In this document: positions 1 through 64,000 of the stretch, piece after piece | How positions within the stretch are numbered: position 1 is the stretch's first letter | Layout of the letters: each line of letters begins with the position of its first letter | Assembly (NCBI GenBank): GCA_965645245.1 | Contig: OZ287067.1 | Location: 1,736,001 to 1,800,000 of the forward strand | DNA from: Massalongia carnosa | Lineage: Eukaryota | Direction: 5' to 3' | Length of the DNA stretch: 64,000 bases | Translations under genes and position numbers: made by a program | The notes under the pieces: generated by a model | Databases searched by the model: none | Seen by the model: the letters and a program-made list of their open reading frames with translations, nothing else | Told to the model about the DNA's origin: nothing

Positions 1-13
1 TACACCGATTGAT

Positions 14-24
14 GACTAAGTATT
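14..24 (-). promoter_or_regulatory. Self-complementary primer-binding site of the Gypsy element leaving the window to the left
   Basis: Minus-strand AATACTTAGTC lies 1 nt inside the LTR end. It is the exact 11-nt complement of GACTAAGTATT within the LTR (plus-strand 94..104). Confidence 0.75.
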
Positions 25-25
25 C

Positions 26-196
26 TGTGACGAAGCGAGATAGTGAATAGATTTCTACCATTGCGCCACCTGTCCTTCCCGACCAAAAGGCACAATACTT
101 AGTCCGCAGACCAAGCTCTATTCTACTATAACTGGGTCTCCTGCTATGTTTGCTGTAGGTCCTGCCGTCCGCACCACGCTTGGTCGAACCGTTACA
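26..196 (-). mobile_element. 5' LTR (~171 bp) of a minus-strand LTR retrotransposon whose body lies left of the window
   Basis: TG...CA ends (TGTAAC...GTCACA on minus). Near-identical in reverse complement to the solo LTR at 26601..26770. No TSD, but a PBS follows. Confidence 0.85.
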
Positions 197-236
197 GTTA
201 GTATTTTATGTATTCTCAACTATACCATCTACTTAC

Positions 237-372
237 CACCAGGTATGCTCTTCCTGGTGGTTGGTTTTCTTATCGCACCAGTTCTGGCACCTGGTCCGGG
301 TATTCTGTCGAGTGTTCGGTTTGGAATTCGCGTAGGTTTGCGCGTACGCTTGCGCGGAGTCTTCGGTGCCAT
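237..372 (-). CDS. Candidate first coding exon of an unidentified K/R/P/T-rich protein, possibly a histone H3/CenH3-like N-tail
   Basis: ATG at 372 gives MAPKTPRKRTRKPTRIPNRTLDRIPGPGARTGAIRKPTTRKSIPG, followed by a GTAAGT donor (236..231) and a TACTAAC branch point (203..197). A pyrimidine tract and TTAG acceptor lie just upstream. Not in the ORF track. Confidence 0.4.
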
Positions 373-694
373 ACCTAAAAGCAAACAGGCAAGCAGACAG
401 GTTATCAGTGGTCGCGCGTGGCAACTAGGTTAGGTTGGGTATGATTAGGTTCAGTATGACTAGGTTGGGTTGGCTAGTTTAGGGAGAATATGTATGCATG
501 CGTTGGATTTAACTGAGTTTTTAGAACGTAAACGTAGTTATTAATGCTTTATCGCAGCATAATCTAGTCAATGAAGTTATATTCCTACAGCTATATCCTA
601 TATATATATTCCAATATATACAATCCTCGTCATTCGCAACAATAAGCAGCTCGCAGATGATAGATTCAGAGATATACGATCTTCCAGTTAGAAT

Positions 695-3470
695 TCAACG
701 ACGAAAGGCTACTAATATCGGTGAAATTGTATATACCGACATTGCTGGCGGGGGGACATACCTCAGACAATTGGAGGAGCCATGTATGCTGCCTCCTTCG
801 TTGACGATTTTACTGACTGAACTGTGATTTACCTTCTGAAGAAAAAATCCGAAATAAAGGAGGTCCTAAAGGACTATTTAGCATGGATAAAGACACAAGG
901 ACACCCGGTCAAACTTATGCGCAGTGACAACGGAGGTGAGTATGCTGGCCATCAGACCTTACAAATTTTGAAGGACAATAGCATCGAGTGGGATGCGACA
1001 GCACCACACAATCCGAAGCAGAAAGGGGTAGCCGAGAGGTGCCTTCGCACCCTCTTCGAGCGAACCCGTGCGATTCTTAGTGATAGTAGAATGCCTTCTA
1101 ATCAATAGGGGGAGGCTATTTCCTACGTTACTTACCTGAAAAACAGGAGTCCAAGGCATGGTGATAAATCACCCTTCGAACTGATATATGGCAGATAGCC
1201 AGACTTGTCGGGTGCTCGTATCTTCGGGTGCGTAGCATACTCTTACAATGTTGACCCTCAGAAGAAGAAGCTAGACGACAGAAGCATCAAATGCAGATTT
1301 CTTAGCCTTCAAGGCAACAACAAGTATCGCATTTGGGACCTCACCTCCAAGAAACTCATCATTTCGGCACACGTGCTATGGGACGAGACCGCATCCCTTT
1401 CGGTTGAAGAATCGGGGGATGGTGGCGACGACGACTATGGCTTCTTACAATTCTTCTACCGAAATAGTGACGACGAGGTGGACACACCAGGAGTGATAAT
1501 TTATGCCAATGAAGATGAGGAACTCGTTAATGAGGAACCCCCTAAATAGCCTTTAGAACCGGAATTGGCAGATGAAGGAACCGGGAGAGAGGACGATGAT
1601 AAATCAGAAAGTTCAGAAAATTTCGAGGACTCACAAGTAGCCGACCTGACCTCTGGGTCATCGACTGCTCCTTTTACAGGCCAATTTGCCAGTAATTCCG
1701 AGCAGTCGATCAAATCCGTACCAGGACAGGTATCTCAGGAACCTAGACTACCACCTCCACCAATAGCATCATCCCGACCATCCCGAAACACCTCTCGACC
1801 CGATTATGCTTAATTAGCTGATCCATGGTCTAAGAAAGGAGGTAACAAGGGATTCGCATTGAGAGCTCTTAATGCCTCCTTAAACGACCTTACCGTCCCC
1901 AGTACCTACAAGGAGGCCATTCAGTCTTCAGAGGCTACCGAATGAATCCGAGCATCAGAGGAGGAGGTTGAATCTCATTCCATCAACGGGACCTGGGACC
2001 TAGAAATTCCACTACCTGGTAGGAAGATCCTCCCTGGTAGATGGGTTTATACTATCAAACTCGGTCCCGATGGGGAAATATCTCGATATAAGACCCGATG
2101 GGTAGGTAAAGGTTTTTGCCAGATAGAAGGTATTGACTATAATCAAACCTATGCCAGCGTGGTCAAATCAATGACATGGAAGGCCCTGTTGGCTATAACG
2201 GCTAGATATGACCTGGAGGTCGAACAGATCGACGTGGTCACCGCTTTCCTTGAGGCCCCTCTAAAGGAGGAGGTCTGGATGGTACAACCCCATGGGTTTG
2301 ACAAACTAGGGGGATATGCCTGTCGCTTGAAGAAGGCCTTGTATGGTCTCAAGCAGGCCCCCCGTGAATGGTATTCTACCCTCACTGACTATCTTATCAC
2401 CATGGGCTATAGGAGAGTAGACGAGGACCATTCGGTCTATATTCATCAGCAAAATGGCATCATAATAGCGATTTATGTGGATGATCTACTTCTCATCGGA
2501 CCCTCTCTTTGGGACATCAGTCTTTTGAAGACTGAATTGTCTCACAGATTCCGGATCAAGGATCTCGGACTAATTAATTTTTATTTATAGATGTACGTCA
2601 CTCGGGACCGGCCAAATAGAAGAATATATGTTCATCAATCGGCGTACATTAGGCGGATCATCGATGCAGTCGACATGTCCGATTGCAAATCCGTCAAAAC
2701 ACCCATGGAGACCAATCTTCTTCTGGTCAAGAATTACTATAAAGGCAAGATATACGAGGCCACAAATAGAGAGATCAAGGCATAGCAAATGCTTATTGGA
2801 TCTCTATTGTGGTTAGCATATATGACTCGGCCGGATATTGCTTACTCGATGAATCGCTGCAGTAGATATTCAATCAATCCTACCCCCTATCAAGGCGTAA
2901 TCTTAAAAAGAATAATTCGATATTTGGCTGGAACATGGGACCTAGGCCTATGTTTTGGATCCTCCTATGAGGGTATTCATAGTGATTTAATCGGTTATAC
3001 TGATGCCTCTTATGGAGACTGTCTGGACACTAGGAGATCCACTTCCGCCTCTGTCTTCCTCCTGAACAGCGGACCAATCAGCTAGTCAACGAAACGCCAG
3101 GCCTCGGTGGCCACCTCTACAGCTGAGGCTGAGTATATGGGGGAGTGCCATGCTGGCAAGGAGGCTATCTTCTTAGCGAATGCCTTGAAATCCTTGGGAT
3201 ATAGTGTCAATGGCCCCGTTCCCCTGAAAGCTGACATTAAGGTGACTATAAAGCTAGCCGACAACCCCATCAATTATCCTCGGGCAAAACACATCGATAT
3301 CCATTATCATAAGACGAGGGAGCTAATCGCTAAGGTAGCTATTCAAATTAGCTATGCCCACAAAGGATATGATAGCTGATGGACTAACCAATCCTCTGCC
3401 GTGGATCTCCTTTCGAAGGTTCATCGATCAGATGAATATGACTACTGCCCCTGAGGCATCAAATCAATAA
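695..3470 (+). pseudogene. pol: Copia pol pseudogene (IN-RT-RH) with many stops and frameshifts
   Basis: ORF fragments 824..1108, 1205..1549, 2159..2590, 2591..2785, 2789..3085 and 3107..3379. Confidence 0.9.
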
Positions 3471-3622
3471 GGTTGATTCAAACTTCTGGAGGTTGGAACC
3501 TTCCTATTGTGAGGGAGCTTTAGATTGACAATAGCGACGGTCTACCTAGCCTTATCGGAGGCCGGCCTTACAATAAGCCGGCCCCCTGAATCCTAATGCG
3601 GTAAGGTAGTTAAGGAGGTGTT

Positions 3623-3748
3623 TGTTATAGCAAACAATCTGGTCAATAAGGTCCTGGGGAGGACCCCCTCGAACTTCTTTCCTTCTAGATAGCTTTAATA
3701 TAATCACCTTTCAAAGCCTTCAGTCTGCCACTAAGCCTCCTGTAATCA
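3623..3748 (+). repeat. Probable Copia 3' LTR (right end approximate)
   Basis: Follows the PPT and begins TGTTATAGC. No identical partner LTR in the window. Confidence 0.55.
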
Positions 3749-3798
3749 AAGACTACCACAATGACTACCACATTACGTGCTTTGTTAATCAATATTAG

Positions 3799-5953
3799 AT
3801 TGAAGCAAAAATACAAGAGGCCTTAACTCTCAACGGGCGTAGACTAAAAAAGGATGATTTCACGTCTCAATTGCTTCGTATGATTATTGCTCTTGGGCTA
3901 CCGTTACGAAATGTCGCCAATGTCGAATTGCAAAGAGCGTTTAACTGTCTGCTCGATAATATACAGTTTCCTTCACTATCGACAATCAAGAATCGCATGA
4001 TCACCCGAAGTCAAGAGATTATTCCGCTTTTGCTCGAGAGGCTACCTAGGGGTAGTTCAAAGGTCTCTCTGGCTTTGGATTGTTGGTCGTCATTTAATCG
4101 TCAAGGTTATCTGGCCATCAATGCTTACTTCATTGACGATAAATGGAATTATCACGAAGTGCTTCTTGCCTTCGAACACGTTGAAGGCTCACACACGGGA
4201 ATAAAACTTGCTGAAGTATTGAACAGCGTTTTAATTAGACATTATATTGAAGATCGTGTTTTGGCATTAACCACGGACAGTGCATCTAATAACACAACGA
4301 TGGTAGATGAGTTGCGACGAATGATACGAAGCAATCGAGCCTTGGCACTTCTACACACTGATACTAATGAGATACAGCGAGTGTCTTATTTATCGCATGT
4401 AATTCAACTTGCCGTGAAACAGCTACTTGGGTGTATTTACATTAATCCCAAAAATGCCGATTTCAAAACTAGCTGGGATGATAAGCAAGATAGACGGGAT
4501 TTCGAAAACCCGACACCTGGAGTTCCCCTTACGCTAGCTAAGGCAAGATTTATTTTGTGGTAGTCGTTGTGGTAGTCGTTCTAAATTTCGATTAGGTTCC
4601 AGCATTAGCTGTTTACATTAACAGTAGCAATTTACGTATGGAGAAGTTCTACGCTGTTCAACGAGCATTGAATGACGAAGAGAGACGCACTGGAAACTCG
4701 GTCAGCGGTACGGTACTTAAGCTTTTTCAAGATATAAATACACGATGGGACTCCATATGTCACATGTTAATTCGAGCGCTCAAGTTGCGACAAGCGCTGA
4801 ATAATATCATGATAAACATGAAGCCGAGTATTTGAGATTGCTCGACGTGGAAAGGTCACAGATAGAATATCTTATCGATTTAACGAAGCTATTCTGCATC
4901 TTCACAAAGATAATTGGTTAATCAAAGCAACCGACCGTTCATCAGGTGTTCGAGATCTACAATAAGCTGTTCGATCATCTGGATCAAGCTCGCGCAAGAT
5001 TTTCTCGTAAGCGAGTATCGTGGAAACGTGCGCTATTGAATGGCATTGAGGCGGCTGCAACGAAATTACGTCAATACTATTCTAAAACTCAGGGGTCATT
5101 ATGTTATCTATATGGAAAGGCGGCATTGCTATCTCCCAATAAGAAGGACCTACTTTTCAAGGGTCCCAATTGGGATGCGCCCTATGGGGAAAGTCGATGG
5201 GAAGATCAATATTAGCAATCTCTGGAAGCGGAATTCGATATCTACGAGAATTCTCAAACCTCACAAGTACGCGGGCGTAATGTCGCGGTTATTCGAGACT
5301 TGAATAATCTGAATCTTCTTCTGAGTACGAATAATGCTACTCCGCTCGCTCTAGATGACGAGTTCAACTGCTATCGTTAGCGAGGTAGGTTAACTGATAT
5401 AATAAATCAGGTCTTTTCTCATTGTGTTTAACTTATTTACAATACACAGCGATGCATGATCGTTCGGGTCCTATTCTACAACAGTGGAAAGATCTCGAGC
5501 CGGAATTTCCACAAATGAGTACGGTTGCCAGGGACATCCTTGCTGTACCAGCCGCTGGCGTTGGATGTGAGCGCGTTTTTAGCGTTGCGGGAGCCCTTTA
5601 CGATCATCGCAAGAATTTTCATCCGGATACATTCTCCGCGATGATGATGGTTCCTTTCTACGATCATAAGGAAAATGCAGATGCATGTTTACACGTAGAT
5701 TTGGAAGAAGAAGAAAGCATGAGTCTTGAGGATTTGACTAATGAGATGCAAAGGCGACATGAAGACCTAATACAGGTTTCTCAGAAGGTCTATATTAGTG
5801 ATGAAGAAGACGATAACAATGACGAGGATCAGTTAACGCAGATCGGGTCATCGCAGGTTGAGCAGGTCTCAGCGCGAGATGTAAGCATCGAGTCACTTAC
5901 TTTCGTGTCTTCTTGAGCTAATTATTCTACAGAAAATAAAGAAACGAACTTAC
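3799..5953 (+). pseudogene. hAT-superfamily transposase pseudogene, left part, with introns
   Basis: Motifs SLALDCWS, LTTDSASNN, SHVIQLAV, TRWDS and the C-terminal dimerisation motif W..ARDILAVPAAGVGCERVFS. Frame-restoring introns at 4543..4595 (GC-AG), 5385..5449 and 5881..5932. Internal stops present. Confidence 0.9.
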
Positions 5954-6166
5954 TGTCAGGACTCGGGTGTGGGAGCGCTAAATCCAACGGCTCTTTCCGA
6001 CCGAAGCTTCGGAGATAAGCTTCTAGAGCCGGATGGAAACTTCGAGAAGAAGGGCAAACGGGCATATAGATTTCACATTCTTCTTTGTAGATAGATTTCT
6101 CTTCTTCATGCTTAGTCTCTTAGGTAGCTGACTACTATTCGTCTTCCCTGGATAGTGGTTCTTACA
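5954..6166 (+). repeat. Gypsy 5' LTR
   Basis: TGTCAGG...CTTACA, identical by eye to 11451..11663. Confidence 0.97.
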
Positions 6167-6168
6167 TT

Positions 6169-6179
6169 AGACTAAGCAT
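6169..6179 (+). promoter_or_regulatory. Self-priming PBS (Tf1-type)
   Basis: AGACTAAGCAT is the exact complement of ATGCTTAGTCT at 6108..6118 in the LTR. No TGG tRNA-type PBS is present. Confidence 0.8.
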
Positions 6180-6434
6180 CTTCTTTAACCCTTGCTATCC
6201 TGAACACGATATTAAACCGTTCAACCAGGAAAATTAGAAGAAGAACCCGGAACTTAGACTAGAACCAGATCATAGGACCTTAGAAGCAAGGATTTCTAGG
6301 CCACCAGAATTACCAGAATCAAAAGAAGAACTCAGACCCAGAAGAACCAGAACCCAGGATCGTAGAAACCAGGATTTCTCGGCTATCGAATAGAAGATCA
6401 CAAGATAAGAACACCCCCAAGAAAGAAAGAAGAA

Positions 6435-7730
6435 ATGCCCCGAGTAATCAGCGAGCCTCGAAGGAGTAGGCTCACTATGGACGAACCCATAGAGGGCCGA
6501 CGTGAGTCCATTGTCCCTAATATTATCGATGATGACTCCCCATATAGCATCGACTCCGTGGATAGACTGAATGAATTTGTCCGCCAGGACCCCCAGCGGG
6601 TGGTGGAAATGATAACTGAGTTGAAGACGGAGTCCCGAACGAAGACCCACCTATTGAACAAGGTGGCCGAAAGATTCAATGAAACGTTAGAGATAGCCCG
6701 GACCCTTCGCGATGAGCGGGACTCGGCCCAAGAGGAATTGGATAAAGCTAAGGTGATAATCCAATTTCTTCAAAACACCAACATATCGTCCGCAAGCACC
6801 GTATCGGCCGAGAATGTGCATACACACACGACCACTACCGCGTCAACACCTGCCCCCGAAGGAGTTGGCAAATCTTCCAAGCTTCCTGACCCACCCATTC
6901 TCGAAAATAATAAAGACGACAACTTCGAGGACTGGCTATCTAGCATGCGAAATAAGCTAGAAGGCAATGCGGATTGGTACCCTACCGAGGCCATGAAAAA
7001 GGCATACGTACGGACTCGGGTTGGTAGTGAGGCAGTCAAGCATATAGCCTCTAGATTTAGAAAGGAGTCTACCAAACCATTTACCACTGCTGAAGAGATT
7101 TTCGATGATTTAAACCGAGTATATGGTGACCCTCACAAGGAACAAACAGCACTGCGAGAATTCCGCGACCTTAAACAAGTGGGTAAATATCGAGAATTCC
7201 ATGCCTTCTGGTCAGAATTCCAACGCTTAGCCAACGAACTTGAATATTCCGAAAAGACCCTACTGAATGAGCTCCGCAACAAGATGAACTTTGAGCTCCA
7301 GAAGATGCTAGCCGTCGAGGCCTACAAGGCCACCGATTTGTATGAATTCGCACGCCTATGCATGCATACTGATCAGACCATCCGCGAGGTTGAGACCAAG
7401 ACGAAAGGCTATCGAAAGAACTTTGTTGGCCCCTCAGTACCTATCGCAAGCACGGCCGGTGGGACCACCTCTATCGTAAAGGCCTCCACCCCCGCATTAA
7501 CCCGTACTCCCGCAATGCCTTCCGCCACCAGCAGCCGATCTTCAACGCCCTTTATGGCCCGAGCCCCCCATCCCGATCCAATCATGGAGAAAAGAATGAA
7601 GGAAGGAAGATGTTTTAACTGCGATCTGACCGGGCATATGGCCAAAGACTGCCCTCAGCCTAGAAAGGGACGGGTTAGCGAGATGAGCGCAGAAGCAGAA
7701 GATTCGGGAAAAGACGCACCTCCGTCATAG
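6435..7730 (+). CDS. gag: Gag (431 aa)
   Basis: Retrotransposon gag region (KLPDPP...FEDW) and CCHC knuckle CFNCDLTGHMAKDC. Confidence 0.95.
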   Translation: MPRVISEPRRSRLTMDEPIEGRRESIVPNIIDDDSPYSIDSVDRLNEFVRQDPQRVVEMITELKTESRTKTHLLNKVAERFNETLEIARTLRDERDSAQEELDKAKVIIQFLQNTNISSASTVSAENVHTHTTTTASTPAPEGVGKSSKLPDPPILENNKDDNFEDWLSSMRNKLEGNADWYPTEAMKKAYVRTRVGSEAVKHIASRFRKESTKPFTTAEEIFDDLNRVYGDPHKEQTALREFRDLKQVGKYREFHAFWSEFQRLANELEYSEKTLLNELRNKMNFELQKMLAVEAYKATDLYEFARLCMHTDQTIREVETKTKGYRKNFVGPSVPIASTAGGTTSIVKASTPALTRTPAMPSATSSRSSTPFMARAPHPDPIMEKRMKEGRCFNCDLTGHMAKDCPQPRKGRVSEMSAEAEDSGKDAPPS

Positions 7731-7743
7731 ACGCGGCGGGGGT
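7706..7743 (+). promoter_or_regulatory. Programmed -1 ribosomal frameshift signal
   Basis: Slippery heptamer G GGA AAA (7706..7712), 5-nt spacer, 9-bp stem 7718..7726/7735..7743. The -1 frame is open into pol. Confidence 0.8.
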
Positions 7744-10700
7744 AGATGAGTTGGTTATCACATCTTTCTTTGTGGAGGATGATTTATTCGATGACCATCC
7801 AGTAATGGAAGATTGTATCGTAGGAAATAAATTTAATACGAGAGCGATGATTGATACTGGATCTACTGGTTATTGTTTTGTTGATAGACTAACTGCGCAG
7901 GAAATATGTGAAAAGGCTAATATCTCACCGGTGACGTTAAATAGACGGAAAGAGATAAAGGCATATGATGGAAGAAAAGGCAAGCCTATTACCCAGGCCA
8001 TTTATCCATCTCTGAAAATTGGAAATCATACCGAGAGCTCAACACCAATGTTGATCACCGAGCTGGGCCAACAAACGATTATTCTTGGCAAGCCTTGGAT
8101 GCGAAAACATGGTGTTAGCTATCATGGGCATACGAATTCGATTTCTTTTCGTCCCGATCATTGCAATCATCTAGGTGCCCCTGAAAGGCCTTTCCTATCG
8201 TCGCCAATCAGGAGAGAAGAACCGGGCTCAACAAAGGACACCACGCCTATATTCCAACCAAAGAAGATATTGAAAAGAGACGAACCCGATGAAAAGAATC
8301 ATAGCAACTCGAACCCGATTTCAGTTCGAAGATCAAGAAAGGAAGATATCTTGAAGCAAAAGTCTTGGAGAAAAGACGCCGAGAGCGAAGAAGCCCTGGA
8401 TATAGCGATGATAGGTGCAGACCCATTTAATGTATTAACGAAACAAAAGGATGTCGAGATATTTGCAGTCTCGCTGAGAGATATCAACTTTGAACTAGCC
8501 AAGGGAGAAAAGCCAATCACCGATCCTAAGACCATAGTCCCCCCCGAGTATCACGATTTTCTTGATGTTTTCTCTAAGGAAAAAGCTGATGAACTGCCCC
8601 CTCATAGAAAGCATGACCATACCATCGAATTGCTAGAAGGTAAAGGACCCGGGCATGCCCCGCTATATAATATGTCAGAGGGAGAACTCCTACTGGTCAA
8701 GAGATATTTGGAAGAAAATCTGAAGAAAGGATTTATTACAGCCAGCTCGGCCCCTTTTGCCTCGCCGATACTATTCGCCAAGAAACCGAGTGGTGGACTT
8801 CGGTTCTGCGTCGATTATCGAAAGCTAAACGAAATCACCAAAAAAAATCGATATCCCCTACCTCTGATATCTGAGATAATGTCTCGATTGGCCAGGGCTA
8901 GATTTTTGACAAGAATAGATATTCGACATGCCTTTAACCGACTTAGGATGAAAACCGAAAAGGACGAAGATCTCACAACCTTCCGCACGCGATTTGGGTC
9001 ATATAAATCTCTAGTATTACCCTTCGGACTGACCAACGGCCCTGCTACGTTTCAGAACTTCATCAACGATACCTTCTTAGAATATCTAGACGAATTCCTA
9101 ATAGCCTATCTGGACGATCTCTTGGTTTATAGTGAAACCATGACTGACCACCGAAAACATGTTCGAAAAGTTCTACAAAAGCTTCGAGAAGCTGGTATTC
9201 AGGCTGATGTCGATAAATGCGAATTCCATGTGACCGAAATAAAGTTCCTAGGAGTGGTAGTCGGGCGGAATGGGATCAAGATGGACCCTACCAAAATTGA
9301 GGCAGTCGTCGAATGGGCCATCCCTAGGCATCTTAAACAGGTGCAGGCCTTTCTAGGATTTATCAACTTTTATAGACGTTTTATCAAAGACTTCTCCAAA
9401 ATAGCCAAACCCCTCGTACATCTAACTCGAAAAGACGAACCATTCAATTGGACCCCAGCCTGCCAAGCAGCTTTTTCCGAATTGAAAAGACGGGTGACCG
9501 AGGCCCCGGTCCTCGCGCATTTCAGCCCAAGCCGAGAAACGTTCGTGGAATCGGATTCATCTGATTATGTGTCAGCCGGAGTATTATCGCAAAGAGGTGA
9601 AGATGGACTTATCAGACCAGTAGCCTTCTTTTCAAAGAGCCTGTTGCCAGCCGAATGCAATTATGAAATATACGATAAAGAATTGCTTGCAATAATCAAA
9701 TGTTTCGAACAATGGAGGCCTGAGCTGCAATCCACCGAGCTCCCAATCAAAGTCTTGACCGACCACAAAAGCTTGGAATATTTCATGACAACCAAAAAGC
9801 TAAATAGGCGACAGGCCAGATGGGCTGAATTTCTGGCCGATTTCAATTTTGTCATCACATACCAAGCTGGAAAATTCCATACAAAGGCAGATGCACTAAC
9901 TAGAAGACCAGGAGACAGGCCCGAATCAGAGGAAGATGACAGGCAAAGGCATCAACATCAGATAATCTTACCTCTCGAAAGCCTAGACCCTCAAATCCAA
10001 AAGGAAATGGGGTTTGAAATGAACGAGATCAACGCGGAAAAGTCGAAAGATCCGCTCGAGAATAATGCCAAACTATTTGTCCCCGAAGAAAAGAGAATGA
10101 AGCTGATACAGGAAGTTCACGATCAACCAGCCGTTGGCTATCCGGGAATAAAGCGGACCTACGAGATGATGAAGAAATTCTTTTTTTGGCCAAAGATGAA
10201 AGGGACCATAGAACAATACATTCGAAATTGTCATACATGCAAAAGAGCAAAAGCTCCAAGGGACGGTTATTCCGGACTATTAAATCCGCTACCTATACCA
10301 GACCGGCCCTGGACAGATATATCAATGGATTTCGTAACTGGCCTACCTGAAAGCAAAGGTTATAATGCAATATTAATGGTAGTAGACCGATTTTCCAAGA
10401 TGCATCATTACATTCCATGCACCACGGACGAAGAAGGGACAACTGCCGAAGAGACGGCCCGAATGCTAATAAAACATGTATGGAAATTGCATGGCCTACC
10501 GACCACGATAATCTCAGATAGGGGACCTCAATTCGTATCGCTAGTATGGAAATCGCTATGCGTAATGCTGGGAATAAAAGCCAAGTTATCAACCGCATTC
10601 CATCCCGAGTCCGACGGTCAAAGCGAAATATCCAATCAAGAAATGGAGCGATATCTGAGAACCTATGTCAATTATCAGCAAGATGACTGGACAGAGTGGC

Positions 10701-11413
10701 TATCGATGGCCGAGTTCGCATCAAATGCCTGTGTCTCAGCTTCAAGTGGATTATCTCCATTTCAGGTCAACTATGGGTTTGAACCGAGGATGAGCTTCTA
10801 TCCGATTGACGCATCTACCGGATCGGCCAGAGAAAGAATATTGAAAACTCGAGCAAAAAATATCGGCCAAGCAATGGAGAAAATCTGGGAATTCGGAAAA
10901 GAAAACCTAGTACGAAGCCAAGAAAGTCAGAAGAGATTCGCGGACAATCATCGGGAGGAGGCACCAACCTATAAAGAAGGAGATGAAGTTTGGCTATCAA
11001 CCAAAAATATCAAAACGGAAAGGCCTTCGAAAAAGCTAGATCATAAGATGATCGGACCGTACAAGATATTAAAAGCTTTGGGGAATAGCTATAAGTTAGA
11101 TCTTCCAGCATCGATGAAAATACACGATGTTTTCCATTCATCATTACTCCGACCAGCAAGTAAAGACCCATTGCCCGGACAAATACCCCCGCCTCCACCA
11201 CCGGTAATTATTGACAACGAGGAAGAATTTGAAATTGATTATATTTTGGATTCAAGAACTTTCAACAAGAAGCTACAATACAAGGTAAAATGGAGCAATT
11301 ACCCACCGGATAACACATGGTATCCGGCCGAAGCTTTTGCGAATTCAAAAGAAACTGTGGAAGAATATCATCGGAAATATCCAAAGAAGCCGCGACCGAA
11401 GCTAATCACATGA
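7706..11413 (+). CDS. pol: Pol polyprotein PR-RT-RH-IN-chromodomain, probably expressed as a Gag-Pol fusion
   Basis: Protease DTGS; RT LRFCVDYRKLN and YLDD; RNase H DSSD, YDKELLAI, TDHKSL; integrase SMDFV, SDRG, SE; chromodomain EFEIDYILDSR..YKVKW..Y...TWYP. ORF track call is 7751..11413. Confidence 0.96.
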   Translation, partial: GKRRTSVIDAAGVDELVITSFFVEDDLFDDHPVMEDCIVGNKFNTRAMIDTGSTGYCFVDRLTAQEICEKANISPVTLNRRKEIKAYDGRKGKPITQAIYPSLKIGNHTESSTPMLITELGQQTIILGKPWMRKHGVSYHGHTNSISFRPDHCNHLGAPERPFLSSPIRREEPGSTKDTTPIFQPKKILKRDEPDEKNHSNSNPISVRRSRKEDILKQKSWRKDAESEEALDIAMIGADPFNVLTKQKDVEIFAVSLRDINFELAKGEKPITDPKTIVPPEYHDFLDVFSKEKADELPPHRKHDHTIELLEGKGPGHAPLYNMSEGELLLVKRYLEENLKKGFITASSAPFASPILFAKKPSGGLRFCVDYRKLNEITKKNRYPLPLISEIMSRLARARFLTRIDIRHAFNRLRMKTEKDEDLTTFRTRFGSYKSLVLPFGLTNGPATFQNFINDTFLEYLDEFLIAYLDDLLVYSETMTDHRKHVRKVLQKLREAGIQADVDKCEFHVTEIKFLGVVVGRNGIKMDPTKIEAVVEWAIPRHLKQVQAFLGFINFYRRFIKDFSKIAKPLVHLTRKDEPFNWTPACQAAFSELKRRVTEAPVLAHFSPSRETFVESDSSDYVSAGVLSQRGEDGLIRPVAFFSKSLLPAECNYEIYDKELLAIIKCFEQWRPELQSTELPIKVLTDHKSLEYFMTTKKLNRRQARWAEFLADFNFVITYQAGKFHTKADALTRRPGDRPESEEDDRQRHQHQIILPLESLDPQIQKEMGFEMNEINAEKSKDPLENNAKLFVPEEKRMKLIQEVHDQPAVGYPGIKRTYEMMKKFFFWPKMKGTIEQYIRNCHTCKRAKAPRDGYSGLLNPLPIPDRPWTDISMDFVTGLPESKGYNAILMVVDRFSKMHHYIPCTTDEEGTTAEETARMLIKHVWKLHGLPTTIISDRGPQFVSLVWKSLCVMLGIKAKLSTAFHPESDGQSEISNQEMERYLRTYVNYQQDDWTEWLSMAEFASNACVSASSGLSPFQVNYGFEPRMSFYPIDASTGSARERILKTRAKNIGQAMEKIWEFGKENLVRSQESQKRFADNHREEAPTYKEGDEVWLSTKNIKTERPSKKLDHKMIGPYKILKALGNSYKLDLPASMKIHDVFHSSLLRPASKDPLPGQIPPPPPPVIIDNEEEFEIDYILDSRTFNKKLQYKVKWSNYPPDNTWYPAEAFANSKETVEEYHRKYPKKPRPKLIT

Positions 11414-11436
11414 CAGCGATCAGGAGCTCGCTAACC

Positions 11437-11450
11437 AAGAGGGGGGGTAG
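11437..11450 (+). promoter_or_regulatory. Polypurine tract
   Basis: Purine run AAGAGGGGGGGTAG abutting the 3' LTR. Confidence 0.85.
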
Positions 11451-11663
11451 TGTCAGGACTCGGGTGTGGGAGCGCTAAATCCAACGGCTCTTTCCGACCG
11501 AAGCTTCGGAGATAAGCTTCTAGAGCCGGATGGAAACTTCGAGAAGAAGGGCAAACGGGCATATAGATTTCACATTCTTCTTTGTAGATAGATTTCTCTT
11601 CTTCATGCTTAGTCTCTTAGGTAGCTGACTACTATTCGTCTTCCCTGGATAGTGGTTCTTACA
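11451..11663 (+). repeat. Gypsy 3' LTR
   Basis: Identical to 5954..6166. Confidence 0.97.
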
Positions 11664-11668
11664 CTTAC

Positions 11669-11920
11669 AATAACAGAAACTCTATTTCCGAGCAACGCGA
11701 TAGGAATAAGAGGATTGCAACGCGCACAAGAAGGGGTAGGCTTCCATCAAGCGAGGAGGTGAAGGAGGCTATGATAGAGGAGGGTGTGGTGGATGAGGTT
11801 GAGGAGGAGGAGGAGGAGGAAGAGGGTATAGTAGATGAAGAGGAGGAGGAGGAGGGTGTGGTGGAGGATGAGGTAGATGAGGGGGGTGGAGAGGGTGGGG
11901 GTGACAAGAAGGGGGAGAGT
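11669..11920 (+). pseudogene. hAT transposase last exon resumed after the Gypsy insertion; acidic (GAG)n-rich tail, cut by a LINE tail
   Basis: Removing the Gypsy element and one TSD gives a continuous KIKKRTYNNRNSISEQRDRNKRIATRTRRGRLPSSEEVKEAMIEEGVVDEVEEEEE. Confidence 0.75.
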
Positions 11921-13049
11921 ATTTTTTATTTATTTATTCATTAAGTGTATTCAACCTAAGGTTATGACACTAAACTATTTTAGGATATGTTTCTATAATA
12001 CAAATAAATCAACCCTTTATAACCCATCTATGTATCGTTAATTTTCCCCCGTTTTTACTCCGTGTTAGTAACAACCTATAGTAATCGAGAAATTATCGAT
12101 TTTACAATTTGTCTTAGTAAGTTCGTAAATGTTTCAACATAAATCATTTCTGAATTTACTGTTCGATCTCTCCCCAGCCTCCCGTTTCGACAATTTCGTC
12201 ATCAAGCTGACCTAGTATCCATTTTCTAGTCGCGATTTTGTTATTGACAATGAATTTAATCAAAATGTCATTTCCAATTTTTGTATTAAACAACATATTC
12301 AAGTTGATAGTAGTATCGACATTTTGTTTCATGTTTTGAATTTCATCGAAATAGTGAATGCGATTCAATAACAAGTGTTCTGGCGTTTGTCGTTGATTGC
12401 ATCTATTTGTGCATTTTGACCAATTATAATCTTTCAATCGATGTAAATATGATCGAAAATAACCGTTTCCGAATTTTAATTGCATAATAGTGGCAAATAT
12501 CAATTTGGAGCAGTAGTTTGATAAATAATAAAAACTCGATATGCCAGGTTGCATTTCGAATTTCTCATAGTATTTGCTTTCGATTTGCATTGTTACCATT
12601 GATTCGTCCATGTAGTTAGCATATTTTGATTTATTTGATCTTTTACATAGTCAAATGTTATAGCCGAGGACTCGACTAGGATTCGATTATGTCCCGTCTT
12701 TGCTGTTTTGTCTGCAATTTCGTTTTCGGTAATTTTCGAATGACTCGGAATCCATTGCAAAATCACCTGATAATTGCTTTCAAATAAGCGTTTTGCGATC
12801 TTTCGAATTTGTCTTGCGAAAATATGATTTGTCAAGTTCTGAATTTCGTTTATCGCCTTTATGCTATCAGAAAAAAACCAAATCGTTTTTTCTAAGTTCG
12901 ATAAAATATTAGTATTTGACAATTTATAGATAGACCCGTTTCATTGCTTGTAAAATCGCATGCAGTTCAGCATTTTTAATGCTTGACTGTTCGCTTAATT
13001 TCCAGATTTTCGAAATCGTATGATACTTGATCAGACAATCTTTTTCGAT

Positions 13050-16000
13050 TTGATTGATTGATTTTTCTTACGCCGATATGACACCAGCTGAAGCTGGCCC
13101 ATGCGGGAGATACTACATAGGCTATATAAAGGCAGAAAACCCGAACGGGTAAAAAACTGCTCCTGCGTACCAGGTTTGTAGAGGACTCGCTCTTTCCCCG
13201 GGTTGATCTCTACGGTTTGGGAAACCCGCTATACCCGTTATGCGCCTGAGTAAGTGCAAGAATAAAAGAGAAGAAAAGAAAATAAGTAGAAGAAAAAACC
13301 AATTCTCCTCTCATTATTGCTCCGTCATTTGCGCGGCAATGGTGTACTGTGTTAGTATGCCCGTACGCATAAGCCATGCAGTGATTATTTTGATCGCTTT
13401 GGGGTCTGTTATCAGTTTTTGATAATCCAGCGAGCCAGCTGCACGCAACATATCGATTCTATTATGCAATCCGCAGAACATTATCACATGTTTCGCCGTT
13501 TGAAAGCGGCTTCCGCACAGGCAGGCCGCGGACTCAATGTCTGGCACCTTGCGTTTGAATAGAAAACTCGCTAACCCGATTTTCTCTGTTCTAATTTGAA
13601 TTGCGAGGGAGCTTTGCGCCTTATTCAGCAGCTTGTGCGTGTTCAACCTGTTTTTGTGCAATGGACCCGACTGTGCTATTGTTGGATCAAGCGTATGTAT
13701 TGATTGATACGCTATCCATTTGTCCTTCCATTTTTCTTTAAATCGTTTCGCTATGATTCCGTCTCTTTCTCTTTGAAGTGCGGCATATTCTGCTCGTTTT
13801 TCCTCTTGTGCATTCTCCGCTTTTTCCCATGGTGGTGTGCGTTTGGGCTTTCTCTTTGTTGATACTTCAGCTGTCAGCTTGGCCACCCATCTCTGTCTAC
13901 GAGCTCCCGGTGTTTCTCCAATAATCCGTTGTCGCCCTCTTTTCCCTTTCAATCTCGTTCTGATTTTCTCGCATGCCTGTTCTATGACTTTTGCCTGACC
14001 GTTGTGTTGTAGCCTCGATCTACCTTTGGCCTGCAGATGATCCAAATGTTGCGTCAATGGACAGATGAATGTTTCCGCCTGTAACACCTCGATGGGTGTG
14101 GCCCTGTACGCTCCGGCTACTACTCGTAAACATTTGTTTTGTACGATCTCGAGTTTGCTTTTCCTCGTGACTTTGACGTGCTTTTGTGTTTCCTCCGGCG
14201 TGTGCCATACCAGAGAACCATGGGTCATTGCCGGGCGTACCACCGCCGTGTACACGTGACGGGCTTGTAGGAGGGTCGCACCCCAAGTGGCTGCGGCGAT
14301 TCTAGTCAGCGCTCTCGTTTGTCTCGTCATTTTCTTCTGTATCTCTTTGTAGTGCGCCGACCAATTGAGCCTCGTGTCTATGTACACCCCCAGCACTCGT
14401 ACAGATTTCGTGACGTTGAGTAGTTTGCCGTTTACTGTGAAGGAAGCTTCGAGATTGAATTTCTTGGGATTTTTTGCTAGATGTATGAGCTCGTATTTAT
14501 GCGGCGCGAACACGGAGCCGTGGCGTTTCGCCCATCGTTCGCAATTCTCGTGTATTTCTTTCAATGTTTTGCAATTTTCTTCCGTGGATTTGCCATATGT
14601 CAGGATGTTCACGTCGTCTACGAATCCTATGCCTGCCGCGTTTGTGCTGGGTCTATTGCAAATGTCTAAGAGGTCCGCATTGTAAAAGAGATATAGAATG
14701 GGAGATAGAGGAGATCCCTGAGGGATTCCTATGCTCAGCGGAAATGCGTTAGTGGTGCGTTGATTAATCGTGAGCGTGGTTTCTCTTTCTTTCAAGAAAC
14801 TATCCGTCCATTTGGCTATCCACTCTGGGATCTTTCGTTTTCTCATGTTGTGAATGAGCCTACGATGAGAGACGGTGTCAAAGGCTCCCGATACGTCTAT
14901 GCTCAATAGAGATGCCACTTTATCGTTACCCTGATTCCATACGGTGTGCACTTGTTCAGTGAGCAGCTCCAGTGCTGTTTCCGTTCCGCGGCCCGGCCTT
15001 GCACCCATTTGAGTATCCGGGATCAGTTTAAATTCTTCCGTCAGATGGCTAATTTTCCTTGCTATAATGGATTCCAATGCTTTGCCCAACGTGTTCAACA
15101 ACGCTATGGGTCTCCATGCCTTGGGATCCGTATAGTTTCCTTTTCCTGGCTTCTTTAGCGTGATAGTGTTGGCGATTTTAAAGACTTTCGGATGATATCC
15201 TTCATTCACACATGCTTGAAAAAGTGGTGTCAGCAATTTGATTAGGTTTTCTGAACAGGCTTTGAGAATTCTATTTGTGATTCCATCCGGTCCTGGGGCT
15301 TTGTCTGGCTTTGGCTTTCGCAGCGCCGCCGCCACTTCTTCTTCCGTTATCAGTGCTGGACATTCTGGTGTTGGAGGGTACGAATATCCTACGAGATCCC
15401 CGAGATCCGCGTTAGGAGGAGGGGGAAAGAAGGACTTCTTCAGCATATTTACTCTCTTCTCGAACGTGTCTGCTATCGTATTGGGATTTTGTGCTGTTGC
15501 TAACGGGGGCATTTTTGGAATTTCTCTTGGTGCGTCGCTTCTGTCTTTGCCCCATTTTGCGAGTCGGAAGAGTCCTGTTCTTGATGCTGCAACTTCGGCC
15601 ATTTGTTCTCTGAAATGAAGATTTCTTGCCTTACCGATGATTTTCTGTTTTTTGTCGTTCATTCTGATGTAGTTTTTCCAGTCTGACAGATTTCTTTCCG
15701 CCGTCCAGATCCTACGAAGCCTGCGGGTCTCCTTCGTTGCCTCCTCGCACTCTCTATTCCAGAAGGACTTCGCCTGGGGACTAGGTTTAGCCCATGGTAC
15801 CGCCTCCTGAACGATTCTTTTGAGGTAGTCTTGAATATCTGCAGTGTATGCATCAATTTCGTTGGCGCCTCGTACGACGCGTGGTGTGGGGGCATTTCTC
15901 TCAACTTCTCTCAGTTTATTCATGTCCAGGAGTTTCCAGGCTCTTCGGCGGGGAGGCGTAAGGGGTTCACAGGTGAGGCGGAGCCTCGTCGATATTGGTA

Positions 16001-16289
16001 CGTGATCTGAGTCTTGATTCAGCTCCGGGACTGTGATACAGTGTTCCAATCTTTCTACGAGATCTTCCGTCATGAACACCAGATCGATGGTGCTGAATGA
16101 GTTTCTTGCCTCCCATGTCACTGTTCCTCTTGGCAGGGTGAGCGAAAGATTTTTACTTTCAATGATGTCTAGTAGCTGTTCGGACGCCTCGTGTTGACCT
16201 CGCACTCTCGCACCTCCCCAATGTGGATGATGAAGGTTGAAATCCCCTAGCAAGATGTGTTCTCCTGGCCCGTTCAGTTGACGCAGGGC
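13050..16289 (-). mobile_element. LINE-B: 5'-truncated Tad1-like LINE without RNase H
   Basis: 14-bp TSD CAATCTTTTTCGAT at 13036..13049 and 16290..16303; (TCAA)n tail. Confidence 0.93.
13314..16289 (-). CDS. LINE-B ORF2, open but N-truncated: partial APE endonuclease, RT, C-terminal Cys/His motif
   Basis: GDFNLHH, TIDL, SDH; KAPGPDG, GIPQGSPLSP, FVDD; CLCG..QTAKHVIMFC. The ORF-track start is created by the TSD. Confidence 0.9.
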   Translation of the reverse strand, partial: ALRQLNGPGEHILLGDFNLHHPHWGGARVRGQHEASEQLLDIIESKNLSLTLPRGTVTWEARNSFSTIDLVFMTEDLVERLEHCITVPELNQDSDHVPISTRLRLTCEPLTPPRRRAWKLLDMNKLREVERNAPTPRVVRGANEIDAYTADIQDYLKRIVQEAVPWAKPSPQAKSFWNRECEEATKETRRLRRIWTAERNLSDWKNYIRMNDKKQKIIGKARNLHFREQMAEVAASRTGLFRLAKWGKDRSDAPREIPKMPPLATAQNPNTIADTFEKRVNMLKKSFFPPPPNADLGDLVGYSYPPTPECPALITEEEVAAALRKPKPDKAPGPDGITNRILKACSENLIKLLTPLFQACVNEGYHPKVFKIANTITLKKPGKGNYTDPKAWRPIALLNTLGKALESIIARKISHLTEEFKLIPDTQMGARPGRGTETALELLTEQVHTVWNQGNDKVASLLSIDVSGAFDTVSHRRLIHNMRKRKIPEWIAKWTDSFLKERETTLTINQRTTNAFPLSIGIPQGSPLSPILYLFYNADLLDICNRPSTNAAGIGFVDDVNILTYGKSTEENCKTLKEIHENCERWAKRHGSVFAPHKYELIHLAKNPKKFNLEASFTVNGKLLNVTKSVRVLGVYIDTRLNWSAHYKEIQKKMTRQTRALTRIAAATWGATLLQARHVYTAVVRPAMTHGSLVWHTPEETQKHVKVTRKSKLEIVQNKCLRVVAGAYRATPIEVLQAETFICPLTQHLDHLQAKGRSRLQHNGQAKVIEQACEKIRTRLKGKRGRQRIIGETPGARRQRWVAKLTAEVSTKRKPKRTPPWEKAENAQEEKRAEYAALQRERDGIIAKRFKEKWKDKWIAYQSIHTLDPTIAQSGPLHKNRLNTHKLLNKAQSSLAIQIRTEKIGLASFLFKRKVPDIESAACLCGSRFQTAKHVIMFCGLHNRIDMLRAAGSLDYQKLITDPKAIKIITAWLMRTGILTQYTIAAQMTEQ

Positions 16290-18566
16290 CAATCTTTTTC
16301 GATAAATCGATCAAAATTATCAATAATATTATTCCAATTACGCAAAATTGGTGCAAATGTGACTGCAGACGTTGCAAATTCGATTTTTGATCCATCCGTA
16401 TAAAGTAAAACTCGGGATTTATCGGAGTTCATTTATTGAATTTTTGATAAGGTCGAATAGAAACTCGATTTTGCAGATTCTTTTGTATTTTCGATTTTAA
16501 ATTCGATTTTGCATGACGATTTCCAAGGTTTAATGAAATGATTTAATTGTTCAAATTCATCAGTTTTGTGAACTATGTCAGAAAAGGAATGAAGAACGCG
16601 AATAAGCTGACTAGGGTGTAGTTTATTTGTCTGTTTTTCATCTTCGTTCCATTCGGCATATTTGTTGTTCCATAAGCTAGTGTCAAAACCGATGTTTTCA
16701 TATTTTATCGAATATGTGTTTGGAATTCTTTGACAAATAGGATTATTTTCGGAAATCTTCAATAATCGAATTGCGTATTTTTGATTTTTCATTAATAATC
16801 GAAGTTTGATTGGTAAAACATGTGATTCAATTTCCATCGACTGAACAGGTGTGGTTTTGAAAGTTCCTAAAATTTTCCGAATCATTCGATTTTGCAAATT
16901 CTGAAATAGTTTTTCATATTTCTTTTGACCATTATACCAAATTTCGGAACCGTAGTCCGAAATAGGAACAATGCATGACAAATAGAGCTGTCTGCATGCG
17001 GTCGGTTTCAGACCCCATTCGAATTTCATCAAATTCTGAATTGCAAAAAATGATCGATTCGCAGAAGAGATTCGCGTTTCGACGTGTTTTTTGAAATTTA
17101 GTTTTCGGTCTAGCCAGACGCCCAACCATTTGACTACATTTTTCGGTTCTAGTATTGTCCCGTTTGGTAATTCCAATGTGTCTTTCGATACATTTCTTGT
17201 CTTTTCGAAGTGAATCAGCTCGGATTTATCGTCATCAAATTTGACATTATTCGATGCGGCCCAATCAAAAGCTGTTTTGACTATGATTTCGATTTCTTTG
17301 CAATTTTGTTTTGCAGTTTTATTTTCGAAATATATTGCAACATCGTCAATAAAACTGGGAGAATGTGCATTAAATTTCATTCGTATTTTCGGAAACAAGT
17401 GACGAATGTAAATCAGAAATAGAATAGGCGAGATTTGTGAACCTTGTGGAATTCCTGATTCGACAAAATTTGTTTTGCTATTGTTTTCATCCAATATCAA
17501 ATTGATCGATCGTTTTGTAATGAAATGCTTAACCCATTGAATTATTATGCGAGATAATTTAAGCTTTTTCATGACATTTAGCAGTTGATTAATCGAGACA
17601 AAGTCAAATGCGCCTTTCACATCGAGTAATAAACAGTATAAAACGTTTTTATTTCGATTCGCAATTTCGATATCATGAACGAGGTTCATTACTGCGTCAA
17701 TTGCAGAATGATTTTTGCGTCCGCCCATCTGTTCGATATCTAGTAAATTCGAATTTTCACCGAAGTAGGCTAGTCGATTTGCAACGATTTTCTCAGCAAT
17801 TTTACCAAGACAATATAGTAATGTGATAATTCGATATGATTTTGGTAGCGAATAGTCTGATTTATTAGGTTTTTTCAGAACTGCACTGAGTCCTGTCCGC
17901 CAGCATAACGGGTGATAACCGATTCGAATGAATTTTGAATAAATCATGAAAAACACGTTTATCAACGATTGAAACGATTTTTGAACAATTGTAAAATTGA
18001 TTGCATCAGGTCCACATGCTTTCTTCGGATTAAATAAATTAATTGCATTTTGCAGCTCGTTTTCTGTCAAATCTGGCCTATTATCATCATTTTCGCTGTC
18101 TTGATTTGGTAAACCTTCCACATTATCGTCTATAAACGGGTTTTTATTGTACATTGCTGACACAAACGCATCGCATTTGTCATCAAACTGAACATTAAGC
18201 TTATTTTCATGTAGAATCGCCGATATTTTTTCGGATATGCGCTGTTTAGTATATTTATACGCGGTAAACACGTCTTTATTCGCTGCATTTTCTAGAAAAG
18301 TCAACCAGGTTTGTTGTTTTGCTTTTCTTTTTTTTTTTTTTTTATTTATTCATTAAGTGTATTCAACCTAAGGTTATGACACTAAACTATTTTAGGATAT
18401 GTTTCTATATTACAAATAAATCAACCCTTTATAACCCATCTATGTATTGTCAATTTTTCCCCATTTTTACTCCGTGTTAGTAACAACCTATAGTAATCGA
18501 AGAATATCGATTTTAAAATTTGTCTTTGTAAGTTCGTGAATGTTTCAGCATAAATCGTTTCTGATT

Positions 18567-21500
18567 TTACTGTTCGATCTCTCCCCAACCTCCAGTTTCG
18601 AAAATCTCGTCATCAAGCTGACCTAGTATCCATTTTCTAGTCGCGATTTTGTTATTGACAATGAATTTAATCAAAATGTCATTTCCGATTTTTGTATTAA
18701 ACAACATATTCAAGTTGATCGTAGTATCGATGGTTTGTTTCATGTTTTGAATTTCATCGAAATAGTGAATGCAATTCAATAACAAGTGTTCTGGCGTTTG
18801 TCGTTGATTGCATCGATTTGAGCATTTTGACGAATTATAATCTTTCAATCGATGTAAATATGATCGAAAATAGCCGTGTCCGAATTTTAATTGCATAATA
18901 GTAGCAAATATCAATTTGGAACAGTTGTTTGATAAATAATAAAATCTCGATATGCCAGGTTTCATTTCGAATTTCTCGTAGTATTTGCCTTTTGATTTGC
19001 ATTGTTGCCATTGATTCGTCCATGTGGTTAGCATATTTTGATTTATTTGATCTTTTACATAATCAAATGTTATAGCCGAGGACTCGACTAGGATTTGATT
19101 ATGGCCCGTCTTTGCTATTTTGTCTGCAATTTCGTTTTCGGTAATATTCGAATGACTCGGAACCCATTGCAAAATCACCTGATAATTGCTTTCAAATAAG
19201 CGTTTTGCGAGCTTTCGAATTTGTCTTGCGAAAATATGATTTTTCAAGTTCTGAATTTCGTTTATCGCGTTTATACTATCAGAAAAAATCCAAATCGTTT
19301 TTTCCAAGTTCGATAAAATATTAGTATTAGACAATTTATAGACCCATTTCATTGCTTGTAAAATTGCATGCAGTTCAGCATTTTTAATGCTTGACTGTTT
19401 GCTTAATTTCCAGCTTTTCGAAATCGTATGATACTTGATCAGACAATCTTTTTCGATAAATCGATCAAAATTATTGATAATACTACTCCAATTCCTCATA
19501 ATTGGCGCAAATGTGACTGCAGACGTTGCAAATTCGATTTTCGATCCATCTGTATAAAGTAAAACTCGGGATTTATCGGAGTTCATTGATTTAATTTTGG
19601 ATAAGGTCGAATAATAACTTGATTTAGCAGATTCCTTTGTATTTTCGATTTGAAATTTGATTTTGCAAGGCGATTTCCAAGGTTTAATAAAATGATTTGA
19701 TTGTTCAAATTCATCAGTTTTGTGAACTATATCGGAAACGGAATGAAGAACGCGAATAAGCTGACTAGGATGTCGTTTATTTGTTTGTTTTTCGTCTTCG
19801 TTCCATTCGGCATATTTGTTGTTCCATAAACTTGTGTCAAAACCGATATTTTCGAATTTTATCGAATATGTGTTTGGAATTCTTTGACAAATAGGGTTAT
19901 TTTCGGCAATCTTCAATAATCGAATTGCGTATTTTTGATTTTTCATTAATAATCGAAGTTTAACTGGTAAAACATGTGATTCAATTTCCATCGCCTGAAT
20001 AGGTGTGGTTTTGAAAGTTCCTAAAATCTTTCGAATCATTTGATTTTGTAGGTTCTGAAATAGTTTTTCATATTTCTTTTGACCATTATACCAAATTTCT
20101 GAGCCGTAGTCCGAAATAGGAATAATGCATGACATATAGAGCTGTCTGCATGCGGTCGGTTTCAGACCCCATTCGGATTTCATCAAATTCTGAATTGCAA
20201 AAAACGATCGATTCGCAGAAGAGATCCGCGTTTCGACGTGTTTTTTGAAATTTAGTTTTCGGTCTAACCAGACGCCCAACCATTTGACTACATTTTTCGG
20301 TTCTAGTACTGTCCCGTTTGGTAATTCCAATGTGTCTTTCGATACATTTCTTGTCTTTTCGAAGTGAATCAGCTCGGATTTATCGTCATCAAATTTGACA
20401 TTATTCGATGCGGCCCAATCAAAGGCCGTTTTGACTATGATTTCGATTTCTTTGCAATTCTGTTTTGCAGTTTTATTTTCGACATATATTGCAACATCGT
20501 CAATAAAACTGGGAGAATGTGCATTGAATTTCATTCGTATTTTCGGAAACAAGTGACGAATGTAAATCAGAAATAGAATAGGCGAGATTGGTGAGCCTTG
20601 TGGAATTCCTGATTCGACATAATATGTTTTGCTTAAATTTTCATCAAATATCAAATTGATCGATCGCTTTGTCATGAAATGCTTGACCCATTGAATTATT
20701 ATGCGAGATAATTTCAGCTTTTTCATAACATTTAGCAGTTGATTAATCGAGACAAAGTCAAATGCGCCTTTGACATCGAGTAATAAACATGATAAGACGT
20801 TTTTATTTCTATTTGCAATTTCAATATCATGAACAACGTTCATTACTGCGTCAATTGCAGAATGATTTTTGCGTCCGCCCATCTGTTCGATATCGAGTAA
20901 ATTCGAATTTTCGCCGAAGTAGGCTAGTCGATTTGCAACGATTTTCTCAGCAATTTTACCAAGACAATTTAATAATGTGATAATTCGATATGATTTTGGA
21001 AACGAATAGTCCGATTTATTAGGTTTTTTCAGAACTGCACCGAGTCCTGTCCGCCAGCATAACGGGTGATAACCGATTCGAATGAATTTCGAATAAATCA
21101 TGAAAAACACCTTTTTCAACGATTGAAACGATTTTTGAACAATTGTAAAATTGATTGCATCAGGTCCACATGCTTTCTTCGGATTAAATAAACTAATCGC
21201 ATTTTTCAACTCGTTTTCGGTCAAATCTGGCCAATTATCATCATTTACGCTGTCTTGATTTGATAAATCTTCCTCATTATCGTCAATAAATGGGTTTTTT
21301 GTATACATTGCTGACACAAATGCATCGCATTTGTCATCAAACTGAACATTTAGCTTGTTTTCATGTAGAATCGGCGGTATTTTTTCGAATATGCGCGGTT
21401 TAGTATATTTATACGCGGTAAACACGTCTTTATTCGCTGCATTTTCTAGAAAAGTCAACCAGGTTTGTTGTTTTGCTTTTCGAATTGCATGAAAATACTC

Positions 21501-22580
21501 GATTCGACTATGTTTAAACGTCCGATGACTAAAATCGGACGGATAATTCTTCCATTCTCGACGATGTCTGCACATGGTTTTTCGAAGTTCAGTTAAATCA
21601 TGCGACCACCAATTTTTCGATTTTGCACAAATTTTCGTTTTCGGAATAAACATTTCAGCCGCGTTTTTGATAACGTTTTGCAAATATATCGCTGATTCGT
21701 CGAATTGATGATTATTCAATAAACTTTGAACTTGTGATTCGTAGATGGTTGAATTTTCGTCTAGATACTTCGCGAATTTATTCCAATCAGCTTTATTGCA
21801 ATTGTATTTATTCGATAATGCGGTTGCATGTGACGTCAAGTTTTTGAAAGATGCGATTAGTTCAAATCGGATGACTTCATGATCTGAACCTGTGACTGCG
21901 TTTTCATCGATTGACCAATTTGTAATTGCATTTTCGATTTTAGAATTGGCAAAAGTTAAATCAATAACAGATGAAGAACTTCCAGAATGGGCGTAGTATG
22001 TACATAAGTCAGGTGTGTTTATCAAGCTACACCTGTTTAATTTCAACCATTTGACAAGATTTTCTGATCGAATTGCTTGTTGAATTTTCGAATTCCACCA
22101 GTTATGATGTGCATTGAAATCTCCACAGATGACGAATTGATCAGTTGATTTTGGTTGTAATTGGATTAAAAGTCGATCGATCGTGTATGTTTCTCGATCA
22201 CTTTGACTTTTTTCGTTATAAATATTGAAAATCTGCACTTTTCGAACTTCATCAATTGTAATTTCAATAATTTGCATATCGGAATCGTCAATAAGATCCG
22301 TTCTAGGCGTGCATTGCAGTTTGGAATTGCCATTTGTGACAAATATAGCTACTCTCGAGCGATAAGTCGCTATTTTTGGCATAATACATGTAAATGACGG
22401 ATGTGATATTGTTTTTTGATCTCGTGTCCATGGTTCCTGAAACAAAACAATATCAATTTGATTTGATAAAGCATATTCCAAACACGATATCATTGCATTC
22501 GTTGACTTTGCACAATTATGTTGAATAAATTTGACATTTTGTGTATTTTCGATGTTTGTCAACGAATGCTGTCCTGCCAT
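18567..22580 (-). CDS. LINE-A ORF2 (1337 aa): APE endonuclease, RT, RNase H, Cys/His motif
   Basis: QHN, QEP, GDFNAHH, IDL, SDH; GIPQGSPISP, FIDD; YTDGS, AEL, FSDS, WVPSH, NEIAD; C..C...QTPEHLLLNC. Confidence 0.97.
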   Translation of the reverse strand: MAGQHSLTNIENTQNVKFIQHNCAKSTNAMISCLEYALSNQIDIVLFQEPWTRDQKTISHPSFTCIMPKIATYRSRVAIFVTNGNSKLQCTPRTDLIDDSDMQIIEITIDEVRKVQIFNIYNEKSQSDRETYTIDRLLIQLQPKSTDQFVICGDFNAHHNWWNSKIQQAIRSENLVKWLKLNRCSLINTPDLCTYYAHSGSSSSVIDLTFANSKIENAITNWSIDENAVTGSDHEVIRFELIASFKNLTSHATALSNKYNCNKADWNKFAKYLDENSTIYESQVQSLLNNHQFDESAIYLQNVIKNAAEMFIPKTKICAKSKNWWSHDLTELRKTMCRHRREWKNYPSDFSHRTFKHSRIEYFHAIRKAKQQTWLTFLENAANKDVFTAYKYTKPRIFEKIPPILHENKLNVQFDDKCDAFVSAMYTKNPFIDDNEEDLSNQDSVNDDNWPDLTENELKNAISLFNPKKACGPDAINFTIVQKSFQSLKKVFFMIYSKFIRIGYHPLCWRTGLGAVLKKPNKSDYSFPKSYRIITLLNCLGKIAEKIVANRLAYFGENSNLLDIEQMGGRKNHSAIDAVMNVVHDIEIANRNKNVLSCLLLDVKGAFDFVSINQLLNVMKKLKLSRIIIQWVKHFMTKRSINLIFDENLSKTYYVESGIPQGSPISPILFLIYIRHLFPKIRMKFNAHSPSFIDDVAIYVENKTAKQNCKEIEIIVKTAFDWAASNNVKFDDDKSELIHFEKTRNVSKDTLELPNGTVLEPKNVVKWLGVWLDRKLNFKKHVETRISSANRSFFAIQNLMKSEWGLKPTACRQLYMSCIIPISDYGSEIWYNGQKKYEKLFQNLQNQMIRKILGTFKTTPIQAMEIESHVLPVKLRLLMKNQKYAIRLLKIAENNPICQRIPNTYSIKFENIGFDTSLWNNKYAEWNEDEKQTNKRHPSQLIRVLHSVSDIVHKTDEFEQSNHFIKPWKSPCKIKFQIENTKESAKSSYYSTLSKIKSMNSDKSRVLLYTDGSKIEFATSAVTFAPIMRNWSSIINNFDRFIEKDCLIKYHTISKSWKLSKQSSIKNAELHAILQAMKWVYKLSNTNILSNLEKTIWIFSDSINAINEIQNLKNHIFARQIRKLAKRLFESNYQVILQWVPSHSNITENEIADKIAKTGHNQILVESSAITFDYVKDQINQNMLTTWTNQWQQCKSKGKYYEKFEMKPGISRFYYLSNNCSKLIFATIMQLKFGHGYFRSYLHRLKDYNSSKCSNRCNQRQTPEHLLLNCIHYFDEIQNMKQTIDTTINLNMLFNTKIGNDILIKFIVNNKIATRKWILGQLDDEIFETGGWGEIEQ

Positions 22581-24238
22581 TACAAAGCGGCTAATTCGTC
22601 AGTCGATTTTCGAACATTTAACGATATAACCATTTCACAATTTTCATCATTGGATTGATGATTCTTGTTGCAATTCGCGCATTTGACGATGGCGTGTGCA
22701 CAAGCAATTTTTGACTTGCATGTTGTGCATTCATGATTGCGTGTTTCATGGTTTTGCGCACATATGCTGCATTTCGCTTGACTTTTGCATTGATAATGCT
22801 TGTGTCCAAATTTTTGACAATTAATGCATTGTGTGTTTGGACGAACGGAGGTAAATATTTCCGTGTCACAATGTCGGCCCGCGATATTGACTCCTTTTAA
22901 CGCGTTCAAGGCCATATTTCGATCATTGAATGTCAAAACAACGGATGATTTGATCTTGTTATGACGATCACGTGCTAGCCATCTGGGAACATCGCATAAT
23001 TGCATGTTCGAATTGAACTTTTGAATTTCGTCTTGCAAATATTGCATGTTTTCATCAAATGTTGCAATATTTACACCGTGTGCGATGACTTTGAACCACG
23101 ATTCGTCCTTTCGAACTGTTCGTGGGTCGAATAAATGCTCCCATATTGATTTATTGTTCAATAAATCTTCAGCAGTGTTATCAGGACTAGTAGTCAGAAC
23201 GATGTTTTGACCCGTTTTGGACTTTTCGACCGTGTTAACAACGATAGTCAATTTCGCGTCTTTAAAAAGCGAATTGATTTGGTTTCGAAGCAACAGTGAA
23301 TCGATATCGCCGATTTGAGCTTTCGGTGTGATTATCAATCGTCGAGATTTGATCGCCTTGAAATCGTCAGTATTATCGAATTTGTTCGCATTCGAATTAT
23401 TGTTGTTGTTCTTGTTTGTTTTTTTGGATCGAGGAACGGTAGTCCAATTTTCGGAATTGACAGTCGCTTTTCCGAGCATTTGGCTCCATGTTCTAGCTGT
23501 ATCGTTGACCTGCGGCCCTGGGACTCCGGCGGTTTCGCTCCGAATTTCTGGGTTGACGTTTTGAGTCAAATTCGAATTTCCATTTGAATTTCCCTTCGAT
23601 TTTGTCTGTATAGGATGCACCGATTGTCTCTTTGTTTCTGGAATTTGGCTAGTTTGTTCTAGCACCCTATTCAATTTCCAATCAATCATTTCTAACGTTG
23701 CTTTTGGCTTGATCGATTTCTTTGCCAGTAGAGAATTGACGTGATCGATGACCATAGCCGTTTCGGGGTTTTGATCTATTACGAATGACTCTAATAATGC
23801 ATTTTTTGCCGTATTCAATAGTTGAATCGATTTTGATCGATTGATGACTTCTTGACTCTCAATCGAATGTTCGTCAAATGTTCGTCTTTTGTTGCGTTTA
23901 ATTGGTGGACTCAGTCGAATATCAGAATTCAATGATGGCATGGGCAGATTGGTACTGAATTCACCAGATGGCGCGACAAAAGGTTTCGTTTTTGGGGTGG
24001 GTGTGGAAGGTGCGGACGAAAATTCTCGCGTTTGGTCCATGGCCTCCGTGGATTCTACGGTTAGGGGGTTGCTCCCAATTATCGCTACCGAAGATGGCGT
24101 GGGGGAGTCGGTTCGGGGGGGGCACGGGGGAGTACTCGGGGGGACCCATAGATGTTGTGGAGGGGGGCCTGGGGGAGGAGTTGTTGGTATCAATCGATTT
24201 GGTCTATGACCTATCGGGTTAAATCTTCGATTGAGCAT
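22580..24238 (-). CDS. LINE-A ORF1 (552 aa), gag-like nucleic-acid-binding protein
   Basis: Pro-rich N-terminus and C-terminal CCHC knuckles (CINCQKFGHKHYQC and others). TAATG overlap with ORF2. Confidence 0.95.
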   Translation of the reverse strand: MLNRRFNPIGHRPNRLIPTTPPPGPPPQHLWVPPSTPPCPPRTDSPTPSSVAIIGSNPLTVESTEAMDQTREFSSAPSTPTPKTKPFVAPSGEFSTNLPMPSLNSDIRLSPPIKRNKRRTFDEHSIESQEVINRSKSIQLLNTAKNALLESFVIDQNPETAMVIDHVNSLLAKKSIKPKATLEMIDWKLNRVLEQTSQIPETKRQSVHPIQTKSKGNSNGNSNLTQNVNPEIRSETAGVPGPQVNDTARTWSQMLGKATVNSENWTTVPRSKKTNKNNNNNSNANKFDNTDDFKAIKSRRLIITPKAQIGDIDSLLLRNQINSLFKDAKLTIVVNTVEKSKTGQNIVLTTSPDNTAEDLLNNKSIWEHLFDPRTVRKDESWFKVIAHGVNIATFDENMQYLQDEIQKFNSNMQLCDVPRWLARDRHNKIKSSVVLTFNDRNMALNALKGVNIAGRHCDTEIFTSVRPNTQCINCQKFGHKHYQCKSQAKCSICAQNHETRNHECTTCKSKIACAHAIVKCANCNKNHQSNDENCEMVISLNVRKSTDELAAL

Positions 24239-26180
24239 AGTGTTTTTGCCTTTGCAATATCCCTTTTATCGCCACCAAATAATTTATTCTGACTTTCCCC
24301 GGACGTACTAGTCAGAATAGAATTTACACCTGTTTGTTTACTGGTCAAATGACTCTTTCTTTCCTATCCCTATTTATTTGACTATAACGCGTCAAATAAA
24401 TCCTAATCGGGTTAAAATAGACCGTTCCTCGCTAAGGCAGTAAGTCTTATTTAACCCTTTACCAGACACTACAATAGGTGAAAATAATGAAAGTTTTTTT
24501 TTTGCTTTTTTCAATAAAGATAAATTTTAATGCAATGTAAGACAATAGGAGACTTCCTATTCTGATTAATCTGAAACAGGACCTTTGGTATAATCCTATT
24601 CCAGACGTTTTTCCCCTTCTTTTCAGTGATCTGTTGACCGGCCGTTCAACGAAGATCTATAAAGCCGAAAATGGAATTTGCAAAAATTATACGTGAAATA
24701 TGCTATGAAAATTTGTGCTTGCGGAAGTTCCCGTAACCTTAAATGAGGAATGAACTTTAGAAGACTCTGACGTCGCGACAGTTGTTGTACAGTCCCGCGA
24801 GAGTAGATAATTTTTGTAGATAATTTTTATAGTAATAATTGAAGGTCATGCGACAACAGAACAGAAGAAAACAAGAAAAAAGAGCGATTTTTGGTGAGGT
24901 TGTTGGTATTTGTTGTTTTTTCCAACTTCTAGAGCGCGCTTTATCACGTCGGTCGCGTGCGACCAGCAGAAAAACTCTGCTGGAGCTTTGCTAGAGCTCT
25001 CCTACACTCAATCTGAGAGCGTTTTAACTCTGGAGGAGCGCAAATGACTGAGAAATAGAGGCTCAATTGACTGTTAAAGTTATAGTGTATCAAAAGTTGC
25101 GGTACTTGTGTTTTTTGTTGTTCAGGCGTTGGTTCTTTAGAAGACTTTCGTTTTTAATTCTATTTGCAATTTCAATATTATGAACAACGTTCATTACAGC
25201 GTCAATTGCAAAATGATTTTTGCGTCCGCCCATCTGTTTGATATCGAGTAAATTCGAATTTTCGCCGAAGTAGGCTAGTCGATTTGCAACGATTTTCTCA
25301 GCAATTTTTCCAAGACAATTTAGAAATCTGATAATTCGATATGATTTTGGAAACGAATAGTCTGATTTATTAGGTTTTTTCAGAACTGCACCGAGTCCTG
25401 TCCGCTAGCATAACGGGTAATAACCGATTCGAATGAATTTCGAATAAATCCTGAAAAACACGTTTTTAAACGATTGAAACGAATTTTGAACAATTGTAAA
25501 ATTGATTTCATCAGGTCCACATGCTTTCTTCGGATTAAATAAACTAATCGCATTTTTCAACTCGTGTTCGGATAAATCTGGCCAATTATCGTCATTTGCG
25601 CTGTCTTGATTTGATAAATCTTCCATATTATCGTCACTTAATGGGTTTTTTGTGTATATTGCTGACACAAATGCTTCGCATTTCTCATCAAACTTAACAT
25701 TTAGTTTGTTTTCATGTAGAATCGGAGGTACATTTTCGAATATGCGCGGTTTAGTATATTTATACGCGGTAAATACATCTTTATTTGCTGCATTTTCTAG
25801 AAAAGTCAACCAGGTTTGTTGTTTTGCTTTTCGAATTGCATGAAAATACTCGATTCGACTATGTTTAAACGTCCGATGACTAAAATCGGACGGATAATTC
25901 TTCCATTCTCGACGATGTCTGCACATGGTTTTTCGAAGTTCAGTTAAATCTTGCGACCACCAATTTTTCGATTTTGCACAAATTTTTTCGTTTTCGGAAT
26001 AAACATTTCAGTCGCGTTTTGTTATAGCGCCGCTGTATAAGGTTGATTATTACTAACGTATTAGCCACCCATTCGGGCCAGCCACCCAATCGGGCCACCC
26101 CTCAAAATCTAGTAGCCGAATATTAATCTTTTCCTTCCAATCCACCACCATCACTCCTTTATCGATAAACTATATATAAA

Positions 26181-27413
26181 ATGCCTAAAAACATACCCGT
26201 ACATGACTCTGCTACTAGATTACACTTGGCTATTGAAGAAATACGCAAAAACCCGGGGATTTAGCCGCGGGAGATAGCGCGCATTTACAGAGTTCCCTAA
26301 TCAACCTTACAGGCCAGTTTTCAAGGCAGACGTGACGCAAAAACCTCCCATGAGGCCACTCAAAGACTATCAGTAGAAGAAGAACAGGGCTTGATCACGT
26401 GGATAGATCGGATGACTGCATGGGGCTGGCCACCTAGTATTCAACACCTTGAGGGCATGACCAAAAGTCTGCTGGAAGCAAAAGGGGACTCAAAACCCCT
26501 AGGACATCATTGGTATAAAACTATCATAAATAGACATCCCCAATTCAAAACTAAATTTATAAGAAATTTGGATCAATCCAGAAAAGACGCAAGTCATCCC
26601 TGTAACGGTTCGACCATGCGTGGTGCGGACGGCAGGACCTACAGCGAACATAGCAGGAGTCCCAGTTATAGTAGAATAGAGGTTAGTCTGCGGACTAAGT
26701 ATTGTGCCTTTTGGTCGGGAGGACAGGTGGCGCAATGGTAGAAATCTATTCACTCTCTCGCTTCGTCACAATCCCAAAATCCTGAAGGAATGGTTTGAAC
26801 TGTACATGACCACCCGAGCAAAGTGTGGAGTCGCAGATGAAGATATTTACAATATGGATGAAAAGGATTTTGCCATGGGCATTGCGGATAGTTCTAAAGT
26901 GATAGTCAAGAGGGAAACAACCCCACCAATATCATGAATGCATGGCGGGGGGCAGGTCTTATTCCATACAATCCCGAGCATGTTTTAGGCAAACTGCCTA
27001 GATCTATTATTCATTCACCTCGCAACATCGTTACCACTACCCTCACAACGAACAAACGCATTCAGATAGCTAGCGATGCTTTGTTAACTCGTGTAACTCT
27101 ATCTCTCCGCGCGCATGTTGAATTGCTTCAAACAACCGCATTGAATCACGTGGCTGATAGAGTTATTCTACGGCATTTCAATCAGGAACTATTTGAAAAA
27201 CAGGCTCAGCGACGCCAAAAGGCGTCTAGAAAGGGGTGTGATAAAGTGAGGGTGCTAACTGTGGGTGAGGAGCTGGCTAAGATCGAGGAGAAACAGCAAA
27301 AAGAGGAGGCATTAGCCAGAGAAACGGAGCGATATCATGCTTTAAATGGTAAAGTGAAGTTCGCAAAGGCCGTCTGGAAAGAAATGCGTATGGATAGTGA
27401 TATTTTTAGTTAA
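26181..27413 (+). pseudogene. pogo-type transposase pseudogene
   Basis: HTH/CENP-B-like region (LSVEEEQGLITWI..WGWPP, LGHHW), YNMDE and AWRGAGLIPYNP. Most of the DDD core is missing at about 26930. Confidence 0.88.
26601..26770 (+). mobile_element. Solo LTR (170 bp), same family as 26..196
   Basis: TGTAAC...GTCACA with TSD ATCCC at 26596..26600 and 26771..26775. Confidence 0.93.
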
Positions 27414-28198
27414 TTTTGGGGATGGTAGAAGCATCGTGGTGATGTTGTTTTCCTTTAGGTGGAAGGGGATAGTTGGCCAGGATATTTTTGATGGGGTGGC
27501 CCGATTGGGTGGCTGGCCCGAATGGGTGGCTAATACGTTAAGCCTGATCACTCAGCGTTGCTGAACAGAGTCATACTATAGTCAGGTTAAGCGATGACTA
27601 ATGGCACGGAACAGAAGGTCTGAGCCCACGGAGGAACGTCCGCCCTTAGTTGGCATAGTTGGCAGAGTACTGAAGAAACTCGACATCGACTATTCGCACT
27701 GATCTATATAATATGGTGTTAGGCCCACCTAGATAGATCATCTTACAATTTAACTACTCCGTACTAAATTGTTCTACTCTTAACCCACTACACTACTCCT
27801 AGTCCAGAGTCACTATCACACGTTTTTGATAATGTTTTGCAAATATATCCCTGATTCGTCGAATTGATGATTATTCAATAAACTTTGAACTTGTGATTCG
27901 TAGATTGTTGAATTTTCGTCTAGATACTTCGCGAATTTATTCCAATCTGCTTTATTGGAATTGTATTTATTCGATAATGCGGTTGCATGTGACGTCAAAT
28001 TTTTGAAAGATGCGATTAGTTCAAATCGGATGACTTCATGATAAGAACCTGTGACTGTGTTTTCATCAATTGACCAATTTGTAATTGCATTTTTGATTTT
28101 AGAATTTGAAAATGTTAAATCAATAACAGATGAAGAACTTCCAGAATGGACGTAGTATGTACAAAATTCAGGTGTGTTTATCAAACTACACCTGTTTA

Positions 28199-28386
28199 TT
28201 TTTTTTTATTTATTCATTAAGTGTATTCAACCTAAGGTTATGACACTAAACTATTTTAAGATATGGTTTTATTTTACAAATAAATCAACCCTTTATAACC
28301 CAACTATGTATCGTAAATATTGCCCCGTTTTTATTCCGTGTTAGTAACAACCTTTAGTAATCGAAATATCGATTTTAAAATTTGTT
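28199..28386 (-). mobile_element. 188-bp 5'-truncated LINE-A (A2 type) insertion, 3' UTR and tail only
   Basis: TSD ACTACACCTGTTTA at 28185..28198 and 28387..28400. Sequence resembles the A2 3' UTR at about 56510..56700. Confidence 0.9.
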
Positions 28387-31300
28387 ACTACACCTGTTTA
28401 ATTTCAACCATTCGACAAGATTTTGTGATCGAATTGCTTGTTGAATTTTCGAATTCAACCAGTAATGTTGTGCATTGAAATCTCCACAGATGACGAATTT
28501 ATCAGTTGATTTAGGTTGTAATTGGATTAAAAGTCGATCGATCGTGTATTTTTCTCGATCACTTTGACTTTTTTCGTTATAAATATTGAAAATCTGCACT
28601 TTTCGAACTTCATCAATTGTAATTTCCATAATTTGCATATCGGAATCGTAAATAAGATCCGTTCTAGGCGTGCATTGCAGTTTAGGATTGCCTTTTGTGA
28701 AAAATATAGCTACTCTCAAGCGATAAGTCGCTTTTTTTGGCATAATACATGTAAATGACGAATGTGATATTGTTTTTTGATCTTTTGTCCATGGTTCCTG
28801 AAACATTACAATATCAATTTGATTTGATAAAGCATAGTCCAAACACGATATCATTGCATTCGTTGACTTTGCACAATTATGTTGAATAAATTTAACATTT
28901 TGTGTATTTTCGATGTTTGTCAACGAATGCTGTCCTGCCATTACAAAGCGGCTAATTCGTCTGTCGATTTTCGAACATTTAACGATAAAACCATTTCACA
29001 ATTTTCATCATTGGATTGATGATTCTTGTTGCAATTCGCGCATTTGACGACGACGTGTGCACAAGCAATTTTTTGACTTGCATGTTGTGCTTTCATGACT
29101 GCGTGTTTCATGGTTTTGCGCACATATGCTGCTTTTCGCTTGACTTTTGCATTGATAATGCTTGTGTCCAAATTTTTGATAATTAATACATTTTGTTTTT
29201 GGATAAACGGAGGTAAATATTTCCGTGTCACAATTTCGGCCCGCGATATTGACTCCTTTTAACACGTTCAAGGCCATATTTCGATCATTGAATGTCAAAA
29301 CAACAGATAATTTTATCTTGTTATGACGATCACGTGCTAGCCATCTGGAAACATCGCATAATTACATGTTCGAATTGAACTTTTTAATTTCGTCTTGCAA
29401 ATATTGCAAGTTTTCATCAAATGTTGCAATATTTACACCGTGTGCGACGACTTTGAACCACGATTCGTCCTTTCGAACTCAGAATAAATGCTCCCATATT
29501 GATTTATTGTTCAATAAATCTTCAGCAGTGTTATCAGGACTAGTAGTCAGAACGATATTTTGACCCGTTTTGGACTTTTCGACCGTGTTAACAACGATAG
29601 TCAATTTCGCGTCTTTAAAAAGCGAATTGATTTGGTTTCGAAGCAACAGTGAATCGATATCGCCGATTTTGGCTTTCGGTGTGATTATCAACCGTCGAGA
29701 TTTGATCGCCTTGAAATCGTCAGTATTATCGAATTTGTTCGCATTCGAATTATTGTTGTTGTTCTTGTTTGTTTTTTTGGATCGAGAACGGTAGTCCAAT
29801 TTTTGGAATTGACAGTCGCTTTTCCGAGTATTTGGCTCCATGTTCTAGCTGTATCGTTGACCTGCGGACCTGTGACTCCGGCGGTTTCGCTCCGAATTTC
29901 TGGGTTGACGTTTTTAGTCAAATTGGAATTTCTATTTGAATTTCCCTTCGATTTTGTCTTTACAGGTTGCACCGATTTTCTCTTTGTTTCTGGAATTTGT
30001 AGAGTTTGTTCTAGCACCCTATTCAATTTCCAATCAATCATTTCTAACGTTGCTTTTGGCTTGATCGATTTCTTTGCCAGTACATAATTGACGTGATCGA
30101 TGACCATAGCCGTTTCGGGGTTTTAATCTATTACGAATGACTCCAATAATGCATTTTTTGCCGTATTCAATAGTTGAATCGATTTTGATCGATTGATGAC
30201 TTCTTGACTTTCAATCGAATGTTCGTCAAATGTTCGTCTTTTGTTGCGTTTAATTGGTGGACTCAGTCGAATATCAGAATTCAATGATGGCATGGGCAGA
30301 TTGGTACTTAATTCACCAGATGGCGCGACAAAAGATTTCGCTTTTGGGGTGGGTGTGGACGGTGCGGACGAAAATTCTCGCGTTTGGTCCATGGCCTCCG
30401 TGGATTCTACGGTTAGGGGGTTGCTCCCAATTATCGCTACCGAAGATGGCGTGGGGGAGTCGGTTCGGGGGGGGCCCGGGGGTGTACTCGGGGGGACCCA
30501 TAGATGTTGTGGAGTGGGGCCTGGGGGAGGAGTTTTTGGTATCAATCGATTTGGTCTATTACCTATCGGGTTAAATCTTCGATTGAGCATAGTGTTTTTG
30601 CATTTGCAATATCCCTTTTATCGCCATCAGATAATTTATTCTGATTTTCCCTGGACGTACTAGTCAGAATAGAATTTACACTTGTTTACTGGTCAAATGA
30701 CTCTTTCTTTCCTATCCCTATTTATTTGACTATAACGCCACAAATAAATCCTAATCGGGTTAAAATAGACCGTTCCTCGCTAAGGCAGTAAATATTATTA
30801 AACAATTTACCAGACACTACAATAGGTGAAAATAATGAAAGTTGTTTTTTGCTTTTTTCAATAAAGATAGATTTTAATGCAATGTAAGACAATAGAAGAC
30901 TTCCTATTCTGATTAACCTGAAACAGGACCTTTGGTATAATCCTATTCCAGACGTTTTTCCCCTTTTTTTCAGTGATCTGTTAACCGGCCGTTCAACGAA
31001 GATCTATAAAGCCGAAAATGGAATGTGCTAAAATTATATGTGAAATATACTATGAAAATTTGTGCTTGTGGAAGTTCCCGTAACCTTAAATGAGGAGTGA
31101 ACTTTAGAAGACTTTGACGTCGCGTGAATTTTTATGATGATGATGATGTATTCATACTCCGATATGACACCGGCCGTAGGCCGGCCCATGCGGGCAAAGC
31201 TATCTAAGTTATATTACATGGAAAACCTTTCACAGGTGTAAAAACCATGTCCCTTGATACCCGTCCGATGTGACTACGTGTCGACGTCGGCCGGGAGACG

Positions 31301-32242
31301 CAGTGCAAAAGACGTGTGGGAAATGCCTTGTGAAAAGAGAAGAAAGAAAGAAAGGTTCAACTATTGTTGATTTTACAATAATGTTGATGCTAGTGAGAAT
31401 TGATTCAATAAGCTTGTTTTCATTTGCCAAGCAGTTAGTATCTTCAGAGTTTTTGATGTTTGGTCAGCTGCTGATAGTCGCTCGTGCCGGCGGCGCGAAA
31501 CATCTGTTCTCTATTGTCAATAAGTCTGCAGAACATGATTACATGTTCTGGAGTTTGTCTGTGCCAGCCACATGAGCAGGCCGTTGAGGTGACGGAGGGC
31601 ACCCGTCGCTTGTAGAGGAAGTCAGCTAACCCGATCTTGCCAGTGCGGATTTGAGTTGTTAGAGCGCTTTCCGCCTTTTTTAGCTGCGTGTGTATTTTCA
31701 GCCGTTTTTTGCTCAGTGGGACTGATTGTGCTATGGAGGGTTCGATGACGCGATTTTGATATGCGCACCACGAGTCATTCCAGACCTTCATTTGTCGTGC
31801 TTTGATTGTTTGCACCTGCTTGTGTCGGGCCGTTGCCGCAACGGTAGCTTCTCGGTGCCACGCCGGGTAGACTTCGAACCATGGTGGGTGTGCCTTTGGT
31901 GGTTGAACTATTTTTGAGTCGATCAGTAGGCTTTTGGCCCAGATGTGTTTCAGCTCTCCCGGGGTGGGCTTTTGAAGTCGTTTGCGACCTGCCTTGCCTC
32001 GAAGTTTTTTTTTTTTTTTATTTATTCATTAAGTGTATTCAACCTAAGGTTATGACACTAAACTATTTTAGGATATGTTTCTATATTACAAATAAATCAA
32101 CCCTTTATAACCCATCTATGTATTGTCAATTTTTCCCCATTTTTACTCCGTGTTAGTAACAACCTATAGTAATCGAAGAATATCGATTTTAAAATTTGTC
32201 TTTGTAAGTTCGTGAATGTTTCAGCATAAATCGTTTCTGATT

Positions 32243-35200
32243 TTACTGTTCGATCTCTCCCCAACCTCCAGTTTCGAAAATCTCGTCATCAAGCTGACCT
32301 AGTATCCATTTTCTTGTCGCGATTTTGTTATTGACAATGAATTTAATCAAAATGTCATTTCCGATTTTTGTATTAAACAACATATTCAAGTTGATGGTAG
32401 TATCGATATTTTGTTTCATGTTTTGAATTTCATCGAAATAGTGAATGCAATTCAATAGCAAGTGTTCTGGCGTTTGTCGTTGATTGCATCGATTTGAGCA
32501 TTTTGACGAATTATAATCTTTCAATCGATGTAAATAAGATCGAAAATAGCCGTGTCCGAATTTTAATTGCATAATAGTAGCAAATATCAATTTGGAACAG
32601 TTGTTTGATAAATAATAAAATCTCGATATGCCAGGTTTCATTTCGAATTTCTCGTAGTATTTGCCTTTTGATTTGCATTGTTGCCATTGATTCGTCCATG
32701 TGGTTAGCATATTTTGATTTATTTGATCTTTTACATAATCAAATGTTATCGCCGAGGACTCGACTAGGATTTGATTATGGCCCGTCTTTGCTATTTTGTC
32801 TGCAATTTCGTTTTCGGTAATATTTGAATGACTCAGAACCCATTGCAAAATCACCTGAAAATTGCTTTCAAATAAGATTTTTGCGAGCTTTCGAATTTGT
32901 CTGGCGAAAATATGATTTGTCAAGTTCTGAATTTCGTTTATCGCGTTTATACTATCAGAAAAAATCCAAATCGTTTTTTCTAAGTTCGATAAAATATTAG
33001 TATTCGACAATTTATAGACCCATTTCATTGCTTGTAAAATCGCATGCAGTTCAGCATTTTTAATGATTGACTTTTTGCTTAATTTCCAGCTTTTCGAAAT
33101 CGTATGATACTTGATCAGACAATCTTTTTCGATAAATCGATTAAAATTATTGATAATATTACTCCAGTTCCTTATAACTGGCGCAAATGTGACTGCAGAC
33201 GTTGCAAATTCGATTTTCGATCCATCTGTATAAAGTAAAACTCGGGATTTATCGGAGTTCATTGATTTAATTTTGGATAAGGTCGAATAATAACTTGATT
33301 TAGCAGATTCCTTTGTATTTTCGATTTGAAATTTGATTTTGCAAGGCGATTTCCAAGGTTTAATAAAATGATTTGATTGTTCAAATTCATCAGTTTTGTG
33401 AACTATATCGGAAACGGAATGAAGAACGCGAATAAGCTGACTAGGATGTCGTTTATTTGTTTGTTTTTCATCTTCGTTCCATTCGGCATATTTGTTGTTC
33501 CATAAACTTGTGTCAAAACCGATATTTTCGAATTTTATCGAATATGTGTTTGGAATTCTTTGACAAATAGGGTTATTTTCGGCAATCTTCAATGATCGAA
33601 TTGCGTATTTTTGATTTTTCATTAATAATCGAAGTTTAACTGGTAAAACATGTGATTCAATTTCCATCGCCTGAATAGGTGTGGTTTTGAAAGTTCCTAA
33701 AATCTTTCGAATCATTTGATTTTGTAGGTTCTGAAATAGTTTTTCATATTTCTTTTGACCATTATACCAAATTTCTGAGCCGTAGTCCGAAATAGGAATA
33801 ATGCATGACATATAGAGCTGTCTGCATGCGGTCGGTTTCAGACCCCATTCGGATTTCATCAAATTCTGAATTGCAAAAAACGATCGATTCGCAGAAGAGA
33901 TCCGCGTTTCGACGTGTTTTTTGAAATTTAGTTTTCGGTCTAACCAGACGCCCAACCATTTGACTACATTTTTCGGCTCTAGTACTGTCCCGTTTGGTAA
34001 TTCCAATGTGTCTTTCGATACATTTCTTGTCTTTTCGAAGTGAATCAGCTCGGATTTATCGTCATCAAATTTGACATTATTCGATGCGGCCCAATCAAAG
34101 GCCGTTTTGACTATGATTTCGATTTCTTTGCAATTCTGTTTTGCAGTTTTATTTTCGACATATATTGCAACATCGTCAATAAAACTGGGAGAATGTGCAT
34201 TGAATTTCATTCGTATTTTCGGAAACAAGTGACGAATGTAAATCAGAAATAGAATAGGCGAGATTGGTGAGCCTTGTGGAATTCCTGATTCGACATAATA
34301 TGTTTTGCTTAAATTTTCATCAAATATCAAATTGATCGATCGCTTTGTCATGAAATGCTTGACCCATTGAATTATTATGCGAGATAATTTCAGCTTTTTC
34401 ATAACATTTAGCAGTTGATTAATCGAGACAAAGTCAAATGCGCCTTTGACATCGAGTAATAAACATGATAAGACGTTTTTATTTCTATTTGCAATTTCAA
34501 TATCATGAACAACGTTCATTACTGTGTCAATTGCAGAATGATTTTTGCGTCCGCCCATCTGTTCGATATCGAGTAAATTCGAATTTTCGCCGAAGTAGGC
34601 TAGTCGATTTGCAACGATTTTTTCAGCAATTTTACCAAGACAATTTAGTAATGTGATAATTCGATATGATTTTGGAAACGAATAGTCCGATTTATTAGGT
34701 TTTTTCAGAACTGCACCGAGTCCTGTCCGCCAGCATAACGGGTGATAACCGATTCGAATGAATTTCGAATAAATCATGAAAAACACGTTTTTCAACGATT
34801 GAAACGATTTTTGAACAATTGTAAAATTGATTGCATCAGGTCCACATGCTTTCTTCGGATTAAATAAACTAATCGCATTTTTCAACTCGTTTTCGGTCAA
34901 ATCTGGCCAATTATCATCATTTACGCTGTCTTGATTTGATAAATCTTCCTCATTATCGTCAATAAATGGGTTTTTTGTATACATTGCTGACACAAATGCA
35001 TCGCATTTGTCATCAAACTGAACATTTAGCTTGTTTTCATGTAGAATCGGCGGTATTTTTTCGAATATTCGCGGTTTAGTGTATTTATACGCGGTAAATA
35101 CATCTTTATTTGCTGCATTTTCAAGAAAAGTCAACCATGTTTGTTGTTTTGCTTTTCGAATTGCATGAAAATACTCGATTCGACTATGTTTAAACGTCCG

Positions 35201-36256
35201 ATGACTAAAATCGGACGGATAATTCTTCCATTCTCGACGATGTCTGCACATGGTTTTTCGAAGTTCAGTTAAATCATGCGACCACCAATTTTTCGATTTT
35301 GCACAAATTTTCGTTTTCGGAATAAACATTTCAGCCGCGTTTTTGATAACGTTTTGCAAATATATCGCTGATTCGTCGAATTGATGATTATTCAATAAAC
35401 TTTGAACTTGTGATTCGTAGATGGTTGAATTTTCGTCTAGATACTTCGCGAATTTATTCCAATCAGCTTTATTGCAATTGTATTTATTCGATAATGCGGT
35501 TGCATGTGACGTCAAGTTTTTGAAAGATGCGATTAGTTCAAATCGGATGACTTCATGATCAGAACCTGTGACTGCGTTTTCATCGATTGACCAATTTGTA
35601 ATTGCATTTTCGATTTTAGAATTTGCAAAAGTTAAATCAATAACAGATGAAGAACTTCCAGAATGGGCGTAGTATGTACATAAGTCAGGTGTGTTTATCA
35701 AGCTACACCTGTTTAATTTCAACCATTTGACAAGATTTTCTGATCGAATTGCTTGTTGAATTTTCGAATTCCACCAGTTATGATGTGCATTGAAATCTCC
35801 ACAGATGACGAATTGATCAGTTGATTTTGGTTGTAATTGGATTAAAAGTCGATCGATCGTGTATGTTTCTCGATCACTTTGACTTTTTTCGTTATAAATA
35901 TTGAAAATCTGCACTTTTCGAACTTCATCAATTGTAATTTCAATAATTTGCATATCGGAATCGTCAATAAGATCCGTTCTAGGCGTGCATTGCAGTTTGG
36001 AATTGCCATTTGTGACAAATATAGCTACTCTCGAGCGATAAGTCGCTATTTTTGGCATAATACATGTAAATGACGGATGTGATATTGTTTTTTGATCTCG
36101 TGTCCATGGTTCCTGAAACAAAACAATATCAATTTGATTTGATAAAGCATATTCCAAACACGATATCATTGCATTCGTTGACTTTGCACAATTATGTTGA
36201 ATAAATTTAACATTTTGTGTATTTTCGATGTTTGTCAACGAATGCTGTCCTGCCAT
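32243..36256 (-). CDS. LINE-A ORF2 (1337 aa) EN-RT-RH
   Basis: Intact and near-identical to 18567..22580. Confidence 0.97.
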   Translation of the reverse strand: MAGQHSLTNIENTQNVKFIQHNCAKSTNAMISCLEYALSNQIDIVLFQEPWTRDQKTISHPSFTCIMPKIATYRSRVAIFVTNGNSKLQCTPRTDLIDDSDMQIIEITIDEVRKVQIFNIYNEKSQSDRETYTIDRLLIQLQPKSTDQFVICGDFNAHHNWWNSKIQQAIRSENLVKWLKLNRCSLINTPDLCTYYAHSGSSSSVIDLTFANSKIENAITNWSIDENAVTGSDHEVIRFELIASFKNLTSHATALSNKYNCNKADWNKFAKYLDENSTIYESQVQSLLNNHQFDESAIYLQNVIKNAAEMFIPKTKICAKSKNWWSHDLTELRKTMCRHRREWKNYPSDFSHRTFKHSRIEYFHAIRKAKQQTWLTFLENAANKDVFTAYKYTKPRIFEKIPPILHENKLNVQFDDKCDAFVSAMYTKNPFIDDNEEDLSNQDSVNDDNWPDLTENELKNAISLFNPKKACGPDAINFTIVQKSFQSLKNVFFMIYSKFIRIGYHPLCWRTGLGAVLKKPNKSDYSFPKSYRIITLLNCLGKIAEKIVANRLAYFGENSNLLDIEQMGGRKNHSAIDTVMNVVHDIEIANRNKNVLSCLLLDVKGAFDFVSINQLLNVMKKLKLSRIIIQWVKHFMTKRSINLIFDENLSKTYYVESGIPQGSPISPILFLIYIRHLFPKIRMKFNAHSPSFIDDVAIYVENKTAKQNCKEIEIIVKTAFDWAASNNVKFDDDKSELIHFEKTRNVSKDTLELPNGTVLEPKNVVKWLGVWLDRKLNFKKHVETRISSANRSFFAIQNLMKSEWGLKPTACRQLYMSCIIPISDYGSEIWYNGQKKYEKLFQNLQNQMIRKILGTFKTTPIQAMEIESHVLPVKLRLLMKNQKYAIRSLKIAENNPICQRIPNTYSIKFENIGFDTSLWNNKYAEWNEDEKQTNKRHPSQLIRVLHSVSDIVHKTDEFEQSNHFIKPWKSPCKIKFQIENTKESAKSSYYSTLSKIKSMNSDKSRVLLYTDGSKIEFATSAVTFAPVIRNWSNIINNFNRFIEKDCLIKYHTISKSWKLSKKSIIKNAELHAILQAMKWVYKLSNTNILSNLEKTIWIFSDSINAINEIQNLTNHIFARQIRKLAKILFESNFQVILQWVLSHSNITENEIADKIAKTGHNQILVESSAITFDYVKDQINQNMLTTWTNQWQQCKSKGKYYEKFEMKPGISRFYYLSNNCSKLIFATIMQLKFGHGYFRSYLHRLKDYNSSKCSNRCNQRQTPEHLLLNCIHYFDEIQNMKQNIDTTINLNMLFNTKIGNDILIKFIVNNKIATRKWILGQLDDEIFETGGWGEIEQ

Positions 36257-37914
36257 TACAAAGCGGCTAATTCGTCAGTCGATTTTCGAACATTTAACGA
36301 TATAACCATTTCACAATTTTCATCATTGGATTGATGATTCTTGTTGCAATTCGCGCATTTGACAACGGCGTGTGCACAAGCAATTTTTGACTTGCATGTT
36401 GTGCATTCATGATTGCGTGTTTCATGGTTTTGCGCACATATGCTGCATTTCGCTTGACTTTTGCATTGATAATGCTTGTGTCCAAATTTTTGACAATTAA
36501 TGCATTGTGTGTTTGGACGAACGGAGGTAAATATTTCCGTGTCACAATGTCGGCCCGCGATATTGACTCCTTTTAACGCGTTCAAGGCCATATTTCGATC
36601 ATTGAATGTCAAAACAACGGATGATTTGATCTTGTTATGACGATCACGTGCTAGCCATCTGGGAACATCGCATAATTGCATGTTCGAATTGAACTTTTGA
36701 ATTTCGTCTTGCAAATATTGCATGTTTTCATCAAATGTTGCAATATTTACACCGTGTGCGACGACTTTGAACCACGATTCGTCCTTTCGAACTGTTCGTA
36801 GGTCGAATAAATGCTCCCATATTGATTTATTGTTCAATAAATCTTCAGCAGTGTTATCAGGACTAGTAGTCAGAACGATGTTTTGACCCGTTTTGGACTT
36901 TTCGACCGTGTTAACAACGATAGTCAATTTCGCGTCTTTAAAAAGCGAATTGATTTGGTTTCGAAGCAACAGTGAATCGATATCGCCGATTTGAGCTTTC
37001 GGTGTGATTATCAATCGTCGAGATTTGATCGCCTTGAAATCGTCAGTATTATCTAATTTGTTCGCATTCGAATTATTGTTGTTGTTCTTGTTTGTTTTTT
37101 TGGATCGAGGAACGGTAGTCCAATTTTCGGAATTGACAGTCGCTTTTCCGAGCATTTGGCTCCATGTTCTAGCTGTATCGTTGACCTGCGGCCCTGGGAC
37201 TCCGGCGGTTTCGCTCCGAATTTCTGGGTTGACGTTTTGAGTCAAATTCGAATTTCCATTTGAATTTCCCTTCGATTTTGTCTGTATAGGATGCACCGAT
37301 TGTCTCTTTGTTTCTGGAATTTGGCTAGTTTGTTCTAGCACCCTATTCAATTTCCAATCAATCATTTCTAACGTTGCTTTTGGCTTGATCGATTTCTTTG
37401 CCAGTAGAGAATTGACGTGATCGATGACCATAGCCGTTTCGGGGTTTTGATCTATTACGAATGACTCTAATAATGCATTTTTTGCCGTATTCAATAGTTG
37501 AATCGATTTTGATCGATTGATGACTTCTTGACTCTCAATCGAATGTTCGTCAAATGTTCGTCTTTTGTTGCGTTTAATTGGTGGACTCAGTCGAATATCA
37601 GAATTCAATGATGGCATGGGCAGATTGGTACTGAATTCACCAGATGGCGCGACAAAAGGTTTCGTTTTTGGGGTGGGTGTGGAAGGTGCGGACGAAAATT
37701 CTCGCGTTTGGTCTATGGCCTCCGTGGATTCTACGGTTAGGGGGTTGCTCCCAATTATCGCTACCGAAGATGGCGTGGGGGAGTCGGTTCGGGGGGGGCA
37801 CGGGGGAGTACTCGGGGGGACCCATAGATGCTGTGGAGGGGGGCCTGGGGGAGGAGTTGTTGGTATCAATCGATTTGGTCTATGACCTATCGGGTTAAAT
37901 CTTCGATTGAGCAT
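36256..37914 (-). CDS. LINE-A ORF1 (552 aa)
   Basis: Intact, with CCHC knuckles. Confidence 0.95.
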   Translation of the reverse strand: MLNRRFNPIGHRPNRLIPTTPPPGPPPQHLWVPPSTPPCPPRTDSPTPSSVAIIGSNPLTVESTEAIDQTREFSSAPSTPTPKTKPFVAPSGEFSTNLPMPSLNSDIRLSPPIKRNKRRTFDEHSIESQEVINRSKSIQLLNTAKNALLESFVIDQNPETAMVIDHVNSLLAKKSIKPKATLEMIDWKLNRVLEQTSQIPETKRQSVHPIQTKSKGNSNGNSNLTQNVNPEIRSETAGVPGPQVNDTARTWSQMLGKATVNSENWTTVPRSKKTNKNNNNNSNANKLDNTDDFKAIKSRRLIITPKAQIGDIDSLLLRNQINSLFKDAKLTIVVNTVEKSKTGQNIVLTTSPDNTAEDLLNNKSIWEHLFDLRTVRKDESWFKVVAHGVNIATFDENMQYLQDEIQKFNSNMQLCDVPRWLARDRHNKIKSSVVLTFNDRNMALNALKGVNIAGRHCDTEIFTSVRPNTQCINCQKFGHKHYQCKSQAKCSICAQNHETRNHECTTCKSKIACAHAVVKCANCNKNHQSNDENCEMVISLNVRKSTDELAAL

Positions 37915-40900
37915 AGTGTTTTTGCCTTTGCAATATCCCTTTTATCGCCACCAAATAATTTATTCTGACTTTCCCCGGACGTACTAGTCAGAATAGAATT
38001 TACACCTGTTTGTTTACTGGTCAAATGACTCTTTCTTTCCTATCCCTATTTATTTGACTATAACGCGTCAAATAAATCCTAATCGGGTTAAAATAGACCG
38101 TTCCTCGCTAAGGCAGTAAGTCTTATTTAACCCTTTACCAGACACTACAATAGGTGAAAATAATGAAAGTTTTTTTTTTGCTTTTTTCAATAAAGATAAA
38201 TTTTAATGCAATGTAAGACAATAGGAGACTTCCTATTCTGATTAATCTGAAACAGGACCTTTGGTATAATCCTATTCCAGACGTTTTTCCCCTTCTTTTC
38301 AGTGATCTGTTGACCGGCCGTTCAACGAAGATCTATAAAGCCGAAAATGGAATGTGCAAAAATTATACGTGAAATATGCTATGAAAATTTGTGCTTGCGG
38401 AAGTTCCCGTAACCTTAAATGAGGAATGAACTTTAGAAGACTCTGACGTCGCGACAGTTGTTGTACAGTCCCGCGAGAGTAGATAATTTTTGTAGATAAT
38501 TTTTATAGTAATAATTGAAGGTCATGCGACAACAGAACAGAAGAAAACAAGAAAAAAGAGCGATTTTTGGTGAGGTTGTTGGTATTTGTTGTTTTTTCCA
38601 ACTTCTAGAGCGCGCTTTATCACGTCGGTCGCGTGCGACCAGCAGAAAAACTCTGCTGGAGCTTTGCTAGAGCTCTCCTACACTCAATCTGAGAGCGTTT
38701 TAACTCTGGAGGAGCGCAAATGACTGAGAAATAGAGGCTCAATTGACTGTTAAAGTTATAGTGTATCAAAAGTTGCGGTACTTGTGTTTCTTGTTGTTCA
38801 GGCGGGTTTCGACACTCCTTGCCTCGAAGTTTGTCAGCTATTTTGTTGCATGCGGAGGAGATGATCTTCAATTGGCCTCCGGCTCGGAGCCGGTACCTTG
38901 CCTGTGCTTGTAGCATGTCGAGATGCGTGTCTATGGGCGCTATGAATGTCTCTACTTCTAGTACTGAGATGGGAGTGGCTTTAAAGGCACCGGCTATGGC
39001 GCGAAGGCAATTGTTTTGAATGACGGAGAGCTTGCTCGTTGACGTTTTTGACTTTTTGACTTCTTTGGGCATGTGCCATACGGTTGACCCATATGTCATG
39101 GCCGGACGCACCACGGCACTGTAAACCTGCCTTGCCTTGGCGAAGGTGGCACCCCAGGTTGATGTGGAAATTTTTGTCAATGCCATGGATTGTTTGACTA
39201 TTTTCTCTTGCGTTTTGCGAACGTGCGGTCCCCATTTCAATTTGGTGTCGATTTGTAGGCCCAATACTCTGATGTCCGTTTTAGGTTCAATTTCGGTGCT
39301 AGCAATATTGATGGATGCAGTCATGTTAAATCTTTTGGGATTTCTGGACAAGTGTATGAGTTCGTACTACGTCGGAGCGAATACGGACCCGTGCCGGGAA
39401 GCCCACGTCTCACATTGTCTGTGTATTGCCTCTAGAGTTTTGCAGTTTTCCTCGGTACTTTTTCCATATGCCAAAATGTTTCCGTCGTCTACGAATCCTA
39501 TGGCACTTGTGTTTTTGCCTGGTCGATCACATATTTCCAAGAGATCTGCATTGTAAAATAGGTAAAGAATGGACGACAGGGGAGAGCCCTGCGGGATACC
39601 CGTTCTTACCGCAAACCGCCCAGTGACTTTTCGATTTATTGCTAAAGTGGTGCTTCGATCGCTCAGAAAGCTGTTTAACCAGTCGGTGATCCATTTTGGA
39701 ATTTTTCTTTTCCGTAGGTTGTGCGTTAGTCGTTGATGTGATAACGTATCGAACGCGCCGGCGACATCCATGCTTAGCAGTTTGGCTACTTTGTCTTTTC
39801 CCTGACCCCAAATCGTGTGAACCTGTTCAGTTAGCAGTTCCAGTGCTGACTCTTTGGATCTGCCCTTCCTTGCTCCCATCTGTGTATCGGGTAGGAGCCG
39901 GTGTTTTTCCGCCAGATAGGTTATTTTCGATCCAATGATGGATTCCATAACTTTACTGAGCGTGTTGAGCAGTGCAATTGGTCGGTAGGCTTTCGGCGTG
40001 GTATAGTCTCCTTTGCCTATTTTTTTCAGCGCTATTGTGTTTGCCATTTTGAAGGCCCGCGGGTGGTACGAGTGTATGACGCACGCCTGAAACAGAGGTG
40101 TTAGTAGTTCCACAAGTATTTCGCTGCATGCTTTGAGTATTCTGTTAGATATGCCGTCTGGGCCCGGTGCCTTATCGGACTTGAGCCGACTCAGGGCCGT
40201 CGATACTTCTGACTTGGTGATGATTATTGGGCAGTGCGGCGATGTAGGATAGAAGGATCCTTCTATGTCGCTTAGGTCGGCCGGTGGTGGTGCGGGAAAG
40301 AAGACACCTTTCAGCATTTCGGCTTTTTGCTCAAACGTGTCTGCTACTTGGTCATTGAATTTTAGCATCGGCATTTTGGATACTTCTCTAGATTGATGAC
40401 TTTTGTCTTTGGCCTATTTCGCTAGCCGCCATAGTCCCTGAGGCGTTTCGGTGGCCTTATTGATTTCTTGACGAAAGTTTGTTCTCTTTGCCTTTTGAAT
40501 GATTTTCTGTTTTTTATCATTGGATTTCATATAGTTAGACCAGTCCGTTAGATCTAACGTGCTGGACCATATGCGGCGTAGTTTCCGTGTGGCTTTGGTA
40601 GCAATGCTGCATTCTTCTGTCCAGAATGGCTTAGCATATTCGCTAGATTTTGCCCATGGAACTGCTTCGTTGATGACATTTTGTAGAAATTTTTGAATCG
40701 ATTCCGTGTACGCATCAATCTCGGCAGTGGTACGGGGAGACTGCGGTATAGGGGCGTGTCGTTCGGCCTCCCTTAATTTTTCCAGGTTTAGAAGTTTCCA
40801 TGCTCTGCGTTTGATTTTCGGTTGCGGCTCGCTTCCGAGTAGGATGCGGGTTGATATCGGCACGTGATCGGACGATTGATTCAATTCTGGTCTGGACATG

Positions 40901-41546
40901 CAGTGTTCGAGTCTTTCGACTAGGTATTCTGACATGAAAACCAAATCTATCGTGCTAGACGTGTTTCTTGCTTCCCATGTTACGGTGCCTTTCGGCAGTG
41001 TCAACGAAAGATTATGATCATCGATTATTTCCAGTAATTGATCAGCAGCTGCGTGTTGTGTGGGTCTTGAGGGACCATTCCAAAAGGGATGATGCAGGTT
41101 GAAATCTCCAAGTAGTATGTGATGCGCATCGGCGGTAAGCATGCTCCGAGCCGCCGGTAAGGTCGTGGGACTGTCAGTGGATGAATAGGAAGCGGGAGAG
41201 AGGTTATACACATTATGGACGTGAATTGTTTCCATAACGCCTTCGGTGTAGGTCTTTATTTTCAAAGTGCACATGTCGGCCGAGGTGAATTCCACCTCCT
41301 AGCTGTCAGTGTCTATTAGGTCGTTGACATAAAAGCACACTCTGGTGTCACCTCCTGGGCGGTATAGGAGGTGAAAGCCGCTTTGATGAGAACTAAGCGA
41401 TGTGGGGGCGGATGGATTGCGCCACAGTTCCTGTATTGCAATAATATTATAGTCCTGGGTGTTTGTGTCTGCTAAGAGGGGTATCATAGTACTCACTCTG
41501 TCATTTCTGAAATTATACTGCAATATAGAGAGGGATTTTGTGTCCC

Positions 41547-43093
41547 TCATAGGATTTCCATCGTTTCAGCCGCTGTGTTCGATGTGACCTGAGTTCCTGC
41601 CGTTAATGCTACGGAATTTGCACGAGGCCTACCCAACACTAGTTTTGCTAAGGCCTTTACCATATTTTCAGGATTCATGATGCCTATATTAGCCCAGGTA
41701 GGTGCGTCGTCTCCCCGAAGAGGGCCCAGGGGTGTGCCGGATGAGGGCGTAGCGTTGTGTATTTTTCTTTTCTTGCCGTTTACTATCTTCCACGTTGACA
41801 GAATTTCGTCCGTTTGTGTGACTGTGGGTGTCGACTCTCGTTGAAGTTTAAATTGAAATGAGGGCGGCTGTGATTCAATTGCATAGAGGGGGGCGCGGTT
41901 TTGCATTGCTATTTCAGTTTTTCGCTTTTCAGCTAATCTGACTTTGCATGCTGTGGACCATGCTTCGTGTCCCTTCTCTCCGCATACGGCGCAACGGCGG
42001 TATTGCCCTGTTGTCTCCAGATTGCATTCTTTGCTTTGATGTCCACCGGCGCAGTGACCAGAGGCGGCGGGATTGCGGCATGCTCTACCGATGTGTCCGT
42101 ATTTTTGGCAGTTGAAGCATTGAGTCATGGTGCAACCACGTGTGAAGCGCTCGCAGTCCTTTATTTCGTAGCTTTCCATTAGGCCCTCGGTGGTAAGCCG
42201 GTTAGCCATCTCGGCGGTGGCGACCTCTATACGAAGCATCGAGTACGCTTTTTTCTCTGTAATGGCCTTGATTGACCAGGCTACTTTGACGATCTTCAGG
42301 TTAGGGTGCAGGCGTGCGTTAGCGGCCTGAAGGTAGGTGATGGCTGTTGATTGATTGGCAACTTTGATGTTTTCTACCCTGATTCCATTCGCTCTTACGG
42401 TGAAGGTGCGGGTGTGCACCGCAGCTGAGGCGGCCACCATGCGGGTCCAATCGGTCATCTCCTGCAGGGTCTTCTTTGCTTCCAATGACTATGCTTGAAT
42501 CCTGATGTCGCCGTTTAACAAACGCGACACTCCTCTTATTCCTTCAGCTCTATTTTGTAGTGTTTCTACTAACTCCTTGGTTGGCATTAGCTTCATTTTT
42601 TCCTTGTCCGCATCCTCCGTGATGTGAACGGTGATTTCCCGGGCACGTCGCGCTTCTCTTGGTGTGGGTGCTTTGTCTTTGCGGGCCTGTTGAGGCTTGA
42701 CGTTTTGGTTCTTTGGGGGTGCGGGCTCATCTCGGCCTTGCCTTGTGGCAGCAGCGGCATATCTGCGAGGAGTGGTCTCATTGCGCTCTATGCGTGTCAG
42801 TGATTGTTGGATTGCCTGTAATGTGTCACCTATGTTGTTGGGAGTTTCTGCAACTTTGTCATCGACTAGATTTTGCGCTTGCAAAATTTCCGCTGAGTTT
42901 CTCAGCAACTGCAACGCCTCCGGGTCACCAACGGTGCCCACTCGATCAAGATACTCCTTGATCTTTACATGTAAACATTCCCTCCTTTCGCTGTGCGCTC
43001 TCGAGAGCGCGTTTGTTTATTCGAGTGTAGCTAAGAATGATAAAATAGAGTTGACATCTCCTTCGTGAAGTCTCTATCCCAATTTTCGTTCAT
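41547..43093 (-). pseudogene. LINE-C ORF1 pseudogene (start approximate)
   Basis: Fragments 42489..42941 and 41547..42485 with knuckles (QCFNCQKYGHIGRAC). ATGA overlap with ORF2. Confidence 0.85.
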
Positions 43094-43849
43094 CTCACTG
43101 ATGCGTTTTACGGCCCAAGACTATTGATGAATTCTACGATTGGGGTGAACGACGTCCCTTTCGCCCAGGTCAAACCCAGTTTACTCCTTAAGCATATATC
43201 AAGGGCGAGTCTAGCCGTAGCCCATGCGTTGGCGAACCGACGGGGTCTCGTTACGAGCGAGACAGAAATTCCCTGCTCTATATACACCAACATGCGCATA
43301 CTGTCCTCTCGGGCTATGCAGACGGTCACCGTACGGTGGCCGCCATTGCATACCACGCCTCACGGGTTTTTTACGCCCACTTCGCGTTATTCATAAAGGT
43401 CTCCCGTTTATGAACCGACCATATCTCGCAGGGATTTCGACAGCTATGCTCCTGACCAGGCAGTATAGTATCGGTTTTCCGTCCCTACTAACCAAAACAA
43501 GTCGAGGACAACTCGGAGGGGTGCTCGTTTGAAATTCGTCTATTAGCTCAGGGCCTAGACTGTTATCAATTAACGGATTCCTCGTATATTGCCCTCTTCT
43601 TGTCCCAAGGGTGTCCTATTTGATGACTAGGTTGCCTCCACCATCCCCGGTACGACTCCGGTTTGGGCCGTGTTGCTCACGGTAGCCATCAATCGGTTGG
43701 TTTTCGTAACCCAAATCCCTTGTATCGTGTAGGGTGTGACCCTACACTATGTTTCTATATGTTTTATTTCTTTCAGCCGGAGGGCTCCGTGTTGTAGACG
43801 AAGGAGACCCGTGTGATAGACATAGCTGACCCGTGTCGTACGTCTTTAG

Positions 43850-43892
43850 CTCTCAGCCGATGACTGCATGAAAGGACTTGAACCTTTAAGAG
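43850..43892 (-). ncRNA. T-loop/B-box three-way-junction motif, copy 1
   Basis: Closing stem CTCT/AGAG, TTCAAGT loop on the minus strand. Function unknown. Confidence 0.55.
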
Positions 43893-44048
43893 TATGACCG
43901 AACGTTGTTAACGAGGTCTATGAAAATCTTATTAACGAGGTCTTCGAGAACAATATTAACGAAGTTCCGCTGAACTCTTTTCATTCGTTTTGTGATCCAT
44001 CGAGGTCTACCCGTGTCAAATCCACACCATGCCCGTGTCAAAATACAT

Positions 44049-44095
44049 TATTTTCAGCTGATGACTGCTAGAAAGGACTTGAACCTCTAAAAATA
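44049..44095 (-). ncRNA. Same motif, copy 2
   Basis: Closing stem TATTTT/AAAATA. Confidence 0.55.
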
Positions 44096-44173
44096 TATAC
44101 TCCGATATTAACGGGGTGCAGATCTGTCTTAAAGAGCCCCCGCAGAACCCCCTTCACAGGGACGTGTTATTGG

Positions 44174-44267
44174 TTTGTGACTGTGTTTTTTGTGACTGTG
44201 TGTTTTGTGACTGTGTGTTTGTGACTGTATGTTTGTGACTGTGTGCTTTGTGACTGTGTGCTTTGTA
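44174..44267. repeat. Minisatellite, about six copies of a 14-15-bp TTTGTGACTGTGTG(C/T) unit
   Basis: Read directly from the sequence. Confidence 0.9.
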
Positions 44268-44409
44268 CAACATGTGATTGATGACTATGTGTTTTGTGAC
44301 TTTGTTTTCCTCGATTTTATTTAACAGGCCGGGCCTATTAAATGGGATATTGTTATTCTGCTCCGAGATGGAGTTTTCTTTAGGTGACAGCATTCGCCCC
44401 GGTGCCTTT

Positions 44410-44476
44410 ACGCGTTCTGTTGATCCCAGCTGATGACTGCATGGGGAGACTTGAACTCTCAGGAGCTAGAACGCGT
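44410..44476 (-). ncRNA. Same motif, copy 3
   Basis: Closing stem TCC/GGA extended by ACGCGTTCT/AGAACGCGT. Confidence 0.6.
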
Positions 44477-44526
44477 GTCGACTGTGCCCGGGTGGGGGAT
44501 GATGCGGCTCCTTTGGTCCACATCTT

Positions 44527-44569
44527 CTTCCAGCTGATGACTGCATGAAGGGACTTGAACCCTTAGAAG
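44527..44569 (-). ncRNA. Same motif, copy 4
   Basis: Closing stem CTTC/GAAG; hairpin AAGGG-TTCAAGT-CCCTT on the minus strand. Confidence 0.6.
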
Positions 44570-44922
44570 CATGGTGCAGGGACGCGCGCATTCTACCCCC
44601 CGGCGGTTGGCCTTCGTATCCTCTTCCGTACGTACGTCTGCGACGCGTGTGAACGCGTTAAATTAGCATTGTTTTGATGCGAAGAGATAGGAGCAAATCT
44701 ATGTTTGACGGTCGCCCCACGGTGAGGCCTTTAGCGTCTCCGTGGTGAGGACCGATGGTGTAGAAGGAGGAGGACCGATGGTGTAGGCTCGTCCGTCTCG
44801 AGTCTTATCTGTATCGAGTTCTGATATTCAGCGGTGAAAAGAGCTCAGAATGCGAGAATTGTTATACAGTCCCGCGAGAGTAGATATTTTTTGTAGATAA
44901 TTTTTATAGTAATAATTAAAGG

Positions 44923-45361
44923 TATCAAGGACTGGGCATGGGATTGAACTAATGTTCCTAGGAATTGGATTGGGTGAGCAAGATGTCTTTATTAATAAGG
45001 TTATAGCTAGGTGATGGATTGCTATACAAGACGTCGGACAAGGAGTCAACTATCTAATTAACTTGTCCTTCCTTTTATATTTGTCTCGAACCCCTTTGCA
45101 TGAAGATTCGATCAGTGTTCATCTCCCCCTATTAGGAGACGTACGGCACGAAGGTTTGACGAGGTGTTTGACGATAAAAGGTGGAGATGAGGTTCTCCTG
45201 TCGTTGGTACGCTTTGATACAGCTTTGACCTGAAGCCGTTGAGAGGGGTCTAAACTCAATTTAGTTAATGAGATTCTGACTATGCTGAATAGAGGAACGG
45301 GAGCTTAGTCAGATTCATCTGCGGGATTGCTTCTGGATCGGGTTGGTTCGATTTCATGACA
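44923..45361. mobile_element. Old solo LTR (439 bp) in the LINE-A copy 3 5' UTR
   Basis: T(A)TCAAG...CATGACA ends; near-TSD AAAGG/GAAGG at 44918..44922 and 45362..45366; host sequence resumes. Confidence 0.75.
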
Positions 45362-45666
45362 GAAGGTCATGCGACAACAGAACAGAAGAAAACAAGAAAA
45401 AAGAGCGATTTTTGGTGAGGTTGTTGGTTGCTATTTGTTGTTTTTTCCAATTTTTCCAACTTCTAGAGCGCGCTTTATCACGTCGGTCGCGTGCGACCAG
45501 CAGAAAAACTCTGCTGGAGCTTTGCTAGAGCTCTCCTACACTTAATCTGAGAGAGTTTTTGCTCTGGAGGAGCTCAAATGACTGAGAAATAGAGGCTCAA
45601 TTGACTGTTTAAGTTATAGTGTATCAAAAGTTGCGGTACTAGTGTTTCTTGTTGGCGTCGAGACTT

Positions 45667-48600
45667 AATCATCAATCGAACGATGTAGGATGCGAAATAT
45701 TTATCTCGCTAAATCCTAGAAAATCGAATGATGAATTAATGCTTGGTTAATGGCGGGACAACATTCGTTGACAAATATATAAAATACACAAAATGTCAAA
45801 TTTATTCAACATAATTGTGCAAAGTCCACGAATGCAATGATTTCGTGTCTGGAATATGCAGTATTAAATCGCGTTGATATTGTTTTATTTCAGGAACCAT
45901 GGACGCGAGATCAAAAAACAATTTCCCATCCGTCATTAACATGTATTATGCCGAAAATAGGGACTTATTGGCCGAAAGTAGCTATATTCGTTACAAAATG
46001 CAATCCAAAATTATAATACACGCCTAGAACGGATCTTATTATCGATTCTGATCTGCAAATTATCGAAATTACAATTGATGAAGTTCAAAAAGTGCAGATC
46101 TTTAACCTTTACAATGAAAAAAGTCTAAACGATCGAGAAACATATACAATCGATCGACTTTTAGTCAAATATCAACCTATATCAACTGATCAATTTGTCA
46201 TATGTGGAGATTTCAATGCACATCATAGCTGGTGGAATTCGAAGATTCAAAATGAAATTCGATCAGAATATCTAGTCAAATGGTCAAAATTAAACAAATA
46301 TAGTTTAATTAATACGCCTGATCTCCATACAATTTTTGCTTATTCAGGAAACACTTCATCTATTATTGATTTAACATTTGCAAATTCGAAAATCGAAAAC
46401 GCAATTACAAATTGGTTAATCGATGAAAACGCAGTCACGGGTTCAGATCATGAAGTTATTCGATTTGAACTTATCGCGTCTTTCAAGAACTTGACGTCAC
46501 ACGCAACCGCATTATCAAATAAATACAACTGCAATAAAGCCGATTGGGATAAATTCGCGAAGATGCTAGACGAAAATGCAATAAACTACGAGTCCCAAAT
46601 ACAAAGTCTATTGAACAATTATCAATTTGACGAATCTGCGTTATATTTGCAAAACGTTATCAAAAACGCGGCTGAAATGTTTATTCCGAAGACAAAAATA
46701 TTCGCAAAATCGAAAAATTGGTGGTCGCAAGATTTAACCGGACTTCGAAAAACCATGTGTAGACATCGTCGAGAATGGAAGAATAATCCGTCCTATTTTA
46801 GTCATCATACATTTAGAAATAGTCGAATCGAGTACTTTCATGTAATTCGAAAAGCGAAACAGCAAACTTGGTTGGCTTTCCTCGAACACGCAGCGAATAA
46901 AGACGTATTTACAGCTTATAAATACACTAAACCGCGCATGTTCGAAAAAATACCACCTATTCAATATGAAAACAGTTAAATGTTCAATTCGATCACAAAT
47001 GCGATGCGTTTGTGTCAGCAATGTACACAAAAAACCCGTTCACGTACGATAATATTGAAGATTTAACAAATCAATACAGCGAAAATGACAACAATTGGCC
47101 GAATTTGACCGAAAATGAATTGCAAAATGCGATTAGTTTGTTTAATCCAAAGAAATCATGTGGACCTGATGCAATCAATTTCACAATAGTTCAAAAATCG
47201 TTTCAACCATTGAAAAACGTGTTTCTTACTATTTATTCTAAATTTATACAAATCGGTTATCACCCGTTATGCTGGCGATCAGGACTCGGTGCAGTTTTAA
47301 AAAAACCTTATAAACCAGACTACTCGCTACCAAAATCATATCGAATTATTATATTACTGAATTGTCTTTGTAAAATTGCGGAGAAAATAGTTGCTAATCG
47401 ACTAGCCTACCTCGGCGAAAATTCGAGTTTGTTAGATACCGAACAAATGGGCGGAAGCAAAAATCATTCTGCAATCGATGCGGTAATGAACGTCGTTCAT
47501 GATATCGAAATCGCAAACCGAAACAAAAAGGTTTTATCATGTCTATTACTCGATGTCAAAGGAACATTTGACTTTGTTTCGATTAATCAATTGCTAAATG
47601 TCCTGAAAAAGCTGCATTTATCTCGCATAGTTATTCAATGGGTCAAGCATTTTATGACAAAACGATCGATCAATTTTATATTCGATGAACACAAAAGCAA
47701 AACGTACTATCGAATCTGGAATTCCACATTTTTCACCAATTTCGCCAATTCTATTTCTGATTTATATTCGTTATTTATTTCCGAAAATATGAATGAAATT
47801 CAATGCTGATTCACCTAGCTTTATAGACGATGTTGCAATATATGTCGAAATAAAACAGCCAAACTGAATTGCAAAGAAATCGAAATTATCGTCAAAACAG
47901 CTTTTGATTGGGCCGCAACGAATATTGTCAAATTTGATGACGACAAATTTGAGTTGATTCACTTCGAAAAGTTAAGAAATGCATCAAAAGACAAAGTGCA
48001 ATTACCAAACGTGACAATACTAGAAGCGAAAAATTCTGTCAAATGGTTAGGAGTCCGGTTAGACCGAAAACTAAATTACAAAAAACACGTCGAAACGCGA
48101 ATTGCTTCTGTAAATCGATCGTTTTTCGCAATTCAAAATTTGATGAAGTCTGAATGGGGACTAAAGCCAACTGCACGCAGACAGCTCTATTTGTCATGCA
48201 TTATTCCTATTTCGGACTATGGCTCAGAAATCTGGTATATTGGTCAAAAGAAATATGAAAAGCTATTTCAGAATCTGCAAAATCGAATGATTCGAGAGAT
48301 TTTAGGCACATTCGAAACCACGCCTGTTCAGGCGATGGAAATTGAATCGCATATTTTACTAGCCAAGCTACGATTGTTGATGAAAAATCAAAAATACGCA
48401 ATTCGATTATTGAAGAGGCCGATAATAATACTATTTGTCAAAGAATTCCCAGTACCTATTCTGTGAAATTTGAAAACATCGGTTTTGACACTAGTTTATG
48501 GAACAACAGATATGCTGAATGGAACGAAGACGAGAAAAAATCGATTAAAGCTCATCCTAGTCAGCTTATCCGTATTCTTTATTCCGTTTCGGATATAGTT

Positions 48601-49967
48601 CGCAAAACTGATGAATTCGAATCAGTAAATAATTTCATCAAACCATGGAAGCCGTCTTGTAAAATCAAGTTCCAGATGGAAAGATCAAAAGAAACAGCAA
48701 AGTCAAGTTATTATTCGACTTTATCGTAAGTTCAATCAATAAATGCCGATAAATCGCGAGTGTTACTCTATACCGATGGATCAAAAACCGAGTTTTCAAC
48801 TTCCGCTGTCACATTTGCACCAATTATGCGAAATTGGAACAATTTCACCGATAACTTCAATCGTTTTATCGAAAAAGATTGTCTCCTCAAACATCATACG
48901 ATTTCGAAAAGCTGGAAATTAAACAAACAGTCAAGCGTTAAAAACGCTGAACTGTATGCTATACTACAAGCAATAAAATGTGCATACAAATTGACAATTG
49001 CGAATATTCTCTCCAATTTAGTAAAAACCATTTGGATTTTTTCCGATAGCATAAACGCGATAAACAAAATTTAGAACTTTACATGTCATACTTACGCAAA
49101 ACAAATTCGAAAACTCTCGAAATGCTTATTCGGAAACAATTATCAGGTGGTTCTACAATGAATTCCTAGTCATTCGAAAATCGTCGAAAATGAAATTGCA
49201 GATAAAGCAGCAAAAGCGGGACAAAGTCGAATCCTAATCGAGTCTTCGATAATAACATTTGATTATTTAAAGGGTCAAATGAATCGAAATATGTTAGTCA
49301 CATGGGCGAATAGATGGCAACAATGCAAGTCAAAAGGCAAATACTATGAGAAATTCGAAATGCAGCCGGGTAAATCGAGTTTTTATTATCTGGCGAATAA
49401 TTGTTCGAATTTGATATTTGCGACGATTATGCAAATGAAATTCGGACACGGTTATTTTCGATCATATCTGCACCGATTGAAAGATTATAATTTGTCAAAA
49501 TGCACAGGGCGCTGCAACGAACGTCAAACGCCAGAACACTTATTGATGAATTGCATACATTATTCCAATGAAATCCTAAATATTAAAAAAAATATCGATA
49601 CCACAATTACTTTAAAAATGTTGTTTAATACTAGGATCGGAAATAATATTTTGATTAAATTTATTGTAGATAACAAAATCGCGACGAGAAAATGGATGCT
49701 AGGTCAGCTCGATGACGAAAATATCGAAACCGGAGATTGGGGAGAGATCGAACAGTAAAATTAGAAATGATTTATGCTGGAATATTCACGAGCTTTACAA
49801 AAACGAATTGTAAAATCGATATTTCGATTACTAAAGGTTGTTACTAACACGAATTAAAAACGGGGCAATATTTACGATACATAGTTTGGTTATAAAGGGT
49901 TGATTTATTTCTAAAATAAAACCTTATCTTAAAATAGTTTAGTGTCATAACCTTAGGTTGAATACAC
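45667..49967 (+). mobile_element. LINE-A copy 5 (subfamily A2), 5'-truncated and decayed, final tail missing
   Basis: Starts in the end of ORF1. ORF2 45750..49758 is broken by stops and frameshifts. Ends at GTTGAATACAC. Confidence 0.92.
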
Positions 49968-50874
49968 AAGACGTCAAAGCAATAAGCCAACCCCCAAAAC
50001 ATCGGTACCCTATATTTTGATATACTGAAACTTTCCCAACTTATTCTCCTCATTCTTTTCATTCATTTGAGCCTACCAGAAACTAAAACCCATCAGAATT
50101 GGGTACAGGAGAGCTCTTCCACTGCTCCTGCAGAGTTTTCCTCGCGGTCTGTCCGCCCCTTCACCAAAAAGCGCGTCCAAAAAATCTACAAAACACAAAA
50201 ACACCAACAACAACGTCAAAAATCGCTCGATTTTCGATATTTCTTCGGTTTAATTGTCGCATAGATCTCATCTATTATCACAAAAATTATCTACAAAATA
50301 TCATCACTGTCGCGTAACTGTACAACCTGTTCTCGAGACAACAAAATTTCTTGGTGTTCATTTGAAATTAAAGGTTACCGGTACCGTATACACTATTCCA
50401 TTTTGGGTTTTTTCGATTTTCGTTGAACTGCCGACCAACAATCTGCTGAAACGAAGGGGAAAAACGTCTGAAATAGGGTTAAACCAAAGGCCCTGTTTCA
50501 GGCTAACCAGAATAGGAAGTCTCCTCTCTCTCATTGTACTTGATTTTTATTTCTGGATCAAAAACATTTTTTTAAAAAAAAAATTTTCTGTTCGATCGTA
50601 AAATTCTTATTATATTCAATATATCGTAGTGTCAAGGTAAAGAGTTAAATAAGATCTATTGCCTAAGCGAGGAACGGTCTATTTTAACTCGACTAGGATT
50701 TATTTGACTTGTTATTGTCAAATAAATAGGGTTTGGAAAGCAAGAGTCTTTAGACCAGTAAATCGGCGTAAAAACTCTCTATTCTGACTATTACGTCCGG
50801 GGAACGTCAGAATAAATTATTTGGTGGCGATAAAGGGGATATAGCAAAGGCAACATCGATTTATTTATAAATCC

Positions 50875-52459
50875 ATGTTTAACGCGGTAATGAACCGCCG
50901 GAATATACCAAGGACACCACCCCCAGCCGGTCCCGCCCCCCTATCGACCCCTTACCCGGCCCCCCCCCGACTCTCCCCCGGACCATCTCCGGTGGCGTTG
51001 ATAGGGAGCTCTCCCCGTCTTGAACCTATGGATCAAACTCGCGAATATGCATCAGCCCCGTCCACACCGACACCAAAGGCAACGAAATTCCCATCGGGTC
51101 CATTTTCCACTATCTTGCCGATGCCTTCATTGAACTTAAATATTGGATCAAGCCCACCAATCAAACGAAATAAAAGACGCACATTTGACGAACATTCGAG
51201 AGATAGCCAAGAAGCGATCAATCGGGCAAATTCAATTGAGCTTCTAAAGTCGGCCAAAAAAGCATTATTGCAATCATTTGTACTGGACCAAAATCCACAA
51301 ACGGCTATCGTAATTGACAACGTTAATTCGTTGATTTCGAAAAAATCAATCAATTTACAAACATCTTTTGATATGATTAACTATAAAATAGGCATAGTAC
51401 TTGATCAAACTAGTCATCTTTCCTCAAAAACGTCACAACAACAAACGACTCCACTACAGAATGGTCCAAAAATCCAAAAACCTATTGTTAAATTGAACGA
51501 AAATTCAATTATCGAAAATCAGACCATTCGCAAAGGAGCCACCGGGGTCTCTGGTAACAATGTTAGCACAACCGGTACATGGAGTCAAATGCTTGGAAAA
51601 GCAACCGAAAACTTCGAAAATTGGACTACTATTCAAAGGAAAAGTTCGAATCATAATTCGAACAAAGTCGATCGATTTGATGCAATCAAGGCCAGACGAC
51701 TCGTAATTTCACCGAAAAATCCTGACGCTCAAATCGACTCTATGAAGCTGCGTGATCAAATTAACGAGCTATTAAAAAACGCAAATTTAAACATCATCGT
51801 CAATACTGTTGAAAAGTCCAAAACCGGTCAGAATATCGTTCTCACCACTAGCCCTGACAACAATGCAGAAGAATTGTTGAAAAATAAATCTTCATGGGAA
51901 CACATTTTCGAATCACAAAGAATTCGAAAAGACGAATCCTGGTTTAAAGTCATAGCACACGGAGTAAATATCTCGTTATTCGATAATAACATGCAATATT
52001 TGCAAACCGAAATCGAAAAATACAATTCGAATATGCAACTATGCGATTTACCAAGATGGCTTGCGCGGGACCGTCAAAACAAAGTCACGTCGTCGGTAGT
52101 TTTGACTTTCAATAATCAAAATCAAGCGTCAAACGCGTTAAGAGGCGTGAATATCGCGGGTAGACATTGTGACACGGAAAATATTTGCATCCGTTCGTCC
52201 AAACACGCAATGTATTAATTGTCAGAAATTTGGACATAAGCATTATCAATGCAAAAGTCCGGCAAAATGCAATATATGCGCACAAAGTCATGAAACGCAT
52301 AATCATGAATGCACAACATGCAAGTTTAAAATCGCATGCGCACATGCAATTCTGAAATGCGTCAATTGCAACAAAAATCATCAATCGAACGATATAGGTT
52401 GCGAAATGTTTATCTCGCTAAATCCTAGAAAATCGAATGATGAATTAATGCTTGGTTAA
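50875..52459 (+). pseudogene. A2 ORF1 with one frameshift near 52180
   Basis: ORFs 50875..52218 and 52169..52459 together cover an ORF1 homologue. Confidence 0.9.
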
Positions 52460-55400
52460 TGGCGGGACAACATTCGTTGACAAATATCGAAAATACACAA
52501 AATGTCAAATTTATTCAACATAATTGTGCAAAGTCAACGAATGCAATGATTTCGTGTCTGGAATATGCAGTATTAAATCGTGTTGATATTGTTTTATTTC
52601 AGGAACCATGGACGCGAGATCAAAAAACAATTTCCCATCCGTCATTCACATGTATTATGCCGAAAATAGCGACTTATCGGCCGAGAGTAGCTATATTCGT
52701 TACAAAATGCAATCCAAAATTACAATGCACGCCTAGAACGGATCTTATAAACGATACTGATCTGCAAATTATCGAAATTACAATTGATGAAGTTCGAAAG
52801 GTGCAGATCTTTAACCTTTACAATGAAAAAAGTCTAAACGATCGAGAAACATATACAATCGATCGACTTTTAGTTAAATATCAACCTATATCAACTGATC
52901 AATTTGTCATATGTGGAGATTTCAATGCACATCATAGCTGGTGGAATTCGAAGATTCAAAATGCAATTCGATCAGAAAATCTAGTCAAATTGTTAAAATT
53001 AAACAAATGTAGTTTGATAAATACGCCTGATCTATATACATTTTTTGCTCATTCAGGAAACTCTTCATCTATTATTGATTTAACATTTGCAAATTCTAAA
53101 ATCGAAAACGCAATTACAAATTGGTCAATCGATGGAAACGCAGTCACGGGTTCAGATCATGAAGTTATTCGATTTGAACTTATAGCGTCTTTCAAGAACT
53201 TGACGACACACGCAACCGCATTATCGAAAAAATACAACTGCAATAAAGCCGATTGGGATAAATTCGCGAAGTTTCTAGACGAAAATGCAGTAAACTACGA
53301 GTCCCAAATACAAAGTCTATTGAACAATTATCAATTTGATGAATCAGCGTTATATTTGCAAAACGTTATCAAAAACGCGGCTGAAATGTTTATTCCGAAG
53401 ACAAAAATATGCGCAAAATCGAAAAATTGGTGGTCGCAAGATTTAACCGGACTTCGAAAAATCATGTGTAGACATCGTCGAGAATGGAAGAATAATCCGT
53501 CCTATTTCAGTCATCAAACATTTAGATTTAGTCGAATCGAGTACTTTCATGCAATTCGAAAAGCGAAACAGCAAACTTGGTTGGCTTTCCTCGAAAACGC
53601 AGCGAATAAAGACGTATTTACAGCTTATAAATACACTAAACCGCGCATGTTCGAAAAAATACCCCCTATTCAATATGAAAATAAGTTAAATGTTCAATTC
53701 GATCACAAATGCGATGCGTTTGTGTCAGCAATGTACACAAAAAACCCGTTCACTGAAGATAATATTGAAGATTTAACGAATCAAGACAGCGAAAATGAAA
53801 ACAATTGGCCGAATTTAACCGAAAATGAATTGCAAAATGCGATTAGTTTGTTTAATCCAAAGAAATCATGTGGGCCTGATACAATCAATTTCACAATAAT
53901 TCAAAAATCGTTTCAACCATTGAAAAACGTGTTTTTTACTATTTATTCTAAATTTATACAAATCGGTTATCACACGTTATGTTGGCGAACAGGACTTGGT
54001 GCTGTTTTAAAAAAAACCTAATAAACCAGACTACTCGCTGCCAAAATCATATCGAATTATTTATTACCTTACTGAATTGTCTTGGTAAAATTGCGGAGAA
54101 AATAGTTGCTAATCGACTAGCCTACCTCGGCGAAAATTCGAGCTTGTTAGATACCGAACAAATGGGCGGACGGAAAAATCATTCTGCAATCGATGCGGTA
54201 ATGAACGTCGTTCATGATATCGAAATCGCAAACCGAAACAAAAACGTATTATCATGTCTATTACTCGATTTCAAAGGAGCATTTGACTTTGTTTCGATTA
54301 ATCAATTGATAAATGTCATGAAAAAGCTGCATTTATCTCGCATTGTTATTCAATGGGTCAAGCATTTTATGACAAAACGATCGATCAATTTGATATTCGA
54401 TGAACACAAAAGCAAAACGTACTATATCGAATCTGGAATTACACAAGGTTCACCAATTTCGCCAATTCTATTTCTGATTTATATTCGTTACTTATTTCCG
54501 AAAATACGAATGAAATTCAATGCTCATTCACCTAGCTTTATAGACGATGTTGCAATATATGTCGAAAATAAAACTGCCACACAGAATTGCAAAGAAATCG
54601 AAATTATCGTCAAAACAGCTTTTGATTGGGCCGCAACGAATAATGTCAAATTTGATGACGACAAATCTGAGTAGATTCACTTCGAAAAGTCAAGAAATGC
54701 ATCAAAAGACAAAGTGCAATTACCAAACGGGACAATACTAGAAACGAAAAATTCTGTCAAATGGTTAGGAGTCTGGTTAGACCGAAAACTAAATTACAAA
54801 AAACACGTCGAAACGCGAATTGCTTCTGCAAATCGATCGTTTTTCGCAATTCAAAATTTGATGAAGTCTGAATGGGGACTAAAGCCAACTGCATGCAGAG
54901 AGCTCTATTTGTCATGCATTATTCCTATTTCGGACTATGGCTCAGAAATCTGGTATAACGGTCAAAAGAAATATGAAAAGCTATTTCAGAATCTGCAAAA
55001 TCGAATGATTCGAAAGATTTTAGGCACATTCAAAACCACGCCTGTTCAGGCGATGGAAATTGAATCGCATATTTTACCAGCCAAGCTACGATTGTTGATG
55101 AAAAATCAAAAATACGCAATTCGATTATTGAAGATTGCCGAAAATAATCCTATTTGTCAAAGAATTCCCAGTACCTATACGGTGAAATTTGAAAACATCT
55201 GTTTTGACACTAGTTTATGGAACAACAGATATGTTGAATGGAACGAAGACGAGAAAAAATCGAGTAAACCTCATCCTAGTCAGCTTATCCGTATTCTTCA
55301 TTCCGTTTCGGATATAGTTCACAAAACTGATGAATTCGAATCAGTAAATAATTTCATCAAACCATGGAAGCCGTCTTGTAAAATCAAGTTCCAAATCGAA

Positions 55401-56474
55401 AGATCAAAAGAAACAGCAAAGTCAAGTTATTATTCGACTTTATCAAAAATTCAATCAATAAACGCCGATAAATCGCAAATTTTACTCTATACCGATTGAT
55501 CAAAAACCGAGTTTTCAACTTCCGCTGTCACATTTGCACCAATTACGCGAAATTGGAACAATTTCACCGATAAATTCAATCGTTTTATTGAAAAAGATTG
55601 TCTCCTCAAACATCATACGATTTCGAAAAGCTGGAAATTAAACAAACAGTCAAGCGTTAAAAACGCTGAACTGTATGCGATACTACAAGCAATAAAATGG
55701 GCATACAAATTGACAATTGCGAATATTCTCTTCAATTTGGAAAAAACGATTTGGATTTTTTCCGATAGCATAAATGCGATAAACGAAATTCAGAACTTGA
55801 CAAATCATACTTACGCAAAACAAATTCGAAAATTCTCGAAATGCTTATTCGGAAACAATTATCAGGTGGTTCTACAATGGATTCCTGGTCATTCGAAAAT
55901 CGTCGAAAATGAAATTGCAGATAAAGCAGCAAAAGCGGGACATAGTCGAATCCTAGTCGAGTCTTCGATAATAACATTTGATTATGTGAAGGGTCAAATA
56001 AATCGAAATATGTTAGCCACATGGGCGAATCAATGGCAACAATGCAAGTCAAAAGGCAAATACTATGAGAAATTCGAAATGCAGCCGGGCAAATCGAGTT
56101 TTTATTATCTGTCGAATAATTGTTCTAAATTAATATTTGCAACTATTATGCAAATGAAATTCGGACACGGTTATTTTCGATCATATCTGCACCGATTGAA
56201 AGATTATAATTCGTCAAAATGCACAGGGCGCTGCAACGAACGTCAAACGCCAGAACACTTATTGATGAATTGCATACATTATTCAAATGAAATCCTAAAC
56301 ATGAAACAAAATATCGATACCACAATTACTTTAAAAATGTTGTTTAATACTAGGATCGGAAATAATATTTTGATTAAATTTATTGTTGATAACAAAATCG
56401 CGGCTAGAAAATGGATGCTAGGTCAGCTCGATGACGAAAAAATCGAAACGGGAGGTTGGGGAGAGATCGATTAG
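52459..56474 (+). pseudogene. A2 ORF2 with frameshifts and stops
   Basis: Fragments 52459..54021, 53979..54674, 54714..55499 and 55710..56474. Confidence 0.92.
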
Positions 56475-56710
56475 AAATGATTTATGCTGGAATATTTACG
56501 AGCTTTACAAAAACAAATTTTAAAATCGATATTTCGATTACTAAAGGTTGTTACTAACACGGAGTAAAAACGGGGCAATATTGACGATACATAGTTGGGT
56601 TATAAAGGGTTGATTTATTTGTAAAATAAAACCATATCTTAAAATAGTTTAGTGTCATAACCTTAGGTTGAATACACTTAATGAATAAATAAATAAAAAA
56701 ATAAAAAAAA

Positions 56711-56778
56711 TTCGAATCGGTTATCACCCGTTATGCTGGCGGACAGGACTCGGTGCAGTTCTGAAAAAACCTAATAAA
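56711..56778 (+). mobile_element. LINE-A copy 7, left ORF2 fragment (host of copy 8)
   Basis: Encodes RIGYHPLCWRTGLGAVLKKPNK and continues at 63606. Confidence 0.85.
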
Positions 56779-57328
56779 GGTCAATTTTTGCAAAAAATTA
56801 TCGAAGGCCTGAACAACAAGAAACACAAGTACCGCAACTTTTGATACACTATAACTTTAACAGTCAATTGAGCCTCTATTTCTCAGTCATTTGCGCTCCT
56901 CCAGAGTTAAAACGCTCTCAGATTGAGTGTAGGAGAGCTCTAGCAAAGCTCCAGCAGAGTTTTTCTGCTGGTCGCACGCGACCGACGTGATAAAGCGCGC
57001 TCTAGAAGTTGGAAAAAACAACAAATACCAACAACCTCACCAAAAATCGCTCTTTTTTCTTGTTTTCTTCTGTTCTGTTGTCGCATGACCTTCAATTATT
57101 ACTATAAAAATTATCTACAAAAATTATCTACTCTCGCGGGACTGTACAAAAACTGTCGCGACGTCAGAGTCTTCTAAAGTTCATTCCTCATTTAAGGTTA
57201 CGGGAACTTCCGCAAGCACAAATTTTCATAGCATATTTCACGTATAATTTTTGCACATTCCATTTTCGGCTTTATAGATCTTCGTTGAACGGCCGGTCAA
57301 CAGATCACTGAAAAGAAGGGGAAAAACG

Positions 57329-57695
57329 TCTGGAATAGGATTATACCAAAGGTCCTGTTTCAGATTAATCAGAATAGGAAGTCTCCTATTGTCTTACATT
57401 GCATCAAAATTTATCTTTATTGAAAAAAGCAAAAAAAAAACTTTCATTATTTTCACCTATTGTAGTGTCTGGTAAAGGGTTAAATAAGACTTACTGCCTT
57501 AGCGAGGAACGGTCTATTTTAACCCGATTAGGATTTATTTGACGCGTTATAGTCAAATAAATAGGGATAGGAAAGAAAGAGTCATTTGACCAGTAAACAA
57601 ACAGGTGTAAATTCTATTCTGACTAGTACGTCCGGGGAAAGTCAGAATAAATTATTTGGTGGCGATAAAAGGGATATTGCAAAGGCAAAAACACT
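57329..57695 (+). promoter_or_regulatory. Conserved structured RNA region in the LINE-A 5' UTR (IRES-like candidate)
   Basis: Four hairpins with compensatory or loop-only changes relative to the A2 copy at 50467..50814. Confidence 0.6.
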
Positions 57696-59354
57696 ATGCT
57701 CAATCGAAGATTTAACCCGATAGGTCATAGACCAAATCGATTGATACCAACAACTCCTCCCCCAGGCCCCCCTCCACAACATCTATGGGTCCCCCCGAGT
57801 ACTCCCCCGTGCCCCCCCCGAACCGACTCCCCCACGCCATCTTCGGTAGCGATAATTGGGAGCAACCCCCTAACCGTAGAATCCACGGAGGCCATGGACC
57901 AAACGCGAGAATTTTCGTCCGCACCGTCCACACCCACCCCAAAAACGAAACCTTTTGTCGCGCCATCTGGTGAATTCAGTACCAATCTGCCCATGCCATC
58001 ATTGAATTCTGATATTCGACTGAGTCCACCAATTAAACGCAACAAAAGACGAACATTTGACGAACATTCGATTGAGAGTCAAGAAGTCATCAATCGATCA
58101 AAATCGATTCAACTATTGAATACGGCAAAAAATGCATTATTAGAGTCATTCGTAATAGATCAAAACCCCGAAACGGCTATGGTCATCGATCACGTCAATT
58201 CTCTACTGGCAAAGAAATCGATCAAGCCAAAAGCAACGTTAGAAATGATTGATTGGAAATTGAATAGGGTGCTAGAACAAACTAGCCAAATTCCAGAAAC
58301 AAAGAGACAATCGGTGCATCCTATACAGACAAAATCGAAGGGAAATTCAAATGGAAATACGAATTTGACTCAAAACGTCAACCCAGAAATTCGGAGCGAA
58401 ACCGCCGGAGTCCCAGGGCCGCAGGTCAACGATACAGCTAGAACATGGAGCCAAATGCTCGGAAAAGCGACTGTCAATTCCGAAAATTGGACTACCGTTC
58501 CTCGATCCAAAAAAACAAACAAGAACAACAACAATAATTCGAATGCGAACAAATTCGATAATACTGACGATTTCAAGGCGATCAAATCTCGACGATTGAT
58601 AATCACACCGAAAGCTCAAATCGGCGATATCGATTCACTGTTGCTTCGAAACCAAATCAATTCGCTTTTTAAAGACGCGAAATTGACTATCGTTGTTAAC
58701 ACGGTCGAAAAGTCCAAAACGGGTCAAAACATCGTTCTGACTACTAGTCCTGATAACACTGCTGAAGATTTATTGAACAATAAATCAATATGGGAGCATT
58801 TATTCGACCCACGAACAGTTCGAAAGGACGAATCGTGGTTCAAAGTCATCGCACACGGTGTAAATATTGCAACATTTGATGAAAACATGCAATATTTGCA
58901 AGACGAAATTCAAAAGTTCAATTCGAACATGCAATTATGCGATGTTCCCAGATGGCTAGCACGTGATCGTCATAACAAGATCAAATCATCCGTTGTTTTG
59001 ACATTCAATGATCGAAATATGGCCTTGAACGCGTTAAAAGGAGTCAATATCGCGGGCCGACATTGTGACACGGAAATATTTACCTCCGTTCGTCCAAACA
59101 CACAATGCATTAATTGTCAAAAATTTGGACACAAGCATTATCAATGCAAAAGTCAAGCGAAATGCAGCATATGTGCGCAAAACCATGAAACACGCAATCA
59201 TGAATGCACAACATGCAAGTCAAAAATTGCTTGTGCACACGCCGTCGTCAAATGCGCGAATTGCAACAAGAATCATCAATCCAATGATGAAAATTGTGAA
59301 ATGGTTATATCGTTAAATGTTCGAAAATCGACTGACGAATTGGCCGCTTTGTAA
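57696..59354 (+). CDS. LINE-A ORF1 (552 aa)
   Basis: Intact, with CCHC knuckles. Confidence 0.95.
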   Translation: MLNRRFNPIGHRPNRLIPTTPPPGPPPQHLWVPPSTPPCPPRTDSPTPSSVAIIGSNPLTVESTEAMDQTREFSSAPSTPTPKTKPFVAPSGEFSTNLPMPSLNSDIRLSPPIKRNKRRTFDEHSIESQEVINRSKSIQLLNTAKNALLESFVIDQNPETAMVIDHVNSLLAKKSIKPKATLEMIDWKLNRVLEQTSQIPETKRQSVHPIQTKSKGNSNGNTNLTQNVNPEIRSETAGVPGPQVNDTARTWSQMLGKATVNSENWTTVPRSKKTNKNNNNNSNANKFDNTDDFKAIKSRRLIITPKAQIGDIDSLLLRNQINSLFKDAKLTIVVNTVEKSKTGQNIVLTTSPDNTAEDLLNNKSIWEHLFDPRTVRKDESWFKVIAHGVNIATFDENMQYLQDEIQKFNSNMQLCDVPRWLARDRHNKIKSSVVLTFNDRNMALNALKGVNIAGRHCDTEIFTSVRPNTQCINCQKFGHKHYQCKSQAKCSICAQNHETRNHECTTCKSKIACAHAVVKCANCNKNHQSNDENCEMVISLNVRKSTDELAAL

Positions 59355-62300
59355 TGGCAGGACAGCATTCGTTGACAAACATCGAAAATACACAAAATGT
59401 TAAATTTATTCAACATAATTGTGCAAAGTCAACGAATGCAATGATATCGTGTTTGGAATATGCTTTATCAAATCAAATTGATATTGTTTTGTTTCAGGAA
59501 CCATGGACACGAGATCAAAAAACAATATCACATCCGTCATTTACATGTATTATGCCAAAAATAGCGACTTATCGCTCGAGAGTAGCTATATTTGTCACAA
59601 ATGGCAATTCCAAACTGCAATGCACGCCTAGAACGGATCTTATTGACGATTCCGATATGCAAATTATTGAAATTACAATTGATGAAGTTCGAAAAGTGCA
59701 GATTTTCAATATTTATAACGAAAAAAGTCAAAGTGATCGAGAAACATACACGATCGATCGACTTTTAATCCAATTACAACCAAAATCAACTGATCAATTC
59801 GTCATCTGTGGAGATTTCAATGCACATCATAACTGGTGGAATTCGAAAATTCAACAAGCAATTCGATCAGAAAATCTTGTCAAATGGTTGAAATTAAACA
59901 GGTGTAGCTTGATAAACACACCTGACTTATGTACATACTACGCCCATTCTGGAAGTTCTTCATCTGTTATTGATTTAACTTTTGCAAATTCTAAAATCGA
60001 AAATGCAATTACAAATTGGTCAATCGATGAAAACGCAGTCACAGGTTCTGATCATGAAGTCATCCGATTTGAACTAATCGCATCTTTCAAAAACTTGACG
60101 TCACATGCAACCGCATTATCGAATAAATACAATTGCAATAAAGCTGATTGGAATAAATTCGCGAAGTATCTAGACGAAAATTCAACCATCTACGAATCAC
60201 AAGTTCAAAGTTTATTGAATAATCATCAATTCGACGAATCAGCGATATATTTGCAAAACGTTATCAAAAACGCGGCTGAAATGTTTATTCCGAAAACGAA
60301 AATTTGTGCAAAATCGAAAAATTGGTGGTCGCATGATTTAACTGAACTTCGAAAAACCATGTGCAGACATCGTCGAGAATGGAAGAATTATCCGTCCGAT
60401 TTTAGTCATCGGACGTTTAAACATAGTCGAATCGAGTATTTTCATGCAATTCGAAAAGCAAAACAACAAACATGGTTGACTTTTCTTGAAAATGCAGCAA
60501 ATAAAGATGTATTTACCGCGTATAAATACACTAAACCGCGAATATTCGAAAAAATACCGCCGATTCTACATGAAAACAAGCTAAATGTTCAGTTTGATGA
60601 CAAATGCGATGCATTTGTGTCAGCAATGTATACAAAAAACCCATTTATTGACGATAATGAGGAAGATTTATCAAATCAAGACAGCGTAAATGATGATAAT
60701 TGGCCAGATTTGACCGAAAACGAGTTGAAAAATGCGATTAGTTTATTTAATCCGAAGAAAGCATGTGGACCTGATGCAATAAATTTTACAATTGTTCAAA
60801 AATCGTTTCAATCGTTGAAAAACGTGTTTTTCATGATTTATTCGAAATTCATTCGAATCGGTTATCACCCGTTATGCTGGCGGACAGGACTCGGTGCAGT
60901 TCTGAAAAAACCTAATAAATCAGACTATTCGCTACCAAAATCATATCGAATTATCACATTACTAAATTGTCTTGGTAAAATTGCTGAGAAAATCGTTGCA
61001 AATCGACTAGCCTACTTCGGCGAAAATTCGAATTTACTAGATATCGAACAGATGGGCGGACGCAAAAATCATTCTGCAATTGACGCAGTAATGAACGTCG
61101 TTCATGATATCGAAATTGCGAATCGAAATAAAAGCGTTCTATCCTGTTTATTACTCGATGTCAAAGGCGCATTTGACTTTGTCTCGATTAATCAACTGCT
61201 AAATGTCATGAAAAAGCTGAAATTATCTCGCATAATAATTCAATGGGTCAAGCATTTCATGACAAAACGATCGATCAATTTGATATTCGATGAAAACAAA
61301 AGCAAAACATATTATGTCGAATCAGGAATTCCACAAGGTTCACCAATCTCGCCTATTCTATTTCTGATTTACATTCGTCACTTGTTTCCGAAAATAAGAA
61401 TGAAATTTAATGCACATTCTCCCAGTTTTATTGACGATGTTGCAATATATGTCGAAAATAAAACTGCAAAACAAAATTGCAAAGAAATCGAAATCATAGT
61501 CAAAACAGCTTTTGATTGGGCCGCATCGAATAATGTCAAATTTGATGACGATAAATCCGAGCTGATTCACTTCGAAAAGACAAGAAATGTATCGAAAGAC
61601 ACATTGGAATTACCAAACGGGACAGTACTAGAACCGAAAAATGTAGTCAAATGGTTGGGCGTCTGGTTAGACCGGAAACTGAATTTCAAAAAACACGTCG
61701 AAACGCGAATCTCTTCTGCGAATCGATCGTTTTTTGCAATTCAAAATTTGATGAAATCCGAATGGGGTTTGAAACCGACCGCATGCAGACAGCTCTATTT
61801 GTCATGCATTATTCCTATTTCGGACTATGGCTCAGAAATTTGGTATAATAGTCAAAAGAAATATGAAAAACTATTTCAGAACCTACAAAATCGAATGATT
61901 CGAAAGATTTTAGGAACTTTCAAAACCACACCTATTCAGGCGATGGAAATTGAATCACATGTTTTACCAGTTAAACTTCGATTATTAATGAAAAATCAAA
62001 AATACGCAATTCGATTATTGAAGATTGCCGAAAATAACCCTATTTGTCAAAGAATTCCAAATACATATTCGATAAAATTCGAAAACATCGGTTTTGACAC
62101 TAGTTTATGGAACAACAAATATGCCGAATGGAACGAAGACGAAAAACAAACAAATAAACGACATCCTAGTCAGCTCATTCGCGTTCTTCATTCCGTTTCC
62201 GACATAGTTCACAAAACTGATGAGATTGAACAATCAAATCATTTTATTAAACCATGGAAATCGCCGTGCAAAATCGAATTTCAAATCGAAAATACAAAGG

Positions 62301-63367
62301 AATCTGCTAAATCAAGTTATTATTCGACCTTATCCAAAATTCAATCAATGAACTCCGATAAATCCCGAGTTTTACTTTATACGGATGGATCAAAAATCGA
62401 ATTTGCAACGTCTGCAGTCACATTTGCGCCAATTATGAGGAATTGGAGTAGTATTATCAATAATTTTGATCGATTTATCGAAAAAGATTGTCTGATCAAG
62501 TATCATACGATTTCGAAAAGCTGGAAATTAAGCAAACAGTCAAGCATTAAAAATGCTGAACTGCATGCAATTTTACAAGCAATGAAATGGGTCTATAAAT
62601 TGTCTAATACTAATATTTTATCGAACTTGGAAAAAACGATTTGGATTTTTTCTGATAGTATAAACGCGATAAACGAAATTCAGAACTTGAAAAATCATAT
62701 TTTCGCAAGACAAATTCGAAAGCTCGCAAAACGCTTATTTGAAAGCAATTATCAGGTGATTTTGCAATGGGTTCCGAGTCATTTGAATATTACCGAAAAC
62801 GAAATTGCAGACAAAATAGCAAAGACGGCCCATAATCAAATCCTAGTCGAGTCCTCGGCTATAACATTTGATTATGTAAAAGATCAAATAAATCAAAATA
62901 TGCTAACCACATGGACGAATCAATGGCAACAATGCAAATCAAAAGGCAAATACTACGAGAAATTCGAAATGAAACCTGGCATATCGAGATTTTATTATTT
63001 ATCAAACAACTGTTCCAAATTGATATTTGCCACTATTATGCAATTAAAATTCGGACACGGCTATTTTCGATCATATTTACATCGGTTGAAAGATTATAAT
63101 TCGTCAAAATGCTCAAATCGATGCAATCAACGACAAACGCCAGAACACTTGTTATTGAATTGCATTCACTATTTCGATGAAATTCAAAACATGAAACAAA
63201 CCATCGATACTACGATCAACTTGAATATGTTGTTTAATACAAAAATCGGAAATGACATTTTGATTAAATTCATTGTCAATAACAAAATCGCGACTAGAAA
63301 ATGGATACTAGGTCAGCTTGATGACGATATTTTCGAAACTGGAGGTTGGGGAGAGATCGAACAGTAA
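59354..63367 (+). CDS. LINE-A ORF2 (1337 aa) EN-RT-RH
   Basis: Intact; catalytic motifs present. Confidence 0.97.
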   Translation: MAGQHSLTNIENTQNVKFIQHNCAKSTNAMISCLEYALSNQIDIVLFQEPWTRDQKTISHPSFTCIMPKIATYRSRVAIFVTNGNSKLQCTPRTDLIDDSDMQIIEITIDEVRKVQIFNIYNEKSQSDRETYTIDRLLIQLQPKSTDQFVICGDFNAHHNWWNSKIQQAIRSENLVKWLKLNRCSLINTPDLCTYYAHSGSSSSVIDLTFANSKIENAITNWSIDENAVTGSDHEVIRFELIASFKNLTSHATALSNKYNCNKADWNKFAKYLDENSTIYESQVQSLLNNHQFDESAIYLQNVIKNAAEMFIPKTKICAKSKNWWSHDLTELRKTMCRHRREWKNYPSDFSHRTFKHSRIEYFHAIRKAKQQTWLTFLENAANKDVFTAYKYTKPRIFEKIPPILHENKLNVQFDDKCDAFVSAMYTKNPFIDDNEEDLSNQDSVNDDNWPDLTENELKNAISLFNPKKACGPDAINFTIVQKSFQSLKNVFFMIYSKFIRIGYHPLCWRTGLGAVLKKPNKSDYSLPKSYRIITLLNCLGKIAEKIVANRLAYFGENSNLLDIEQMGGRKNHSAIDAVMNVVHDIEIANRNKSVLSCLLLDVKGAFDFVSINQLLNVMKKLKLSRIIIQWVKHFMTKRSINLIFDENKSKTYYVESGIPQGSPISPILFLIYIRHLFPKIRMKFNAHSPSFIDDVAIYVENKTAKQNCKEIEIIVKTAFDWAASNNVKFDDDKSELIHFEKTRNVSKDTLELPNGTVLEPKNVVKWLGVWLDRKLNFKKHVETRISSANRSFFAIQNLMKSEWGLKPTACRQLYLSCIIPISDYGSEIWYNSQKKYEKLFQNLQNRMIRKILGTFKTTPIQAMEIESHVLPVKLRLLMKNQKYAIRLLKIAENNPICQRIPNTYSIKFENIGFDTSLWNNKYAEWNEDEKQTNKRHPSQLIRVLHSVSDIVHKTDEIEQSNHFIKPWKSPCKIEFQIENTKESAKSSYYSTLSKIQSMNSDKSRVLLYTDGSKIEFATSAVTFAPIMRNWSSIINNFDRFIEKDCLIKYHTISKSWKLSKQSSIKNAELHAILQAMKWVYKLSNTNILSNLEKTIWIFSDSINAINEIQNLKNHIFARQIRKLAKRLFESNYQVILQWVPSHLNITENEIADKIAKTAHNQILVESSAITFDYVKDQINQNMLTTWTNQWQQCKSKGKYYEKFEMKPGISRFYYLSNNCSKLIFATIMQLKFGHGYFRSYLHRLKDYNSSKCSNRCNQRQTPEHLLLNCIHYFDEIQNMKQTIDTTINLNMLFNTKIGNDILIKFIVNNKIATRKWILGQLDDDIFETGGWGEIEQ

Positions 63368-63605
63368 AATCAGAAACGATTTATGCTGAAACAGTTACGA
63401 ACTTACAAAGATAAATTGTAAAATCGATAATTTTCGATTACTATAGGTTGTTACTAACACGGAGTAAAAATGGGGAAAAATTGACAATACATAGATGGGT
63501 TATAAAGGGTTGATTTATTTGTAATATAGAAACATATCCTAAAATAGTTTAGTGTCATAACCTTAGGTTGAATACACTTAATGAATAAATAAAAAAAAAA
63601 AAAAA

Positions 63606-64000
63606 CAGACTATTCGCTACCAAAATCATATCGAATTATCACATTACTAAATTGTCTTGGTAAAATTGCTGAGAAAATCGTTGCAAATCGACTAGCCTAC
63701 TTCGGCGAAACTTCGAATTTACTAGATATCGAACAGATGGGCGGACGCAAAAATCATTCTGCAATTGACGCAGTAATGAACGTCGTTCATGATATCGAAA
63801 TTGCGAATCGAAATAAAAGCGTTTTATCCTGTTTATTACTCGATGTCAAAGGCGCATTTGACTTTGTCTCGATTAATCAACTGCTAAATGTCATGAAAAA
63901 GCTGAAATTATCTCGCATAATAATTCAATGGGTCAAGCATTTCATGACAAAACGATCGATAAATTTGATATTCGATGAAAACAAAAGCAAAACATATTAT
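63606..64000 (+). mobile_element. LINE-A copy 7, right ORF2 fragment running off the window
   Basis: Resumes DYSLPKSYRIITLL where 56778 stopped. Confidence 0.9.

Follow-up and report, generated by a model that had tools for sequence, protein, structure and literature searches.

LINEs must carry a promoter inside their transcribed 5′UTR, and LINE 5′UTRs, which are modular and swapped, are as a rule regarded as promoters that evolve fast. It is cis-preference, and not a packaging signal, on which LINEs are considered to depend, and to our knowledge no RNA signal for either cis-preference or packaging has been established for these elements. Both in yeast and in mouse L1, cap-independent initiation has been associated with leaders rich in A. 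The translation of human L1 ORF1 is said (Dmitriev et al. 2007) to be cap-dependent and not IRES-driven. For mouse LINE-1, one report claims IRESs upstream of ORF1 and ORF2 (PMC3592465), and in R2 and L1Tc/ingi HDV-like ribozymes at the 5′ side free the element RNA from co-transcripts (PMC3414825, PMC4035085, PMC3383444). Domain IIId of the HCV IRES combines an apical loop of at least three consecutive G with an S-turn (loop E) internal loop, as set out in the relevant part of PMC2726286.

Here, we examine the leader of a LINE, referred to as LINE-A, in Massalongia carnosa (GCA_965645245.1, contig OZ287067.1, positions 1,736,001-1,800,000 of the forward strand); this stretch of 64,000 nt is the window, and all coordinates below are positions within it. 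The first-pass annotation had read the region upstream of ORF1 as an IRES-like structured domain, supported by compensatory changes, that would allow nested copies to be translated from read-through transcripts. That first reading is corrected here, as the sequence argues for scanning and against an IRES. In this fungal LINE, hairpins adjacent to the start codon are retained between subfamilies whose leaders are otherwise saturated with changes, and 0.9 kb is kept almost AUG-free.

LINE-A and its copies in the window

The window is a nest of retroelements. One copy of LINE-A, A1a, occupies 56804-63605 on the + strand (6.8 kb), its limits being taken from self-BLAST and from an alignment of three copies, and its 3′ end carries an A15 (poly(A)) tail. 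Its parts are as follows:

56804..57695, + strand, 5′UTR of the full-length copy A1a (892 nt; sole upstream ATG at 57085)
57696..59354, + strand, ORF1 (552 aa; C-terminal end with three CCHC-type knuckles)
59354..63367, + strand, ORF2 (1337 aa; AP endonuclease, reverse transcriptase and RNase H by Pfam)

The start of ORF2 overlaps the stop of ORF1 as UAAUG. The knuckles of ORF1, identified by eye from the alignment, comprise one CX2CX4HX4C and two CX2CX3HX6C, and Pfam returned no match for this protein, zinc-knuckle included, even at E ≤ 10. The closest named relatives of ORF2 are ascomycete proteins (Lasallia, 42-43%; Sclerotinia, 33%). LINE-A looks like a Tad1-like LINE of an ascomycete, given an APE-RT-RNase H ORF2, a CCHC ORF1 and a poly(A) tail, which are the traits of the Tad1 clade, an assignment made from these traits rather than from a clade-level tree. 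Its ORF1 is of the gag-like, knuckle-bearing type I, which PMC4120745 reports from the Tad1, I and Jockey clades.

LINE-A is a young, very abundant element. Three copies in the window are intact (A1a on the + strand, A1b and A1c on the − strand), with identities of 98.6-98.8% across the whole element and of more than 99.6% in the leader, and all three sit downstream of same-orientation LINE sequence. Two diverged copies allow a comparison over longer distances: A3, whose leader is 94% identical to that of A1, and the subfamily copy A2, which shares 80% identity with A1 overall and 72% in the leader. Other subfamilies of this LINE family are represented by ORF1 proteins of 66-67% identity. The domain considered here, 57283-57695 in A1a, is the 3′ half of the 892-nt A1 leader, and its counterparts lie at the following positions:

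37915..38327, − strand, domain in the intact copy A1b (from the alignment of copies)
24239..24651, − strand, domain in the intact copy A1c (from the alignment of copies)
30591..31001, − strand, domain in A3, a 5′-truncated copy with broken ORFs
50421..50874, + strand, domain in the subfamily copy A2 (element 49997-56705, ORFs broken)

A1a, A1b and A1c have one 5′ end in common. A clear target-site duplication of 13 bp accompanies A1b, and such a duplication is absent or unclear for A1a and A1c. The single, precise 5′ end of the young copies indicates that their templates were element-length RNAs and not read-through transcripts, which speaks against the earlier proposal that nested copies are translated from read-through RNA.

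Conserved modules in the 3′ half of the leader

Compared with A2, the domain of A1 falls into three modules separated by two linkers:

57283..57400, + strand, module M1 with hairpin 1 (divergence from A2 19/115, 0.165)
57401..57459, + strand, A-rich linker with A10 at 57431-57440 (divergence from A2 22/59, 0.37)
57460..57572, + strand, module M2 with hairpins 2 and 3 (divergence from A2 14/113, 0.124)
57573..57612, + strand, linker (divergence from A2 16/40, 0.40)
57613..57682, + strand, module M3 with hairpin 4 and a further 33 nt (divergence from A2 4/70, 0.057)

The neutral proxies for the same comparison are 0.32 at the four-fold sites of ORF2 and 0.35 in the 5′ half of the UTR. Since the divergence of the linkers matches these values, the linkers appear to evolve freely and the modules to be under purifying selection. 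Stops run throughout all three frames of the domain, so its conservation is not coding, and a coding reading was dropped for this reason. Conservation within the modules is not confined to the stems: the loops and the 33 unpaired nt that follow hairpin 4 share it to the same degree. The linker of A2 carries an A10 run of its own, and the first linker (57401-57459) shows a 3-nt length variant in sequencing run X11.

Variation was followed in run X1, with 2702 contig pieces of the leader, and in runs X9, X10 and X11, each of which covers parts of the stretch only. The listing for X1 gives 37 places with a common variant (12 further exist); 31 of these fall in 56804-57282, five in 57283-57695 and one in ORF1; common variants tend to avoid the domain, a statement about the trend and not about the count.

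Four local hairpins and the evidence for their pairing

The four stems reported at first reading are found exactly where they had been placed, letter for letter. Hairpin 1 pairs 57329-57340 with 57353-57364 and extends to 15 bp (57328-57342/57351-57365), of which five are G-U pairs in A1. Hairpin 2 is branched, with an outer stem (57477-57484/57518-57525), an inner stem of 5 bp (57487-57491/57511-57515) and an apical stem of 4 bp (57497-57500/57504-57507). Hairpin 3 (57533-57543/57552-57562) is AU-rich and comprises 11 bp. Hairpin 4 (57615-57623/57641-57649), of 9 bp, closes 46 nt upstream of the ORF1 ATG (57696), and its loop of 17 nt holds AGUA (57625-57628), GAA (57637-57639) and a G run (GGGG); on its 3′ side follow the 33 conserved, mostly unpaired nt of M3.

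The alignment of copies also bears out the differences between A1 and A2 that had been described, namely A-U to G-C in stem 1, G-C to A-U in stem 2, changes confined to the loop in hairpin 3, and AUUA in place of AGUA. In the inner stem of hairpin 2, CU becomes UC in A2 opposite GG, and pairing is kept only via wobble. In A3, stem 2 is disrupted, as are the upper parts of hairpins 3 and 4, and the supposed key motif reads CCAGGG. The AGUA/GAA strands are present in the three A1 copies and in A3, and in A2 without the G; as a motif pattern, this part of hairpin 4 occurs in LINE-A copies only, with 4 matches versus 0.27 expected.

None of the five listed X1 variants in the domain breaks a claimed stem: 57490 C>T, in the inner stem of hairpin 2, turns C-G into U-G and keeps the pair, 57545 and 57551 both lie in the loop of hairpin 3, and the other two are one variant private to A1a and one at a junction. 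A subfamily is visible in the sequencing-run data as a loose end at 57597, with a changed 5′ arm of hairpin 4, in a view that covers the 5′ arm only.

For a statistical evaluation, helices of at least 8 bp were taken from the fold of A1 only, which avoids circularity (44 pairs, 88 nt, from hairpins 1, 2 (outer), 3 and 4). A2 carries 8 substitutions in these 88 nt; six pairs are changed, of which five are kept (two of them by double changes) and one is broken. When the same substitutions were re-dealt within the helices, a mean of 3.8 pairs were broken, giving P(broken ≤ 1) = 0.004, and the probability of at least two double changes was 0.016. The four changed pairs of hairpin 1 are all kept. 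In A3, by comparison, seven helix substitutions break 6 of 7 changed pairs, which is null-like, and the two copies differ in pair keeping (Fisher p = 0.029). Between A1 and A2, substitutions are also sparser in the helices than elsewhere (8/88 versus 80/331, p = 0.002).

The number of independent sequences is three (A1, A2 and A3), two of them broken copies, and the covariation alignment has four rows. Among its 48 pairs, 35 are invariant, two are changed on both sides and five show one-sided compatible changes, and the covariation score is matched or exceeded by 27/500 shuffles, a borderline result. On balance, the local hairpins are very probably real, selected structures of the sense RNA.

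A further explanation is that the domain has no function of its own, the hairpins being chance inverted repeats and the uneven divergence a product of recombination or mosaic ancestry between subfamilies. We regard this as very improbable, since conserved and neutral blocks alternate four times in 400 nt, for which a single recombination is insufficient, substitutions in helices keep pairing in A2 and not in the dead copy A3, and common variants of the source genome avoid the domain. What speaks for it is the very small sample, the borderline covariation, the known modularity and swapping of LINE 5′UTRs, and the folding scores considered next, since z values of −3 to −4 are reached in three coding windows too.

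Folding energy and strand preference

The domain (414 nt) folds more stably than its dinucleotide shuffles in both subfamilies (z −3.25 in A1, −3.32 in A2). For the antisense strand of the entire domain, z is −2.72, as inverted repeats would lead one to expect, and the first 480 nt, that is, the 5′ half of the UTR, show no excess folding over shuffles (z −0.73). The A1/A2 consensus fold of 57283-57402 has an energy of −27.7 kcal/mol on the + strand, the lowest in the element, with an SCI of 0.89, and in a sliding-window analysis its z is −4.0 on the + strand versus 0.0 on the − strand. Of 65 windows along the element, 7 reach a z of −3 or lower on the + strand, and three of the 7 are coding, so z-scores alone are not special. 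The global MFE fold is not conserved, as 40 of its 120 pairs are changed in A2 and 25 of these are broken, no better than the null. A long-range global fold of the domain was dropped on this account, only the local hairpins holding in A2. The idea of a structured RNA domain before ORF1 is supported at the level of the local hairpins, by modular conservation, kept pairs and sense-strand G-U pairs, and not at that of a global fold.

The strand preference of individual hairpins differs. Hairpin 1 has an energy of −18.9 kcal/mol on the + strand versus −5.7 on the − strand in A1, and of −22.9 versus −11.1 kcal/mol in A2; for hairpin 2 the values are −16.7 on the + strand versus −13.2 kcal/mol on the − strand. 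Hairpins 3 and 4, both perfect palindromes, show no difference in stability between the strands. The earlier remark that G-U pairs favour the sense strand accordingly applies, by these energies, to hairpins 1 and 2 and not to hairpins 3 and 4.

This mixed pattern bears on an explanation at the DNA level, in which the modules would be palindromic sites for transcription factors that act on a promoter or enhancer inside the element, and the hairpins would follow from the dyad symmetry of these sites as a side effect. Hairpins 3 and 4, with a common TGAC/GTCA core and equal strength on both strands, look as such sites would, and the loops and the 33 unpaired nt after hairpin 4 are conserved like the stems; moreover, the first 480 nt diverge at the neutral rate (0.35), so that any conserved control elements must sit in 57283-57682. 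Hairpin 1, on the other hand, is a poor DNA palindrome, as five of its 15 pairs in A1 are G-U, and its changes in A2 keep RNA pairing, while the CU to UC change opposite GG in the inner stem of hairpin 2 makes sense only as G-U wobble. The modules also lie 480-880 nt downstream of the common 5′ end, far from a core-promoter position. We therefore judge a DNA-level origin of the conservation to be unlikely.

AUG depletion and the case for scanning

The A1 leader (892 nt) contains one ATG versus 8.6 expected, a number as low in 3 of 2000 dinucleotide shuffles, and the A2 leader (878 nt) contains none versus 9.2 expected, which was reached in 0 of 2000. On the antisense strand, 12 ATGs are present in A1 and 13 in A2. 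Only eight ATG-free stretches of at least 350 nt occur in 128 kb (both strands of the window), and six of them are LINE-A leaders, two from A1a. Five of these six end at the ORF1 ATG; the runs concerned measure 611 nt in each of the three A1 copies, and that of A2 is 1101 nt long. In A3 the ATG-free run stops at a gained ATG, 37 nt before the start of ORF1. The one upstream ATG of A1 (57085) is removed by 57087 G>T at roughly one quarter of the depth of X1. Among 39 listed common leader variants, none creates an ATG versus 2.1 expected, a difference that is not significant.

The ORF1 AUG is thus the first or nearly first AUG, and upstream AUGs are depleted on the sense strand only, as in a scanned leader; strand-specific avoidance of AUG across the leader indicates that 40S subunits scan it from the 5′ end. 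Scanning is not blocked by hairpins weaker than about −30 kcal/mol at a large distance from the cap, and no hairpin of the leader is stronger than −23 kcal/mol, which by this rule places them below scanning-blocking strength. As far as the sequence goes, the 0.9-kb leader points to ordinary scanning from the 5′ end rather than to an IRES. AUG depletion shows that the leader is scanned; an additional cap-independent route may be compatible with it.

In the IRES reading, the domain would recruit 40S subunits or initiation factors internally, as an IRES or an enhancer, ORF1 would be translated from uncapped or read-through RNA, and hairpin 4 would be IIId-like. Some of the parts are there. The loop of hairpin 4 offers AGUA and GAA strands together with a G run, which are parts of HCV IIId as presented in the portion of PMC2726286 on that domain, and the earlier description of IIId by a G-rich apical loop and loop E agrees with the same portion. 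An A10 tract lies between modules in both subfamilies, and the position of the young copies behind same-orientation LINE sequence makes read-through geometrically possible.

Internal placement of ribosomes would, nevertheless, need no AUG depletion, which here is sense-only and extends over 0.9 kb. An Rfam scan of 56900-57800 with cmscan at E ≤ 10 gave no IRES family, and the whole 64-kb window gave no match at gathering scores. The 46 nt between hairpin 4 and the AUG contain no IIIe-like or pseudoknot-like partner by eye, and only a weak 4-bp hairpin forms there in the MFE and consensus folds. The supposed key motifs read AUUA in A2 and CCAGGG in A3, although both are dead copies, the 5′ ends common to the copies are precise, and human L1, the closest studied long LINE leader, is reportedly strictly cap-dependent. 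A stand-alone IRES is not supported by these observations, and internal recruitment of 40S subunits or factors by the domain is quite unlikely. A narrower version, in which the IIId-like S-turn/G-loop hairpin and the A-tract would together form a 40S- or factor-binding module for cap-independent translation of ORF1, is a long shot. If it were true, copies nested head-to-tail in other LINEs could be expressed from read-through RNA, and a Tad1-like element would for the first time be credited with a structured IRES, one assembled from the RNA parts that the hepacivirus IRES uses.

A candidate protein-binding domain within a scanned leader

With a probability of roughly one half, we favor the view, based on sequence comparison, that the hairpins constitute a cis-acting RNA domain, embedded in a scanned leader, that binds protein and serves in regulation or in nucleating the RNP. 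In this model, the mRNA would begin at the first base of the element itself, and the sense RNA would form a string of independent local hairpins in the three selected modules. The 40S subunit, whose passage along the whole leader is suggested by AUG depletion, would scan from the 5′ end and melt the moderate hairpins en route to the ORF1 AUG. Most likely, the hairpins and the flanking conserved, single-stranded G-rich stretches would serve as a platform for a protein on the element RNA, the most plausible partner being the gag-like CCHC ORF1 protein of the element itself, or else a host factor. Binding beside the start codon could then tune the translation of ORF1, promote RNP assembly on the encoding RNA, or both. 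If the hairpins do bind the gag-like ORF1 protein, they would explain in physical terms how cis-preference, or a switch from translation to packaging, could come about.

Searches for related sequences

An exact-pattern scan with the most conserved 23-mer found no match in metagenome contigs and none in viral contigs, and a degenerate pattern of hairpin 4 likewise found none in viral contigs. One prokaryotic match of 23 nt, inside an ORF of 713 aa in Enterococcus, was set aside as chance because it has no flanking similarity. For ORF1, an alignment search of metagenome contigs matched 68 pattern stretches, none of which was confirmed, and for ORF2 a corresponding search of viral contigs gave two loci with a reverse transcriptase of 21% identity, which were discarded as unrelated. 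A full-text literature search for structured or IRES-like 5′UTRs in non-LTR or Tad1 elements returned nothing on Tad1-like leaders.

Comparison with known systems

The 5′UTR of human LINE-1 (about 900 nt) resembles the LINE-A leader as a long structured leader of an autonomous LINE that must hold an internal promoter, and the AUG-free LINE-A leader points to cap-dependence too. There is no sequence relation between the two, one element belonging to the L1 clade and the other being Tad1-like with RNase H, and the LINE-A leader is, unlike that of human LINE-1, AT-rich with discrete conserved hairpins. Their ORF1 proteins are also of different types, coiled-coil/RRM/CTD in human LINE-1 versus CCHC knuckles in LINE-A, following the classification in the pertinent section of PMC4120745. 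Mouse LINE-1 is likewise a LINE with an A-rich tract, but has no homology with LINE-A.

Like the HDV-like ribozymes of R2 and L1Tc/ingi, the domain is a structured RNA on the 5′ side of its non-LTR element, and these ribozymes represent a known route to the expression of nested or co-transcribed copies. They reside, however, at the very 5′ end, whereas the first 480 nt of LINE-A show no excess folding, and no ribozyme family was matched: cmscan of 56720-57120 at E ≤ 10 gave three weak, unrelated matches only. A self-cleaving ribozyme at the 5′ end (HDV-like, twister or hammerhead) was rejected for lack of a covariance-model match.

The likeness to HCV-like IRESs is at the level of parts, that is, the AGUA/GAA strands and the G run of hairpin 4. 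The LINE-A domain is without a IIIabc junction, a IIIe hairpin or a IIIf pseudoknot (pseudoknots being judged by eye). In the sarcin-ricin/loop-E (bulged-G) motif, AGUA faces GAA within a helix that Watson-Crick pairs close on either side. In hairpin 4, whose arrangement resembles this motif, the lower helix has 9-10 bp, and a single C-G pair is available to close the motif at the top; if that pair forms, the apical loop keeps two consecutive G only, unlike IIId.

The best Rfam match of the domain is to RT-14 (RF02921), an RNA with two consecutive hairpins that correspond in the alignment to hairpins 3 and 4; in the second, UAGUA...GAA flanks an apical stem of short length. The match scores 26.6 bits versus a gathering threshold of 48.1, with an E-value of 0.07-0.24 depending on search space, and A2 has no RT-14 match at E ≤ 10. 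RT-14 is, unlike LINE-A, a bacterial motif adjoining reverse transcriptase genes, and such RT motifs are proposed, in the part of PMC5737381 that deals with them, to work with reverse transcriptases as retron or DGR RNAs. Being below threshold and absent in A2, membership in RT-14 was rejected, and the likeness is most likely due to chance, driven by a common RNA module.

Finally, the domain is reminiscent of the packaging signals of retroviruses and LTR elements, which are bound by CCHC nucleocapsid, in that a cluster of independent hairpins with exposed G-rich loops lies directly upstream of a gene for a gag-like CCHC protein. By analogy with these systems as they are generally understood, the resemblance may extend to the working principle.

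Nested insertion of LINE-A and neighbouring retroelements

Copies of LINE-A, a 6.8-kb Tad1-like LINE, lie head to tail and in the same orientation throughout positions 45667-64000 (+). The array opens with a 5′-truncated copy, followed by A2, the divergent subfamily copy with broken ORFs (49997-56705, +); a further truncated copy starts a few bases past the poly(A) of A2 and is itself split by the intact copy A1a (56804-63605, +), whose insertion site is AATAAA/T. Extra bases are present at the 5′ junctions of both A1a (about 29) and the intact minus-strand copy A1b (about 12), the latter having a target-site duplication of 13 bp. The window holds two further kinds of retroelement:

6435-11413, + strand: Ty3/gypsy-type LTR retrotransposon (chromovirus)
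38884-42404 and 14055-16271, - strand: second LINE family

The chromovirus carries a 431-aa ORF, for which a Pfam search returned zero matches, followed by pol with reverse transcriptase (RT), RNase H, integrase, and chromodomain. The second LINE family has broken frames and shares only 25-28% ORF2 identity with LINE-A; A1b is inserted, in the shared orientation, at its 3′ side.

Occurrence of the leader in other sequence data

Near-identical pieces of the A1a leader, the 892-nt 5′-UTR (region searched, 56804-57760), occur in runs that span at least 11 organism labels and 13 studies, one run being labelled lichen metagenome. The family is extremely abundant in run X1, with 2702 contig pieces of the leader, and a 249-nt contig in run X9 is identical to 57446-57694. 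The most conserved stretch of M2, the conserved module at 57460-57572, also has an exact 23-nt match in an Enterococcus genome record (L001, 1501-1523, -), where it falls within a 713-aa ORF. Comparison of the flanks of this match with the surroundings of M2 revealed similarity on neither side; the match is taken as chance because, by rough estimate, about 0.02 such matches would be expected.

Variation within the leader

The 5′ half of the leader is fast-evolving, apart from two windows within 56864-57043 (+) in which the A1/A2 consensus fold gives z values of -3.2 and -4.1 with a low SCI (0.45-0.49). Within them lies a perfect hairpin of 8 bp (56951-56971), whose pairing is disrupted in A2. 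Upstream of ORF1 the A1 leader has a single ATG, at 57085, which stands in a weak context and opens a 30-codon uORF (57085-57177); A2 lacks this ATG, and 57087 G>T destroys it in about one quarter of the X1 depth.

Further downstream, the variable linker between the conserved modules contains an A10 tract in both subfamilies (A1a, 57431-57440; A2, about 50574-50583), retained even though its flanking sequence cannot be aligned between A1 and A2; run X11 has a 3-nt length variant here. Internal deletions of 46, 72, 89, and 252 nt within 57280-57613 were found in four rare X1 contigs, each deletion resting on a single low-depth contig.

The ORF1/ORF2 junction

Both subfamilies have the sequence UAAUG at the junction, where the stop codon of ORF1 overlaps the start codon of ORF2 (A1a, 59352-59356; A2, 52457-52461). 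Conserved plus-strand folds lie on either side of the junction, in window 59070-59188 (z -3.6) and in windows spanning 59429-59788 (z -2.4 to -3.6, SCI 0.83-0.89). In the SART1 LINE, termination-reinitiation is known to use this same stop/start arrangement.
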